Notes: generated by a model from the letters alone, not told the origin. 64,000 nt of DNA from Candidatus Hydrogenedentota bacterium (GCA_045863295.1 BTWA01000015.1:32001-96000); one strand, 5' to 3'; shown: positions 1-64,000, numbered from the stretch's first letter. A program made the numbers and translations.

Positions 1-115
1 GAATCAAATTTACGGCGTCACCCTGCTGACCTACCCGGACTGGCATTCCCGGGAAACCACGGATAATCAGGAAGCGCAGGCGATACTGGACGCGCTCCAA
101 GGTAAACTGTCGTAG
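1..115 (+). CDS. 3' end of an unidentified CDS (partial)
   Basis: Frame 2 is open from the window start to TAG at 113-115 (NQIYGVTLLTYPDWHSRETTDNQEAQAILDALQGKLS*). Confidence 0.5.
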   Translation, partial: NQIYGVTLLTYPDWHSRETTDNQEAQAILDALQGKLS

Positions 116-465
116 TTTCAGTGCCGGTGCAATACCGGTTGCGCCCCTGAAAGTAGCCGTACCCATTTCTTGTGCGCCACTAAAAGGGCACTCCTGTCCC
201 CCGTATCGCTTAAGCCATATCCCCTCAAGGCCTTAGGTACAAATCGTGAACGTGGACGAAGTGTCAACTTGCGGTTTTCTATACTTGCTGGTATATATTA
301 ACTAGCTGGTACACATACGGAGCGTCGTGGCCCCGCACCATCCGGCCCGATCGACTGTATATCCGATACTTGAATCAATAAAATCTAGAAGGCAATTTGC
401 TTTTTAGACATAGTCATGATAAAATACCGCCAGATGCACTTATCGTCAGAAAGGGACCGGACAAG

Positions 466-927
466 ATGCTCTCGATTATCCAAGTGCAGTGCCCGCATTG
501 CGGGGTCCAAGGACAGATCGCAATTCCACCACTGGGATCGCTGATTATCGGTCCTTGCCCGAGCTGCAATGGCCTTGTAGCGATTTTCTGCGGAAAAGCC
601 CTTCCGTTGCACAAAGAAACGATGATGGAAGGCGGACGCGAAGAGCGTCGCGAACATTTGATGACGGCATTGAATCAATTCCTGGAAGACCGGATCGAGC
701 AGTTGATCGACCGGCTGGACCCGGAACTGATTGCGGATGCGTTGAATAACGAGACCCAACTCGGATTTGAGCCGCAACCCGATGAGGATCTCGAAAAGCC
801 GGAATTGCCTTCCCGGGCAGTGACGGAGCAGATCACAGAGGATGAGGTGAACCGATTCCTGGTTCAGGAACTTCCGAAATTGGACGATCCCAGCTACTTT
901 AACGCGATTTTTGAACCCAGGAAGTAA
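466..927 (+). CDS. Hypothetical protein with N-terminal zinc-ribbon-like CxxC pairs and acidic C-terminus
   Basis: ATG at 466 with AAGGGA upstream; CPHC...CPSC motifs. Confidence 0.75.
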   Translation: MLSIIQVQCPHCGVQGQIAIPPLGSLIIGPCPSCNGLVAIFCGKALPLHKETMMEGGREERREHLMTALNQFLEDRIEQLIDRLDPELIADALNNETQLGFEPQPDEDLEKPELPSRAVTEQITEDEVNRFLVQELPKLDDPSYFNAIFEPRK

Positions 928-1005
928 AAGGAACCTCCTTCCTTTGGAAATGGCCGCAGGGACTCACCGCTACCGGTCCCCGCGGCCATTTTGCGTATAT
1001 CGGAC

Positions 1006-1746
1006 TTAGGGCTTGGGATTGACCTCTTTGGCAAACGGGTCGTTGGCCGGATCCGAGTTCCAGACGTATTCGGTTCCCTTGGCGATGGATTGAGCCGCCT
1101 CCTCACCGAAGAGCTTCGCAATCACCGCCAAAGCCATGTCCATGCCCGCCGACACGCCCGACGACGTGATGAACTTTCCATCCTCCACCCATCGGGCTTT
1201 CGGTTGCCAATCGACATTCGGGCCGTTGCCGATAAGCATGCCATAGTATTGTTTGTTGCATGTCGCTTTTCGCCCGTCCAGCACTCCCGCCTTTGCCAAC
1301 AGCGCTGAGCCGGAACAAACGGAGGTCACGTATTTCGCTTTCTCGGATTGTTCTCGCAGAAACTGCAGGCAGGCTTCGTTATTCAGCTGTTGAAGCGTCC
1401 CCATACCGCCCGGGACCATCAGGATGTCCATGGGTGGCGCGTCGGCGAAACCATACTCGGCAATGACCTTGGGGCCAGCCCATTCGCCTGCGTGACCGGC
1501 GGATGGTGCGGCCTTTATTTCACCGGCCTGCTCCGCGATCATGACAACACGCACACGCGAGGATCCCAGGTTGAGAAACATCTCCACCGGGCCAAATACA
1601 TCTAGCACTTCGAAACCAGGATAGAGGAGTACGCCAATCGTGACAGGAACCGCGGGGGCATCAACCGTCTTGGTTGCTTGCGCGCCGGCCGCAAGGGAGA
1701 TGGCGCACATCCCTACGACGGCAATTAAGCGGGGTATGGCATTCAT
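1006..1746 (-). CDS. DJ-1/PfpI family protein with signal peptide
   Basis: LLYPGFEVLDVFGP, VPGG, SVCSGS nucleophile elbow, TSSGVSAGMD; start moved to MNAIPR (GGAGG upstream). Confidence 0.9.
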   Translation of the reverse strand: MNAIPRLIAVVGMCAISLAAGAQATKTVDAPAVPVTIGVLLYPGFEVLDVFGPVEMFLNLGSSRVRVVMIAEQAGEIKAAPSAGHAGEWAGPKVIAEYGFADAPPMDILMVPGGMGTLQQLNNEACLQFLREQSEKAKYVTSVCSGSALLAKAGVLDGRKATCNKQYYGMLIGNGPNVDWQPKARWVEDGKFITSSGVSAGMDMALAVIAKLFGEEAAQSIAKGTEYVWNSDPANDPFAKEVNPKP

Positions 1747-1819
1747 ACAAAAGCCTCCTGTGTGCGTGAAAAAAGAGCACCCCCAGATTGTGTCTGGGGG
1801 TGTCGTGCAAAAGGGCGAA

Positions 1820-2338
1820 TCAGCCGGCAAGTTCTTTCACCTTCGCCAGAGCCGCATCGTAATTGGGCTCTTGCGCCACTTCCGGCACATACTCTGCGTA
1901 TTGGACCGTACCGTTGCCGTCGATCACGAATACAGACCGTTGTTCCAGGCGCAGTTCCTTGATGTGGGTGCCGTAAGCGTTGCCGAAGTTCATGTCGCGG
2001 TGATCCGACAACGTGTGCACATTGGTCACGCCTGCGTTGCCGCACCAGCGCTTTTGCGCGAATGGCAGATCGGAACTGATGGTATAACACACGACTTTGT
2101 CGCCGAACGCGGCAATAGACTCATTGAATTTCCGGGTCTGCGTGTCGCACACGGGCGTATCCAGTGAGGGCACGACGCTGAGCAAGCGGACCTTTCCCGC
2201 GCTGTTCTTCAGCGAAACGGGCGAGAGATCGGCGGCGAGCAGCGTAAACTCCGGGGCCAATCCGCCTACGGCTACTTTGTCGCCGAATACGGTCAACGGA
2301 TTGCCCTTGAAGGTGAGGTCTCCAGTACGTTCTTTCAT
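1820..2338 (-). CDS. tpx: Thiol peroxidase (Tpx-type atypical 2-Cys peroxiredoxin)
   Basis: TFKGNPLT, VPSLDTPVC, ISSDLPFAQKRWC motifs; start at MKERTG. Confidence 0.95.
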   Translation of the reverse strand: MKERTGDLTFKGNPLTVFGDKVAVGGLAPEFTLLAADLSPVSLKNSAGKVRLLSVVPSLDTPVCDTQTRKFNESIAAFGDKVVCYTISSDLPFAQKRWCGNAGVTNVHTLSDHRDMNFGNAYGTHIKELRLEQRSVFVIDGNGTVQYAEYVPEVAQEPNYDAALAKVKELAG

Positions 2339-2528
2339 GACAAACGGTTCTCCTATGCGAGCTATTGAGTTTCGGGAAACCCGGCGGGATGCACCAGTCC
2401 CGCTTGGAAGTAACAAGCATAACAGGACGCCGCGCGAATTGGAATTTGCTATCGGCCTTCCACGTATTCTTGGCATCGCCTTGCACGCGCTGTATTATGA
2501 AGGGAAATAATCCAGGAGAGCAGACATC

Positions 2529-3824
2529 ATGAATAGTAATCTCTCACGCCGGAACTTTGTCATGGCGAGTGCGGCTGGCCTTACGTCGGCGTTGGCTTCG
2601 TCCCGCGCGTACGGGGCCAATGAAAAGATACGCATTGGCGTTATCGGCACGGGCAACCGTGGCGGGCAAATTATCGAACGGGCGCAGCCACATTCCCATG
2701 CGGAGATCACCGCCCTGTGCGACGTCTATGAACCCCACCTGAACGAGTGGAAAGAAAAGTTGGGCGGCACGCCGACGACCTTTAATGATTACCGCGCCCT
2801 GTTGGATGCCAAGATCTGCGACGCGATTATGATTGCCACCCCCGATCACTGGCATGCGCTGCAGACTATCCACGCGTGCGAAGCCGGATACGATGTGTAT
2901 TGCGAAAAGCCGTTGTCGTTCACCATTGTCGAGGGACGCAAGATGGTGGAAACCGCCCGGCGAACGAATAGAATCGTGCAGGTGGGCATGCAACGGCGTT
3001 CGTCGGCCATGTACGCTGAGATACGCGACTTGGTTCAAAACGACCGGATTGGCAAAGTCGTTCTCGCGCGTGCGTACCGCCTCAGTAACATGTGGCCCAA
3101 TGGCATGGGCAAGGCGCAGGATGCCGCACCGCCGGCGGATTTGGATTGGGACATGTGGCTCGGCCCGCGCCCAGTTCGGCCCTACCGCGAGAACATAGCG
3201 CCGTACCGGTTTCGGTGGTGGAAGGAATACTCTTCGCAAATGACGAATTGGGGCGTGCATTATTTCGATCTCTTGCGATGGCTGATGAACGAGGAACATA
3301 TCGAATCGGTTTCGACGCACGGCGGCCGGTTCGTCGTAGACGACGACCGCACGATACCCGACACAATGGAGGCGACATTTGAGTTCGCTTCCGGCCGGTT
3401 AATGTTGTTCGGGCAATATGAAGCCGCAGGCAATCCCATGCTCCCAGAAGGCGCGGAGATTGAGTTGCGTGGAACGAAGGGCACGCTCTATGCCCGCACG
3501 GGCCGTTACTGGATTGTGCCCGAAGCGGGCGGACAGTTTCAGGACAAAGAGCCTCGCACCGATCCGGCCGAAGCCAAAAGCGATACCGTCGACCCTACCA
3601 TCGCGCACATCGGCAACTGGCTGGAGTGCATCAAGTCGCGCGGACTGCCGTGTGCCGATGTAGAGATTGGGCACCGTTCGGTGACCATCGCGCATTTGGG
3701 CAACATCGCACTTGAAATGCGCGCACGCATTGCGTGGGATGCGGAGCAGGAGCGGATTACGAGTCCCGAATCCGCGAACGAGCATTTGCACTATGACTAT
3801 CGCGCGCCCTGGACGCTGGGGTGA
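2529..3824 (+). CDS. Gfo/Idh/MocA family oxidoreductase, Tat-exported
   Basis: SRRNF Tat motif, IGTGNRG, ATPDHWH, YCEKP, WGVHYFD. Confidence 0.92.
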   Translation: MNSNLSRRNFVMASAAGLTSALASSRAYGANEKIRIGVIGTGNRGGQIIERAQPHSHAEITALCDVYEPHLNEWKEKLGGTPTTFNDYRALLDAKICDAIMIATPDHWHALQTIHACEAGYDVYCEKPLSFTIVEGRKMVETARRTNRIVQVGMQRRSSAMYAEIRDLVQNDRIGKVVLARAYRLSNMWPNGMGKAQDAAPPADLDWDMWLGPRPVRPYRENIAPYRFRWWKEYSSQMTNWGVHYFDLLRWLMNEEHIESVSTHGGRFVVDDDRTIPDTMEATFEFASGRLMLFGQYEAAGNPMLPEGAEIELRGTKGTLYARTGRYWIVPEAGGQFQDKEPRTDPAEAKSDTVDPTIAHIGNWLECIKSRGLPCADVEIGHRSVTIAHLGNIALEMRARIAWDAEQERITSPESANEHLHYDYRAPWTLG

Positions 3825-3868
3825 GAGGGACGCATGATTTCCGGGATCAATACGACCCGTTGAACCGG

Positions 3869-4864
3869 TTACTTCCCTTCCACGCTGACACTGCCGCTGA
3901 ATGACGTGGCCTCGATTTTCAGATCGGGATCGTTGCCGGTTTCAAATTCGATGCGGCGGGCGGACTTGTTCATTTCCGCGGCAGTGATACCTGTAATGTT
4001 GATGCTGCCACTGAAGCTTTCCAATTCGAATTCGGCCTGGATATCAGCCGGGAGATACAGCCCAACCCCTCCGCTAAAGCTGCTCATTTCGATATCGGCA
4101 TCGGGAGTGGGTTCGATTTCGGCCTTGACGCTGCTGGACATGGATTCCGCCCGGAGCTTGGCGATGGGGCCGCCGAAAACCGTAAGCGAGCCGCTGTGGG
4201 ATTCCAACTCAACTTCTCCCGGCGTTTCGAACTTGCCCTTAATTTGGATGGAACTCGAAACTGACTCACAATCGATATCCTGCAAGTGGTTGCTTTCAAT
4301 GCGCGTCGATCCGCTCACGGTTTCGGTATAGATGTCACCCATGGTATTGGCAATGGAGATGCTGCCACTGACCGTGCCCGCACGCACTTCCGATGCAGGC
4401 GAGTCGATGGTAATGCCTCCGCTGACGGTATTCGCGATTACGGGACCTTCGACGCCTTTTACTTCTACTTTGCCGCTAACCCCCTTTATTGTCGCGCCAC
4501 CGAGCATATTCGTGATCGTCACTTTGGCACTGACCACGCCGACGTTTGCTTCGTTCCCCATGGGGGCCTTGACGTTAATGACGGCTTCTCCCGCACTGCG
4601 GGAGCGTTTGGGATAGATCACTTTAATGGTCACATCGCCGTTGTCGCTCAGGTAATCGATCCGTTCCACGCCGTTCGGCTGCACACCGGTCACGTGGACT
4701 TCGTTTTTGTCCCACCCTTCGATGGTGACGGACCCTTTGATGCACTCCACGGTTACTGAACCGTCTGGGCTGCCCTCGAGAAACTTGTCGATGGCGACAT
4801 CGGCATATGCGGCTGCACCGCATCCCATCCAGACCAATGCCGCGGCACGAATCCATGCATTCAT
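3869..4864 (-). CDS. DUF4097-type beta-strand repeat exported protein
   Basis: Signal peptide; repeated (T/S)VSG-x-I motifs; last gene of an ECF operon. Confidence 0.85.
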   Translation of the reverse strand: MNAWIRAAALVWMGCGAAAYADVAIDKFLEGSPDGSVTVECIKGSVTIEGWDKNEVHVTGVQPNGVERIDYLSDNGDVTIKVIYPKRSRSAGEAVINVKAPMGNEANVGVVSAKVTITNMLGGATIKGVSGKVEVKGVEGPVIANTVSGGITIDSPASEVRAGTVSGSISIANTMGDIYTETVSGSTRIESNHLQDIDCESVSSSIQIKGKFETPGEVELESHSGSLTVFGGPIAKLRAESMSSSVKAEIEPTPDADIEMSSFSGGVGLYLPADIQAEFELESFSGSINITGITAAEMNKSARRIEFETGNDPDLKIEATSFSGSVSVEGK

Positions 4865-5577
4865 TGAACTGTCTCCGTATCGTCTCTATCCGGCCACTGT
4901 GTGGCTTCCTGAATCAGAGCGCGTTTGCGATCGTAACTGGCAACCAGGCTGCGCATGAGTTGTCCGTTTTCCGGATTATTCTTCAATGCCAGCCTAGTTT
5001 CTGAGATGGCATCGTCGATGATGTTTAGATTGGCGACAAACGTCTCGATCGTCGTTTCCGGCAAGTCCGATTGGGCGAGCGCGGCCAGGAGCGCGCTCCG
5101 TGCTTCTGCGTACTCGGCGTCCACCTTGGCAAACTCCTGTTCAATTGCAGGAGTCAATGCTGGGGCGGCGGCGGAAGAACCCACGAGTCCGGGTGGTGTA
5201 CTGCCCTGCAACATGTCACGGGCGATCAACCCGGCAACAAAAACGCAAGCGAAGGCCGCTGCCAGCGCCGGTGCCGCCCACCGCGCCCAGCGATGGTGAC
5301 GCTGCGGTGCGGGTGACCCGTGTGGAACCGGCGTGGTGTAGGACCGCGAGGCACACCGCCGGGACAGGCGGCTTTCAATGCACCCCCACAAATCGCAGGA
5401 GGGCTGAACCTCACGGGGCAGGGCCTTCGCTGCCGACAAAAGAGAGCGGAGACGGCATTCGGCCTCTCGAACTTCCGGGTCCTTCAACGCGGTTTCCTCA
5501 AAGTCCCGGGCTTCGCTGGGAGCCATGAGGCCGTCCACGTAATCGTTCAACCGCTCTTCCCAGTCTGCTCTGTTCAT
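4861..5577 (-). CDS. Transmembrane anti-sigma factor
   Basis: ERLNDYVDGLM N-terminus typical of anti-sigma domains, one TM helix; ATGA overlap with the DUF4097 gene and 4-nt overlap with the sigma gene. Confidence 0.8.
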   Translation of the reverse strand: MNRADWEERLNDYVDGLMAPSEARDFEETALKDPEVREAECRLRSLLSAAKALPREVQPSCDLWGCIESRLSRRCASRSYTTPVPHGSPAPQRHHRWARWAAPALAAAFACVFVAGLIARDMLQGSTPPGLVGSSAAAPALTPAIEQEFAKVDAEYAEARSALLAALAQSDLPETTIETFVANLNIIDDAISETRLALKNNPENGQLMRSLVASYDRKRALIQEATQWPDRDDTETVQ

Positions 5578-6224
5578 AGTGCTAACGCTTCCCTCAGCAG
5601 TCGTCTCGCCCGGAACAGTTGCGCCTTCGACGTGCCTGGCGCGATTCCGGTGAGTTCGCTGATTTCCTCGTGTTTGTATCCCTCGACATCGTGAAGGAGA
5701 AAGACCTCGCGTGCACCGTCCGGCAGGGTTGCGATGGCCGCTTCCAGGTCCATCCGCAGTTCCGGCGTGCGGGGCGCGGCCCCGTGATGACGGCCTGTAT
5801 TGTCTTCCGCTTCGGCGTGCTTGGCGTTGCGCCGGGTCTTGGCGCGGTGTTCGGTGAGCACCACGTTCACGGCGATCCGATAGACCCAGGACGAGAACGC
5901 GCTGTCGGCGCGGAAGCTGTCGAGCCGGTCCCAGGCGCGCACGAAGGCGTCCTGGGCCAGTTCCTCGGCCAGCCACGCTTCGCCGCACATGCGTAGGCAC
6001 AACCCGTACACGCGCCCGACCGTATCCCGGTAGAGCTGCTCAAAGGCGCGCATGTCGCCTGCTTGAGCCTGGCGCACGAGGCGTAGTTCGTCCAGTCTGG
6101 ACGTGTCGCCGATCTCCAAACCCCGATTCTCCTGCTGCCGCCGCCCCGGGGGCCGGTCACCATCCAACCCCCGCGGTTCGGGCACGCCTATCTGCGCGCC
6201 GGCGCATTCCGAAGCTTGCGTCAC
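5574..6224 (-). CDS. ECF RNA polymerase sigma factor
   Basis: AEELAQDAFVRAW, FSSWVYRIAVN, EGYKHEEISELTGIAPGTSKAQLFRAR. Confidence 0.95.
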   Translation of the reverse strand: MTQASECAGAQIGVPEPRGLDGDRPPGRRQQENRGLEIGDTSRLDELRLVRQAQAGDMRAFEQLYRDTVGRVYGLCLRMCGEAWLAEELAQDAFVRAWDRLDSFRADSAFSSWVYRIAVNVVLTEHRAKTRRNAKHAEAEDNTGRHHGAAPRTPELRMDLEAAIATLPDGAREVFLLHDVEGYKHEEISELTGIAPGTSKAQLFRARRLLREALAL

Positions 6225-6515
6225 TCAGCCTCCTTCAACTGTCGCTTACCCGTTTTCCAGCCTTAAGACGCCAGACGGTCGAAGAAGGTTTGAGCAATCC
6301 CGAACGAAGGTTGTAACCCGTTATCCCGCAACGGGAGGCTGGGGTCAATCCGGCCCCAGCTCGATGGGTGAGCCATCATCTGTTCGATTGAAGGCCCCTC
6401 TGTTCGTTAGGATATCCTTATCTATCCCTAATGGGCCAGTTCGCTCAAGAGAGCGTGCGTGGCAGTTGTACGTGAAAGGATTTGAGATTTGTCAGCACGA
6501 ACGGAACACAATTTG

Positions 6516-7820
6516 ATGGATTTCGACCTTGCCGCACGCAAGGCGGCCTTGGACAGCCTCTTGGCGGAGGACGAGCCGGGCGGGTTGCCGAGGCGGGCGG
6601 TGAACCTGCATTGCCACACTTTCTTTTCCTACAACGGGTACGGGTATTCGCCGAGCTACCTGGCGTGGTGGGCGCGCAAGGAGGGCCTTGCCGCGGTGGG
6701 AATCGTTGATTTTGACGTGCTGGATGCCGTGGATGAATTCCTGGAGGCGTGCGAACGGGTGGGCGTCCGTGGGTGTGCGGGCTTGGAAACGCGGGTGTTC
6801 GTGCCGGAATTTGCCGACCGCGAGATCAATTCGCCGGGGGAACCGGGAATCGCCTATTTTCAAGGGGAAGGATTTGTCTCTTCGCGGGTGAGCGACACGG
6901 CTACGCTTGAGTCGCTCAAGAACACGGCACAAGAACGCAACCGAGGAATGGTCGCGCGGATCAACGAGTATCTCTCCCCCGCTGCCGTGGATTTTGACTC
7001 GGACGTGTTGCCGTTGACGCCGAATGGGAATCCGACGGAGCGGCATCTATGCACGGCGTATGAACTGAAGGCGCAAGCCGTCTTTCGGGATACGGACAAA
7101 CGGGTCGCGTTTTGGGCGGACATGCTGAAGACGGACCAAGCAAAGATTCGCGAATTATCTTCCAATCCGCCGGAGTTTCAGGGGTTGATTCGTGCGAAGC
7201 TGATGAAGGCTGGCGGCGTCGGGTATGTGAAGCCCGAGGGCAAGGACTTTCCGTTGCTGTCGACGGTGGCGACCTTTATCGCATCGGAGGGGGCCATTCC
7301 CACGTATGCGTGGCTGAATGGAGTTACAGCGGGTGAAAAGGCGATGACGGAATTGTTGGACACGATGGAACATGCCGGTGTGTTCATGCTCAATATCATT
7401 CCGGATCGCAACTGGAATCTCAAGGATGCTGTTGAACGCGCAGCCAAGGTATCGGAACTACATCGCATTGTCGCTGAAGCGGAACGACGCGGCTGGCCGC
7501 TGGTGGTGGGCACGGAAATGAACGCACATGGCCAGCGGCATGTGGATGATTTCCATGCGCCGGAGATGGCGCCTTTGGTGGAACCGGCGTTGCGCGGTGC
7601 GCACATCCTGTATGGCCACACGTGCTTGCAGAAATATGCGAGGATTGGATTTGTCAGCGAATGGGCGAAGGCGCAATTCCGGGACAAGGCTACGCGCAAC
7701 GCTTTTTATGAAGAAGCGGGCAAAGCGCTGCAACCGGGCACGGCGGAGACGCAACTCGAAGGTGTGAGCGCGGCCATGGATCCCGGCCACGTCCTGGAGG
7801 CGATCCAGCATGTCCCATGA
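6516..7820 (+). CDS. PHP-domain (metal-dependent phosphoesterase-like) protein
   Basis: NLHCHTFFS HxH motif, GIVDFD, GLE pattern. Confidence 0.75.
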   Translation: MDFDLAARKAALDSLLAEDEPGGLPRRAVNLHCHTFFSYNGYGYSPSYLAWWARKEGLAAVGIVDFDVLDAVDEFLEACERVGVRGCAGLETRVFVPEFADREINSPGEPGIAYFQGEGFVSSRVSDTATLESLKNTAQERNRGMVARINEYLSPAAVDFDSDVLPLTPNGNPTERHLCTAYELKAQAVFRDTDKRVAFWADMLKTDQAKIRELSSNPPEFQGLIRAKLMKAGGVGYVKPEGKDFPLLSTVATFIASEGAIPTYAWLNGVTAGEKAMTELLDTMEHAGVFMLNIIPDRNWNLKDAVERAAKVSELHRIVAEAERRGWPLVVGTEMNAHGQRHVDDFHAPEMAPLVEPALRGAHILYGHTCLQKYARIGFVSEWAKAQFRDKATRNAFYEEAGKALQPGTAETQLEGVSAAMDPGHVLEAIQHVP

Positions 7821-8589
7821 CATGCCGCTACTCGATGTGAATGTGTATCTGGACCGCTGGCCTTTCCGGCGGTTGAACGGCGACGCACCGGACGGGCTTG
7901 TCGACCTGTTGAAGAAACTCGGCATAGCCGAGGCATGGGCCGGGAGCTTTGATGCTGTTCTGTACAAGGACCTCGGCGGTGTGAACGCCCGTCTGGCCGA
8001 GACTTGTTCTGAATACGCGGATATCCTGATACCGTTTGGTGCGGTCAATCCAACATTGCCGGATTGGGAGGAAGACTTGCGGCGTTGCGCCGAAGACTAC
8101 GCCATGCCAGGCATCCGGCTGCATCCCAATTATCACGGGTATTCGTTGACTGACTCTAAATTCGCGGCGCTGCTGAAAGAAGGGGCGGCACGCGGGCTCA
8201 TCGTCCAAATCGCTGTGTTGATGGAAGACGAGCGCATGATGCATCCGCTAGTACGCGTGCCGAATGTCGATGTCGCTCCCCTGGCGGGGGTGTTGGAGCA
8301 GGCACCGGGTGTACAGGTCGTGCTACTGAACGCGCTGCAATACGTGAACGGTGCGCGGGCCACGGCGCTGTCGCAGGCAGGAAATGTCTATTTCGATATT
8401 GCCACGGTGGAAGGCGTCGCGGGTGTGGCAAAGGCGCTGACGTATCTGCCGCTGGAACGTGTGTTGTTTGGGTCGCATTCGCCGCTGTTTTACTTGGAGT
8501 CGGCGGTGCTGAAACTTCACGAAGCAGAACTGAATGACAGTCAATCAGACGCCATTCGGTTCTTGAACGCTCGCCGACTGCGCAATTGA
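7810..8589 (+). CDS. Amidohydrolase_2 family metal-dependent hydrolase
   Basis: GIRLHPNYHGY, RVLFGSHSP; overlaps upstream gene. Confidence 0.8.
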   Translation: MSHDMPLLDVNVYLDRWPFRRLNGDAPDGLVDLLKKLGIAEAWAGSFDAVLYKDLGGVNARLAETCSEYADILIPFGAVNPTLPDWEEDLRRCAEDYAMPGIRLHPNYHGYSLTDSKFAALLKEGAARGLIVQIAVLMEDERMMHPLVRVPNVDVAPLAGVLEQAPGVQVVLLNALQYVNGARATALSQAGNVYFDIATVEGVAGVAKALTYLPLERVLFGSHSPLFYLESAVLKLHEAELNDSQSDAIRFLNARRLRN

Positions 8590-8591
8590 CG

Positions 8592-10163
8592 TTACGAAGC
8601 CGTAAGGCGACTCAGATATCGCTCAAGCTGGGTGTAACCGCTCGGTTCATCATAGCGGGCCCCATCCGAAGGATCCGACGGATTCAGATTCTGCTCAGTC
8701 TCCCAAGTATCTGGCATACCGTCTTGGTCCGTATCCGCAGGTGCAGATTCACTCATCAATCCTGGCCATCCGCCTACATCCTTTTGCGAATCGATGATTC
8801 CCTTCTTCCCGCCGCCGTACGTAGCGCCGAATTGTGCGGTGCCGTTGCGAATTTCTTCGATGATCCGCGCATCGACGCTGTCGCGCCGGTGTGAACACCC
8901 GGCTTGCGCGAGTATGAGTTCAAACGCTTCTTCAGCGGATTGCGTGGTCACCGGGGCCACGACATAAGGCTCATTCACGCGCAGCGTTAGTTCTGTCGCT
9001 TCGCCGTCGGGGGCAAAGTCGATTCCGCCGGCCCAGTTGTTTGCCGTAATTTCGGGGAAACCAAACACAAAATTGCCGTCGCAATACATTTTCCCTTGCG
9101 CGGCCTTCTGCAAAAAGATGCGGTCTTTCACGCTGTCACCGGTGGCGGGGCCTGACTTGTAGTAATTGTTGATCCAATTGCGCGGCCAGAGTTCCCCGCC
9201 GTATGCGCTGTTGAATCCCCAGTTGTAGATGACATTGTTTCGCATGTCGAGCAGCCCGGATTCCGCATTGCCCGATGCGCGCGGGTTGCGGCTGGAATGG
9301 TGGGCGAGAATGTTGTGATGAAAGGAACCTCCAGGGCCGCCCCAGAGGCCGCCGTAGCCGTGATTGCCTTTTTTGTGAACCGAGTGGTAGAGACTCTCGG
9401 TGATCATGCACCATTGTGCTGTGAAGTTGGAGGCCTTATTGAACGAGAATGTCTCATCGACGCCCCAACTGACGGAACAGTGGTCGATGATAATCTGATC
9501 CCCCTCACCGCTTAAACCGTCCTGCTCCACCTTCAACTCGTCACCCGGCCGGAACCGCATATACCGGATGATAACCTGATCGGTGTCGATTTTTACTTGG
9601 TAGTTCTTTACGCAAATGCCGTCACCGGGCGCGGTCTGGCCTGCGATAGTGATGAAAGGATTCTCAATTTCCAATTCTGATTCGAGTGGAATCGTCCCAG
9701 AGATATCGAACACAACTGTGCGTGGGCCCTCGGCTTCGATTGCGGCCCGCAGGCTACCTGGCCCCCTATCGCCGAGGTTGGTCACGTGGATTACCTTTCC
9801 GCCGCGCCCGCCTATGGTGTACTTTCCGAAACCCTCTGCGCCGGGAAAGGCCGGCGCGTGATTGGGGCGGAAGTTGCTGAGAATGAGATTGTCCGACGTA
9901 TATTCCGTGTCGCAAAGCCAACCTTCGGGCAATATGATTGAGTCATATCTACCTTCAATCGCCGTGACTTCCTGGGAAACTATGGCGAAGCTGCAATTCT
10001 CGTGCGGCTTTATACGGCCGGCAAATTGTACGACCAGAGTACCGCCTAGCGTGGCTCCTGGAAGGGATCCAATTTCTGCTGCATCGGTGATGGTAATCGT
10101 ATCCGTATATGCGCTCAGGCTTGTTACGCAGTACGAGAGAAGGAACAGAAACCGAATATACAT
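8592..10163 (-). CDS. Secreted pectate lyase (PL1-like)
   Basis: AFPGAEGFG, GGRGG, TIAGQTAPGDG, IIDHCSVSWGVDE, HHSSRNPR, DTDQDGMPDTWE. Confidence 0.9.
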   Translation of the reverse strand: MYIRFLFLLSYCVTSLSAYTDTITITDAAEIGSLPGATLGGTLVVQFAGRIKPHENCSFAIVSQEVTAIEGRYDSIILPEGWLCDTEYTSDNLILSNFRPNHAPAFPGAEGFGKYTIGGRGGKVIHVTNLGDRGPGSLRAAIEAEGPRTVVFDISGTIPLESELEIENPFITIAGQTAPGDGICVKNYQVKIDTDQVIIRYMRFRPGDELKVEQDGLSGEGDQIIIDHCSVSWGVDETFSFNKASNFTAQWCMITESLYHSVHKKGNHGYGGLWGGPGGSFHHNILAHHSSRNPRASGNAESGLLDMRNNVIYNWGFNSAYGGELWPRNWINNYYKSGPATGDSVKDRIFLQKAAQGKMYCDGNFVFGFPEITANNWAGGIDFAPDGEATELTLRVNEPYVVAPVTTQSAEEAFELILAQAGCSHRRDSVDARIIEEIRNGTAQFGATYGGGKKGIIDSQKDVGGWPGLMSESAPADTDQDGMPDTWETEQNLNPSDPSDGARYDEPSGYTQLERYLSRLTAS

Positions 10164-10271
10164 TGATTACTCCCGCCAATTGGCATTTGCACCGGCGATG
10201 GAATCCACCTTCATTTGCGCGGCACAGCCCATGATGGTAGCATGAAATCATCACAAGGAGGTCAACGCACG

Positions 10272-11138
10272 ATGCGCACTATTTGTATTGGATCCGTTGC
10301 CGCGATTCTGGCCGTTCTGCCTGCGTTGGCTCAGACTGAAATCAAACAAATCACTTTTGGCGACAAGCGGGACGTGGATCCCATGGTTTCGCCAGATGGA
10401 AACCACCTGGCCTTTTCAAGCAATCGCACCGGTACATTTAACATTTTTCTGTACACGTTTGGCGAGTCGGGCATTGCACAGCTGACTCAGGGCAAAAAGG
10501 ACGACCGGCACCCCCATTGGCTTCCGGACAACAGAAAGATTGTGTTTTCCTCGAAGCGGACTGGCAACGGCGATCTGTACGTCACCGACCGCCAGGGCAA
10601 AGAGGGTTTCTTGCAGATCACTGATCGCGACCATGTGGAATCGTTTCCGTGTGTATCGCGCAGCGGGGCGATCTCGTTTACAACGGCGCCGGACAAGTTG
10701 GTGCCATTGAGGACAAACGAGCATGTGGCCTATTCGGCAACACAGGGCGCCGCGAACAATGCGAAGCAACTTGGGGAGGGCGATCAGGCGCGATTTTCGC
10801 CGGATGGCAAGAAACTGGTTTTCGTATCGGACCGCACGAAGAATAAGGATATATGGGTCATGAACGCCGACGGTTCGCTGCAAACCCAGTTGACGACGGA
10901 TGCAAAAGACGATCAGCATCCCGCGTTCTCGCCTAACGGCAAGTCCATTGTGTTTACCTCCAACCGGGCGGGCAACAACGACATTTGGGTCATGGACGCG
11001 GACGGAGGCAATCCCCGGCAATTGACAAGCGGTGGAGACGACGAAGAGCAACCCTGTTGGAGCGCCGGCGGTTACATCTACTACGTGAAGAAACAAGGCG
11101 AATTCACGTCGAACATTTTCCGCATGAAGGCGCCATGA
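10272..11138 (+). CDS. TolB-like PD40 beta-propeller protein
   Basis: Repeated SPDG..(L/I)(A/V)F.S.R motifs; signal peptide; AGGAGG RBS. Confidence 0.88.
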
Positions 11139-11148
11139 CCGCGGGTGT

Positions 11149-13161
11149 TCAGGCTCTATTCAAGAGCGTGCGGACTTTCTTCAACAACTGGTCCCGATCA
11201 TAGGGTTTTTGAATCCAGTCGATGTCCTTGCCCGGCTTGATATCCGACGCCACAACGCGTGAACTGTATCCGCTGCAAAGTAACATCGGGATATTCCGGT
11301 CTCGTTCGCGCAAGCGTTGATACAGGTCCATTCCGCTCAGTTTGGGCATCACGATATCGGAAACGATCAGACTGATGGTCTCGTCGGAATCTATAATTGA
11401 AAGGGCTTCCGTACCGTTGCCTGCAGCGATTACCGTATATCCGGAGCGCTCAAGAATTGTCTTGGCCAGTTCGCGCAGGACCTTGTTGTCTTCGACCACG
11501 AGGATTGTCTCAGGTCCGCCCACGGCGGCGGATTCCACTTTGCGATCGACGGCCACGGCGAGCCGCTCCGAACTGGGCAGGTAGATTTTGAAGATGGTGC
11601 CCTTTCCCAACTCGCTGTAGCAATGGATGAATCCATCGTGCTGCTTTACAATACCGTAGACGGTGGCCAAACCCAGGCCTGTTCCCTTGCCTTCTCCCTT
11701 GGTGGTAAAGAACGGCTCAAACACATGCGCGGCGACTTCCGGGGCCATACCTGTGCCTGTATCGGACACGGACAGCAAAATGAATCGTCCTGGCCGTGCC
11801 CAAGGATGGCTTTCCATATAGGAACCGTTAATAAGTACGTTTTCCGTTTCGATGCAGATGCGCCCTCCGCGCGGTGAGGCATCTCGCGCATTGATGCATA
11901 GATTGAGCAACACTTGTTCCAATTGTCCTGCATCGGCCTCCACAGTTCCGAGGTTGTGACCGGGGATGAACTCCAGGCTGATGTCTTCCGAAATGACGCG
12001 CCGTAACATGTCGAGCATGCTGTTGATAATTGAATTGAGGGCACATGGCTCGCGTTGCAGCAACTGCCTCCGGCTGAACGCGAGCAATTGCCGTGTCAGG
12101 CCCGCGGCCCGCTCGGCCGCATCCCGTATTCCGGTGAGATTGGCGTGCAAGTCGCTCTCTTCATCAACTTCGTCCATGCTGAGGACTGCGTATCCGAGTA
12201 TTGCCTGAAGCACATTATTGAAATCGTGAGCGATACCCCCCACCAATTGACCCACCGAATCCAGGCGTTGGGTACGATTCAACTGATCCCGCATTCGCAG
12301 TTCTTCCGTCACGTCCCGCTGCAGCACCACGTAGCCCGTAATGCGTTGGTATCGATCGCACACGCTTGAGACAGTTGTGTCGCAGGTGTAAAACTCGCCG
12401 GCCTTCGTCTTGTTGATGAACTGTCCGTGCCATACCGCGCCACTGGTGATGCAATCGTAAAATTCCCTGTAAAACTCGTCTGAATGCTGGCCGCTCTTGA
12501 GGATGCGCAGGTTATTTCCTTGCGCTACGCCTTCGGCATATCCGGTCATATTGACAAAGGCGGGATTTACGTATTCGATGGTGCCGTCGGCGGAGGTGAC
12601 GACGATGGCTTCCGCCGCGCATTCGATGGCGGTTGCGAGCCGTGTCAAACGTTGCTCGGCCCTTTCGCGATGTTCGATTTCCCGAGAGAGCTGTTGGTTC
12701 TTTTTCTGCAGGTCGGCCGTTCGAAGGGCCACGAGCTCTTCGAGATGATCCCGATGTTTTCGCAATTCCGCCTCGGTTCGGGCGCGTTCCATGGCATATC
12801 CGATCGTGCGATCGATAATCTCAGGATCCACGCGGCCTTTCACCAGATAATCCTGGGCACCGCCACGGGCCGCCTGATGGGCGATGGATTCGTCGTTTAG
12901 ACCGGTCATAATAACGATGGGCATCAACCCATTGATGGCGCGCATCCGCTCCAGCGTTTGCAGTCCGTGGGAATCGGGAAGCGACAGGTCAAGCAGCACG
13001 ACATCGAACTCACGATCGGCGAGCATACTGGCGGCATCGGACATTCGATCCGCCACGTCGACGGAGTAGCGAGTTCTCGAAATCTCACCTATGTACTCCC
13101 GGAGCAACCCGGCATCGTCCGGGTTATCCTCCACCAGCAAGATTCGGATGAGGTCGGTCAT
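11149..13161 (-). CDS. Hybrid sensor kinase (REC-PAS-HisKA-HATPase-REC)
   Basis: GIAHDFNN H-box, NLCINARDA, KGTGLGL, receiver domains at both ends. Confidence 0.95.
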   Translation of the reverse strand: MTDLIRILLVEDNPDDAGLLREYIGEISRTRYSVDVADRMSDAASMLADREFDVVLLDLSLPDSHGLQTLERMRAINGLMPIVIMTGLNDESIAHQAARGGAQDYLVKGRVDPEIIDRTIGYAMERARTEAELRKHRDHLEELVALRTADLQKKNQQLSREIEHRERAEQRLTRLATAIECAAEAIVVTSADGTIEYVNPAFVNMTGYAEGVAQGNNLRILKSGQHSDEFYREFYDCITSGAVWHGQFINKTKAGEFYTCDTTVSSVCDRYQRITGYVVLQRDVTEELRMRDQLNRTQRLDSVGQLVGGIAHDFNNVLQAILGYAVLSMDEVDEESDLHANLTGIRDAAERAAGLTRQLLAFSRRQLLQREPCALNSIINSMLDMLRRVISEDISLEFIPGHNLGTVEADAGQLEQVLLNLCINARDASPRGGRICIETENVLINGSYMESHPWARPGRFILLSVSDTGTGMAPEVAAHVFEPFFTTKGEGKGTGLGLATVYGIVKQHDGFIHCYSELGKGTIFKIYLPSSERLAVAVDRKVESAAVGGPETILVVEDNKVLRELAKTILERSGYTVIAAGNGTEALSIIDSDETISLIVSDIVMPKLSGMDLYQRLRERDRNIPMLLCSGYSSRVVASDIKPGKDIDWIQKPYDRDQLLKKVRTLLNRA

Positions 13162-13188
13162 CGATACTCTCCAGTAAGGCTGTACTTC

Positions 13189-13635
13189 CTAATGCCGATG
13201 GGGCAATCGCACGATTGCAAACCAAAAATCCTGAATGGCCCCGACCACTTTCAGGAACTGTTCAAAGTCGACCGGTTTCTGGATATAACAGTTCACATGA
13301 CGCTTGTAGGAACTGAGAATATCTTCTTCAGCTCCGGACGTGGTGAGGATCACAACGGGCAGATCCTTCAAAGTGTCATCGGCACGAACCTCTTCCAGCA
13401 CTTGCCGTCCATCCTTGCGCGGCATGTTTAGATCGAGAAGAAACAGGTCGGGCCGCGGTACATTTTCGAAGGGCGGTTCCTTCCTCAGGAAGGCCATGGC
13501 CTCCACCCCGTCCTTCACATGATGCAAGTTGATTGCGAGCTTGGATTCCTGCAATGCCTCTCGGGTGAGGTCCACGTCATCCTGATTGTCTTCGGCCATG
13601 AGAATGTGTACTGGCGCGTGATGTTGCTCAATCAT
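13189..13635 (-). CDS. Single-domain response regulator (Rcp1-like)
   Basis: AEDN, LLDLNMPRKDG, VVILTTS, YIQKPVDF. Confidence 0.95.
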   Translation of the reverse strand: MIEQHHAPVHILMAEDNQDDVDLTREALQESKLAINLHHVKDGVEAMAFLRKEPPFENVPRPDLFLLDLNMPRKDGRQVLEEVRADDTLKDLPVVILTTSGAEEDILSSYKRHVNCYIQKPVDFEQFLKVVGAIQDFWFAIVRLPHRH

Positions 13636-15040
13636 GTAGGTTTCCCCTTGCTTCTTTCAGCGTGAAGTAGAATGTAGTACCCTCGCCCGGCGTGGATTCG
13701 ACCCAAATTCGGCCTCCATGCCGTTCCACGATTTTCTTGCAAATGGCCAACCCCACGCCCGTTCCCTGATATTCCTGGCGGGTGTGAAGCCGTTGAAACA
13801 TGAGGAAGATCCGGTCGGCGTACTGGGGATCAAATCCGATTCCATTGTCGCCGATGCTAATGGTCCATTCGCCCGAGCCGTTGGGACCCTTGCGCGCATC
13901 AATCTTGATTTCCGGTTTACGTTCTCCCCGGAATTTGATGGCATTGCCCAGAAGATTCTGAAATAGCTGTAGTAATTGGGACCGATCGCCCTGTACGGCA
14001 GGAAAGCGCGCTCGGGTTACACCCGCATTCGATCGCTTGATGCTGGCATCCAGATTGGCGAGGGCATCGTCCACCACGCTCGCCAGTGGCACTACGTCCA
14101 TTGGTTTTGCCTTGGTGGACAACCGTGAGTACGCCAACATGTCTTCGATCAGTTGCTGCATTCGCTTGGCCGCTGCGACGGACTTCTCAATGTATTCAAC
14201 ACCCTTGTCGTCGATCTTTTCCTTGTATCGGCGTCCTAGAAGTTGTACGTACCCTGAAATGGAGCGGAGCGGTTCCTGCAAATCGTGGGAGGCGATGTAT
14301 GCGAAATGCTGTAAATCCGCGTTTGCCGCTTCCAGGGATTGGTTGGACCGGTTGAGTTCGTCGGTATACTGTTCCAGCCGCTTCATGATTTCGTGCCGAA
14401 TCACGATTTCCCGCCGTACCCTGAGGCCGGCGGCACCGGCCACCAGCAGAATCAAGAGGGTGGAGAAAAGCAGCGTGGCCGCGGTAACGCGCGTGCTCCA
14501 CGCGATTTCGATACTTTTTGCCTCAAGCAGTTGCTCTTCTTCGTCGGAGAACTCACGAATGATCTGCCTGATCTGATCCATCGTCGTCTTGCCACGGTCA
14601 GTAAGTACAATGCCGCGAGCCGCATCGAATCCCGTAGACCGCATCGTAGCGACTGTCTCACTCATTTCGGCAAGTTTCTCGCGAATGAGCGGCTCCAAAG
14701 CAGCCAGTTGTGCTTCTTGTTGAGCATTTCCCGTGATGAGATCGCGCAACAATTCGATCTGGGGTTCGAGGCGTTCCAGGGAGAGCGTGTAGCGCTCTAT
14801 GTACCGGTCAGAGCCCGTAATAATAAATCCGCGTTGGCTGGTTTCCGCGTCGACTAAGGTCTTGAGGAGATCGTTGAGTGCCAACAGCACATTCTTCGTG
14901 TGGCGGGCACTTTCAAAATCATTGTAGGCCCGGTAGCTCCCCCACAGGGACACGCCCAGAACCGCGATGAGCAGAAGGGTGCAACCAATAAAGACGGGAT
15001 ACAGCAATCGGCCCAGGTTGAGTTGCTTTGCTTCTGGCAC
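13628..15040 (-). CDS. CHASE3-domain sensor histidine kinase
   Basis: DAETSQRGFIITG (CHASE3), ASHDLQEPLR, NLLGNAIKF, GTGVGL. Confidence 0.95.
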   Translation of the reverse strand: MPEAKQLNLGRLLYPVFIGCTLLLIAVLGVSLWGSYRAYNDFESARHTKNVLLALNDLLKTLVDAETSQRGFIITGSDRYIERYTLSLERLEPQIELLRDLITGNAQQEAQLAALEPLIREKLAEMSETVATMRSTGFDAARGIVLTDRGKTTMDQIRQIIREFSDEEEQLLEAKSIEIAWSTRVTAATLLFSTLLILLVAGAAGLRVRREIVIRHEIMKRLEQYTDELNRSNQSLEAANADLQHFAYIASHDLQEPLRSISGYVQLLGRRYKEKIDDKGVEYIEKSVAAAKRMQQLIEDMLAYSRLSTKAKPMDVVPLASVVDDALANLDASIKRSNAGVTRARFPAVQGDRSQLLQLFQNLLGNAIKFRGERKPEIKIDARKGPNGSGEWTISIGDNGIGFDPQYADRIFLMFQRLHTRQEYQGTGVGLAICKKIVERHGGRIWVESTPGEGTTFYFTLKEARGNLHD

Positions 15041-15394
15041 GGCGATTCACACTCCAAAGACCCTGCAGGACTGTCGATGGAACACTTTCCGGCCTGAACC
15101 TGTGCCCGATTTCGCCGCACGCCCTCGAATTCCAACCGTGCTCCCCATGGACACAACGCACCCGGCCCGGCCAATTGTGACAAGTCGACACTACATGTAC
15201 CCGACCGAATGCATTATACACATATAACTCGAATATGCAGCCTTCTTATTGGCCTAAGTAAACTGTACCGCTGGACTGTTTCGCAGCCGGTTCCGGCTTG
15301 ACATCGCCGCGACGATGCGCCAGAAATACCTCGCCACTTTTAGGTGTTGTCTTGGGGAACTTTGCATTTATTGACACGGCATCAGGGGGAAACC

Positions 15395-16033
15395 ATGGGC
15401 GACTTGGACCATTTACTGCGGAATAACCGCGCCTGGGCGGCGGACATGGAAGACCGTGAGCCGGGCTTCTTTGAACGGTTGTCCCACCAACAAACACCGG
15501 AATTCCTTTGGATCGGCTGTTCTGACAGCCGAGTGCCGGCCAACGTTATCGTCGGTTTGGCGCCAGGGGAGATATTCGTGCACCGGAACGTCTCCAACCT
15601 GGCCATCCACACGGACATCAATTGTCTGTCCGTTATGCAATTTGCTGTTGATGTGTTGAAGGTCAAACACATTATCGTGTGCGGTCATTACCGGTGCGGC
15701 GGCATACTCGCGGCGCTCCGAAGCGAACATTTTGGCATCGTCGACATCTGGCTCCGGCATGTGCAGGACGTGCAGGAGAAGCATCAGCATCGGCTGAATG
15801 CACTGTCGAGGGAAGGCGATCAATGGGACCGGCTATGTGAACTCAATGTCATTGAGCAGGTGGTCAACGTGTGCCATTCCGCTGTTGTGCGTAACGCATG
15901 GGAACGGGGCCAAGCAATTGCCATTCACGGATGGATTTATAAGCTGAGCGACGGCATTATTCGAGACCTGCACATGACCATCGCAAGTCCAGACCAGATC
16001 GATCCCGTATACAAGGCCGCAATTGCCGGGTAA
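15395..16033 (+). CDS. can: Beta-class carbonic anhydrase
   Basis: WIGCSDSRV, FVHRNVSN, CGHYRCGG zinc ligands. Confidence 0.95.
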   Translation: MGDLDHLLRNNRAWAADMEDREPGFFERLSHQQTPEFLWIGCSDSRVPANVIVGLAPGEIFVHRNVSNLAIHTDINCLSVMQFAVDVLKVKHIIVCGHYRCGGILAALRSEHFGIVDIWLRHVQDVQEKHQHRLNALSREGDQWDRLCELNVIEQVVNVCHSAVVRNAWERGQAIAIHGWIYKLSDGIIRDLHMTIASPDQIDPVYKAAIAG

Positions 16034-16049
16034 CAATTGTGCAACATAG

Positions 16050-17084
16050 TCACTTCACCGTAATTTGACCCACATAGATATCCGATTCACTCGGGCGGTC
16101 TTCGGAGCGCGTTTCGTGTTGGGAATACCAACTGACGAAAAACCGAGGGGTTGAGCCGCCTTCGGCCGAGGGGTCGGGTATCAACCCGGGATACGACGTG
16201 TCGCCGCCGCTGGGCAGGGTCAACAGTAGGTTGGCCTTGCCGTCTTTGATTTCCCACAACGATGTATTGAAACCACCGTTGGATTTTCCCCGGCCTGAAA
16301 CAAATACACGGTCACTCCAACGAACTACTACCGGCGAATGAATGACTTGGCCAAGGGTACTTCCTGTCCAGGACGTTCGTTCGGGATTGCTTCGAAACAG
16401 AAACGCTTCGTTGACGGTGTCTTCCATCCGCGTCACCACGGATATGGATCCGTCGGCTTCAAACAGCATGTCGGATTCGGTGGGCAAGCGATCCTTTGTA
16501 ATGCTGCTTACCAGCGAAAATGCGGCCCCGTTATCCGAGACAAGCAGAAGTGTTTCCCGTACTTCTGGCTTGGGGCGCACCGCTGTGTAGGCAAGTCCAT
16601 AAAACTTGCCGTCGTGGTACCGGACGCGCCAAACCCACCACCCCGCTTTGTAGATGCCGACCGGTTTTGACCATTTTTCCCCATCCGTAGTTGACGTGAC
16701 AAATGACTTCACGCTTTTTCGTTCCACCAACTCGGGACCGTCGGTATGCAGCAGGTCCCACGTTCCGAAATAGAGGTAAAGGGTGTCTTCCGTCGGGGCG
16801 AAGTGCGCATCCCGATCGTCTCCCAAGGTCTTGATCCGACCGCAAGGACTCCAGGCCTTGAGATCGTCACTACGAAGAATTCGAATCTCGCCGTCGCCGG
16901 ACGCATGGCTTTCGCCATGCCTGAATCCGAGGTAGTACTGCCCTTTCCAGTAAACCAGATCGGTAAACGCGTTGTGGCGCTCGTGGTGGGTCACACGGAC
17001 ACTCCAATCGAGTGTCGCCTCCGCGAAAGCGGCGACTGCCAGGAAGGAAATGAGCAAAATGCAAAGGCAGAGTGAAGTCCGCAT
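16050..17084 (-). CDS. Exported sialidase/BNR-like beta-propeller protein
   Basis: Signal peptide; HNAFTDL, Asp-box-like STTDGEKWS and SDNG, GGDTSYPG. Confidence 0.65.
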   Translation of the reverse strand: MRTSLCLCILLISFLAVAAFAEATLDWSVRVTHHERHNAFTDLVYWKGQYYLGFRHGESHASGDGEIRILRSDDLKAWSPCGRIKTLGDDRDAHFAPTEDTLYLYFGTWDLLHTDGPELVERKSVKSFVTSTTDGEKWSKPVGIYKAGWWVWRVRYHDGKFYGLAYTAVRPKPEVRETLLLVSDNGAAFSLVSSITKDRLPTESDMLFEADGSISVVTRMEDTVNEAFLFRSNPERTSWTGSTLGQVIHSPVVVRWSDRVFVSGRGKSNGGFNTSLWEIKDGKANLLLTLPSGGDTSYPGLIPDPSAEGGSTPRFFVSWYSQHETRSEDRPSESDIYVGQITVK

Positions 17085-17253
17085 GGCACCCCCTTACATT
17101 TACGGTTGATTAGGCGTATCCAGTTTCGTGTTCTTCGACGTTTAAATGCAACTTGGCAAAATTTATATGTTGACAAAAATTGGTTTTTATTGAAAAATAT
17201 GTTACTAGTTTTATTTTCGACAACAGTTTACTGATCCAAGGAGTCCAATTCCC

Positions 17254-17781
17254 ATGAATCGGCCATGGATTGGCGCATGTCTGGCCCTAGGTCTACTCGT
17301 TTCCGGTTGCGTGACCGGCGGGGGCCGGACCAGCCAATCCCATATTCCCAGCGCCTGGCCCACGGATAAGGGATATCCAGTCACATCGGTATTTGGTCCC
17401 AGGCAAGATCCGTTGACCAGGGCGTTGAAGAACCACAACGGGTTGGACATTGCGGCACCCAATAAATCCGACGTGTTTGCCGCGGGTGCGGGAAGGGTTT
17501 GCTATTCCGGCCGTACGGATAACGGCTACGGCAATCTGATCGGTATTGACCATGGAAATGGGTTGGAGTCATGGTACGCCCATCTGTCCAAGCGAAAGGC
17601 CAAAGTTGGCCGCAGGGTGGATCAAGGACAGGTCATCGGCAAGGTCGGAAAGACGGGCCGGGCCACAGCGCCCCACCTGCACTTTGAAGTAAGACACCAA
17701 GGCAAACCTATCGATCCCGCACTCTACATTGCCGCTGAACCGCGGGTGCGCGTCGCCCGGGAGGAAGGCGGGGTTCCGTGA
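17254..17781 (+). CDS. M23 family metallopeptidase lipoprotein
   Basis: VSGC lipobox, HNGLD, YAHLS, PHLHFEV. Confidence 0.92.
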   Translation: MNRPWIGACLALGLLVSGCVTGGGRTSQSHIPSAWPTDKGYPVTSVFGPRQDPLTRALKNHNGLDIAAPNKSDVFAAGAGRVCYSGRTDNGYGNLIGIDHGNGLESWYAHLSKRKAKVGRRVDQGQVIGKVGKTGRATAPHLHFEVRHQGKPIDPALYIAAEPRVRVAREEGGVP

Positions 17782-17984
17782 GATTGAAGAATCTGCGCAA
17801 ATATCTTCTGATGAAACGTCTGGGGCAGCGCAGGCGGGCTATCGTCGATGCCGCGGCCGCGGACATCATCATACTTTTGCCGACGCATATCTCTCATGTC
17901 CGCGACGAGTTTTCGGACCCGCGCCATCGCAAGACCAAACCGTCCAATGCCGCCTGACTGGCATTCCCTCGTTCCTGGGCCGTC

Positions 17985-20279
17985 TTACGTCATTGACTGA
18001 CGCGAATTGCCCATTTCAAACTGCAGCGCACTCACCCGTGTGCGAAAGAAAGCGTTCTGAACGGAGCCCGCAAGTGTTTCCGCGGAAGCGTTGTCTTCAT
18101 GCAAATCGATCACGGTTGTTGCGGCACCCTGCAAGACCGCGTGAAAGAGGCCTTCCATTTCCATTCGATCGTGGGCTGTGATATCTCGAGCCGCATTCAA
18201 ACGCGCTCCGGGCGTGTAGTAGACATCCTGGGTCAGTGGATCCGCCTTTACGTTGGCCGCTGCCTTCGCCGGTTCATAGTGCAGGTCGAGACTGGCCAGC
18301 CGTCTCGAGATAGCCAGGGAGGTCGACTCGTCGATCTGTAATTTCAGACAAGCATGCTCCGCATAGGTAGCGCACCGGTCAGCCAGACGCCGGAGTATCC
18401 GGACGGCCATCTCACGTGCGTCGACTGATTCTGAAACGTTCTTGCCGGTTAAATGATAAATACATTCCGCGAGTCCAGTGACGCCGATAATTCCGACGGC
18501 TCGATTCAAATCGAGATACGCGTCGCCGCCGTATTCAAAACCGAGGCGGGCAAAGGGACCAAACTCCTTGGATCCCGCCAGCTTTTCCAGGAAACGGGTC
18601 TTCTCATTGACGGAGTGCACAGCCAATCGCACCAGTATTTCAAGCTGCGCGTCCAATGCTTCCTCGCCTGACGCACGGTAGGCGGCTCTGGGCAGATTCA
18701 GCGTAACCCGGTGGGCAGCAAGTTGGCGGGGCTGCCAAACGGGACCTAGAGCGGACATAGGCTCTGAACGTTGGAAACAAAAGCGCACGGGTCTCCCCAT
18801 GGCCGCGCAGGATGACGCCAACAACAGTACTTGTTGGTGATCCGGGCACTCGAAAAACGAGGGAGTCACCCGAATGTTCAACCGGTGCGGGCAATGCGTT
18901 CGTCCGTTTTGCACCAGAAACTCCAACAGCGCGCGCATAAACGCCTGAGCAGTCGGTTCGAAGTGCGCGTACGATTCGTCAAAGCGATCACCCCCTGGTC
19001 CCACGGCGGGCTCGTTTGCAATGTACAAGGGTGTTGCCCAATCCATCGTCATCGAATCAAGGTGGGGCCGGGTTCGAGATTCCGCGGCCATGGCCATGGA
19101 CCACAAACAGGCTGTTTCCGTTAGAGCGCGATGATCGAGCTGGACCAGCCATGGTGCGGCAAACATGTTGAAGGAATCCCATTCGATCGGTACTGCAAAG
19201 TGGTTCCGAAGCACGTTACGCCATTGCGAGACCTGTGCAAACAAGCCATCCGGGCTCTTGGGCGGCCGAGCGTAACGGGCGTTGGAAGATTGAACCGATC
19301 CAAACCTTGCGACGAATCCGGGAGAATGAATCCCTGAGTGGAACCGGTCTATCTGGCCGAGATCGTGCACGTGTATCTCGCCTCGCAAATGCGCCTCGGC
19401 TACTTCGCGGGATAACACTTCGTTGAGGGCGTACTCGCGCTTGACATGGCGCGCAAGCGTTACATCTGTTGCGACGGGGTCCTGGGGGCCTTCGTGTTCG
19501 CCGTGATTGGGGGTACAGATCAGCCGTTCGGCGTCGTACAACGGTACGCCCAACCGCATATGTTTACGCCGGTATTCTTCCAGTCCGCGATCCAGCAGAC
19601 GAACATCCACCAATTCGCGCACTAGCGCGGCGGTAATAGTGGTAACGCTTGCTGCTTGAATCTGGCCTTCCACTTCGAGGGCGATAATCCGGGCGAGTCC
19701 TTCCGCCATGCCGGTTTCCCGGCGAAGCGCTTCGACAATCCGTTCGCGGTCCCAGCCGGTCAGGCGCTCGTCGCTGGTACGCACGATCATCCCGCCCGGA
19801 TCCTCCGCTGGCGCGGCAGGTTGAGCCTCCAAGCCGGCTTCCTGGAGTTCGCTCAACAGACTCCGCATGTCGCCCTGCCGGAGCCGGCGGATGCGATCGC
19901 GTTTGTCGCGATAGCGGGCAAACGCAAGCGCTGTGCGGGCGTGACCCATTTCAATCAGCACCTTTTCTACGGCGTCATTGATCTGTTCGACAGTCACTTT
20001 TTCGGCGCCGGCTTTCTTTGCAAGGTATAGGGCAACGCCGGAGGCTAAACTTGTTGCCCTATCTTTATCTTGTCCTCCCAGGGTTTCCGCCGCTTTGAAT
20101 ATGGCAGCCGCTATTTTGGCTTTGCTGAACGGTTCTTCGCGATTGTCGCGCTTGATGACCGAACACAACCCCTTGGGGGCCCGCATGAGCGCATTGTCGA
20201 ACGAAAGTTGTTCGTCGAATACGCCTTCGACGGCGTGTCCCGCTGAAGCGCCGTCGTTTTCCAAGTTAAACAAATCCAT
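17985..20279 (-). CDS. NrdD (class III RNR)-like protein with two ATP cones, apparently lacking catalytic Cys, Zn ribbon and glycyl-radical loop
   Basis: VIKRD and VRTSD ATP cones, EAHLRGEIHVHDLG, VTLNLPRAAY, IGVTGLAEC, YYT, EGLFH; no terminal CxxC or RxxGY. Confidence 0.8.
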   Translation of the reverse strand: MDLFNLENDGASAGHAVEGVFDEQLSFDNALMRAPKGLCSVIKRDNREEPFSKAKIAAAIFKAAETLGGQDKDRATSLASGVALYLAKKAGAEKVTVEQINDAVEKVLIEMGHARTALAFARYRDKRDRIRRLRQGDMRSLLSELQEAGLEAQPAAPAEDPGGMIVRTSDERLTGWDRERIVEALRRETGMAEGLARIIALEVEGQIQAASVTTITAALVRELVDVRLLDRGLEEYRRKHMRLGVPLYDAERLICTPNHGEHEGPQDPVATDVTLARHVKREYALNEVLSREVAEAHLRGEIHVHDLGQIDRFHSGIHSPGFVARFGSVQSSNARYARPPKSPDGLFAQVSQWRNVLRNHFAVPIEWDSFNMFAAPWLVQLDHRALTETACLWSMAMAAESRTRPHLDSMTMDWATPLYIANEPAVGPGGDRFDESYAHFEPTAQAFMRALLEFLVQNGRTHCPHRLNIRVTPSFFECPDHQQVLLLASSCAAMGRPVRFCFQRSEPMSALGPVWQPRQLAAHRVTLNLPRAAYRASGEEALDAQLEILVRLAVHSVNEKTRFLEKLAGSKEFGPFARLGFEYGGDAYLDLNRAVGIIGVTGLAECIYHLTGKNVSESVDAREMAVRILRRLADRCATYAEHACLKLQIDESTSLAISRRLASLDLHYEPAKAAANVKADPLTQDVYYTPGARLNAARDITAHDRMEMEGLFHAVLQGAATTVIDLHEDNASAETLAGSVQNAFFRTRVSALQFEMGNSRQSMT

Positions 20280-20523
20280 CAAAGAGTTACCTGCGACTAC
20301 GGAGTGAGCGCCAAGAAGGCTGGTACAGACCAGTCTCCCGTGTTGTAGCGGGGGTGAGTGTAGCGGGCGTTCAAAAGGACTGCAAACGAAGGTTTAGTTG
20401 ACAGCGGAACTCAGTCGTTCCGCGTGAATCATGACTGGTCAAGGCTGGCAAGAAAGCGTTGAACTCGAATGCCCTGGAATACCGAGGGAATAAGTGCCGT
20501 GAATCGCAGTCGATTCTATCCAA

Positions 20524-20973
20524 TCAGGTGAGCAGGTCTTTTAATTCGTTCATGAACTCGTTGAGGTCCTTGAACTGCCTGTACACCGACGCAAATCGCA
20601 CGTAGGCTACTTCATCAAGGCGTTTCAGACGGTCCATGACAGCCTGACCGATAGCATCGGTGGAGACTTCGTGTTCGGAAGAGTTGAACAGGTGGCGTTC
20701 CAAGTCATCTATCAAGGCTTCGACCTGGTCGAGGCTCACGGGGCGCTTTTCGCAGGCTTTTAGTATACCGCTCTTAATTTTCCAGCGGTCAAACGGTTCT
20801 CGGCGGCCATCTTTTTTGATGACCATCTGCGCTACTTCTTCGATGCGTTCGTAGGTCGTGTATCGTCTTTCACATTTTAAACATTCGCGGCGACGGCGAA
20901 TGGAGTCGCCTTCTTTGGATGACCGTGAATCGACGACTTTGCTTTCGAGGTGAGCACAGAACGGACAGCGCAT
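20524..20973 (-). CDS. nrdR: Transcriptional repressor NrdR
   Basis: [26 protein letters not shown] cone, [10 protein letters not shown]. Confidence 0.98.
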
Positions 20974-21000
20974 GGCGAATCCTTATTTCCCCTTCGGCCA

Positions 21001-21047
21001 CCACAAGATGTGAACCGCAACTCCTTGCGTTCGACAATATCTTGTGT
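21001..21047 (-). promoter_or_regulatory. Tandem NrdR boxes upstream of nrdR
   Basis: 21032-21047 reads ACACAAGATATTGTCG on the minus strand (consensus acaCwAtATaTwGtg); a weaker CCACAAGATGTGAACC lies at 21001-21016, 31 bp away. Confidence 0.7.
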
Positions 21048-21081
21048 GTCGGCACCACTATACCGGAAGCGATTGGGGCTG

Positions 21082-21630
21082 TCAAGAAAAAAAGGAAAGT
21101 CGCGTTTTCCCGTATGTGGTTTCCCTGTTTAAGGTTAACTCCCCTGCTTGAGAGGGCATTGTCACGTGAGCGTCATGTTCAATTATGACGCGTCCGCCGG
21201 AACTCAAAAGAGCGAACGTGCTCACTCCTTTCAGCAATTCGCTGTAATTGGAGAAATCGAACGGCGGATCGGCGTAAATCACGTCGAAAGGACCGGCGTT
21301 CTTGGAGAGCACCTCCAATCCCGCTGGCAGCTTCAGACGCATGAGGCGGGCTCGATTGTGTACTTTCGTGTGGGCGAGATTTCGTTTGATGGTGTCGATA
21401 CAGCGGAGGTCGGAGTCGACGAAAACACATGACGCGGCGTGGCGGCTAAGGGCCTCAATGCCATTCGCGCCGGTCCCAGCGAACAAGTCTGCAAAGTGTA
21501 GACCTGTGAGCGATTGGCCCAATATGTTGAACGAGGACTCCCGCACTCGGTCCAATGTGGGTCGTACGTTTGGTCCCTTGGGGATTTCCAGTCGCAATCC
21601 CTTCCACTCGCCAGCGATGATTCGTAACAC
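21082..21630 (-). CDS. rsmD: 16S rRNA m2G966 methyltransferase
   Basis: RIIAG, RPTLDRVRES, DLFAGTG, YADPPF, YGKT. Confidence 0.95.
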   Translation of the reverse strand: MLRIIAGEWKGLRLEIPKGPNVRPTLDRVRESSFNILGQSLTGLHFADLFAGTGANGIEALSRHAASCVFVDSDLRCIDTIKRNLAHTKVHNRARLMRLKLPAGLEVLSKNAGPFDVIYADPPFDFSNYSELLKGVSTFALLSSGGRVIIEHDAHVTMPSQAGELTLNRETTYGKTRLSFFS

Positions 21631-21756
21631 GGATGTCCCCTGTCGTTAGAACTGCCGTTTGAGGTTCTTACGATATGGATGATTTCATTGGGTATTTGCA
21701 CGCGGAGCGATGGAGTAACTGAAACATAACATCTTCAATTGCTGTATTTGCCGGGT

Positions 21757-21962
21757 TGTGGAAAACCTGTGGACGACGGAGGCATGACAGTACCAATACA
21801 GCACAAGATTGGAGCCGAGGGCTGAATTGATCCCTGAACAAAACTCATTAAGTATCCTGTTTCCATGCGTTTAAGCGAATGGCCTTGTTGAAGCACCGAA
21901 GAAGTGCCGTCTCAGGGCACGTGAACAATAGCAGACACACGGTGTGGATAAGTTGTGGAAAA
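21757..21962. promoter_or_regulatory. DnaA-box cluster
   Basis: TGTGGATAA (perfect, 21943-21951), TGTGGAAAA (21954-21962 and 21757-21765), TGTGGACGA (21768-21776). Confidence 0.65.
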
Positions 21963-21997
21963 ACGCGTTCCAAACACGAAAATGCCGCAAGACCGGA

Positions 21998-23509
21998 TTA
22001 ATGGCCCATATGGGCCGCTTTGATGGATTCCAGTCTTGGAACCGTGTATGTACCCATCACCATCTGGTCGAAGATGCTGACGTCGGTGCAATAAAGCCTC
22101 GCATTCTCCAAGTTGATTTTCCCGTCCTTGTAGAGTTTCAGGAGATAGGACTCGAAGAGAAATGAATGCGACACTGTTTGCTGCATTCCCACGCGAATAC
22201 CGTCGGTATCGCCCTCAATTATGCCGTCATTGATGGCCTTAATATCATTGAACAGTACTTCAATGGCAGGGACTCGTCCGCCGCCGATTTTAGGAATTAG
22301 CCGTTGACAGACGACGCAACGGAGGGCGTCGCGTAATTGAAGCTTTACCAAATCGCGTTCGATGGGATCGAAGAAACTGACGATTCGGTTGACCACTTCG
22401 TACGCCGTGTTGGAATGCAGGGTACTAATGACCAAGTGGCCGGTGGCGGCTGCGTTTATCGCGGAGCGAATGGTGTCAGGATCGCGCATTTCACCGATAA
22501 CGATGGTGTCAGGGTCGTGCCTCAGCGCTCCGGTCACGGCCAGGCCGAACGTGGCGACGTCGATGCCCGTGTCACGCTGGGAGACGATGGCTTTCTTGTT
22601 TTTATGCACATATTCCACGGGATTTTCAATGGTAAGTACGTGGTAGCTGTAGTTTGTATTGATGTAATCCACGACGGAAGCAACAGTCGTTGACTTGCCG
22701 CTACCGGTCATGCCGACGACAAGGACCAAGCCGTGGTGATAGTGCGCAAGCGTCTCCATAATGTCACGGGGAATGTGCAATTCCTCGAACGACGGAATCG
22801 TTTCGGGTAGAAACCGGAAGGTCAAGTGTGGCGAACCGGCCTTAACGAAACACGAGACGCGAGAATAGCCCAAGCCGATTTGGTGGTAGTTGAAGCTGGC
22901 TTGCTTGGTTTCCTCGAATTCTTTCCAATCTTTGTCAGGGGCGATTTCGCGGATAAGGGAGGTGAGTTGGGTTGCGGAAACGCGCCCGAGGACTTCACTG
23001 GGGTGTGTATCGCCATCTACGCGAAAGTAAGCAGGTTGGCCCGGGCTGAGATGAATGTCGCTGGCCTTGTATTCGACCATGGCCTTGAAGATGAGTTCAG
23101 TGCTGAGGTGTTCGACCCGGTACAGGTCGCCTCGAATGCGCCAAACCTCCGGCAAGTTTACTTCCTCTGAAAACTTGCCGAGCCCTTCCAGTGCCCGTTC
23201 CAAGCTGGCTTCCGGCGAGGATGGAAATTTTAGTACGTGCCAACCGTCATCTTGTGAGAGGCTGCATACATCGCCATAACTTTGCGCGGCGGATTCCATA
23301 CATTTTAGGGCATACCCTTTGGCACGCGCGCGGACAGTGAAGGATTCGAACTCACTTTCGAAGTTGGCGCGTTCCGCCATGATTTCGACGGCGCTGGATC
23401 GGCAAATAATCTTTCTGGGCACGCCCTCTTTATGCCGTAAGACTTTTTCGGCTTCGCTGACAATCTGCTGGGCGGTCTTCTTATTGCCGACTCCGATAAT
23501 GAACTCCAT
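21998..23509 (-). CDS. pilT: PilT/PilU-family type IV pilus ATPase with N-terminal extension
   Basis: ASDIHL, GMTGSGKS Walker A, TIENPVEY, ALRHDPDTIVIGEMRD, TGHLVISTLH, GMQ. Confidence 0.85.
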   Translation of the reverse strand: MEFIIGVGNKKTAQQIVSEAEKVLRHKEGVPRKIICRSSAVEIMAERANFESEFESFTVRARAKGYALKCMESAAQSYGDVCSLSQDDGWHVLKFPSSPEASLERALEGLGKFSEEVNLPEVWRIRGDLYRVEHLSTELIFKAMVEYKASDIHLSPGQPAYFRVDGDTHPSEVLGRVSATQLTSLIREIAPDKDWKEFEETKQASFNYHQIGLGYSRVSCFVKAGSPHLTFRFLPETIPSFEELHIPRDIMETLAHYHHGLVLVVGMTGSGKSTTVASVVDYINTNYSYHVLTIENPVEYVHKNKKAIVSQRDTGIDVATFGLAVTGALRHDPDTIVIGEMRDPDTIRSAINAAATGHLVISTLHSNTAYEVVNRIVSFFDPIERDLVKLQLRDALRCVVCQRLIPKIGGGRVPAIEVLFNDIKAINDGIIEGDTDGIRVGMQQTVSHSFLFESYLLKLYKDGKINLENARLYCTDVSIFDQMVMGTYTVPRLESIKAAHMGH

Positions 23510-23731
23510 GGCGTCCTCCCCCGAGAATGCGCTGAGAACACAAACTGGCTCGTCTGTTCCGCATCACTATACCGGTCCCTATGGCGGCGGTCAATGCATG
23601 GGAGAAAAGTGCGGCCGTTTTTGCACGGGAATCGCGCAACTAAACAGCTTGTTTGAATCGTATGCGCGGGATTTTTATACTGTATGAGGCATGTTTCAGC
23701 GATTTGCGACCCATCAGGGGAGGGGGTAACC

Positions 23732-23965
23732 GTGTCAGAGGAAGATATTCAGCCGGGGTACTTTCGCGATGCGGATGGCAATATTTGGCCGGATCGCCGC
23801 CAATTTGTCGAGCGCCGCAAACATAGTGTTGCGATCAAATTCAAAGATCGCCGCCAAGAGGGTCGCCGGAAAGCTAACGAGCATATTCAGGAAATGGATG
23901 CCAAGGAACAGATTGAAGAGGCCATGGTGGAATTTGAAGAACAGCACAGGCATCCGGAATCTTAG
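23732..23965 (+). CDS. Small hypothetical protein with DRR/ERR repeats
   Basis: GGAGG RBS before GTG 23732; PDRRQFVERRK...DRRQEGRRK. Confidence 0.65.
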   Translation: MSEEDIQPGYFRDADGNIWPDRRQFVERRKHSVAIKFKDRRQEGRRKANEHIQEMDAKEQIEEAMVEFEEQHRHPES

Positions 23966-24087
23966 TTGGAGCAATTCCGCCAATCCGGGCTGACATGCCT
24001 TCTTTGTCTCCCCTTCCCACGATGTCCAGTCTCTTGTCGTTGACTTGCGACCGTCGTTAGTCGCTGGAGACGATGGGTTCTTCCCAA

Positions 24088-24837
24088 TTAGTCCGCCTGT
24101 CTGCGGTGTTGAATGATAGTGAGTTTCTGCCAGATTTTGCGTGACAATCCGTTTGCGAGATTCTCGATGTCATTGGCGGCTTCCAGAACCACCGGCTCAT
24201 GAAACCGCTGCACATACAGCGCGGCGATTTTCCCGATAATCGACAGCATTTCACTGCAATAATCGAGGTATCGCGTCACTTGGAAGGGAGTGAGGTGAAG
24301 CCTGGGTGATGTGTCGGTTGGTTCATTGTCCCAGAGGCGACCGGGGTCCTTGGGCATTTGGTGCATGTCGATGACGTGGGCAAGCGCCCTCAACTCGTGA
24401 ATGGCTTTTAGAGCCTCTCTGCGCTTAATGCGTGATTCCACGGTTACCAGAAAGAATATGCCGCCACCACCGAGGATGACGATGTTGATGCCGGCTTCCA
24501 GCGCCGTTACAAACTCGGCAATGCCCAATCCGCCTTCGGGGGCACTCAAGATTATGGGTAATAGTACGAATGCTCCAATAAGGGCCAGAATTACGAAGGC
24601 ACTTGCCGCGCGCAGTGCATAGTTAGGTCTGTCAATCCACGCGGCACGGTCATGCGCCTTTCGTGCCACATCGAGAAGTTCATCGCACACGCGGGCAAGA
24701 TTGGCGTCGGGAAAGCGTTCGTGAATGCGCTTGCACAACGTTTCCGTAGTGGCAATGACCTTCGCGGCGTTCAGACTTTTGTACATGAGTCCAATCCGGT
24801 TGTCTTTGCCATAGGAGTATGGCAGTGAATGATACAT
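24088..24837 (-). CDS. Hypothetical two-TM membrane protein
   Basis: Long ORF, two hydrophobic helices, AHVIDMHQ and RYLDYCSEMLS segments; start may be 24786. Confidence 0.75.
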   Translation of the reverse strand: MYHSLPYSYGKDNRIGLMYKSLNAAKVIATTETLCKRIHERFPDANLARVCDELLDVARKAHDRAAWIDRPNYALRAASAFVILALIGAFVLLPIILSAPEGGLGIAEFVTALEAGINIVILGGGGIFFLVTVESRIKRREALKAIHELRALAHVIDMHQMPKDPGRLWDNEPTDTSPRLHLTPFQVTRYLDYCSEMLSIIGKIAALYVQRFHEPVVLEAANDIENLANGLSRKIWQKLTIIQHRRQAD

Positions 24838-24857
24838 CGCAACAGTCTACGAAAGAG

Positions 24858-24891
24858 AACCGCCTCTGGGGCGGCTGCCCTGGAGGCGGTT
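24858..24891 (-). terminator. Intrinsic terminator after the lytic transglycosylase gene
   Basis: AACCGCCTC...GAGGCGGTT stem followed by a T-rich tract on the minus strand. Confidence 0.6.
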
Positions 24892-24921
24892 ACGTCAGTC
24901 CAATGCATGCACGGCGAGGTA

Positions 24922-27381
24922 CTATTTGGTGTAGACCGTAATCTTTTCACCAATCTTGAGCGACGGATCGCTGGTCCAATTGTTCCATTTGTACAATACG
25001 TCCCGGCTGACGTTGTATTTCTTGGCAATAGTCCAAGGGCTTTCGCCACTTCGGACCGTATGTGTTGACTTCTTGCCTTGTTGCGAATCGGAGGCTTGAC
25101 CCGTAGGGGCCACCGCGCTACCGCTTCCCCCCACTTTGACCTTTTCGCCCACCTTCAGCACCGATTTGGGGGTCATGTTGTTCAGCGCGAGAAAAGCGCT
25201 GAGCGACATACCATATTTCTGCGCGATGACCGACGCGCTTTCTCCGGATGCGACCTTGTGCGTAGCGACAGCGGCCGTGGGAGCAGTGTTGGCATCATTG
25301 CCAGAGCCGCCGTCGACAATGACTTCTTGTCCAACAGACAGGGTTGATTTCTTGGTCATGCTATTCCATGCCAAGAGTTGATCGAGGCTGACGCCGTACT
25401 TGTTGGCAATTATCCAGGGGCTTTCGCCTGCCGCCACTCTGTGAGTGCGCTTGGTTTCCTTGGCGGCATTGGATTCAGCATTTGACACAACCGGCACGAT
25501 TTCCGCCGTTGTGCCCACCATTTCGGTCTCAGGCTTCACGGAAGCGTCGATCGTGACCGTGGGATTGTATAGAACGAGTTTGTCTCCCACCTGGATAACG
25601 GTATCTTTGGAGAGCTTGTTCCATGCGAGTAAATCGTTGACCTTCACACCGTACTTCTGTGCGATTGCCGCCGGAAATTCACCGGATTTCACTACATGAG
25701 TCACCGTGTCGCCAACGGGATCGTCAATCTTGGCGAGCTTAACGTCGCCGGAACTGGAGCCGCCGACCACAAGCGTTTCACCCACATTGATGTGCGACCG
25801 GTTTTGAAGATTGTTCCATTTGCGCAGGTCTGCAACGGAAACGCCGTATTTGGTTGCGATCTCGCCCAAGGTGTCCCCGTGCTTGACCTTGTACTGCTGC
25901 GAGTTCCCCCCTTTGGGGGCGGCATCCGTTTCCACGGCAGCAACCACGGCCGGTGAAGGTTCTTCGCTGGAGCCTCCTGGGATTACAAGTTTCTTTCCGG
26001 TATAGAGGCGATTGGCGTGTTTGATGTTGTTGGAAGCCATCAATTCGCGTTCATCCACGCGGTACTTCTTGGCAATGCCGGATATGGTATCGCCGCGCCG
26101 CACTACATGAACTTTTCCTCCACCCGATCTTCTGGCGCTGGGAGTGTCGGAGGCCAGCATGGTCCCCGTATCCTGCTTGGTTTTCGACAGGGCAGCGAGC
26201 ATGACTTCTTGAGAGCCCTTCGGGATCGCAATGGCGAATTCGCCTTCTCTCGGGGTCGCGCCTTGAATCAGTTCGGGATTCAGCCGCTTCAGGGTTCCGG
26301 TGGGCAGGCCCACCGACCGTTCAAGGCTGGCGAGCGAATAACTGCCGGATATGGTCATGCGCTCGATATCGTCGGGCGCTTGGGGTCGTTTTTCGAAACC
26401 GTATTTTTCAAAGTGTTTTCCTACAATGACCGTTGCCAGAAACTTGGGAAAGAATTTCTTGGTTTCCGTTTGAATGTGATTGGCCGCGGGGGGGGTCTCA
26501 AGCAGGCGCCAGAGATCGCGATCACCGCCGTTCATGGCAATGGCGCGCTCGAGGCCGTATTCGCCCATGTTGTACGCGGAGATAGCGAGTGGCCATTCTC
26601 CTTGAAACATGTTCCCGAGATCGGTGAGGTACCGTACGGCGGCCGCAGTTGCCTTTTCCCAATCACGCCGCTCGTCCACATATTTGTCGACGCGCAGACC
26701 ATACCGCCGCGCGGTGGCGGGCATAAACTGCCACATCCCGGCTGCGCCGGCGTGACTCACGACATTGGGATGAAACTGGCTTTCCACCATGGCAAGCCAC
26801 ACCAGATCTTTGGGCAAGCCTGCCTTAGCCAACTCGGTTTCGATGTGGGCGCGGTACTTAAAGCTGCGATCCAATCCGTATTGGAAGTTCTTGCGATACG
26901 CTTCCTGGATTTCATTGATCTCGTTTACAACCCGATCCGGCAATTGGGCTGGCACGGTGGACCCATTGGTATCGATTCCCAGTGAATTCAACGGCATGGG
27001 CATGGAGGGATCGCGATTGAACAATTCCGCGGTCTCTGCCGTGGAACTCAGGATGTGTGCGAACTCATCACGAAGGCCGTAGAACACGCCGGGGTCCAGA
27101 TCGGCTTCCACGAGCAGTTCCAGCATACGGTTGTAATGGCGTAGAGCGCCTTCGTTGTCGCCTTTTTCCTGGGCCTCATTGGCTTGGCGGAACGCTTCAT
27201 CGGCCGCGGCGAGCAACTCGGTTGTTGAAGGTTTGGAAACCGGCTCGAGGTCTTGTGCACCGACCCGAGCGACGGGTACAGGATCAAATTGATGTTCAGC
27301 GGTGTCTTTCGCGCATCCGGCGAAGAAGAGAGTTGCCCCTAATCCAGCCGACACCCAAAGACGCAGGGATTGTTTATGCAC
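24922..27381 (-). CDS. mltD: MltD-like lytic transglycosylase lipoprotein (SLT domain plus six LysM domains)
   Basis: FAGC lipobox, AMVES, GMWQFMP, AYNMG; six (H/Y)xVxxG(D/E) LysM units; AGGAG before GTG 27381. Confidence 0.88.
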   Translation of the reverse strand: MHKQSLRLWVSAGLGATLFFAGCAKDTAEHQFDPVPVARVGAQDLEPVSKPSTTELLAAADEAFRQANEAQEKGDNEGALRHYNRMLELLVEADLDPGVFYGLRDEFAHILSSTAETAELFNRDPSMPMPLNSLGIDTNGSTVPAQLPDRVVNEINEIQEAYRKNFQYGLDRSFKYRAHIETELAKAGLPKDLVWLAMVESQFHPNVVSHAGAAGMWQFMPATARRYGLRVDKYVDERRDWEKATAAAVRYLTDLGNMFQGEWPLAISAYNMGEYGLERAIAMNGGDRDLWRLLETPPAANHIQTETKKFFPKFLATVIVGKHFEKYGFEKRPQAPDDIERMTISGSYSLASLERSVGLPTGTLKRLNPELIQGATPREGEFAIAIPKGSQEVMLAALSKTKQDTGTMLASDTPSARRSGGGKVHVVRRGDTISGIAKKYRVDERELMASNNIKHANRLYTGKKLVIPGGSSEEPSPAVVAAVETDAAPKGGNSQQYKVKHGDTLGEIATKYGVSVADLRKWNNLQNRSHINVGETLVVGGSSSGDVKLAKIDDPVGDTVTHVVKSGEFPAAIAQKYGVKVNDLLAWNKLSKDTVIQVGDKLVLYNPTVTIDASVKPETEMVGTTAEIVPVVSNAESNAAKETKRTHRVAAGESPWIIANKYGVSLDQLLAWNSMTKKSTLSVGQEVIVDGGSGNDANTAPTAAVATHKVASGESASVIAQKYGMSLSAFLALNNMTPKSVLKVGEKVKVGGSGSAVAPTGQASDSQQGKKSTHTVRSGESPWTIAKKYNVSRDVLYKWNNWTSDPSLKIGEKITVYTK

Positions 27382-27693
27382 AGTAGTGGAACTCCTGCCT
27401 ATCATTTGGTGGTTGCGGTGCCACACCCTATGAGGGCGTAGTTTACAATACCAAGTATTGCGTGTCAAGAGATAAGGTTACTAAATATGGTATACTTGAG
27501 CCCCCTTGGAGGGAGTTGCGGCCCGTCAATTCTGGAGAATGCCCCTCATTTCGCCGCCGACACGCACAGAAAGACTGTTGACATCTGTTATGTTAACACA
27601 TTTTTGCGAAGCGCGTGACCGGAAACCCCTGGCACGTCCCCTTAACGACGACCTAACACGGCGCCGGGATCGTGCCGGATAAACGGGCTGGTG

Positions 27694-28152
27694 TCAAGTA
27701 CCTTGTACCGGGAGTGGTGATTGGCCGTGCGGTAACAGGTACAACATGACGTAAATCACGACCCCTGTTATGGAAACATACATCCAAACCGGCCAGAGCC
27801 AGCGCGTGATGCGCGTATGCCTCGCGTACTGACCTTTCATGGCAAATATTACGGCGGCGATGACAAACGGAGTCATGAGCGCGGCCAAAGGGGTATGCGT
27901 CAAGAGTATGGCGAAATAGATCATTCGCATTGGGCCTTCGCCTTGGTAGCGCACAGAACCCGCATGGTAGTGATAATAGAGGTAACAGGAAAGAAACGTA
28001 GCCGATGCAACCAGAGCCGCGGCCATCAGATAGCGATGCATTTCCGGCCGACCCTTTTTTATGGCAATCCAACCGAGAAGCAGGAATACCGCGGCGAGTC
28101 CGTTCAGGGTTGCATTTACGGTCGGGAGTATGGGCACGTTCACTGGGGCCAA
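27694..28152 (-). CDS. DUF420 family membrane protein
   Basis: LPTVNATLN, FLSCYLYYH, ILLTH, WMYVSITGV. Confidence 0.9.
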   Translation of the reverse strand: MAPVNVPILPTVNATLNGLAAVFLLLGWIAIKKGRPEMHRYLMAAALVASATFLSCYLYYHYHAGSVRYQGEGPMRMIYFAILLTHTPLAALMTPFVIAAVIFAMKGQYARHTRITRWLWPVWMYVSITGVVIYVMLYLLPHGQSPLPVQGT

Positions 28153-28754
28153 TCCTGAATTAGCAGGTTTATGTCAGCGGTCAGGAGCGGTATGGACTGG
28201 TCTTCCACTCCAGAGTATAGAGAGCGCAAGTTGCCTTGGCTGTCCACGAGTAAGAAACGCTGGGTATGGGCCATGGGCGTTTCCGGCACGCCGACTTTGA
28301 AGCCTTGCTCGCCCATGAGTCGATCCAGTTCCGCCTTTGGCCCGGTGAGAAAGTGCCACCGGGAGGTGTCTGCCTGATATCGCTCGGCATACTGGGAAAG
28401 GACATCGGGATTATCGACGTCCGGGTCGGTGGTGATTGAAACGAAATGGACTCTGGAGTCGTTCTCAAATGCCTTGTACAATTTTTTGAAGTTCGACGCC
28501 ATGACGGGGCAGGCACCTTCGCACGACGTGAGAAAGAAGTCGACGACCCAGATCTTGCCCTTGAGCGATTCGGAGTCAAATGGCACCCCACCGGGTCCGG
28601 TTAGGGTGAAATTGGGTGCTTGCCAAAGCACTGGAAGTTGGGGCTCTTCAAACGTCTGCGTTTTCCCCAATCCCCGTTGCGCGAAATAGGGCGTCAGGCC
28701 GAGTCCAAGACAAAGCAGTGCAAGTACGACAACGAGACCGGTACGACGGGACAT
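28140..28754 (-). CDS. SCO family copper chaperone
   Basis: FFLTSCEGACP CxxxC, SITTDP, WHFLTG, conserved His. Confidence 0.92.
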   Translation of the reverse strand: MSRRTGLVVVLALLCLGLGLTPYFAQRGLGKTQTFEEPQLPVLWQAPNFTLTGPGGVPFDSESLKGKIWVVDFFLTSCEGACPVMASNFKKLYKAFENDSRVHFVSITTDPDVDNPDVLSQYAERYQADTSRWHFLTGPKAELDRLMGEQGFKVGVPETPMAHTQRFLLVDSQGNLRSLYSGVEDQSIPLLTADINLLIQDWPQ

Positions 28755-28757
28755 ACG

Positions 28758-29747
28758 TTACAGGGCTCCCACCCATGAAAAGCTGGACAAACTGAAGTCC
28801 AACACGATAAGACCCAGAAGCGCAGGCAGGTACATAACGGATACCTTCAGAACGCGCCGTGCGCCGGCATGGGTACCGGTGCGCATGAGGGAATAGCTTG
28901 CGGACAGAAACCACAAACCGAGTGCCACAGCGCCGGCCGCATAAAGCGGTCCGGAGAGGTGGATTACCGCGGGAATCAACGAAATGGGAATCAGCAGGGC
29001 GGCAAAGAAGACGGTTTGACGGAAGGTGCGGCGGCCAGTAGGGTCTTCACAAGGCAACATTTTAAATCCGGCCTCTGCATAGTCCTCCCTGAAGAGCCAG
29101 GCAATGGAATAGAAGTGCGGCATCTGCCATATGAAAAGGATTGCGAAAAGCGCCCACGCACCGGGATCCAGGTGGCCGGTGGCGGCCGTCCACCCTCCCA
29201 TGGGCGGAAGTGCGCCGGGTACGGCGCCGATGAGTGTATTCAGCCATGAATACCGCTTCATGGGGGTGTAGACCAACACGTACAGAAAGGTGGTCAGTAA
29301 GGCGAGAAACGCTGTGAGGGCGTTGATTTTGATGAGAAGTACAAAAGTTCCCCCCAGCACCAAGTATTCGCCGAAAAGCAGGGCATGGATTGGGGAGATG
29401 GCGCCAGAGGGTATCGGGCGGTTCTTCGTCCGGCGCATTTTGGCGTCGAATTCCCGTTCGAGATATTGGTTAAGGACGCCCGCTCCGCTCGAGGTCATGG
29501 ACACGCCAAGCAGCAGGAAGAAGAGACCTTCCAAGGAATGCAGTCCCATGCCGCCGAGGAAATAGCCCAAGCCCGCCGTAATCAAGACCATGGTGACGAT
29601 TCTGGGTTTGGTCATTTCCATGTACGCCCGGAATGGAATGCTCTTCAGCCGGAGCGCCGCTTGTGCAAAAAAGGGGGGTGTTTCGATTGCCATTGTACCA
29701 GTAAATCTCACCTTGCTTGAGACCCGGCGGACCGGGGTCCGCATCAA
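28758..29747 (-). CDS. cyoE: Protoheme IX farnesyltransferase (heme o synthase)
   Basis: TKPRI, DAKMRRTKNRPIPSG, YTPMKR, WQMPHF, EDY; true start may be 29693. Confidence 0.93.
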   Translation of the reverse strand: MMRTPVRRVSSKVRFTGTMAIETPPFFAQAALRLKSIPFRAYMEMTKPRIVTMVLITAGLGYFLGGMGLHSLEGLFFLLLGVSMTSSGAGVLNQYLEREFDAKMRRTKNRPIPSGAISPIHALLFGEYLVLGGTFVLLIKINALTAFLALLTTFLYVLVYTPMKRYSWLNTLIGAVPGALPPMGGWTAATGHLDPGAWALFAILFIWQMPHFYSIAWLFREDYAEAGFKMLPCEDPTGRRTFRQTVFFAALLIPISLIPAVIHLSGPLYAAGAVALGLWFLSASYSLMRTGTHAGARRVLKVSVMYLPALLGLIVLDFSLSSFSWVGAL

Positions 29748-29920
29748 ATCGTGATATTTAACACGATCTCGGCGAGGATTTCCAGTTTTTGACTGGGGGG
29801 CTCATGTATAGCGGTGCTGGCGGCAGGTGTTCACCACGAATTCCCATTCTAAGCGACCCGCCGCCCTTCAGGTGTGCCTTCCGGGCGGCGGGTAGCTGGG
29901 AATGTAGCTGAGCGTGGGCG

Positions 29921-30700
29921 CTAGATCGCGGCAGACTCGTCGGCCAGCGCTTCTTTGCCAGCCAGCTTTGTTCGCTTGGCCTTGGGTATGAGCATTGGTG
30001 TCGCTTTCCGGTACTCAACATAGTCTTGGCCGTGGAACGTTACGAGATCCTTCTCTTCGAACTGTATCGCGATGAGGATATATGCCGTTGTCATCACCGC
30101 GAAAATCAGATGTGCGAGAGTCATGGTTGGAGTTGCCCAAAACGCCATGAGCCAGCCTACGTATAGGGGGTGCCGCACGTGCCTATAGGGTCCCGGCGTC
30201 TTGAATGCCAAGGGGGTATAGGGCTTGCCCATCAGGAACAGCGTGACTTGCCTCAGTCCAAATAGATCGAAATGGTTAATTAGAAAGGTCGTGGCCAAGA
30301 CAATCAGCCAACCCGCGGCAAACAGCGTGTGCAGGATGGCCCTGAGGGTGGGTTCCTCGATTTCCCACACAACACCTCCCATGGGTTCCCAGAAGGCGAA
30401 TAGAAGAAACAGCGCCAGGCTTGAAAAGAGAGTGTAGGTGCTCCGTTCTGCCGATTCCGGGATGATTCGGGTCCACCACTTCTTAAACGAGGGTCTTGCC
30501 ATCACGCTGTGCTGAAGTGCAAAGACGCTAAGCAACCCCGCATTGACAATCAAGGCGTATTCCAATGGCGAATCAGGTCGCCCGTCTATGGACTTGGGTA
30601 CGGCGACGTTTCCAATGAAACCAATGGCGTAGAGAAAGCAGATGAGAAAGACGGCGTAACTGAAGACGCCATAGGCAAAGACAAGTATACGTGCTACCAT
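29921..30700 (-). CDS. mddA: MddA-like methanethiol S-methyltransferase (ICMT/PEMT superfamily)
   Basis: FLYAIGF, VPKSID, QHSVMARPSFKKWW, ERSTY, HFDLFGLRQ, VRHPLY, EEKDL. Confidence 0.8.
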   Translation of the reverse strand: MVARILVFAYGVFSYAVFLICFLYAIGFIGNVAVPKSIDGRPDSPLEYALIVNAGLLSVFALQHSVMARPSFKKWWTRIIPESAERSTYTLFSSLALFLLFAFWEPMGGVVWEIEEPTLRAILHTLFAAGWLIVLATTFLINHFDLFGLRQVTLFLMGKPYTPLAFKTPGPYRHVRHPLYVGWLMAFWATPTMTLAHLIFAVMTTAYILIAIQFEEKDLVTFHGQDYVEYRKATPMLIPKAKRTKLAGKEALADESAAI

Positions 30701-30953
30701 TTTTGGGGGGCCTCCTTTGGTTTCTTGATGGTGTTCCAGAACATACGATCGAGGCAGGAACAGAGGGCGAACAGAGGGCCATTTCCGGGATTCCTGTGAC
30801 ATTCCGCCTGTTCAATTGATTTGTGAACGGCGGTGATGCCCTGCTGTCCGTCATGTTGTTCTGCCTGTTTCGGCGTTTCTTTCACCTCAATCCTTCCTCT
30901 TTTTGTGTTCTTGGCGGCTACTGTTCGTATTAGCCGCGCCAAAAGAACAGAGG

Positions 30954-30969
30954 GCAAGTGGGATGCCAA
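30954..30969 (-). promoter_or_regulatory. Sigma-54 (-24/-12) promoter for mddA
   Basis: Minus strand TTGGCATCCCACTTGC, GG-N10-GC spacing; an enhancer-binding protein gene is adjacent. Confidence 0.8.
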
Positions 30970-31036
30970 TTGGAGGAACGAAGCACAACCTGTTGAATAC
31001 CATCGTGTTGGGAAAAATTGGCCAAAAATCTACGAG

Positions 31037-31093
31037 TCGTGAAGATTCGCAATTTGCGAGATTTCGCGACTCCTTCTTGCGAAAAGATGCGAA
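31037..31093. promoter_or_regulatory. Putative upstream activator sites for the sigma-54 activator
   Basis: Palindrome TCGCAA-T-TTGCGA (31047-31059) with further TGCGA/TCGCGA half-sites; IHF-like CAACCTGTTGAAT at 30986-30998. Confidence 0.55.
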
Positions 31094-31135
31094 CACAAAC
31101 CGTGTTTTGGACGTGAGGCGCTTTTTGAGTAGAGA

Positions 31136-33070
31136 TTACCGCGGGCGCTTGATGCCGAGGATTTTCATGCGTGAGGCCAACGTAGAAGCATTCATCCCCA
31201 GGAGCGCCGCAGCTCCAGCGGGACCGGATACTTTCCAGTTCGCGGATTCAAGTGCTGCGACGATGTTTGCACGCTCAAGGCGTTGCAAATCTTCGGCTGT
31301 GAGAATGACACCGGATTGACTCTTTGCCTCATTCGAAATCCAGGAATGTGGAATGACATCGGGTAAGGCGCGATCGAGATCCAAGCTTTCTCCGGTTGCA
31401 GTGATGAGTGCGCGTTCAATCACGTTTTCCAGTTCACGGACATTCCCGGGCCATGGATAGGCCATGAGGCGGGCGCGCGCGGCGTTGTCGAATCTGGGTT
31501 GTTTGCGTCCGATACGTAATGCGGCGCGTCTCGCAAATGCCTCTGCCAAAAGGAGAATGTCCTCTCCCCTTTCACGCAATGGCGGTATATGGATGGGAAA
31601 TACATGGAGCCGGTAATACAAGTCTTCGCGAAATATGCCCTGCTTCGAAGCCAATTTAAGGTCGCGATTGGTGGCGGCGATAACCCGCACGTCTACGCGC
31701 CGTGTTTTTGAAGAGCCTACCGATTCGAACTCGCCTTCCTGCAGAACGCGCAGGAGTTTTGCCTGTAGATCAAGGGGCAACTCGCCCACTTCGTCCAGAA
31801 ATATGGTACCTCCATGTGCGAGGGCAAATCGTCCTTCACGCTTTTCCGTAGCTCCAGTGAAGGCGCCTTTTTCGTGCCCAAAGAATTCGCTTTCCATGAG
31901 GGTGGCGGGGATCGCGGCGCAGTTTACTTTGATCAGCGGCATATCGCTTCTGCGGCTGGCTTCATGTATCGCACGGGCAAAGCGTTCTTTTCCGGTTCCA
32001 GTCTCGCCGTGTATGAGCACGGTCGCATTGGTGGCAGCGACTTGCCTCACCTCGTCGAGCACACGACCTAATGCCTTGCTCGTGCCGATAATCCCGGCGT
32101 CCTCCTGTAGGGTGGCAATCTCCCTTCGCAGGTATTCAGTTTCTCTGGTGAGCATTTGAATGCGGTTTTCCGCTTCCAGCCGGTCATTCACGTTGCGAAG
32201 CACCAGCGCATAGAATGTTTGCCGATGCATGGCGTAAGACGATAGTGTTGCTTCAACCGTCAAAGCCCCGCCGTCCTGCCGGACCGCATTCAGCGTGGAA
32301 GGCAACCACAGATAGCGTTGCCCTTCCGGCACACTGGCTAACTGGCCGACGTAACGTAGAAGTGCTTGGCGCGAATCTGTGTCGAGGAATTGGCAAAAAT
32401 CCTGGCCGGCGACATCTTGGGCACAAGCGCCGAACATGGCTTGCGCGGCCTTATTCCACTGGGTGATATGCATGGCGTTGTCGAGTTCGACAATGGCATC
32501 CATGGCCGAGTCAAGCACGCGGCTGATCTTCACTTCCCGGTCGCGGATTTCCATTTCCGCTTTGATTCGAATGAGTTCGGCAGACGCCCGGTTTGCAAAA
32601 ATGCGAAACAGCGCTTGGGTATGCTCATCGGCAGGCATGGGTTTTCTGTCCAAGACAGCGAGGTGTCCCATGACTCGACGTCGTGAATCGTAGAGTGGAA
32701 CCCCCATGTAGCTTACAGCGCTGGACTTAATTAGGTCGGGGTCGCCGGGATAGATTTGTATGATGTTGTCGGGGTAATGGATCAAATCGGCGGTATCAAT
32801 GACGGCGCCACAGGGGGTGTCGTCGATCGGCCTTTCCCAATCCCGAAGCCATTGACCATCCATGTAGAAAGCGAGGGCTCGCAACTTTCGCGTTTCAGGA
32901 TAGTACTCCGTCACCCAAGCCCCCAAGGTGCCCAGGATACGGGCGAGGTTTTCAACGAGAGCTTCAAAAAACCGTTCACCGGTGGCATTTACGGTTCCTT
33001 CGACGAGGGCGCGGAGCGCGGCCTGTTCGTCGAATGGCCGTACTGCGGAGGTTGCTGGGGGGACTGACAT
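31136..33070 (-). CDS. Sigma-54-dependent activator (GAF-PAS-AAA+-HTH, FhlA-like)
   Basis: GETGTGKE, GAFTGA, FLDEVGE, WPGNVREL, C-terminal HTH. Confidence 0.95.
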   Translation of the reverse strand: MSVPPATSAVRPFDEQAALRALVEGTVNATGERFFEALVENLARILGTLGAWVTEYYPETRKLRALAFYMDGQWLRDWERPIDDTPCGAVIDTADLIHYPDNIIQIYPGDPDLIKSSAVSYMGVPLYDSRRRVMGHLAVLDRKPMPADEHTQALFRIFANRASAELIRIKAEMEIRDREVKISRVLDSAMDAIVELDNAMHITQWNKAAQAMFGACAQDVAGQDFCQFLDTDSRQALLRYVGQLASVPEGQRYLWLPSTLNAVRQDGGALTVEATLSSYAMHRQTFYALVLRNVNDRLEAENRIQMLTRETEYLRREIATLQEDAGIIGTSKALGRVLDEVRQVAATNATVLIHGETGTGKERFARAIHEASRRSDMPLIKVNCAAIPATLMESEFFGHEKGAFTGATEKREGRFALAHGGTIFLDEVGELPLDLQAKLLRVLQEGEFESVGSSKTRRVDVRVIAATNRDLKLASKQGIFREDLYYRLHVFPIHIPPLRERGEDILLLAEAFARRAALRIGRKQPRFDNAARARLMAYPWPGNVRELENVIERALITATGESLDLDRALPDVIPHSWISNEAKSQSGVILTAEDLQRLERANIVAALESANWKVSGPAGAAALLGMNASTLASRMKILGIKRPR

Positions 33071-33224
33071 GGCTAAAACTCCGTGCAGGGGATATAGCAT
33101 GACAGGCGCTAGGATTTCGAATCGCCGTTGGCCGTCAGCGAGTGGTTTCTGCTTTTTTCAGGTTTGAGCCGACGGGGATGGTTGACGGTTGCTTGAGAAT
33201 CGTTGTGCACGCTCAACTTGCGGT

Positions 33225-33252
33225 TTGACAGGCAATTACGTTAGACTACGCT
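33225..33252 (+). promoter_or_regulatory. Possible sigma-70 promoter of the yicC operon
   Basis: TTGACA-N16-TACGCT. Confidence 0.4.
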
Positions 33253-33299
33253 GCTTTGGCTTGGGCTGATTTTATTGCAAAAACTGGATTGGCGGGCGC

Positions 33300-34178
33300 A
33301 TGACGCATAGCATGACCGGGTTTGGGAAGGCGACTTCGACCTTGGATGGACAAAGCATCACGGTGGAAGTGAGTGCCGTCAACCATCGCTATTTGGATTG
33401 TTCACTTCGGATGCCTTCCTCCTGGATGGCGCTGGACCCTGTTTTGAAAGAGACTGTGCGGCAACGGGTTAGCCGTGGCAAGTACACAATTAACATATCC
33501 CGCCGACGGGTTTCCGGCAGTGACTCCACGGTGGGATTCGATGCTGTTTTGGCAAAGCAGTATTTGGAGGCTTCGCGACAAATCGGCCAACTATTGGGCA
33601 CATTCGAGAATCTTTCGCTGGATACATTGGTAAATCTGGAAGGCGTGCTCTACCAAGCAGAGTCGGAAGAGGATTTGTCGGCATTGGAATCGGCCTTGGT
33701 GGGAACACTGAACGCGGCACTGGATGCGTTGATAATAATGCGGACCCGCGAGGGTCTGAAACTGGAGAACGATATTCGGGAACGGGTGTCTGGAATCCGG
33801 GCGTCTCTGGAGCGCATCGAGGCTCGCCTTCCGGAACTGTCGCAGTTTTATGAAGAGCGTCTGCGGGCACGCATTGGCGAATTGGCCATGGATGTGTCGT
33901 TGAAGGAAGAACGTATCGCGCTGGAAGTGGCGCTGATGGCAGAAAAGAGCGATGTGAACGAGGAAGTGGTCCGGTTGAAAACGCACCTCGAACACCTTGA
34001 GTCCATATTGGCGGAATCCGAGCCGGTAGGACGGCGGCTGGATTTTTTGACGCAGGAAATTCAACGGGAAATCAATACGCTGGGCGTGAAGACGCGAGAC
34101 GCGGGCGTGGCCAAAGACATCCTGGATATGAAGGCGGAACTCGAACGAATCCGCGAACAAATCCAGAACATTGAATAG
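33300..34178 (+). CDS. yicC: YicC/YloC family endoribonuclease
   Basis: SMTGFG, VNHRYLD, EEVVRLKTH, GRRLDFLTQEIQREINT, REQIQNIE. Confidence 0.95.
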   Translation: MTHSMTGFGKATSTLDGQSITVEVSAVNHRYLDCSLRMPSSWMALDPVLKETVRQRVSRGKYTINISRRRVSGSDSTVGFDAVLAKQYLEASRQIGQLLGTFENLSLDTLVNLEGVLYQAESEEDLSALESALVGTLNAALDALIIMRTREGLKLENDIRERVSGIRASLERIEARLPELSQFYEERLRARIGELAMDVSLKEERIALEVALMAEKSDVNEEVVRLKTHLEHLESILAESEPVGRRLDFLTQEIQREINTLGVKTRDAGVAKDILDMKAELERIREQIQNIE

Positions 34179-34809
34179 GGCCGGGGTTTTGGCGCGCGCA
34201 GGCATTTTGTTCGTAGTGGCTGCCCCTTCCGGCGGTGGCAAGCGCACAGTGTTGGATCGGGTGATGGCGGACGACGGCAATTTGGCGTTTAGCGTATCCG
34301 CTACGACCCGCGATCCGCGCCCGGACGAGCAGCATGGCCGCGAGTATTGGTTCATGCAGCGGGCCGCATTCGAGGCGGAGATCCGCGCGGGCGGATTCGC
34401 CGAATGGGCTGAGGTGCATGGGAATCTGTACGGAACGCCCCGGCGCGAACTGGATCGGATATTTGCCAGCGGAATGGACGCCGTGCTTGAGGTGGATGTG
34501 CAGGGCATGCGCAACTTGAAGCAGTCGAACGTGCCGATTGTCTCGGTATTCATTACGGCACCGTCGTTCGATGAGTTGGAGCGGCGGCTTCGCCACCGCG
34601 GAACGGAAACCGAAGAGCAGATCTCGGTACGCCTTGCAAATGCGCGCACGGAGTACGAGGCACGCGGCGAGTTTGACTATATCATCGTGAATGACGCGCT
34701 GGATGGCGCGGTGGACGATATGCGGGCGATTGTACGCGCGGAGCGGCTTCGTTCGCACCGGCATGGTGGCTGGCAAACAGGTAGTGGCGTTCAGGCGCTG
34801 AAAGGATAG
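34171..34809 (+). CDS. gmk: Guanylate kinase
   Basis: APSGGGK, SVSATTR, HGNLYGT, RLRHRGTE. Confidence 0.96.
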   Translation: MNRAGVLARAGILFVVAAPSGGGKRTVLDRVMADDGNLAFSVSATTRDPRPDEQHGREYWFMQRAAFEAEIRAGGFAEWAEVHGNLYGTPRRELDRIFASGMDAVLEVDVQGMRNLKQSNVPIVSVFITAPSFDELERRLRHRGTETEEQISVRLANARTEYEARGEFDYIIVNDALDGAVDDMRAIVRAERLRSHRHGGWQTGSGVQALKG

Positions 34810-34814
34810 ACACA

Positions 34815-35060
34815 ATGGCAACCGTATATGATGAGCGGGATCGACAGATAAGCATAGAGGATTTCAACGACAAGATTGACAGCCTGTACCGGCTTGTCAT
34901 CCTGGCATCGCGGCGTGCGGCGCAGATTTCGAAGCCGGATACGCGTCCGTTGGTGCCCACGAAATCGCGCAAACCAACTATGATCGCGCTGCAGGAAGTT
35001 TTGGAAGGCAAGGTGAAGGTCCGGCGCGGGGACATTGAAGAAGAAGCGTTTCTGGAGTAG
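34815..35060 (+). CDS. rpoZ: RNA polymerase omega subunit
   Basis: SLYRLVILASRRAAQI, KPTMIALQE; gmk-rpoZ-coaBC synteny. Confidence 0.93.
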   Translation: MATVYDERDRQISIEDFNDKIDSLYRLVILASRRAAQISKPDTRPLVPTKSRKPTMIALQEVLEGKVKVRRGDIEEEAFLE

Positions 35061-35123
35061 CCGCCGCGGGCGATTGGTCCCGTCGCTTACCAGGAAAGGG
35101 CGGCAGGCGGGGTTGCCTGCCAC

Positions 35124-36347
35124 ATGCGTTCGATGGATCGTTTCTTTTCCAAGAAAGAGATTGTGCTGGGCGTCACGGGGTCGATCGCAGCCTACAAGGC
35201 TTGTGATTTGGCGTCTCGATTGACGCAGGCGGGCGCGCGCGTGCAGGCCGTGTTGACCCAATCGGCCCTTCATCTGGTTGGCGCGGCGACTTTCGAGGGG
35301 GTAACGGGAAGGCGGGCGATCACGCAGATGTTCGAACCGCTGCAAAACCCGGATGTCGAGCATATCGCGGTGGCACAGCGCGCTGATTTATTCATCGTCG
35401 CCCCTGCCTCGGCAAATACGATTGCCAAGGCCGCGCATGGCCTTGCCGACGATTGGCTGTCCACCACGCTTCTCGCGACCCGGGCGCCCATTCTCTTCGC
35501 GCCCGCGATGAACACCAACATGTACACTCATCCCGCAACGATTGAAAACATGGCGCGTCTCAGTGCGCGTGGCTGTTTGTTTGTGGGTCCGGATGCGGGG
35601 CGCCTTGCGTGCGGTACCGTGGGCCAAGGGCGTATGACGGATCCGCAGACCATCATGGAAGCCGCGATTTCCTTGATTTCCGGCAAACACGAATTGGAAG
35701 GCAGGCATATTGTCATTACGAGTGGGGGCACTCATGAGCCCATCGATCCCGTGCGGTATATTGGCAATCGATCGTCGGGCAAAATGGGCCGGGCGCTGGC
35801 TCTGGAAGCGATTTCGCGTGGCGCGCAGGTAACTGTAATAACGGGTGCTCACGAGGCCGGTTTACCGCACAATGTTGAAGTGGTGGAAGTCCAGACGGCC
35901 AAGGATATGGCGGAGGCGGTGATTCATCTTGCCCAGGAGGCAGATGCGTTTATTGGGGCGGCCGCGGTGGGTGACTTTCGCGTGGACAAGCCCATGGACA
36001 TGAAGCACAAGCGCGCAGGCGAAGGCATTACATTAAACCTGGTCGAGAATCCCGACATCCTTTCGCTTGTGAGCGCGGTAAAGCAGAAGCAGTTGCTGAC
36101 GGTTGGTTTTGCCGCGGAAACGGAAAAGTTGATTGAGAACGCGAAGATTAAATTGAAGAAGAAGCAATTGGATTTCATCGTCGCGAATGAAGTAGGGACG
36201 CCGCAGAGCGGTTTCGGTGCAGACACTGTCAAAGCGGCAATTATCGACAAGAAAGAAAACGTGGATGAATTGCCCCTAATGGGGAAAGATGCGCTGGCAG
36301 AGATAATTTTCGACCGATTGTGCGCTCTTCTGGGGGCAGGAAAGTAG
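35124..36347 (+). CDS. coaBC: Bifunctional phosphopantothenoylcysteine decarboxylase/ligase
   Basis: GVTGSIAAYK, PAMNTNM, LACG, EPIDPVRYIGNRSSGKMG, VGFAAET. Confidence 0.97.
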   Translation: MRSMDRFFSKKEIVLGVTGSIAAYKACDLASRLTQAGARVQAVLTQSALHLVGAATFEGVTGRRAITQMFEPLQNPDVEHIAVAQRADLFIVAPASANTIAKAAHGLADDWLSTTLLATRAPILFAPAMNTNMYTHPATIENMARLSARGCLFVGPDAGRLACGTVGQGRMTDPQTIMEAAISLISGKHELEGRHIVITSGGTHEPIDPVRYIGNRSSGKMGRALALEAISRGAQVTVITGAHEAGLPHNVEVVEVQTAKDMAEAVIHLAQEADAFIGAAAVGDFRVDKPMDMKHKRAGEGITLNLVENPDILSLVSAVKQKQLLTVGFAAETEKLIENAKIKLKKKQLDFIVANEVGTPQSGFGADTVKAAIIDKKENVDELPLMGKDALAEIIFDRLCALLGAGK

Positions 36348-36372
36348 GCCGATTCCGACCGCGAACGCCAAT

Positions 36373-36882
36373 TCAGGCGACAATTATTAGCGCGGGAATG
36401 GTGTTGTGAAACGCGTGGATGAGCATGGGCACCCACAAGGCTTTCCAGAGTGCTACGCGACGCCAGTCCAAGTACGCATAGGCGCAAATCAAGAACAATG
36501 GCGCCACAAATATTCCCCAGGGTGGCCAAAGAATCGAATGCATCGCGCACCAGACTGCGGACGGCAAGACCATCAACCATGCCCTATTGGACGTAATGTA
36601 TCCTAGCAATCCAATCATGGCCGCCAGACCGAGTGTTTCGAACACCGGCGAGATAATTACAATGCCGACGAGCATTACGACTTTATCCGCAGGGTTCTCA
36701 ATGGGAACTTCCTCAAAGGGTCCTTCGTCGTCTCCGGTGAATCCCAAAAGGCTGGATGAAACAGCAAGCGTAATGCTGATAGCAAACGACAGGGCCGCCC
36801 ATTTGAGCGCGTAGGTAATCATGGAGCGCTGCTTTGGGGTTTGCAGGGAAGGTTGTTGGACTTCGGTGACTTCGGCTGTCAT
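36373..36882 (-). CDS. CPBP (CAAX protease-like) intramembrane protein
   Basis: SPVFET, AMH, IHAFHN motifs; multiple TM helices. Confidence 0.7.
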   Translation of the reverse strand: MTAEVTEVQQPSLQTPKQRSMITYALKWAALSFAISITLAVSSSLLGFTGDDEGPFEEVPIENPADKVVMLVGIVIISPVFETLGLAAMIGLLGYITSNRAWLMVLPSAVWCAMHSILWPPWGIFVAPLFLICAYAYLDWRRVALWKALWVPMLIHAFHNTIPALIIVA

Positions 36883-37098
36883 GGCGTCGTGGTCTCGCTG
36901 GTCAAGTTGAGAATCGCGGCGGCCAAGCAGTGTTTAGGGACCATGCAACGCAAACTCCGACCGGCATCACCGATTTCGTGACGTGCACCGCAAAACTCCT
37001 CGCCGCTGCTCTTATGCCTTGGCCTGTCAATCGCCATTTGTCTGTTTATCGCGGCCGAGCGGCACTATGTACCCGGCGTGCACGCAATCGGAGGCAAA

Positions 37099-37764
37099 TC
37101 AGTAATCGTCCTCAACGGCTTCGAGTATGGACACGGCGGCACTGGTGCCAATGCGGGTTGCCCCGGCAGTAATCATGGCAATCGCGTCGGCGTAGGTGCG
37201 GATTCCTCCTGCGGCTTTGATACCCATATTGGGACCGACGACCTGCCGCATGAGCGCCACATCTTCGGGGGTGGAGCCGGCACGCCCGAACCCGGTGGCG
37301 GTCTTTACGAACGCGGCACCGGCATTTCGCGCGATCTCACAGGTAAGGATCTTCTCTTCCGTAGTCAGGTAGCTTGTTTCAAGGATGACTTTCACCGGGA
37401 CGGGCGCGACGTGGCGTACTACGGCTTCGATTTCCTTTTCGACGAATTGGGGAAACCCGGATTTCAATGCGCCAATATTAATGACCATGTCGATTTCGGT
37501 AGCACCGTTTTTGACGCACTCCTTGGCTTCCTCTACCTTGATACGGGCGGTGTTCGCGCCGAGCGGAAATCCAACGGTGGGATTCACGCCGATGCCACTT
37601 CCAGCGAGGCGTTTCGCGCAAAACGTGGTCCACACGGGATTGACGGAGACCGTGCAAAACCGGTAGCGCATGGCATCGTCGCAGAGTTCTTCGATGTCGC
37701 GTTGGGTGGCATATGCGCGCACCTGTGTGAAATCTATCATCCGCGCGAATTGCGATCTAGTCAA
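37099..37764 (-). CDS. deoC: Deoxyribose-phosphate aldolase
   Basis: VGFPLG, EIDMVINIG, VKVILET, FVKTATGF, IKAAGGIR, RIGTS; GGGAGG before TTG 37764. Confidence 0.96.
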   Translation of the reverse strand: MTRSQFARMIDFTQVRAYATQRDIEELCDDAMRYRFCTVSVNPVWTTFCAKRLAGSGIGVNPTVGFPLGANTARIKVEEAKECVKNGATEIDMVINIGALKSGFPQFVEKEIEAVVRHVAPVPVKVILETSYLTTEEKILTCEIARNAGAAFVKTATGFGRAGSTPEDVALMRQVVGPNMGIKAAGGIRTYADAIAMITAGATRIGTSAAVSILEAVEDDY

Positions 37765-37928
37765 CGCGGATACCCTCCCATGAATTGCCGTAGGTTTTCC
37801 ATACTCGCCTGTATTGTGCTTAAAACCGGTATAGTTTTCCAAGTTTTTGCAGCCTGGATGTTTGTGGGGACGCATGTTGGGTGGTAGAGTGAATTTGGTG
37901 CTCGATTTTGAAGGACGGAGTTGAATTC

Positions 37929-39026
37929 GTGGATGGCGTACAGAAAAAGCAGTGCTGCTGGCGGCTTTGTTCGGGCTCCTTGCCGCTGTTGCTGGGGTTG
38001 GGCCTTCTGAGTAGCGGAACGTGCGCTAATCCTACGCTGGCGTTTGCCAATGAAACGCGGACAGGCGACTCCATCCCGCGGGAGTATTTCTCGTCGGCAT
38101 ACAGCCATCCTGCCATGGGGACTCTTTTCCGAATCGTAATTACCGGGGAAAGAGGCAAGTCCACCGCAGAGAATCTTGCTCGGATTGCGCAGGAGGCTTT
38201 CGACGAAATTGATCGGATTGAGAACATCATCAGTGAATGGCGGCCGGACAGTCAGACAACGTATTTGAACGAGCATGCGGGCGGCAAGCCAGTGCCCGTG
38301 CACAATGACCTTTTTCGGCTTCTCTCGGTGTCCAAGCATTTCCATGAAGTGAGCGGCGGCACGTTTGACGTGACAGTGGGGCCGCTGGTGACGCTGTGGC
38401 AGCAGTGCCGGAAGGAGCAGCGGATACCGACCAAGGACGAACTTTCGGAGGTTCTTGGGGTCGTAGGATCGGACAAGCTGATACTGGAAGATTTGGACCG
38501 TAAGGCCGGTTTGGCCAAAGTTGGAATGTCCATCACCACGGGCGGGATCGGCAAGGGTTTCGCGTTGGACAAAGCGGCGGAAGTATTGCGATTTCATGGA
38601 GTTACCTCCGCGATACTGGATGGTGGCGAGAGCAGTGTGGTCGCAATTGGAACGCCGCCGGGCGAATTGGGATGGACAGTGCAGGTGCGGCACCCTTATA
38701 ATAAACAAGGGAGCATAGAGACGGTCGTCTTGAAGGACGAATCGTACTCCGCTTCCGCCGGCATGGGCGATAGTTACGTGGTTGACGGCAAGGGTTACGG
38801 CCATATCTTCGATCCTCGAACGGGAATGCCGCCGGAAGGGATGGTTATGGTCGTAGCGATCGCGCCGACAGGCGCGGAGAGCGAAGCCCTGACCAAGATG
38901 TTCTATATACAAGGGAGAGAGGCCGCCGAGCGCTACTGCCAGGAGAACCCTGACGTCCGGGCGGTGCTTGTGCCTGAACCGGCCTCCGGCGAACTTGAAC
39001 CAGTGCGTATTAATTTTGGCACGTGA
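37929..39026 (+). CDS. apbE: FAD:protein FMN transferase
   Basis: AMGT, FDVTVGPL, GGIGKGFALD, HIFDPRTG; start uncertain. Confidence 0.9.
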   Translation: MDGVQKKQCCWRLCSGSLPLLLGLGLLSSGTCANPTLAFANETRTGDSIPREYFSSAYSHPAMGTLFRIVITGERGKSTAENLARIAQEAFDEIDRIENIISEWRPDSQTTYLNEHAGGKPVPVHNDLFRLLSVSKHFHEVSGGTFDVTVGPLVTLWQQCRKEQRIPTKDELSEVLGVVGSDKLILEDLDRKAGLAKVGMSITTGGIGKGFALDKAAEVLRFHGVTSAILDGGESSVVAIGTPPGELGWTVQVRHPYNKQGSIETVVLKDESYSASAGMGDSYVVDGKGYGHIFDPRTGMPPEGMVMVVAIAPTGAESEALTKMFYIQGREAAERYCQENPDVRAVLVPEPASGELEPVRINFGT

Positions 39027-39040
39027 AAGGGACGGGAATC

Positions 39041-40516
39041 ATGATCAGTGATGTGACACGGCGCAATTTCATGAAAGCGGCGGGCACGACGGCGGGTCTG
39101 GCTGTTGCGGCGGGTTGGAATCCGCTTTCGTATGCACAGAACGACAAGGTTCGCGTTGCCCTTATAGGCACGGGTAGCCAAGGCCGGGTGCATATTGAAG
39201 ACGGTCTCTGCAAAACACCGGGCATCGAGATTGCTGCCATTGTCGACTGCATGAAATTGAATCTCGCATGGGGTTTGACAACCGTTCAAAAGACGGAAGG
39301 GATTCAATACGCGCCAGATATTGAAAAGCACTTGTATTACGATTACAAGGCGATGCTTTCCACGGAGAAAGACGCTATCGACGCGGTCATCATTTGCACG
39401 CCGTATACAACCCATTATCAAATTGTGATGGATTGCCTGGATGCGGGCAAGTATGTGTTCTGCGAGAAGACCATGGCGCATACGATCGATGCCTGCCGGA
39501 ATATTGTGACCAAGTGCCATGAGACGGGCAAGTTCGTGCAATGCGGACACCAGCGCCGGTACAACTACGAGTACAATTATGCGCTGGACCAGATAATGAA
39601 AGGCCGACTGGGCCGGGTCACGTTCATCGAAGGGCAATGGCACCGCAATGGTGACTGGCGCCGTCCACTGCCGGAGAATTATACGCTCAACGATCAGGAA
39701 AAGAAGTTTATCCCAGATCTCGAGAAGCACGTCAACTGGCGCATATACAAGGATCGTTCCGCCGGTTTGATGAGCGAGTTGGCAACGCATCACCTGGAAG
39801 AAATCAACTACTTCATGGGCTCGATGCCGGAGCGGGTGCTTGCGACGGGTAGCATCGACTACTGGCGCGATGGGCGCGACACGTACGACAACGTGGCGTT
39901 GACCTATGAATACAATATGGGCGCGCGCAACATCCCGCGTTTCCAGACCATCAGCGGCAGCGGCCGAAATCTGAATATGGACATGATGAAGGTGAACCGG
40001 CCGTATAAAGTGAAGGCCACGTGGTCGGGCACGCTGATGAGCGCATACAAGGGCGAGGGAATTCTGTTTGTTGGCGACAAGGGTGTGTTCGAAATGCATG
40101 AACGCCGCGGCCCCGGCACGCGAGGTTGCATCTTTCACTCCGAACCCGAAAAGATTTGGTTCGATCCGGCTACTGGTCAACAAACCACAGACGAAGCCAT
40201 CATCCGTCAGATTGTGGCGAACGGCTGGTCGCAGAAATACTCGAAGACCGTGGAACATCCGCCGGCGCCGTTCGACAATGAGATCGATCAGGAGCTATTG
40301 ATGCGGTCGTATGACGCGGCGCAGTTCCAAGCATTTGCCAAGCACATCAAGGAGGGCGGTAAGCCTCGGACAAATGAAATGTGCGGCCTGTGCGCGGCAG
40401 TCTGCGACATCGCCGGTATTGAGGCAATGGAAAAAGGCGGTGTGGTGGAGATCGATCCGGCGTGGTACACGTTTGATTTCGAGACTCCGGACCCGTTTGT
40501 TTTCGAACTGGCTTAA
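39041..40516 (+). CDS. Gfo/Idh/MocA family oxidoreductase, Tat-exported
   Basis: TRRNFMK, IGTGSQG, FCEK, GLMSELATH. Confidence 0.9.
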   Translation: MISDVTRRNFMKAAGTTAGLAVAAGWNPLSYAQNDKVRVALIGTGSQGRVHIEDGLCKTPGIEIAAIVDCMKLNLAWGLTTVQKTEGIQYAPDIEKHLYYDYKAMLSTEKDAIDAVIICTPYTTHYQIVMDCLDAGKYVFCEKTMAHTIDACRNIVTKCHETGKFVQCGHQRRYNYEYNYALDQIMKGRLGRVTFIEGQWHRNGDWRRPLPENYTLNDQEKKFIPDLEKHVNWRIYKDRSAGLMSELATHHLEEINYFMGSMPERVLATGSIDYWRDGRDTYDNVALTYEYNMGARNIPRFQTISGSGRNLNMDMMKVNRPYKVKATWSGTLMSAYKGEGILFVGDKGVFEMHERRGPGTRGCIFHSEPEKIWFDPATGQQTTDEAIIRQIVANGWSQKYSKTVEHPPAPFDNEIDQELLMRSYDAAQFQAFAKHIKEGGKPRTNEMCGLCAAVCDIAGIEAMEKGGVVEIDPAWYTFDFETPDPFVFELA

Positions 40517-40527
40517 TGCGATTACAG

Positions 40528-40561
40528 GGCGGGCGCGGGTTGGCCCCGTGCCCGCCTCTTT
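40528..40561 (+). terminator. Intrinsic terminator
   Basis: GGCGGGCGCGGG-TTGGC-CCCGTGCCCGCC-TCTTT. Confidence 0.65.
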
Positions 40562-40631
40562 GACAAGTCCCCTCCCCCATCGTTGTTCCGACAGGGATTG
40601 AAACACGCAAAACCAGTGGAGATGTTGTACC

Positions 40632-41321
40632 ATGAGATCGTTACGTATGCTAACGGGAATTATGATGGTGGGATGGGCGGTGTTATTGGCGGGTTTTAGG
40701 GACCCCAGTGAGGAAAACACAAAAGCGACCGTAAGCGACGCGGTAGCACCCGCGGCGACGGATAGTGCAACGGGTACCGATGCGGCACCCGCGCCAGCAC
40801 CCACCGCGGAAGCAAAAAAATTCGCCTTCACGGAGAATTCCAGCGTCGTATTCACGGGTTACAAAGAAGTGCTGGGCGTGTATGGATCTCACTCGGGCGG
40901 ATTCTCCGTGTTTGAAGGCACGTGCGATACTCCGGACGGCACGATTGAGAATTTGACAGTAACGGTAAAGATCGATGCCACGTCGTTGTATTCCGATGAC
41001 GCCAATTTGACAGGGGTGCTTAAAGGGGAAGGCTTCTTCGAAATCGAAAAGCATCCGGGCGCCTCGTTTACCTCCACCAAGATTGAAAAAGGCGCAGATC
41101 CGGATCAATACAATGTAACCGGTAATCTTGAAATCGTGGGCATCGCGAAGAGCATTAATTTCCCAGCGACTATTAAGATTGATGGCAACACCCTGACGAC
41201 GCAAGCGGAGTTCACCGTGCCTCGGTCGACATGGAACCTCACGTGGAACGGCCCCATAGCTGACACCGTAATCAAAGAGGAAGTGCTGATTAAGTTTGAC
41301 GTGGAAGCCACGGCCAACTAG
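40632..41321 (+). CDS. yceI: YceI family exported protein
   Basis: SSVVFTG, HSGGF, IDATSL, FFEIEKHP, VTGNLEIVG. Confidence 0.85.
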   Translation: MRSLRMLTGIMMVGWAVLLAGFRDPSEENTKATVSDAVAPAATDSATGTDAAPAPAPTAEAKKFAFTENSSVVFTGYKEVLGVYGSHSGGFSVFEGTCDTPDGTIENLTVTVKIDATSLYSDDANLTGVLKGEGFFEIEKHPGASFTSTKIEKGADPDQYNVTGNLEIVGIAKSINFPATIKIDGNTLTTQAEFTVPRSTWNLTWNGPIADTVIKEEVLIKFDVEATAN

Positions 41322-41342
41322 GCTCGGACGGAATATCTCTCA

Positions 41343-41383
41343 ACGCCGCTTGCCCGGAAATTCGCGCAAGCGGCGTTTTTTTT
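41343..41383 (+). terminator. Intrinsic terminator
   Basis: AACGCCGCTTGC...GCAAGCGGCGTT followed by a T-run. Confidence 0.85.
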
Positions 41384-41416
41384 AGAGGCTCGCGGCATCC
41401 ACCTCTGCGAGACGAA

Positions 41417-41446
41417 TTGACTGGTGCCGCAGTGATTTGATATGTT
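41417..41446 (+). promoter_or_regulatory. Sigma-70 promoter of tRNA-Val
   Basis: TTGACT-N18-TATGTT with an extended -10 TG. Confidence 0.55.
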
Positions 41447-41457
41447 ACATCTCTTCG

Positions 41458-41534
41458 GGGCGGTTAGCTCAGCTGGTTAGAGTACTTGCTTGACATGCAA
41501 GGGGTCGGAGGTTCGAGTCCTCTACCGCCCACCA
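41458..41534 (+). tRNA. tRNA-Val(GAC)
   Basis: 77 nt; GGGCGGT/ACCGCCC acceptor stem, CTTGC-TTGACAT-GCAAG anticodon arm, GGTTCGAGTCC T-arm, encoded CCA. Confidence 0.98.
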
Positions 41535-41548
41535 AGCGTAAGTCATTC

Positions 41549-41594
41549 AAGACCGGTAGTTTCTGAAACACGGAACAGCCGGTCTTTACTTTTT
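41549..41594 (+). terminator. Terminator-like hairpin after the tRNA
   Basis: AAGACCGG...CCGGTCTT followed by TACTTTTT. Confidence 0.5.
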
Positions 41595-41645
41595 GGCGTC
41601 GTCCTATCGTCGTACCAAAATTCGACCGGCAATGGAGAACCGGTC

Positions 41646-41993
41646 ATGAAACGCAATTTGTCCCTTGCAGTCTGCCTCGCGGCCCTCGCCACCCTCTCTG
41701 CTTGCCCCATCAAGAACGCCCCGGAGTTGACTTTGTCCTCGCCAGAGGCCGCTCAATTCCCTGTCCCGCCACATATTGACGCCATCATGGGTGAGCCCGT
41801 CTACGACGTGATTCAGCACGAAATTCGGTATACCATTCTTGGCCAACCGTCCCGGGGCCTGTACATCCGAAACGCCCGCGGCGGTGAGTGGGTCCTGGTG
41901 ACAGGATTCATCCTGGACGACGGGTCGGAACACAACGCGCTCCAGTTCTTCACGGAGCTCAGCCAGGACCTTGAGGAAGGGACGATACCGTAA
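41646..41993 (+). CDS. Small prophage lipoprotein (115 aa)
   Basis: GGAG RBS; MKRNLSLAVCLAALATLSA-C lipobox. Confidence 0.75.
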   Translation: MKRNLSLAVCLAALATLSACPIKNAPELTLSSPEAAQFPVPPHIDAIMGEPVYDVIQHEIRYTILGQPSRGLYIRNARGGEWVLVTGFILDDGSEHNALQFFTELSQDLEEGTIP

Positions 41994-42045
41994 AATCTAC
42001 CGTTTGGCATACATTGCGGGACTGCGATAGCGGGAGGGTTTGGGT

Positions 42046-43239
42046 GTGGCCTCATTGGAGTGGAAAAAGGACGGGCGGTGCTACATAGTCGTCAAACACA
42101 AAGGAAAACGCACGTACCACCCTATCCTGGATAAGAACGGAGAAAACCCGTCCAAGGCGCATGCACAGCAGCGACTAAAGGAGTTCATACACAAAGAGAA
42201 CAGGGTCTTTATGGGCCTGGACCCAACCCAGAAGTCCATGAGACAAACCATAGCCCAGCTAATTCCGGACTACCTGACGTTCGCGAAGGCCACCTACGTC
42301 AAAAACGGGGTGCCAACGTCGCAGTACGCAAACATCCAGATCGCCATCGATGCACTCAAGGTCACCCACGGCAGACTGCGAATGGTCGAGTTTACGCCGG
42401 ACCACCTGCGCGATCTGCAGATACGCAAATGGGCGCATTTATCCCGCCAAACCGTAGTCCACTACACGAACGCCGTGAAGGGGTTTATCAAATGGTGTAC
42501 GGCTGAACGCGGATTAAACCCCGACGTCTTGGCGCGTGTACGGGCGATGGCAACAACCCGCATTGGCCACGCCACCGACCCGATTCAGCCCGTGGACTGG
42601 GAACGCCAGGTGCTACCCATCAAGCCGTATCTATCCCAGGTGCTCTGGGACCTCATCGAAGTGCAGTACCTGACAAACGCTCGCCCTGGGGAGTGGCCAC
42701 AGGCCCGGCCGATGGACATTGACACGAAAAAAGGTACAACGGTCAACGGCGTACATGTCTGGACGTTCATACCGCCGTCCCACAAGACACAGCATCGAGG
42801 AAAGCCACGGGTTATCTTCGTAGGTCCCAAAGCCCAGGCGATTCTCCGGCCGTACCTGGTCCGCGCGAAAGACAAACCGCTGTTCAGTCCACTCGAAGCC
42901 ATCAAGCAAAAGCCAGCGCCTAAAGGACACCGGCGCCGGCTGCGCCAGAAGCGGAACGTGTCAGCCACAGACCGTCGCATTGGCGATGCCTACACCACGT
43001 CGGCATACTCCAAGGCCATCGCCCGCGCCGTGCGAGACTACAACGCCGACCACCAGGATGCCCCCGTCGACCACTGGCACCCAAACCAGTTGCGGCACAC
43101 CCGCACTACGGAAATCAGCGGGAAGCACTCCCAACAGGCCGCTGGCGCCGTCGCCGGCCACGCGCGATCCACGACCACGGACATCTACGACGAGGCTTGG
43201 GCGAAGCTGGCCGCCGAGGTGGCGGCGGAGGAAGGGTAA
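42046..43239 (+). CDS. int: Tyrosine recombinase / phage integrase
   Basis: NARPGE (R), HKT (K), PNQLRH (R; first His replaced by Asn), AGH (H), DIY (Y); GGGAGG RBS. Confidence 0.92.
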   Translation: MASLEWKKDGRCYIVVKHKGKRTYHPILDKNGENPSKAHAQQRLKEFIHKENRVFMGLDPTQKSMRQTIAQLIPDYLTFAKATYVKNGVPTSQYANIQIAIDALKVTHGRLRMVEFTPDHLRDLQIRKWAHLSRQTVVHYTNAVKGFIKWCTAERGLNPDVLARVRAMATTRIGHATDPIQPVDWERQVLPIKPYLSQVLWDLIEVQYLTNARPGEWPQARPMDIDTKKGTTVNGVHVWTFIPPSHKTQHRGKPRVIFVGPKAQAILRPYLVRAKDKPLFSPLEAIKQKPAPKGHRRRLRQKRNVSATDRRIGDAYTTSAYSKAIARAVRDYNADHQDAPVDHWHPNQLRHTRTTEISGKHSQQAAGAVAGHARSTTTDIYDEAWAKLAAEVAAEEG

Positions 43240-43317
43240 AAGCGGGCCCCACCACCCCCATTTTTCGAGCCTTGGGGCTCCGAAGCCTTGGCGTCTGTAA
43301 GATTATATAATTTCTGT

Positions 43318-43970
43318 ACTTACAAAAGCGCCTATGGTTTTTCAAAAGCGGACACAGCGCTGTTGGTCGCAAAATGCCGTCAAAGGCATGACGGTATACT
43401 GACGGTATAATTTTTTGGCTTTAGTCAAGGAGAAACCCGTGCAGATTCTGCATGGGTTGTGGGTGCATTTTCTGCACCTGTACCCATGCGAATTCTGCTT
43501 GGGTCGCCAAGAATCGGCGTGTACAGGAATATCCCCTCAATATACCGTCAAAATTGTGACGGTATATTTCTCCTTGTCAAGCACGGCGCTTCTGTTAAAA
43601 AACCACACCGGTAACCACATGAAATTAATTGACTTATGAAAAGCACATAGGCTTTTGAAAAAGCGATACAGCGCTTTTCGTCGCAATATGCCGTCAAAAG
43701 CGCGACGGTGTACTGGCGGTATAGTTTTGGCTTTGGTCAAGGAGAAACCCATGCAAGTTTGGCATGGGTACAGGTGCAGAATCTGCATGGGGTGTCACAC
43801 CGCCCAGGGAGGTGGAAGCCCTTTGTAAATACACCGTCATGCCACGTAGAATTTGCTCAATCGTTGCGCAACAATTGCGACGTAAGTAATTGAAAAATAA
43901 CCACATAATATACCGTCACGCATTTGACGGGGTATTGACGGGGGAATTTCTTGCCTGTAAGCCGTTGAAA
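43318..43970. repeat. Complex repeat lattice: ~140-bp diverged direct repeat, ~13 TGACGGTATA-like sites, five TGCA-N5-TGCA-like palindromes
   Basis: Direct repeat 43318-43456 versus 43632-43768; perfect 12-bp inverted repeat AATATACCGTCA-N6-TGACGGTATATT at 43539-43568. Confidence 0.9.
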
Positions 43971-44220
43971 CCACTTGACGTTGAATACAGTCCAATCAAC
44001 TGGTAGTGGTTAATACTGCCACCCAAGATATTGCGTTCAGTTAACGTTAACCACTAAATCATTGAAATTAAATCACTTGCGCAACAAGTACACATAGTGT
44101 AATGTACAATATAGATATGAGCGCAAGACTCGACCAAGCTGTTTATGGTCGAATTCGCTTTCAAAGGTGGTTTGTGTCTTAGTATTTGGGCCACCACTTT
44201 AGCTACGAGGATTGATTAAC

Positions 44221-44463
44221 ATGAGCAATTTCGTGTCAACTCCGAATGAACTGAGGTTCAAGAAGGAAGTGGAGCGCGCTTTGTGGGATGCATACGATGC
44301 CGGACAAGCATCGTTGATGTCGGATGTGCATTTCGATAAATCTGATTCTAAATCCGTAGCCACGCCATTTGAAGGAATTGGAAAATACTGGGTAGCTGTT
44401 GGAAATGTCATTAGAAAAGCGACGACCTCGTTCAAAGCGAGTCAGCAGTCGAGCGAAAAGTAA
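44221..44463 (+). CDS. Small hypothetical moron protein
   Basis: GAGGA RBS, AT-rich; W-x-AVG-x-x-IRKA segment resembling genes I recall upstream of DUF2335. Confidence 0.65.
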   Translation: MSNFVSTPNELRFKKEVERALWDAYDAGQASLMSDVHFDKSDSKSVATPFEGIGKYWVAVGNVIRKATTSFKASQQSSEK

Positions 44464-44980
44464 ATCTACTCTCAAAACATCTTCTCTTAAGACTCAGGTC
44501 CCTGAAGTCGTAGAAGGTGAGGTGAGGCGTGTGCCTAACCTAGCCAGGCCATTTGGAATAATTACTGCAACTCAAACTGAGATTTCGGGCCCAATACCAG
44601 ATCCGAAAGTGCTTGCTGAATACGGTAAAGTTGATAGTTCGTTTCCTGAACGAATAATGCAAATGGCTGAGCGTGAGCAACGATTCGACCACGATCAATA
44701 TAGGTTCTTGGCTAGTGGATTGGTTCGCAGTATACATATTGGCCAAGGCATGATCGGATTCATATGCTTAACTGGTCTGATTTGCGGCACCTTGGTAATT
44801 ATTTATGCAGATTCGGCGTTGGTCGGCACATTAATCAATGTATTGGCATTTATAGTGCCTGGAGTTTCTCAGTGGCTTCGGGAACGAAGCCGAAAGGAAC
44901 CTGCGGCTGATAAGCGTTTAAAGCAAGATGCATCAAAGAATAATGAATCTCAACCTGATGTAGGAAAAGAAGGCAGCTAA
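44405..44980 (+). CDS. DUF2335-like membrane protein
   Basis: SGPIPDPKVLAEY...FPERIMQMAEREQ followed by two TM helices; start uncertain. Confidence 0.8.
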   Translation: MSLEKRRPRSKRVSSRAKSKSTLKTSSLKTQVPEVVEGEVRRVPNLARPFGIITATQTEISGPIPDPKVLAEYGKVDSSFPERIMQMAEREQRFDHDQYRFLASGLVRSIHIGQGMIGFICLTGLICGTLVIIYADSALVGTLINVLAFIVPGVSQWLRERSRKEPAADKRLKQDASKNNESQPDVGKEGS

Positions 44981-44994
44981 TTGAGAACCGCCCT

Positions 44995-45240
44995 TCACGG
45001 CGCTGCCGCCTTCAGCTTAGGCGCCTTCCGCTTCTCCTGGTCCTCCCGGTCTTGTTCCATCCTGGGTGGCTTGTCCGCATTCCTCACCTGGTCGTTGAGT
45101 TGCTTATCCTTGATAAACGGTGCGACTGACCCGCGTACCCCTTGAAGGACAACATAGTTGTTGTACGCTTCGGCCCGCGCCAGGATCTCCGCCCACTCGG
45201 CCGGATCCCCTTGCCCTGTCTGCCGGAGGCGGTTGCCTAT
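44995..45240 (-). other. Orphan second copy of the giant protein's C-terminal segment, in the -1 frame
   Basis: PAEWAEI...N...Q..RG...PFI...N...PR.E..R aligns by eye with the last ~75 aa of the 3082-aa ORF. Confidence 0.6.
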
Positions 45241-48200
45241 TTTGCCCAGGCCGGTCTGAAGTTGAAATCCGGCATCTTCTGTGGGACGTCTTGGTCGCGC
45301 GTCTTTTCGCTTCTGGGCGCTTCTTCCATGTTGTTTATCCAACGTCGGACCGTGTCCCCCGTAATGAACGGTACAAGTCCTTTCCGGTACTGTTGCGCAT
45401 TGATTTGAGCGTTCACTGTCCGGATATCCTCCTGGATATCCTCCCACGATTCAGGCGGGTTGTCGCGCTTCAATGAGTACCGTTTCACGCGATCGCGGAT
45501 ACGGTCCTTTATGCCCGTCCCGTCTTGGTTGGAATAAAGCCTCTGGATCGTGCCTTCGTCCCAGAGAATCTCACGCTTCTCGGAAATCTCGGCCGGGTTG
45601 AATCCAGCCGACCGGAGCAAGGTCGCATACAACGAAGGTTGAATCTGTTCCTTTCCAAAGAACACTGGCGACCCGTTCCCCTTGGTGACCCCGTACATGT
45701 ACTCTCGGTATGCCTTGAAAAGGTTGCTCGTGGCGCGTGGCCCGGCAAGCTCAGCGGCCATGGCAATATCGCCTCCGGCCGCTTTCTTTAACCCGGAAGA
45801 GACATCACCGACAGCTGCCATTGGAGCGCCGGCCAGTTCAAATACATTACCGGAGATCGCCGGCGTAAATCCGAGCGTTCCGCGCGCGTCGATGTTCAGT
45901 AGCCCGAGCGCGCCCGTGCGCACGACCCGCTCCGCTCGAACTCCAAACTTATTGGCTATCCACTCGTACAATGCGTAGTACGGTTCGTCGGGCGGCTCCC
46001 CTCCAAATGCGCGAAATGCCGCTCGAATAATTGGCTTCAGGATCATAGACGCGGCTCCGGCCACCACGCCACCTTCCAACCCAGCCACCATTATTGGAGC
46101 CACTGACAACCACAGAAGCGACGGCCAATCTCTTTTCTTAAGCGTGTGACCCAACAACTGTATGTGGTTTAACATGAACCCTTGAAATAAATAGGCGTTG
46201 CGCAAAACCTGCGGCGCTACACCGCCGCCACGCATCAGGTACGGCAGATTCTCCTTTCCGAACCGCGAATGGATCTTGTCGCTTATGTTCCGGGCCTCAC
46301 GAAATGCTTCATCTTTCTCCAATCCCTTCTTCCGGAGAATCTTGTATGTGGCCATGATAGTGGCGCCGCGGTTCAGTTGTTCCGCTTTGGAGAAGGGAAA
46401 CATAATCGTGTTGGTGGCCATGGTGTACCCGCGGCCAAGCGCGTTTACGTTACGGGTCATCTCTTGCGCGTAATCGTCATTGTCCCACCTGCGCCGTCGG
46501 ATCTCATCCAATATCTCACGGTCCTCTTCCGTAGCGGTACCTAACGTCCAATAGGCGGTGTACGCATTTGCGGCTTTGGCAGTGAGCATGCCCGCTGCCA
46601 CAATGTTGGTATCCGTAAGCGTGGCGATCCCGGGTGGCACAACCAATGCCAATGCAGAAAGGTTGTATGCGGCGGAAGACGGACTGGAAAGCATCTTGTA
46701 CGAGGTCAAACCCCGCAACACGCCCATAATACGTTCCAATTCCTCTTCATTTCGCAGCACCTCATGCAACAAGCTCATGGCTTCTTCGTATGCCAGCGGT
46801 TGTTTGGCGCTGCTTAATCGGCGTTCACGCACCTGGCGCCGGTATTCGCGGTAGAGTTGCAACCGTTCGTCGGCCTTCTCTTCCCTATCCATCTCGTCAA
46901 AGCCATCCGGCTTGTTTCGCTGAAAATACTGCTCCAAGGATTCTGTTGTTCCCATCACGACGTTCATGGCATCGCGTCGCATGATGGCCCGAGCGGATCC
47001 GGATGCGGCCGCCGCCGCCGTGCTCACTACCGCCCTGTACGCGTCTTCGTCATACCCAAGGTACACAGCCTTACCTTTGGCATCGTTCCGTCCAATCTTG
47101 CGAGAGCGGGATCCACGGCTGTGCAACACGTCGGCCAGTCCTTGTGCCACCCCTTGGGTGTACAAGCTCACAAACGCACTATTCACGGAATGGTGGGAAA
47201 ACCGGGACAGGATATCTCCCTGCAGTCCCCTATTGGGCCGTTCGAAATGCCACACACCCGGATCGTTTTCAGTCAGTCCAAGCTCGGCCCGAGTCGAGTC
47301 AGACTCCTTTCCGTACCGGTGCCCGCCGAACTCCATCATGATCCGATCATTCGCCGGCGTCTTCGGCGCGACAATCACCAGGTGGCGCTCGCTCTTTCCG
47401 TCCTTCCGCTTGTACTTGACGACCTGTGCACGCATGCCAAGGCTTTCGAAACTGGCCTCGTCGTTGGTGGATTCGCGGACCCGGTCTATGGCTGTCTCGA
47501 ACACCTCGTTCAGATTAGCGATGTCTAACTCGCCAAATACCTTTTCTGATGGCTTGTTTGTTAACCGGTTTTCCGTCTCATACCCGCGCGCATGCAATAC
47601 CGCCTTGCCAACGGCCCGGCCAATCTTCGTATCGTAATGCTGCCGGCGTGGGTTTTCACCCTCCTTTTCAGCGAACAAATGGTATCGTCCGTCTTTTCGT
47701 ATTCGCGGCATGTAGTGCCCGCGACGGTCCCCCATCCGCTTAAGCGCCTCACGCAACGTCAGTATTTCACGGCTGCCGTCGTCGTTATAGATAGATGTCG
47801 TACCCTCCGGCTCCCCATTTTGCCGGCGCAACTCTTCCGCGACCATGACATCATTGGCGAAGATGTTGTATACGTTCCCGTTCATGCGGCGAACCGCCAA
47901 CAACGCCCTGGCCGCGCGTTTCGAATGACCAGCCGCCTTATAATCGTGCGATTCTCTCACCCAGGCATTGTCCCAAGCCTCTTGCTCATTACTAAACCGG
48001 GCCAGTTCCCGCCGTTTGCCGTTCTCGTCCGGCATGGAAAGCACAACGTACTTGCCGTCTTCGTCTTTTACCAAGTACCCTTCGCCATTTCGGTCCCGTT
48101 CAAATAAGTACTGGTTTAGAGCCTTGTACTCCTTCCGGATGCGCGACCAAGCTGCATTCGGTGCCTTGACATCACTGGGTGTCACCATGGCGATCGCGCG

Positions 48201-51200
48201 CAGATGGGACAGTTCCCCGTCCGGCCCAAGTCCCCCTGTCACAAATTCCACCAGGTCCACAGCGTTGTCACGCATCCGATCGATGATGCCCCAAAGCTCC
48301 TTCAACTGCGGTACCTTCTCAGCATTCCAGAGGGGCGTGCCGGCAATCTGGCTGATAAGCCCGAGCTCCGGCCGACCGTCTGTATCGCTAAAAGCGGCGC
48401 GGATGGCGGCAGCAAGTTCCTTCGCCTTCCCGAATACTTTCCAGGCCCAGGCCTTAGAAGAGTCCGCCTGTTCCTGTTGCTTCGCGGTCATGGCGGGCCC
48501 GTAGACCACCGAGAACATCGGCCCTTGCGCGTCCGGCCCTTCCGTGGTATCATCTTTTTGGAATCCCGTCCGCTGAGAGTCCGGAATCATTGAGGCGGAG
48601 GGCGTCGCGCTGGGGTTCTCCGGAGTCCGCCCAGTGGCATTCCTTTCCCGCTCCACCCTCATATTCCACTGCAGTTCGTTATCATCCAAGGGAAAATCGG
48701 CATCAACGTCTCGTAACCTATTCCCAACCGAGAACATCGGCCCTTGCGGATCTCCGCTTTCCGTGGTATCATTTTCTTGGAATGGCGCTTGCCGAGATCC
48801 CGGAATCGTTGAGGCAGGTGTCGCCGGGTTGGGGTTCTCCGGGGTTCGCCCAATGCCGTTTCTCTCCCACTGAATTCGAAAGTTTCCCTGTTTACCGGGT
48901 CCCTTGGTTCCATAAGGGAATTGCGTTATCAATCGTCCTCCCGGTATGCCCTGATCTACCACCTGCCCGTCCTTGCTGACGACAACCATATGCTTCGTAT
49001 TGTCGTTGTACTCCCGCACATAGATGTCGTTGCCAGATTCTGGATCCCGCAATACTGCCGCTGCATTTTGAAGTGTATTAGGCACATTTGGAAGCCACTT
49101 GGCTTTGGATAGATCGAGTGACTTCTTTGAGTTATCCCAAATGAGATGCTTGACACGCTTCGCCAAAGAGCCTTCCTCTGTATTGTGAAGCAACACTGCA
49201 GTGCCATCGGCGGCGGAAATCGTCTCCGGCCAAGACATGAACTCACGCCCGGCTCGTTCGATAACCTTCGCAGGAACCCCGGTAATGTCCAGACTTCTAG
49301 GCTTTACGTCGTCCACCGGGAAATCCTTCGTATCCCGAAGTCGGTCCCCAACCGAGAAAGCCGCGCCTATGCCCTTCATCCCCGGCTTTCGGGCAAACAG
49401 CCTGCCATTCCGGAATTCCAGTTCCGCATTGATGCCGGCCACGATCGCGCCGTTACCGCGCAACCGCGCAAACAGCCGGCGGAAAAGCATCTGGATACGC
49501 CTCAGAATTCCCGGCCGCGTTTGAAGCGCTTTCGCAATCCTCTCTTCCTGTTGCTTGTGATATTCGGCGATTTCCTCTTTGGTTGCGGTATCGCCTGGGA
49601 CCGGAATGTCCCCTGCGTACTTCCCAGCCAACGCAGACCACTCGGCATCCGTGAATAAACCCAGAGCGCGCGCCCAATGTAACAATTCATGCCGCAATGT
49701 GTCGGTCGGTAACTGGCCCGCTTCGTTCGCAATTAATATTAGATCGGCCGCGTCAATCCGGTTACCCTGACCATCCTCTAATTCCACAGCCTTAAAGTAA
49801 CCGGCAATACCCATTTCCCGAAGTTCGGCGTCCGACTTGTCTTTTAACTCATGGTTGGTCTTCCGAATTTTGTTCAGGTAACTCGGCGTCGGGTAGATCA
49901 TGTCGACGACGCGCAGTAAAAGCGTGGACCCGTTCTTGGCGGTTATCTCAAACTCCCCATCCACTTCGCGTACCGTAGCGCCTGGAAGCGCCCGCAGTAT
50001 GTCTTCCTGGGTCAGTTGTCCGGAAGGCGCTGTGCGCAAATCCCCGCGGTAAGCAGCATCCATTCTTGCCACGGAGAACATATCCGGCTGTCCGCCCTTT
50101 TCCGGTTTCGGTCCACGATCAGCCTTGGAATCATCGAATAATGCCGTCTGCTCCTGCCCCTCCAATTCATCCAGGAGCGCGTCCACTTCCTCTGTGGGCC
50201 GTTCAGTGCGCTTCAAGACATCACGCTGCGCGCGAACCTTCTCTGCGGCCTTGGACTTGCTCCCATACAGACGTATTGCATCCTGGGCGTCCTGGGAAAG
50301 CGTTGTAGCCGGTTCCGGTACAACTTCCTGGAGTTCTTTGTCCTGCCGTGGCTTTGCGTCCGCAGTCCTGGATCCCGGCTTCGGCGCTGACGTTTTTGCC
50401 GCTTTCTGTTCGCTTTTCGCGTCAGGTTTATTGGCTGCGGCTTTAGCCTCGTTTACTTTAACCCGGTCGGCCTCTTGTTGCTGGTATTCCTCTAACGCAT
50501 ACGGATACAGATCCGATGAAGTCTTGACGATCTCGACTCCTTCAAAGCCCTGGCCATCGTCCAAGCTGATTCGTTCGCCATCAAGCAATTCAGTACCGCC
50601 CCACGGCTCTTCATCGGCCCGGTACCATTCACCGTTCCTGTAAACCAAGTCGCCAGTAGCCAACTCATCTTCGGTCAACAACTGGGGATCGGAGAGTTTT
50701 AGAGACGCAATCTCCTGCTTAGCCCGCTCTTCGGCCGTCTTTTGCGGTTGTCGGCTGTCATACTCCTGGTAGGATTTCTCAATCTCCTTGTCAGTGGCTT
50801 CACGCGCTCGTCCGAGAAACAACCTGCGCAACTCAGAGGGATCCGCATCCGTTCGCAACAATCCCATCTCCGCCGCTTCCTGAATCGCCTCGTCCCATGT
50901 GTACATCCCGTCTTTACGGATCACTCCGGGCGGAAAACCAAAGTTGCGGGCCTCGGGCGCGCCGAAATCGTCCGCCGTCAAGTCTGTAGGCGGTTTTAAG
51001 CCGGCATCCCGGATCGTATTGCGAAATTCCTGCAAAGGTGTGGCCGCGCTTGGACGCTTTCGTCCTCTTGACCGTCCGATTGCTTCAACCAGTTCCGCTT
51101 GAAGGTCGGCAATCCGTTGTACCACGGCCTGGTGCGCCTCGGACGCTTTACTACCCTGTGCCTTGGCGAGCTTACGCGCGCGTTTTCTGGCGGACTTCAA

Positions 51201-54200
51201 CTCTTCACGGATGGCTTTCTTAGATCGTGGCTTTGCTTTCACTCCAACTTTGGCCGCTTTAGTGTCATCTGTAACCGGCTTTTCGCTTTCAACTTGCGCT
51301 ACCTCTGGCGCTTTTGATGACACGGATTGTGTCTCAACTCCGGCACTTGGAAACTCTTTGACCATAGGCAAGATTTTCGCAATCGGCTTATTGAACCGGA
51401 TAACGCGCAATCGAGATTTCCCGTCTTTGATGGCGGCGGCCCATTGGTGATGACCGTCGATCACGTAGTTGTCCGAGGACACGAGGATAGCCCGATCCCC
51501 ATCATTGAACTTTTGTGCAGCCCGCACCTTAGCCGGCGAATACTCGGCCTGGGTCGCCTTCAGTTCGTCCGGCGCCACTTCCACGGATTCATGTTCGACG
51601 TCGCGCGCACCAAGAAACTGAGTCAAAGCCCCTCGATGCTCGGCCTTTACCTGTGGCATGTCTTTTCGCGAGACATTCAGCGGCTTGAACATCTGAGGGA
51701 ACGGCCGCCACCCCACTCCACCAACTTTAAGCTCCGATCCTCCAATAGCCTTGCCGGTCGGTTTTTCGGTACCGGGTTTGGTCGTCACAGCGCCAAGCGC
51801 CGCGTCTATACGAGCCATGGCGGCGCGGCGGCGGTCATTCAGCTTCCTATTCTCCGCCGCCTTCGCCTCCGCCTGTTCCAGAGTGACCTGTGGAGACGCT
51901 TTCTTGATGTCCTCCGCTGTCTCCGGCGTCTCGCGAATCCCTTCCTCTAACCGTCCCCGCATCGAACGTGCGCCTGTCGGAGTCAAGCGATCCCTGTCAG
52001 TCCGCTTCGCACGCGCCTCCGCCGCCAACGCCATGCCCTCCGGCGTTGCGGATGCCTGATACTCCCAATTCCTCAACTCCGGCCCAGTTAAACCGGCCGC
52101 TTCATTCGCACTCATCGACATCGGATCGAGTCGCGTGGAATCCTCCCCGGTCACGCCGGCGGCGCTCGGTTGGGCAGTCGCCTCGTAGGAAGGCGCATTA
52201 ACCGATTGTGGCGCCGCCGGTGCAACCTCGGGAGTCCTCATTGAAAGCGCTTGCGCAGGCTCCTCGGGCGTGGTGTTGGGCGTTACCGCTTCCGGCCCTT
52301 GGACTTGCCCTTGCATTTCTTCATCGAAACCACCTCCTTGTAGTTGGTTAGACGAGGTATCCTGTCCCCCGCTTGTGAGTACATTTGCTACTATATGAGC
52401 GGTTTGTGGTGCGTTTGTGGGTACAATCCCGGGCGTGATTTTGCCACGGGCGGTCCGTACCGCTTCCTGGAGACGTTTCTTGGCTCCCTTGCCACGATAC
52501 TGCTTGTCGCCCGCATCGATCCCCAGTTCCGCCCGCATGTCGCCCATGCTCATGACGTCTATATCGGGCAGTTCCCCTTCGTCGACGGCATCGTCGCGGT
52601 ACGAGTATTCGAATTCTCCGATCGGCTCTTCGTCCGTGGCTGGCGCGGCGGGATGTACCGTTCCGTCCAACAGGTCCACGGCCGCGAACTCTTTCGATGG
52701 ATCGGGTTCTGCTATGGCTCCGAATACGGCCTTGGCCGCATCATCGCTCACCGCCTGATCGAATAGCGTATACAGCGTATCGGCGCGTTCATCGGGTTTC
52801 ATGCCGATCACTTGGTCACGAGGCATGCCAAAGGCTTGAAGACCCCTGATAATTGGCCTGTGACGCCGTACATTCTGGGCCAGGAAGACAGCGGGCGAGT
52901 ATGGAGTGTCGGACCCCTTGGCCAACATCATACCAAGTGCAAGGTCCGGAGCCGCTTGTCCGAATTCCCACACTTGTTCGGGAATATCGGCTCGTTGCAG
53001 ACGATCATGAAGGTCGCGGCGTAATCGGGCATCCTGTGCCGCTTTGAATAGCGGGCTCGCCGCATACGAACCGCCTCGAAACAGCGCCGTACCCAACACC
53101 ACTTCTGGAAGCGAGTCCACCCAACCTTGCAAGGCCGGTTTTAGATTGGACCAAGATACGCTCTCGTAATCATTATTGAGGTTAAGTAGACCCTCAAGAA
53201 TCTGTTGCGAGCTTTCCTCAACCAGCGCTTCAGTTGCCACATCGTGGACACCAACGGCCCGTGTAAACTTCTTGGTCGCATTTCCAAGCGCAACGGCGTT
53301 GTCCGGAACCTTCAGCTTACTCATCGCTTTCCGGATTTGAGATGGCATCACCCTGGCCGCGCCTTGTTTCACAAGGTTCTCCGCAGCCTCGCCCGCACCA
53401 ACAAACCCAAGCTTTCGCGCTGCACCCCTGCCAAGCTTGCCGAGCCCGCCACCCACCAGGTCGCCAAGAAAAGTCTCGATTGTAAAAGCAAGTACGGCAC
53501 CAGTTATCGCTTTTGGAGCTGCCTCGTACCATGGAGCCGCTTCTTGCCGCAACACCATATTGCCATTCGAGTCGATCGTGGCGTCGTCACTTCTAAGTTC
53601 GTAATAGCGGGTCAATGTTTCTGGCAGAACAAACCCGACGCCAAGCGTGCGTTTTCCGAGCGCTATACCGCCTGCATATCCAATCATTTCGTCCGCGGTA
53701 TTGCCGGCCATACCCAATACCGTAGAACCCCGCTCATTTCGTTCCTGTCCAGCGCGTATCGAAATAGCGGCACGTTCCTGGGCAACCTCATACAATCGCC
53801 GCTCCAATGCTTGCCGGGTTTCCGGTGTGCGTTCTTTCGTAAAGGCCCTATAGACCTCGTCTTCTGTGTCTCCAGAGATATGATGAAAGGCGGATTTCAA
53901 GTCACCATCGTCCAATTCGCGGATGTTCTGAAAGCCCGTTTCTTGGTTGCCTAGATGCTTGGCCTGTGCGACCGTCCTGCGCGACAACCCAAAAGGTTCG
54001 TATCGCGCAAATGTCTTACCAACGATCCCCGTGTTGGATTCCTTTAACCCAGTCGCCGCCTCGATCGACGCTTGTCGAGTTTCTGTGAAACCCATTTTTC
54101 CCTTCGGTTTGCCTTCCGGGGGTTCGAATTCGGGCTTAATTGGACGGAAGGCGCCTTCACCAGCCTTTCGCTGACTAAGCGGAATGTAGTCTGGTGCGGC

Positions 54201-54485
54201 TGAAACGAGCTTGTAACTGTCCAATTCCGGATCGTCTGCAGACACAAGACTGAATCGTTTTTCGGGTGTTGTCGACGCTTCAACAGGCCGAATTCCGCTT
54301 CGGTTACGAGTAACGTACCGTGGATCGGCTGTCGCAAGGTTTTGCTTTCTTAAATCAGGATCGTCAGCTGAAATAAGAGAGAAGCGCGGACTATTCGCCG
54401 AGGTCGTCATATTATTGGGCGCACGAAGTATACTTGTATCGTCATCAGCAACTTCGTCAGCCGGGATAAGTGTAATCGGACTCAT
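45237..54485 (-). CDS. Giant polyvalent virion-ejected protein (3082 aa) with ParB/Srx-like, HExxH zincin-like and BECR-nuclease-like modules and a PLxRFG-like C-terminal region
   Basis: ILVSSDNYVIDGHHQW; TLRHELLHW; KHLIW...KWLPNVPNTL...IYVREY; HYMPRIRKDGRY; last gene of the virion module. Confidence 0.8.
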   Translation of the reverse strand: MSPITLIPADEVADDDTSILRAPNNMTTSANSPRFSLISADDPDLRKQNLATADPRYVTRNRSGIRPVEASTTPEKRFSLVSADDPELDSYKLVSAAPDYIPLSQRKAGEGAFRPIKPEFEPPEGKPKGKMGFTETRQASIEAATGLKESNTGIVGKTFARYEPFGLSRRTVAQAKHLGNQETGFQNIRELDDGDLKSAFHHISGDTEDEVYRAFTKERTPETRQALERRLYEVAQERAAISIRAGQERNERGSTVLGMAGNTADEMIGYAGGIALGKRTLGVGFVLPETLTRYYELRSDDATIDSNGNMVLRQEAAPWYEAAPKAITGAVLAFTIETFLGDLVGGGLGKLGRGAARKLGFVGAGEAAENLVKQGAARVMPSQIRKAMSKLKVPDNAVALGNATKKFTRAVGVHDVATEALVEESSQQILEGLLNLNNDYESVSWSNLKPALQGWVDSLPEVVLGTALFRGGSYAASPLFKAAQDARLRRDLHDRLQRADIPEQVWEFGQAAPDLALGMMLAKGSDTPYSPAVFLAQNVRRHRPIIRGLQAFGMPRDQVIGMKPDERADTLYTLFDQAVSDDAAKAVFGAIAEPDPSKEFAAVDLLDGTVHPAAPATDEEPIGEFEYSYRDDAVDEGELPDIDVMSMGDMRAELGIDAGDKQYRGKGAKKRLQEAVRTARGKITPGIVPTNAPQTAHIVANVLTSGGQDTSSNQLQGGGFDEEMQGQVQGPEAVTPNTTPEEPAQALSMRTPEVAPAAPQSVNAPSYEATAQPSAAGVTGEDSTRLDPMSMSANEAAGLTGPELRNWEYQASATPEGMALAAEARAKRTDRDRLTPTGARSMRGRLEEGIRETPETAEDIKKASPQVTLEQAEAKAAENRKLNDRRRAAMARIDAALGAVTTKPGTEKPTGKAIGGSELKVGGVGWRPFPQMFKPLNVSRKDMPQVKAEHRGALTQFLGARDVEHESVEVAPDELKATQAEYSPAKVRAAQKFNDGDRAILVSSDNYVIDGHHQWAAAIKDGKSRLRVIRFNKPIAKILPMVKEFPSAGVETQSVSSKAPEVAQVESEKPVTDDTKAAKVGVKAKPRSKKAIREELKSARKRARKLAKAQGSKASEAHQAVVQRIADLQAELVEAIGRSRGRKRPSAATPLQEFRNTIRDAGLKPPTDLTADDFGAPEARNFGFPPGVIRKDGMYTWDEAIQEAAEMGLLRTDADPSELRRLFLGRAREATDKEIEKSYQEYDSRQPQKTAEERAKQEIASLKLSDPQLLTEDELATGDLVYRNGEWYRADEEPWGGTELLDGERISLDDGQGFEGVEIVKTSSDLYPYALEEYQQQEADRVKVNEAKAAANKPDAKSEQKAAKTSAPKPGSRTADAKPRQDKELQEVVPEPATTLSQDAQDAIRLYGSKSKAAEKVRAQRDVLKRTERPTEEVDALLDELEGQEQTALFDDSKADRGPKPEKGGQPDMFSVARMDAAYRGDLRTAPSGQLTQEDILRALPGATVREVDGEFEITAKNGSTLLLRVVDMIYPTPSYLNKIRKTNHELKDKSDAELREMGIAGYFKAVELEDGQGNRIDAADLILIANEAGQLPTDTLRHELLHWARALGLFTDAEWSALAGKYAGDIPVPGDTATKEEIAEYHKQQEERIAKALQTRPGILRRIQMLFRRLFARLRGNGAIVAGINAELEFRNGRLFARKPGMKGIGAAFSVGDRLRDTKDFPVDDVKPRSLDITGVPAKVIERAGREFMSWPETISAADGTAVLLHNTEEGSLAKRVKHLIWDNSKKSLDLSKAKWLPNVPNTLQNAAAVLRDPESGNDIYVREYNDNTKHMVVVSKDGQVVDQGIPGGRLITQFPYGTKGPGKQGNFRIQWERNGIGRTPENPNPATPASTIPGSRQAPFQENDTTESGDPQGPMFSVGNRLRDVDADFPLDDNELQWNMRVERERNATGRTPENPSATPSASMIPDSQRTGFQKDDTTEGPDAQGPMFSVVYGPAMTAKQQEQADSSKAWAWKVFGKAKELAAAIRAAFSDTDGRPELGLISQIAGTPLWNAEKVPQLKELWGIIDRMRDNAVDLVEFVTGGLGPDGELSHLRAIAMVTPSDVKAPNAAWSRIRKEYKALNQYLFERDRNGEGYLVKDEDGKYVVLSMPDENGKRRELARFSNEQEAWDNAWVRESHDYKAAGHSKRAARALLAVRRMNGNVYNIFANDVMVAEELRRQNGEPEGTTSIYNDDGSREILTLREALKRMGDRRGHYMPRIRKDGRYHLFAEKEGENPRRQHYDTKIGRAVGKAVLHARGYETENRLTNKPSEKVFGELDIANLNEVFETAIDRVRESTNDEASFESLGMRAQVVKYKRKDGKSERHLVIVAPKTPANDRIMMEFGGHRYGKESDSTRAELGLTENDPGVWHFERPNRGLQGDILSRFSHHSVNSAFVSLYTQGVAQGLADVLHSRGSRSRKIGRNDAKGKAVYLGYDEDAYRAVVSTAAAAASGSARAIMRRDAMNVVMGTTESLEQYFQRNKPDGFDEMDREEKADERLQLYREYRRQVRERRLSSAKQPLAYEEAMSLLHEVLRNEEELERIMGVLRGLTSYKMLSSPSSAAYNLSALALVVPPGIATLTDTNIVAAGMLTAKAANAYTAYWTLGTATEEDREILDEIRRRRWDNDDYAQEMTRNVNALGRGYTMATNTIMFPFSKAEQLNRGATIMATYKILRKKGLEKDEAFREARNISDKIHSRFGKENLPYLMRGGGVAPQVLRNAYLFQGFMLNHIQLLGHTLKKRDWPSLLWLSVAPIMVAGLEGGVVAGAASMILKPIIRAAFRAFGGEPPDEPYYALYEWIANKFGVRAERVVRTGALGLLNIDARGTLGFTPAISGNVFELAGAPMAAVGDVSSGLKKAAGGDIAMAAELAGPRATSNLFKAYREYMYGVTKGNGSPVFFGKEQIQPSLYATLLRSAGFNPAEISEKREILWDEGTIQRLYSNQDGTGIKDRIRDRVKRYSLKRDNPPESWEDIQEDIRTVNAQINAQQYRKGLVPFITGDTVRRWINNMEEAPRSEKTRDQDVPQKMPDFNFRPAWAK

Positions 54486-55646
54486 TCACTCCTCCTTTAG
54501 AAAGTACTTCTTGCCATCCTGCCAGACGTACCAGCGGCCAGTGTCCATATCTACCATGGCATCCGGATACGACTTGCGGATGTTCGATTCAAGCGCTTCT
54601 TGCGCCATCTGTGTAGTTATTTTTTTGGGCTGGATTGATTCTTCAGACGATTCTTCCGCCGATTCGGCCGACGCTGCGCCTTTCCAGATTCCAAGCCTAT
54701 TTGCTACCTCACGGTACAATGTGGCGTCGTCTATATCCGGATCGTATTCCCGTATATCGTTCAATGCCTTATGAAAATCCTTGGCCATCTGCGTATGCTT
54801 TTTTTCATCATCGAGAAACCCGCTTGTATCGACTCCGTACTTTTGAGCTCGATTCATTGCCTCGGTAAAATAGGTCTTAGACGGCCTTCCTTTGATCGGT
54901 TCCAAGTCCGCTATGTCCTTCGTTTCCTGGTACCGCTTCAGAGATTCCGGAGTGTACTTGCCGTACATCGACATTCGTTCCCGTCGTTGCCCTTCAACGG
55001 TGCGTCCGAGGGCATCGGAGAATTCACGGTTCTTATCGAATGCGAGACGGTCCTTACCAAGTTGAATGTCGGCATCCATACCTTCCTGCCGCAAGGCCAG
55101 TTCTTGTTGTGCCCGTGCCTCGTCTTGGGCCATGCGTTGTTCCTGGAGGTCCAACCCTTTCTCCCGCAACACATTGTCGGCTTCATGCAACCGCCCACGG
55201 ATGGCGAGTTCCACCAAAGTGCGGTTCCGTTGCCAGATGCGTTCGTCTTGTTGTTCCAACCGGTTGGCGAGCTGGTCCCGCACACCAAACGTGGTCAACG
55301 TCTGCGCCTTTGCCCCTTGCATCGCCCGTCGCCGGATTCCCATGGCAGTGCCGCCCGGTGTCGTCGGACCTACTCCAGGCGATAGCGCGGATATCATTGC
55401 CGCCTCGGACGCCGAGTCCTGCAGCGCATCCCGCTCGCCCACGCCCTGCATGCGCGTCATGTAGGTCACATCCGGTACCGGTGGACCGCCACCCGGGCGC
55501 GTGCTTTTCAACTGCCGTGGCATGGGCGGAGTGGTAGCCGATGGTGTGGCCTGGGCCATGCCTGGATCTGCCGATGGCACGGCCGCAGCCGAAGCTCGGC
55601 GCGTAGACTGTATCCGGCGCCGCTGGTGGTAAGGTGTCTCGAACAT
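54486..55646 (-). CDS. Putative phage ejection/internal virion protein
   Basis: AGGAGA RBS before MFETPY; Gln/Arg/Ala-rich coiled coil; abuts the giant gene. Confidence 0.65.
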   Translation of the reverse strand: MFETPYHQRRRIQSTRRASAAAVPSADPGMAQATPSATTPPMPRQLKSTRPGGGPPVPDVTYMTRMQGVGERDALQDSASEAAMISALSPGVGPTTPGGTAMGIRRRAMQGAKAQTLTTFGVRDQLANRLEQQDERIWQRNRTLVELAIRGRLHEADNVLREKGLDLQEQRMAQDEARAQQELALRQEGMDADIQLGKDRLAFDKNREFSDALGRTVEGQRRERMSMYGKYTPESLKRYQETKDIADLEPIKGRPSKTYFTEAMNRAQKYGVDTSGFLDDEKKHTQMAKDFHKALNDIREYDPDIDDATLYREVANRLGIWKGAASAESAEESSEESIQPKKITTQMAQEALESNIRKSYPDAMVDMDTGRWYVWQDGKKYFLKEE

Positions 55647-55659
55647 GAAAGGTCTCCTG

Positions 55660-56892
55660 TTAGTCGCCTGTACCGACAAGGCCGACGTACTCTTTTTCCG
55701 GGTCAGCGGCGGCGCCGGCATAAAGAAATCCGCTGAACAAATACGGGTTCCCATCCGGGGACCCTGGGCGGTCAAAATAGGGTGAAGCGTTCTGGCTTAT
55801 GGTCTTGCCGTCTTCGCTGTAGGAAGCAAACGAACCTGGCAATGTGGGTTCATACACCGCAACCAGATACAGTTCGTCCGGGTCTCCTAAATCCACATCC
55901 ACATCAATGGCGAAATAATCAGCGGGCATCGAATCCGGAGAAGGGTGCGCATCGGGAGTGCCTGCATATGTTTTCGAGGACAAGAGCGTATGAGAAAAGA
56001 CCTCGCTCCACGATCGAGCCGAAGGCGACAACGCCTGCTGTGTTTCGAACGCCGCCTGGGTCACCTGGTACAAAGACCAGGTGCCTGCCCATTGACTGGA
56101 AACCTTGGTATAAGTTCCGCTTAGGTAGGATTCGTACCGTGGATCGGTTTCTTCCAATGCCACACTGAACCAGAGTTTGTGACTATACGGACGTTCCGCT
56201 GCCTGTGAACTGCCGTCATACACACACTTAATCCACCGTTGAATGCGTCTGTACTGCCAGGAGCCCGCCAATCCAGGTCCGTCCGTGGCGTTCCTGTATG
56301 AGAGAGCGGTACCGGCGTTTCCGATAGTCTCGGCAGAAAATGAGGATTGAGTGCTGGATATGGTGAACCCTTCCGAAGTGTCAACCGTTATAGTCCGCCG
56401 CAAGTACCGAATTCCTTTGTGGAAAGAAATCACCACGTCCTCGGGCACGGACAAGAGGGCCTGGATCGCCAGAATGATGTCATCCCACTTTTCCGGAAGG
56501 TCTAAGTCACCAAGGGCTTCGGGATATGTAAGCGGACCGGCCACGGTGAATGGGGTGGCATCGTGCTTGTCCAGTGCGTACACCTGGGAGTCAATGATGG
56601 TTTCTAACGCCGCCTGCATCTCGGGTATCAGTAGGTCCCTGATCCGATCCCTGGGAAATGGCGGTACTTCCAACGCGGCAAGCGCGTCCGGATTGCTCGT
56701 GTCGGCGATACCGGTGAACACAGTCTCTGTCAGTCCTGCGAAGGCCTCACGCCCACTGATCTCTTCCAGGAGTTGCATCCAGACCTTGCTTGGATACCAG
56801 TTGTGCATACCGAGGGACGGGTTATCCGTCTTACGGAACCTGATCCACTCCGTTTCCCCGTAGTCGTATATGTCGCCGCCAACGCCTGGCAT
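55660..56892 (-). CDS. Hypothetical phage virion protein
   Basis: 410-aa ORF coupled to the upstream gene by TGATG; aromatic, beta-rich C-terminal half. Confidence 0.65.
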   Translation of the reverse strand: MPGVGGDIYDYGETEWIRFRKTDNPSLGMHNWYPSKVWMQLLEEISGREAFAGLTETVFTGIADTSNPDALAALEVPPFPRDRIRDLLIPEMQAALETIIDSQVYALDKHDATPFTVAGPLTYPEALGDLDLPEKWDDIILAIQALLSVPEDVVISFHKGIRYLRRTITVDTSEGFTISSTQSSFSAETIGNAGTALSYRNATDGPGLAGSWQYRRIQRWIKCVYDGSSQAAERPYSHKLWFSVALEETDPRYESYLSGTYTKVSSQWAGTWSLYQVTQAAFETQQALSPSARSWSEVFSHTLLSSKTYAGTPDAHPSPDSMPADYFAIDVDVDLGDPDELYLVAVYEPTLPGSFASYSEDGKTISQNASPYFDRPGSPDGNPYLFSGFLYAGAAADPEKEYVGLVGTGD

Positions 56893-57548
56893 CAGACCGC
56901 ACTCCCTACTTCACCGGTTTTTGTCACGAAGTCGCTGCAGGCCCTCCAGACCGCCCGGTACTGGTCGCCAAACCACAATCCTTCCGGAGTGGCAATAAGG
57001 AATGGTCTCCCCGGAATCTCGGGAAACACTTCTCCAGTCTGATACTGAGGAATTTCGAACCCCGACCCGGATTGTTCCCAGTTCACTGGCAAGTCACCTA
57101 CAACCAACTCTGTACGCGATCGATGCACGGTCATTACATCGGGATCCGAGATACGCGCATCGGGCGTTTTGGCCACAACCACTTCGGACCCATCCTCCTC
57201 TGTGACCGGGTTGTAGAACTTGCAGAGATAATGCGTGCCTTCATCGGACAGGATGCGAACGTACCGGTGAATAGGAAATTTGGCTTTAAGTAAGTCAATC
57301 TCTTTCTGGAGTTTCCGCGCTTTGCGTTCAAGCTCCTCGATGCGCTTGCGCAGACTGGTATCGTCGTAGGCGTCCGTTTCTTCCGCGTCGGTACCAGACT
57401 TGATTCCGGCCAGTTCCTGCCAAAGCTCTTCGATGCCCGCCTGTAAACTGGCCACGTGATCGGCCACCGCCTGGTCCGCGATTCCGCTGACCCCTTCAAA
57501 CCCGGGACCCACCATCTTCGGCCGCTGCCGTACGATCTCGTCGCTCAT
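56892..57548 (-). CDS. Hypothetical phage tail-associated coiled-coil protein
   Basis: ATGA overlap with the nozzle gene; LRKRIEELERKARKLQKEIDLLK coiled coil. Confidence 0.65.
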   Translation of the reverse strand: MSDEIVRQRPKMVGPGFEGVSGIADQAVADHVASLQAGIEELWQELAGIKSGTDAEETDAYDDTSLRKRIEELERKARKLQKEIDLLKAKFPIHRYVRILSDEGTHYLCKFYNPVTEEDGSEVVVAKTPDARISDPDVMTVHRSRTELVVGDLPVNWEQSGSGFEIPQYQTGEVFPEIPGRPFLIATPEGLWFGDQYRAVWRACSDFVTKTGEVGSAV

Positions 57549-60500
57549 CGCCGGATCGCCTCCAGGCTCATCCCTAAAGCCAGTTCATGCACTTGCGTGG
57601 TCGATGGGTAGATCACGTCTACTTTCACTTGCCGGTCCGGTCGCATGCGCGGCAACCAGATCGACCTCCCATCGTGCGCGCTCGATGTCAACAGAACGGC
57701 ACCGGCTGCGCTCGTGAACCGGACTTGAACGGGGTACGCGTCTGCTGTGACACGCATGGTTGCGAATGCGGCCGGCGATGGAAACAGCACATACTTGCCA
57801 AACCAGCTCCACGGCTCGCGATCGCGCGTGATGAATACCACCCCGTTCTTGACCGGGTACCATTCACGGGCGAGCAACACAAGGGAGTCGATGTTGGCTG
57901 TTCCCGGGTCAATGTCTATATCCCATCCCTTGCCATTAGGAAGGCTTGCGCTGAATTCCGCCTCGTCAGCGCTGGTCACGGACAGGGTTTGTTGCACAGC
58001 CCCGTCCAGAATGAGTCGTATGGGAATTGGGTAAGCACTGGCGGCCAATCGCGCCCCGGACCAGCTCCCCGTATCCTTGAACTCGCCGTGAATATTCCGC
58101 CATGCAACCCGCCCGTTCCCTGGAATGACGAGGCCTCCGCCTTCTACGGGCCGGGAATCTTCTCCGAACATGTAAGCCGCACTTACAAGATGGTCTTCGC
58201 CCGCGAAATCGAATTGGACCGTGCGCACGTGATACGTGTTGTCAATCCGGACTTCGGTGTTGTCCGAAACCGTGAACCGCTTCGTACGCGTCGTGGCGTC
58301 GTTCACGTACAGGTCCAGGGAGACGGTCTCTGATGTACTCACCTTAAAGCTGCGCGGGATCCAGGGAGCTGCGAATTCGAATATCCCGTACATCCAGGAC
58401 GGAAAAAGGGCACTCCCTACCCGGGATTCAATCACGTCTCGCGCGGGTATGTGCACATATGGCATGAGGGTCACCACCCCAACGTCCGCCGTCGTCTCAA
58501 TGTCGACTTCATACGTGGAGGCCTTTGGCATGGATTTCGGTAGCGTGAACGCGTGGCCAACCACAACTCGTTTGCTCAACACCAGGTCGCCGTCTGCATA
58601 GAAGTGCAACCACACCGGGTTGGAAACCAGGTCTGGATCGGAGGCCTGTGCTGGCGCAGCCACAAACCCGCATGCGAAGGCGTTCGGAAACGTAAACCGG
58701 AACACGTTCTTGCGCAATCCCGGCCCGGTAATGACGGCAGGCTGTCCCTCGGCCAGAATCCTCGGTTGTTTGAAATAAACGTTCGCCCGCTTGACCAGGT
58801 GATCGTTTCCGCCGAAATCGAACGAGTACTCGCTGGTACCGGCCACGGCCGTAAACCGCACTTCTCCCGGTTCGGTCACGGAAATGGTTTCTGTGGGTTC
58901 TGTATCTCCATCCTTGAACACCCGGAAGGGTATTGGGTACGACTCTGCGAAAACGTCCACGGATGTCGGCGTCATTCGGTCGATGGACTGCCACTTGGTG
59001 AACAGCCAGGGCGACACCCCGGCCTCTGGCCGTACCAGGGGCAGAATATCCCCTGCAAAACTCTCGCGCCGCCACGGGATGAGCAACAGACGAAATACCC
59101 GGGCCTGGGTGTAGATGGACCGAATCCAATTGGCCGCGCGTGGCAGGGATCGTGGAAATTGGAATACAAACCCGTTTGCAATCATTTGATCGAACACGAC
59201 GGCGCCGTCAGCGGTCAGTTCAAGGCGCACGCTCTCGTAATTCGTAGCGCCGATGGCTCCGCACGCAAATCCGCCACGGTCCGGAAACTTGTAATGGACG
59301 CCGATGAGGGAGTCCGGATCCGTCTCGTCTATCCCACCGTCAGAGACATTCCGTTCCACCCGCACCTTGATGGCGATGTCCCTGATTTCGTGGTCCTTGT
59401 CGCTGGCCACGTCGAATTCGACACAGCCGGTGAGTAGAGACGACGCGATCGCGTGTTCATGCGGGCCCGACACGGTCACGGAAAGGGTAGCCGTCTCAGC
59501 CCGGTCGTAATACAGGTTGATGGTCTGCGGATAGGCGTCCGCTTCCACCGTGATGGCCTGTAGGGCAGTGGGTTTCTCCAACTCGTACACCTTGCCTGCC
59601 CAGGGTGGAATCGGACCGTCGTTCAACTCGCGAATGACGGCGCCGGCCGGTACCTGTTGACGCCGCACCAGTACCAGTCGATCGATCGCCTTGTCGCAAT
59701 GGGCGTCCACCATCCACAACCGGCCGCGCCGCGTGCCTCGCGCGAACTTCTGGTACCCGGTACCCGTCGTGGTCACTGCCGCCGCAGGCGCACCGTCTGC
59801 GAACAGGCGCACGTCCGTTTCACCGCCGTGTTGCGCCACCACCTGAATTCCAGAGAGCCGGTCCGGTTGCCCCATGTTCACCCAAATGGACCGCCAGGTC
59901 CCTACTCGATCCGGAGTCAGTTCAAGCGTACCGCCGTCCATGGAAAGAATGGACCGTTCATAGGCTTCGAATCGGCGCACCACGCCAACACTGCGCATAT
60001 GGAAATACCATTCATACGCGGCCGTAACCTCGCTGTCGTCGGCAGGATTTGTTACGAGAGGAATGGGATCCTTGCCGGTGACTTCCAGTGTCTTGATCAG
60101 CACGCCGTCCGCGTATACGTCCAGCGAAACGGTCTCTGTGCCGTCTACCCGGAAGTGGTCAAAGACGACGGGCGTGTCATAGAGAAAGACCTGGGACCGG
60201 AATTCCCACGCCGCCGGCGTCAAGGAATCGTACGTGGTGATGCTTACTCCGTTCCGGAGATCGATACAAAGGTTTCGCCGGCTATCCGATTCTGTCGTGT
60301 ATTCGACCAGTATGCAGTTGTCCACGGTCTTGCACGTCATGTGCTCGGGAGAAAGCGCCATCCACTGGGCGCGCGTGTAATGATCCTTGGTGATGATCTG
60401 CGGGGCTCCGCCGTTGCTGGCCGCCAACCCGCCCTGGGTCGGCCAGAACACCGTTTGCCCAATCCGGCATAGACCGCGCACGTTCAGAAGCGGGTGCGTA

Positions 60501-61810
60501 TCGGACAGTCTGGTTTTGGACAGCAATGCAGGGTTTCCACCGGCCTCTCCATAGAGTATCTGCCGGTCATCCCCTACTCGGTCGAACACCAGCGTGGTGT
60601 TGGATCCCGCGAGCGCGATTGCCATCGGGTTGCGGTATGGAGTACTCCATTCTTTCGGCCAGGCGTGAAACCGGATAATGTCGGATTTCCATACCTTATC
60701 GTCGTACAACGCCACCGCGTACTGATTCGGATGCAGGAAGCTGCCGCGCAAGAACGTGGACTTGGTCCCGCCGTGGTTTCCAAACGGCGGAATCGGTTCG
60801 TCGGTTTGAGGCGTATCCGTGTAGTCCTCATACGTGGTTTCCCCTGATGGAATGTCATCCAGGAGCACAAAATCATCCCGGCCCGTGGTGGACCGGTATA
60901 TCCGGAGTTGGCTATACCCGGACGGTTTAGGCGTGTTCAACGTGAGAATCTGTCCCGGCTGGACAATGAGGCGATCGCTCTTCTTCGAGGGCGGGCCCTC
61001 AATCGGCGTGTTCTCGTCGATATCCCCAATATTCACCGAGGTCACGTAGTAAAACTGCTGTTGCCGCGGCCGCGTATAGTTCATGTCGAAGCGGAACACT
61101 ACCCAACAGCCGCCAGACCGGATCGTGATGTCCTGCGTCTCGACCACGTAAGTCTCTTCGTACGTCGGCCCGTACACGTCGGCTGCCTGCATGTTCGCGT
61201 ATACCTTCGCGTTCTTGTCGTACAAAGGCACGCTGATATTCGGTAGCTGCAGGTCCGACTCGCTCGCTACCGTGGGATAGGTTTGCTCCAATATGGGTCC
61301 GCCGTAGTCGTTCCCGGCGTCGGCGGCAAACGCAAACCGGTACTGTGGACCTTTGAAAAAGTAGGGGTGCTCCGGGTCAATCGTGAATTCATAGGTGTTC
61401 AGGCCAAGGAAACAAATAACAAACATGGACGCTTCGTTGTATGCCACCTGGCTTATGGTCAATGCGTCGGCGCGCAGTGCCGTTACTTCCATTTCGCCCG
61501 TCACGTCGCTGAATTGGCTTACCCAATCGTAGGCGAATATTTGCAGCCATTCCTCCGGATTCGCGATATACGCAAGCGAATTCTGTGTTGGCCGGGATGG
61601 TTTTGGAATTTTGAACACGTCCGAGGATGGAACCCCGGATTTAAGGTACGGACCTTCGTGCATGGTGTTGTACGGGCCCGGCAGTCGTAACCGCTTGATG
61701 GCGCCGCCCGAGATGTCGCAGTTGTGGGCGAGTTGCGCCGCGCCCTCGGGCAGTTTGTCCGAGGCAATCATCGGGACGATGCCGCGAAACCCGTTCAGTC
61801 GTATCGGCAT
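57545..61810 (-). CDS. Podovirus tail nozzle-like protein with about nine tandem C-terminal domains (1421 aa)
   Basis: N-terminus FRGIVP...LPEGAAQLAHNC, EGPPS, RIYRS, HAWP and WxxLSP recall nozzle-type proteins of 933W-like podophages; repeats from residue ~535. Confidence 0.75.
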   Translation of the reverse strand: MPIRLNGFRGIVPMIASDKLPEGAAQLAHNCDISGGAIKRLRLPGPYNTMHEGPYLKSGVPSSDVFKIPKPSRPTQNSLAYIANPEEWLQIFAYDWVSQFSDVTGEMEVTALRADALTISQVAYNEASMFVICFLGLNTYEFTIDPEHPYFFKGPQYRFAFAADAGNDYGGPILEQTYPTVASESDLQLPNISVPLYDKNAKVYANMQAADVYGPTYEETYVVETQDITIRSGGCWVVFRFDMNYTRPRQQQFYYVTSVNIGDIDENTPIEGPPSKKSDRLIVQPGQILTLNTPKPSGYSQLRIYRSTTGRDDFVLLDDIPSGETTYEDYTDTPQTDEPIPPFGNHGGTKSTFLRGSFLHPNQYAVALYDDKVWKSDIIRFHAWPKEWSTPYRNPMAIALAGSNTTLVFDRVGDDRQILYGEAGGNPALLSKTRLSDTHPLLNVRGLCRIGQTVFWPTQGGLAASNGGAPQIITKDHYTRAQWMALSPEHMTCKTVDNCILVEYTTESDSRRNLCIDLRNGVSITTYDSLTPAAWEFRSQVFLYDTPVVFDHFRVDGTETVSLDVYADGVLIKTLEVTGKDPIPLVTNPADDSEVTAAYEWYFHMRSVGVVRRFEAYERSILSMDGGTLELTPDRVGTWRSIWVNMGQPDRLSGIQVVAQHGGETDVRLFADGAPAAAVTTTGTGYQKFARGTRRGRLWMVDAHCDKAIDRLVLVRRQQVPAGAVIRELNDGPIPPWAGKVYELEKPTALQAITVEADAYPQTINLYYDRAETATLSVTVSGPHEHAIASSLLTGCVEFDVASDKDHEIRDIAIKVRVERNVSDGGIDETDPDSLIGVHYKFPDRGGFACGAIGATNYESVRLELTADGAVVFDQMIANGFVFQFPRSLPRAANWIRSIYTQARVFRLLLIPWRRESFAGDILPLVRPEAGVSPWLFTKWQSIDRMTPTSVDVFAESYPIPFRVFKDGDTEPTETISVTEPGEVRFTAVAGTSEYSFDFGGNDHLVKRANVYFKQPRILAEGQPAVITGPGLRKNVFRFTFPNAFACGFVAAPAQASDPDLVSNPVWLHFYADGDLVLSKRVVVGHAFTLPKSMPKASTYEVDIETTADVGVVTLMPYVHIPARDVIESRVGSALFPSWMYGIFEFAAPWIPRSFKVSTSETVSLDLYVNDATTRTKRFTVSDNTEVRIDNTYHVRTVQFDFAGEDHLVSAAYMFGEDSRPVEGGGLVIPGNGRVAWRNIHGEFKDTGSWSGARLAASAYPIPIRLILDGAVQQTLSVTSADEAEFSASLPNGKGWDIDIDPGTANIDSLVLLAREWYPVKNGVVFITRDREPWSWFGKYVLFPSPAAFATMRVTADAYPVQVRFTSAAGAVLLTSSAHDGRSIWLPRMRPDRQVKVDVIYPSTTQVHELALGMSLEAIRR

Positions 61811-61813
61811 GGC

Positions 61814-62176
61814 TCATTTTCCCACCCTGGGCGACAACCCGAGAAGCTCCGCGAGACACGCACTGGCAAACACGCCAGATAGTTGTATGTTCGCCGCATC
61901 CTGCCCTTCCTCGGATAGGGCCTTCGAACATACCCACAAGGCCAATGGCTCTTTGCCGCGACGGTCTAACGTGAGGGTATCGTTTAGGGTAGTGGGCTCC
62001 ACGATCTCTGCGATCGTGTCGTCTGCGGTCAAGTAGTAGTGCGGAGCGTAGTGTTTCACTGCCCGCTGCGCATCGTACAGGTACCCAAGCAGCGAGGCAT
62101 CGGTCCAACGGTACGCGCCCGCCGTGTCATCGTGTAATTTCTGGCGCACAAGCGCAATGACGTCGCCGGCCGTCAT
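61814..62176 (-). CDS. Phage head-tail adaptor-like protein (DUF6682-like)
   Basis: MTAGDVI..VR..L.D....RWTD..LL.YL.DAQR motif. Confidence 0.7.
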   Translation of the reverse strand: MTAGDVIALVRQKLHDDTAGAYRWTDASLLGYLYDAQRAVKHYAPHYYLTADDTIAEIVEPTTLNDTLTLDRRGKEPLALWVCSKALSEEGQDAANIQLSGVFASACLAELLGLSPRVGK

Positions 62177-63015
62177 ACAAACCTCCGTCGTCGAGGCTGA
62201 ATCACACCTGGCCCGTTTGCCGTCAGTATCTGGCGTTTGGCCTTCACCATCGCTTCGCGGTACCCCAAAAGGCGTTTATTGGCTTCGCCCGGGTTGCTCC
62301 ACGGCTTTCCCGGCATCGAAAGCAGATCCGCCAACGCTCCATCCGCCAACCCATCGCCATACTTGGTAATGAACCACGAGGGATAGACGGTGCAGGAAAC
62401 GTTCGGTTCGAACACCACACTGGGCACAATGTCCAAATCATCCACGCCCGCTTCCGCGCACAAGGTCAACAGGGTGGCTTCGTTGTTCACCCTGTAGTTC
62501 ACCCGGAGACCGTCTACCGTGACCTGGTTGACGCGCAGAATTGTGGCGTCGTAGTCCGTTGCCAACTCATATTCGTCCTCGCCTTCTTCTGTGGGGATGG
62601 CGTCCAGGTCCTCTTGCCATATACCGGTTTTCACGCAGAAGTCCCGCGCAGTCCGGCGTAGCACCTGTTTCACGATCGCGTCGTCGGCGCCGGCATGCGA
62701 GAGAATGAGCGGAAGAACGTCGTACAGGTTTCCCGTGTTGGGAGCTCGCTTGGACCACGGAACATGGTAATTCTCGCCGCCGTACACAAAGTGGAACGAG
62801 TACACGTATTCCACGTAGGGAATAACGTCCTCAATTTCGTAGGAGTACAGCCCTGTGCCGTCGTGGGTCACTGCGGTACCGGCGTCTACAACCACTTCGC
62901 CGGTGTCGCGCCGCTTCACTCCGTAGGCCGCACTTCCGTTGCTGAGCGCTGCTGCGGAGGCGTTGGTCAGAACGCCATCGATCTTGAAGCTGGCGCGAAT
63001 TGTCATGTTGGCCAT
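62173..63015 (-). CDS. Phage tail adaptor/ring-like protein with an extra N-terminal beta domain
   Basis: C-terminal LP.I...LRRTARDFC.KTGIW...GALADLLSMPGKPWSNP; N-terminal ~95 aa with GTGLYSY. Confidence 0.65.
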   Translation of the reverse strand: MANMTIRASFKIDGVLTNASAAALSNGSAAYGVKRRDTGEVVVDAGTAVTHDGTGLYSYEIEDVIPYVEYVYSFHFVYGGENYHVPWSKRAPNTGNLYDVLPLILSHAGADDAIVKQVLRRTARDFCVKTGIWQEDLDAIPTEEGEDEYELATDYDATILRVNQVTVDGLRVNYRVNNEATLLTLCAEAGVDDLDIVPSVVFEPNVSCTVYPSWFITKYGDGLADGALADLLSMPGKPWSNPGEANKRLLGYREAMVKAKRQILTANGPGVIQPRRRRFV

Positions 63016-63446
63016 TACTGCGTTGCCTCATAATGACGAATCAAGGAATTGCGCAGATCCTGGGTAAATTCTTCCAGCTTCTCCGTGTGAAGTGGCTTTA
63101 GAACTGCGTATGCCTCTGGATGTCTTTCTTCGATAAACCCAAGCAGATGTCGCTCACACCATTTGAAGTAGCAGGTACATACGGTGTGTGAAAACTCATG
63201 CAGCAAGTACCGGAGTTGCTTTTCCTCACTGCCTTCAAAGAATCCCGGATAAAGACTTATGACTACTTGGCGGTATTCCGGATCGCAGTTGATACAGCAA
63301 CAATCATTGCTTTCGCCGCTAACGTCACACAGGGAAACGGTTTCGACCCAGTTGGGCAATATGTACTTTAGCTTTTCCACCATGGCAAGGACCTGTTGTT
63401 CTCGGGCCTTGTTCTCGAAGTTGTTCATGACGATTCGGATTTTCAT
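63015..63446 (-). CDS. Small HExxH zincin-like protein
   Basis: YLLHEFSH preceded by a VVISLYP strand; coupled to both neighbours. Confidence 0.6.
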   Translation of the reverse strand: MKIRIVMNNFENKAREQQVLAMVEKLKYILPNWVETVSLCDVSGESNDCCCINCDPEYRQVVISLYPGFFEGSEEKQLRYLLHEFSHTVCTCYFKWCERHLLGFIEERHPEAYAVLKPLHTEKLEEFTQDLRNSLIRHYEATQ

Positions 63447-63562
63447 TCCTCGGCATCCAGGTCAGGGTTTTCGATTTCCACATCATGGGTATCCGTCTCT
63501 TCGCTCGGAGTGCTGGCCATTCCCATGGTCATCCAGGCCAACGGATTGAAACTGGTACCCAT
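63443..63562 (-). CDS. 39-aa acidic microprotein (below the ORF-track cutoff)
   Basis: MGTSFNPLAWMTMGMASTPSEETDTHDVEIENPDLDAEE*; TAATG overlap at the start, ATGA overlap at the end. Confidence 0.65.
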   Translation of the reverse strand: MGTSFNPLAWMTMGMASTPSEETDTHDVEIENPDLDAEE

Positions 63563-64000
63563 TAGGCTGCCTCCTCGACCGTGCGTCCAGTGCCCGCCGG
63601 CGGAATGGTCATCGTGAATAGAACCTCGTCACCCGCATGGTTGTAGAAGTCATAGACGAAACTCGGGTCGTCGTCTGTCCGGACAATTTTCCCGATGTTT
63701 CCGGACCGTATCTGGGCAATGGCATTCGCCAACGTCAGATCGCCGTCCACAGCTGCCGCAAGGACCGCCGTGGCGGTTTGGGTCGCGGAGGGGATTCCAC
63801 CTTCGGGTATGGCCGCGATTATTGTGTCTTGCTTCGCCTCCGTAGCGTCCCCGCCCACCGGCGCATTTTCCAGGGCGTCTGCAGTGAACTTGTACGGAGA
63901 CGTGGTCAGCATGGAATCCAGCTTATCCAGGATGGCTTTCAGGGCCGTGGTTGTGGGAGAGGTAACTACAGTGAACGCGAACGCACTCAATGTGCGTGTG
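63562..64000 (-). CDS. C-terminal part of a probable phage virion/fibre protein (partial)
   Basis: Frame appears open to the window edge; Ala/Thr-rich; ends GTGRTVEEAA. Confidence 0.6.
   Translation of the reverse strand, partial: TRTLSAFAFTVVTSPTTTALKAILDKLDSMLTTSPYKFTADALENAPVGGDATEAKQDTIIAAIPEGGIPSATQTATAVLAAAVDGDLTLANAIAQIRSGNIGKIVRTDDDPSFVYDFYNHAGDEVLFTMTIPPAGTGRTVEEAA

Follow-up and report, generated by a model that had tools for sequence, protein, structure and literature searches.

The 1421-aa protein encoded at 57545..61810 is a GP4-type podophage nozzle, and the repeat unit that fills its C-terminal part is the nozzle's own C-terminal platform domain, present in nine copies. Platform number is what is new in it relative to the solved GP4-type nozzles. 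With a probability of about 0.65, we propose that the units stack between the propeller and the adaptor and that the last one docks the adaptor, so that six chains would form a longer tail whose length is set by the repeat number. The window, i.e. the whole stretch of DNA that was analysed, comprises 64,000 nucleotides of a Candidatus Hydrogenedentota bacterium (GCA_045863295.1 BTWA01000015.1:32001-96000), and positions are counted from its first letter unless a contig is given.

Prophage and neighbouring genes

The nozzle gene belongs to a 60,815-bp (60.8-kb) prophage bounded by two identical copies of an att core, the second of which lies at G000:C15:134253-134301. The GC content of the prophage is 0.564, compared with 0.566 genome-wide. 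Terminase, portal and major capsid genes are located upstream of the nozzle gene, which is directly preceded by a pair of adaptor-like genes. Downstream follow, in this order, the genes of the 218-, 410-, 429- and 3082-aa proteins and then the integrase gene:

41487..41535, (+) strand: att core, 49 bp, in the 3' part of tRNA-Val(GAC) (41458-41534)
42040..43239, (+) strand: tyrosine integrase
45237..54485, (-) strand: 3082-aa giant protein, candidate large ejection protein (NF032893 PLxRFG-domain match, 1.3e-21, which is below the curated cut-off; phrog_2859, phrog_11358)
54486..55775, (-) strand: 429-aa ORF, candidate ejection protein by position, without family match
55660..56892, (-) strand: 410-aa protein without assigned role
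56892..57548, (-) strand: 218-aa protein with N-terminal coiled coil, encoded immediately downstream of the nozzle gene; plug or needle candidate by position
57545..61810, (-) strand: nozzle gene, 1421 aa, single open frame (phrog_511, 5.6e-36), GP4-type with nine platform domains
61814..62176, (-) strand: 120-aa adaptor-like protein, homologous to chain 2 of GP4 8JOV (profile E 1.9e-8) but without the middle domain
62173..63015, (-) strand: 280-aa adaptor-like protein, homologue of GP4 gp81 (E 7.1e-5) with an added N-terminal domain

The nozzle gene is thus surrounded by portal, adaptor and large ejection-type genes, the ejection role of the latter being suggested by position and size. Judged by profile matches, the locus has at least two adaptor-like genes, GP4 having two as well, and both are kept upstream of the nozzle in related loci. 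A PHROG scan of 51 ORFs in or beside the prophage gave no tube or tape-measure match, many of the ORFs being without any family. In five distinct loci that included the downstream genes, no neighbour of the nozzle gene was seen to scale with the number of repeats. When the unit HMMs described below were run across the host genome, the nozzle gene was the only match. An ESM Atlas search with the 218-aa protein yielded nothing usable and no clear relative; a separate Atlas search returned only leads below 0.9, one of them a cluster with PF25675 Phage_nozzle in 27% of its members. In sequencing run X1, possibly the source sample, one contig contains the entire nozzle gene, and in runs X2-X4 only small pieces of the gene were covered, with no joints seen. 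No RNA data set containing it was listed.

The nozzle core

The earlier note had taken the protein's N-terminal half for a nozzle, and this was borne out by sequence and by structure. Neither Pfam nor NCBIfam has a family for the protein (no Pfam match below E 0.06), but phrog_511 and the GP4 nozzle 8JOV_A, a 577-aa protein with six chains in the structure, were matched, the latter with 7.7e-11 as a single sequence and 2.3e-41 with the family profile. A model of residues 1-834 (pLDDT 92.7, pTM 0.73) superposed on 8JOV_A with Z 28.5 and rmsd 2.8 over 330 aligned residues. Further matches were the nozzles of Pa223, crAss001, SU10, P22, VP1, Sf6, Pam1 and T7 (Z 14-20 for Pa223, crAss001, SU10, P22, Sf6 and T7). 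These further matches cover model residues 1 to ~619, which is the end of unit 1, and finish near the C-terminus of the target. At the N-terminus, profile positions 3-42 pair with GP4 residues 4-43 (i-E 8e-4), and the structural match begins at residue 1-2. N-terminal strands are also used in the platforms of T7 (PMC6702177) and Pa223 (10.1101/2025.06.11.659172), according to the available parts of these papers. The domains of the protein are as follows:

61676..61810, (-) strand: residues 1-45, N-terminal strands completing platform unit 1, aligned to GP4 residues 4-43
61001..61675, (-) strand: residues ~46-270, start of the propeller and a family-specific beta-rich insertion, with a confident all-beta model
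60209..61000, (-) strand: residues ~271-534, bulk of the nozzle beta-propeller, matched by phrog_511 and 8JOV_A
59897..60208, (-) strand: unit 1 (535-638), propeller-side platform; W-x-S start kept, RLP and C-terminal motifs lost
59603..59896, (-) strand: unit 2 (639-736), A-like 'second' class
59309..59602, (-) strand: unit 3 (737-834), B type
59009..59308, (-) strand: unit 4 (835-934), A type
58718..59008, (-) strand: unit 5 (935-1031), B type
58397..58717, (-) strand: unit 6 (1032-1138), A type, superposing on the GP4 platform when the linker strand before it is included
58103..58396, (-) strand: unit 7 (1139-1236), B type
57806..58102, (-) strand: unit 8 (1237-1335), penultimate class
57548..57805, (-) strand: unit 9 (1336-1421), terminal platform and proposed adaptor dock; A-x-x-Y-P loop, LPR, C-terminal helix

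Residues ~46-270 are conserved in the family and lie outside the GP4 sequence match.

Nine tandem units

The repeat region makes up the C-terminal ~890 residues of the ORF (57545-60210, residues 534-1421). When pieces of 100 aa were compared with their own protein by phmmer, off-diagonal matches appeared at steps of ~100 aa from residue ~500 onwards, with conditional E-values down to 6e-7, and fragments beginning before 501 gave no off-diagonal match. The repeats went undetected in a BLASTP self-comparison, and profiles were needed. Unit HMMs called nine units, starting at residues 535, 639, 737, 835, 935, 1032, 1139, 1237 and 1336, with 42-87 bits in round 2, in which these units were within the training set. 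Units of homologues scored nearly all 20-107 bits, three being weaker (13, 16 and 16), and the maximum for reversed sequences was 4.5 bits. About nine tandem units of ~100 aa after residue ~535 are what had been proposed in the earlier note from inspection of the sequence. Its A/B alternation proved real as well: units 3, 5 and 7 clustered with units 3, 5, 7, 9 and 11 of a 13-unit homologue as a separate B class (support 0.99). The nine units are pairwise 9-29% identical. Similarity at the DNA level, which had been described as not evident, is faint yet present in the form of four families of short diverged direct repeats (23-36 nt) spaced by 600-1500 nt, near multiples of 300.

The repeat as a platform jelly roll

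The proposal that the repeat is the domain normally present once at the nozzle C-terminus was supported in two ways. A profile built from 39 units and searched against the PDB had its best match in the C-terminus of GP4 (E 0.005). When the repeat model was compared with 48,161 chains, 8JOV_A was at the top, unit 6 superposing with Z 8.4, rmsd 2.0 and 84 aligned residues; the margin was small, the runners-up being unrelated jelly rolls with Z 7.7 and below. These included CUB, carbohydrate-binding module and related jelly rolls (Z 6-7.7), a generic fold that says nothing on function, and pairs of units resembled the SIDT1/2 ectodomain over 177-183 residues with rmsd 4.0-4.7. There was no siphoviral tube protein among the fold matches listed. 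Unit 9 shares its A-x-x-Y-P loop, LPR and C-terminal helix with single-platform nozzles.

In the top match one model domain spans GP4 residues 2 to 570, which suggested that the second strand of each linker replaces the N-terminal strand of an ordinary nozzle. Covariation agrees with this replacement, coupling the second linker strand to the final strand of the following unit. Mimicry of N-terminal residues 25-42 by the linker was considered and dropped, as the superposition places the linker on the first N-terminal strand. On the basis of the secondary structure of the models and of covariation, each repeat appears to be a self-contained jelly roll of eight strands, whose two sheets are BIDG and CHEF by the conventional nomenclature. 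The model of units 6-9 (pLDDT 94.8, pTM 0.88) points to a confidently fixed arrangement of the four units.

Variation of unit number among relatives

A search of 1.84 billion representatives with the unit profile gave 1331 matches at E<=0.001, of which the best 150 were used, a choice that enriches for repeats. From 172 proteins 99 complete nozzles with N-terminal motif and propeller were obtained; 8 cluster-mates and 5 sequences without the terminal motif were dropped. Variable repeat number, which the earlier note had pointed to, was found, with 1-19 units among the uncultured relatives. The HMM counts in this repeat-enriched sample were 0 units in 2 nozzles, 1 in 36, 2 in 3, 3 in 5, 4 in 2, 5 in 4, 6 in 2, 7 in 10, 8 in 3, 9 in 6, 10 in 2, 11 in 9, 13 in 13, 15 in 1 and 19 in 1. 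Thus 61 of the 99 have at least two units, in open frames and with position-specific unit classes.

Arrays usually open with a first and a second unit, continue with (B,A)n and B, and close with a penultimate and a last unit, and the array of the main clade grows by A/B pairs. Odd counts were obtained for 49 of the 58 nozzles with at least three units by HMM alone, and for 52 of 58 after seven counts had been set by hand from length. A strict odd-number rule was rejected (even counts in 9/58 by HMM alone). In a tree of the nozzle core the 54 proteins of the alternating type (support 0.97) were separated from the single-platform nozzles and from a lineage of four members with 2, 6, 7 and 11 mostly uniform units. 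Alternation as a requirement was rejected, because this second lineage repeats one unit type; it may have expanded separately, without alternation. Counts shift between sister proteins, for example 7 versus 13.

No cultured phage among 50,697 phage records matched the repeat region, and in 134 further genomes from the phylum of the host the same query had no match. Scanning for the locus by means of single proteins or of a two-sequence alignment was equally without a match. A second scan of genome contigs produced one match of 31 residues, and no named host for any multi-unit nozzle.

Direction of the array

First and last units were compared at 33 columns whose residue is shared by half or more of the 36 single-platform nozzles, using 54 first and 54 last units and p<0.01; these p-values treat related proteins as independent and so overstate significance. 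Eight columns were kept more often in first units, all of them on strands C, E or H or in the turns of these strands (8 of 8 on the CHEF side), whereas seven were kept more often in last units, each of them on strand D or G or in the D-E loop (7 of 7 on the BIDG side). At the other 18 of the 33 columns first and last units were alike at this threshold. The split was sharp at single positions: R50 was present in 7/54 first and 45/54 last units, S3 in 37/54 first and 2/54 last units. The C-terminal motif was found in 20/36 single platforms, 3/54 first units and 31/54 last units. Judged by eye, the non-alternating lineage has the same split.

Covariation between unit n and unit n+1 pointed to the same surfaces. 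Arginines that close strand G or I are coupled to two residues in the following unit, a glutamate on H and a tyrosine on E (z 5.4-8.2; R53-E61' 6.7, R50-E62' 8.2, R50-Y32' 7.2), and the linker strand is coupled to the following unit too (E91-T4' 7.9, R92-E73' 6.7). With shuffled partners the maxima were 5.3 and 4.1 in four shuffles each. Only a few couplings per junction exceed these controls, and alignment depth is low (Neff ~200 for 195 columns). One n,n+2 coupling reached 6.1. First units are without the covarying arginine, and 70% of second units have Arg instead of the glutamate.

Taken together, the sheet-wise split and the n to n+1 covariation suggested that every unit has its BIDG side covered by the unit that follows, that unit 1 retains on its CHEF side what the contact with the propeller needs, and that a free canonical BIDG side exists only in the last unit. 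Since a lone platform has the propeller on one side and the adaptor on the other, the simplest interpretation would have the last unit bound to the adaptor and the remaining units placed between it and the propeller. The platform is the adaptor-binding part in T7 (PMC6702177), SU10 (PMC9509320) and Pa223 (10.1101/2025.06.11.659172), as stated in the available parts of these papers. The parts available of the same three papers and of 10.64898/2026.08.19.745834 contain no residue-level list of nozzle-adaptor contacts, and no adaptor-nozzle contact rows were found in the A1002 spreadsheets. The couplings fit a shingled end-on-face packing, able to curve off the axis, as well as a flat stack; stack geometry is left unsettled by the accessible portions of PMC10272179 and 10.64898/2026.08.19.745834.

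The proposed arrangement would be as follows. The apical platform of a GP4-type hexameric nozzle would have been amplified in tandem. In each copy a linker hairpin would supply the strand that the N-terminus gives in ordinary nozzles, a short loop replacing the inserted propeller. Packing would be directional, each unit n bearing the CHEF side of unit n+1 on its own BIDG side. The first unit would rest on the propeller, and unit 9 alone would have an uncovered BIDG side to offer to the adaptor ring. On the head side of the propeller, six such stacks would reach as far as the adaptor and wall the DNA channel. Repeat number (1-19) would then fix tail length without a tube monomer or a ruler, each unit adding perhaps 2-3 nm as guessed from the size of the sandwich. 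The axial direction, the orientation of BIDG towards the adaptor, the lateral seal and the binding of the adaptor are presumed in this arrangement. Of the stacked tail tube suggested in the earlier note, stacking along the tail is therefore favoured by the residue split and the covariation, while the closure of six chains into a ring is a presumption. A complex prediction with four copies of domains 6-7 (residues 1013-1218) had run scores of 0.45, 0.00 and 0.00 with unfolded controls; it concerned four copies, not a hexamer, and weighs neither for nor against the arrangement.

Alternative arrangements

The units could instead form six outward arms, with unit 1 between propeller and adaptor and units 2-9 as rigid jelly-roll rods serving as stalks, glycan-binding adhesins or fibre docks; the conserved face of the last unit would then bind a fibre or receptor. 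The matches to CUB, CBM and related jelly rolls and the likeness of unit pairs to the SIDT1/2 ectodomain would suit such a role, as would the labile counts (7 and 13 units in sister proteins). Labile repeat counts are typical of fibres. Xacm4-11 nozzles, as far as they are described in the material available, bear four radially protruding beta-sandwich domains. In outward arms, unit 1 would have to sit on the adaptor, yet it has lost seven canonical positions of one sheet that are kept by the last unit, and the sheet lost in unit 1 is the one that covaries with the next unit. Moreover, the best structural match is a nozzle platform, no lectin, and in the accessible descriptions the extra domains of SU10 and Xacm4-11 are treated separately from the platform. 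We regard this arrangement as unlikely. Less likely still is a chain that turns down beside the nozzle as a sheath, or straightens on adsorption and lengthens the tail distally. Precedents come from SU10, in which four nozzle domains straighten and the tail gains 28 nm (available part of PMC9509320), and from A1002, whose nozzle-rope runs 300 A along the tail (available part of PMC13730344), but as described there these are insertions in the propeller or fibre dock and no platform copies. The first/last residue split counts against folding back too, and the pTM of 0.88 suggests that units 6-9 are free of hinges, whereas the lower pTM of 0.73 for residues 1-834 would allow hinges nearer the nozzle.

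A neutral or non-functional expansion, or an artefact of assembly, was considered very improbable. It would accord with the lack of a match among the cultured phages, and no particle has been seen. Against it stand the at least two units in 61/99 nozzles of the repeat-enriched sample with their open frames and position-specific classes, as well as a prophage with both att sites and a full gene set; and units that are merely 9-29% identical are not the product of mis-assembly.

Comparison with known systems

The closest solved relative is the nozzle of the Ralstonia phage GP4 (8JOV_A). Propeller and platform are alike in sequence and structure, homologues of both its adaptors, gp81 and gp82, are present here, and the C-terminal motif is of the same type. 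GP4 differs in having one platform instead of nine; here an N-terminal insertion is added and the second adaptor-like protein is without the middle domain. In T7 gp12, P22 gp10, Sf6 gp8, Pa223 gp59 and the crAss001 muzzle the platform likewise combines strands from both termini, with the propeller inserted between them, and there is one platform each. The solved nozzles carry a single platform that ends the chain, and the 1421-aa nozzle departs from this with nine.

Extra domains within the nozzle polypeptide occur also in SU10 (Kuravirus), A1002 (nozzle-rope) and Xacm4-11 (extension domains). In the accessible descriptions these are located in the propeller or fibre dock, or apart from the platform, and none is described as a C-terminal tandem platform copy; extra beta-sandwich domains of other nozzles project radially (Xacm4-11) or swing (SU10, PMC9509320). 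CUB and carbohydrate-binding jelly rolls and the SIDT1/2 ectodomain have the jelly-roll fold and a similar two-domain packing, but share 3-13% identity with the units, reach Z-values of at most 7.7, which is within the background range, and show no sequence link below E 0.06 in Pfam.

Three podophage routes to a long tail, all via separate tube or ring proteins, are named in the discussion of PMC13730344 (A1002, 2026). The phi29-like collar tube, the helical tube of N4, DEV and A1002 and the adaptor rings of crAss and Pa223 have the same outcome as is proposed here, a longer non-contractile tail without tape measure, and the stacking of rings in crAss and Pa223 is the most similar working mode. 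As far as described in the available sources, these routes use separate 12-fold proteins, whereas the layers proposed here would be six-fold, covalent and counted in the gene.

Implications

If true, a tube of tandem nozzle domains would be a fourth route to a long tail and would need no length ruler. That such a route exists, as a six-stranded tube of covalently linked platform layers counted by domains from 1 to 19, with increments of two for the main clade and perhaps with a second, separate expansion, appears reasonably probable. Even under the rival explanations, no other description of a tandem-platform nozzle was found in the literature covered (titles and beginnings of abstracts, subscription journals being mostly uncovered). 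As a design principle, the stacked arrangement would also be a simple one for building protein nanotubes with a programmed length. It predicts that tail length is proportional to repeat number, for which nozzles with 1, 2, 3, 5, 7, 9, 11, 13 and 19 units provide a natural series. This series shows a plausible path from short to long tails by internal duplication, in which the two faces of the ancestral domain became divided between the first and the last copy.

Nozzle N-terminus and adaptor genes

The N-terminal part of the nozzle contains a family-specific, beta-rich stretch of about 220 aa (window 61001-61675), which was modelled with confidence and lies mostly outside the match to the nozzle of Ralstonia phage GP4. 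The gene at window 61814-62176 codes for an adaptor-like protein cut down to its helical part; proteins of this reduced type are 107-120 aa long in six loci, whereas the GP4 homologue has 220 aa. A gp81-like adaptor carrying an additional N-terminal beta domain of about 95 aa is encoded at window 62173-63015. This domain is common to the related loci L004, L008, L013 and L015, and is missing from L006. Upstream of the nozzle gene the same five loci contain small genes of 120-140 aa, similar in appearance and either single or paired:

L004: 9080-9896
L006: 9609-9980
L008: 4429-5431
L013: 2104-2493
L015: 9193-9612

The window has no such gene between adaptor and nozzle.

Other genes and repeats

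The 3082-aa protein (window 45237-54485) matches phrog_2859/11358 near residues 820-1100, and there appears to be an internal duplication around residues 1830-1990. Downstream of the integrase, window 43300-43800 holds repeats in both direct and inverted orientation; they are short, at about 60-130 bp, with ~81% identity. Two further genes were recorded:

44399-44980, opposite strand: DUF2335/phrog_3996 membrane protein, moron-like, between the giant 3082-aa gene and the integrase
24922-27468, outside the prophage: host MltD-like lytic transglycosylase with several LysM-type repeats

Unit architecture among homologous nozzles

The 2423-aa homologue P0037 has 19 units. Because a second 'second-class' unit sits in the middle of its array, duplication of a multi-unit block is suggested. 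The nozzle at L006/L007:10001-15052 lacks the penultimate class, carries a long insertion in unit 7 and, with ten units, is an exception to the odd unit counts. P0020, P0021 and P0168 are 1300-1500 aa long yet single-platform, their extra length being due to N-terminal insertions; the repeat family is therefore not marked by length alone.

P0108, P0067, P0064 and P0045, together with the fragments P0094, P0062 and P0068, form a separate nozzle lineage. The four proteins have 2-11 near-uniform units each without A/B alternation, and units 3-8 of P0045 appear recently duplicated. Their lineage possibly represents an independent platform expansion.
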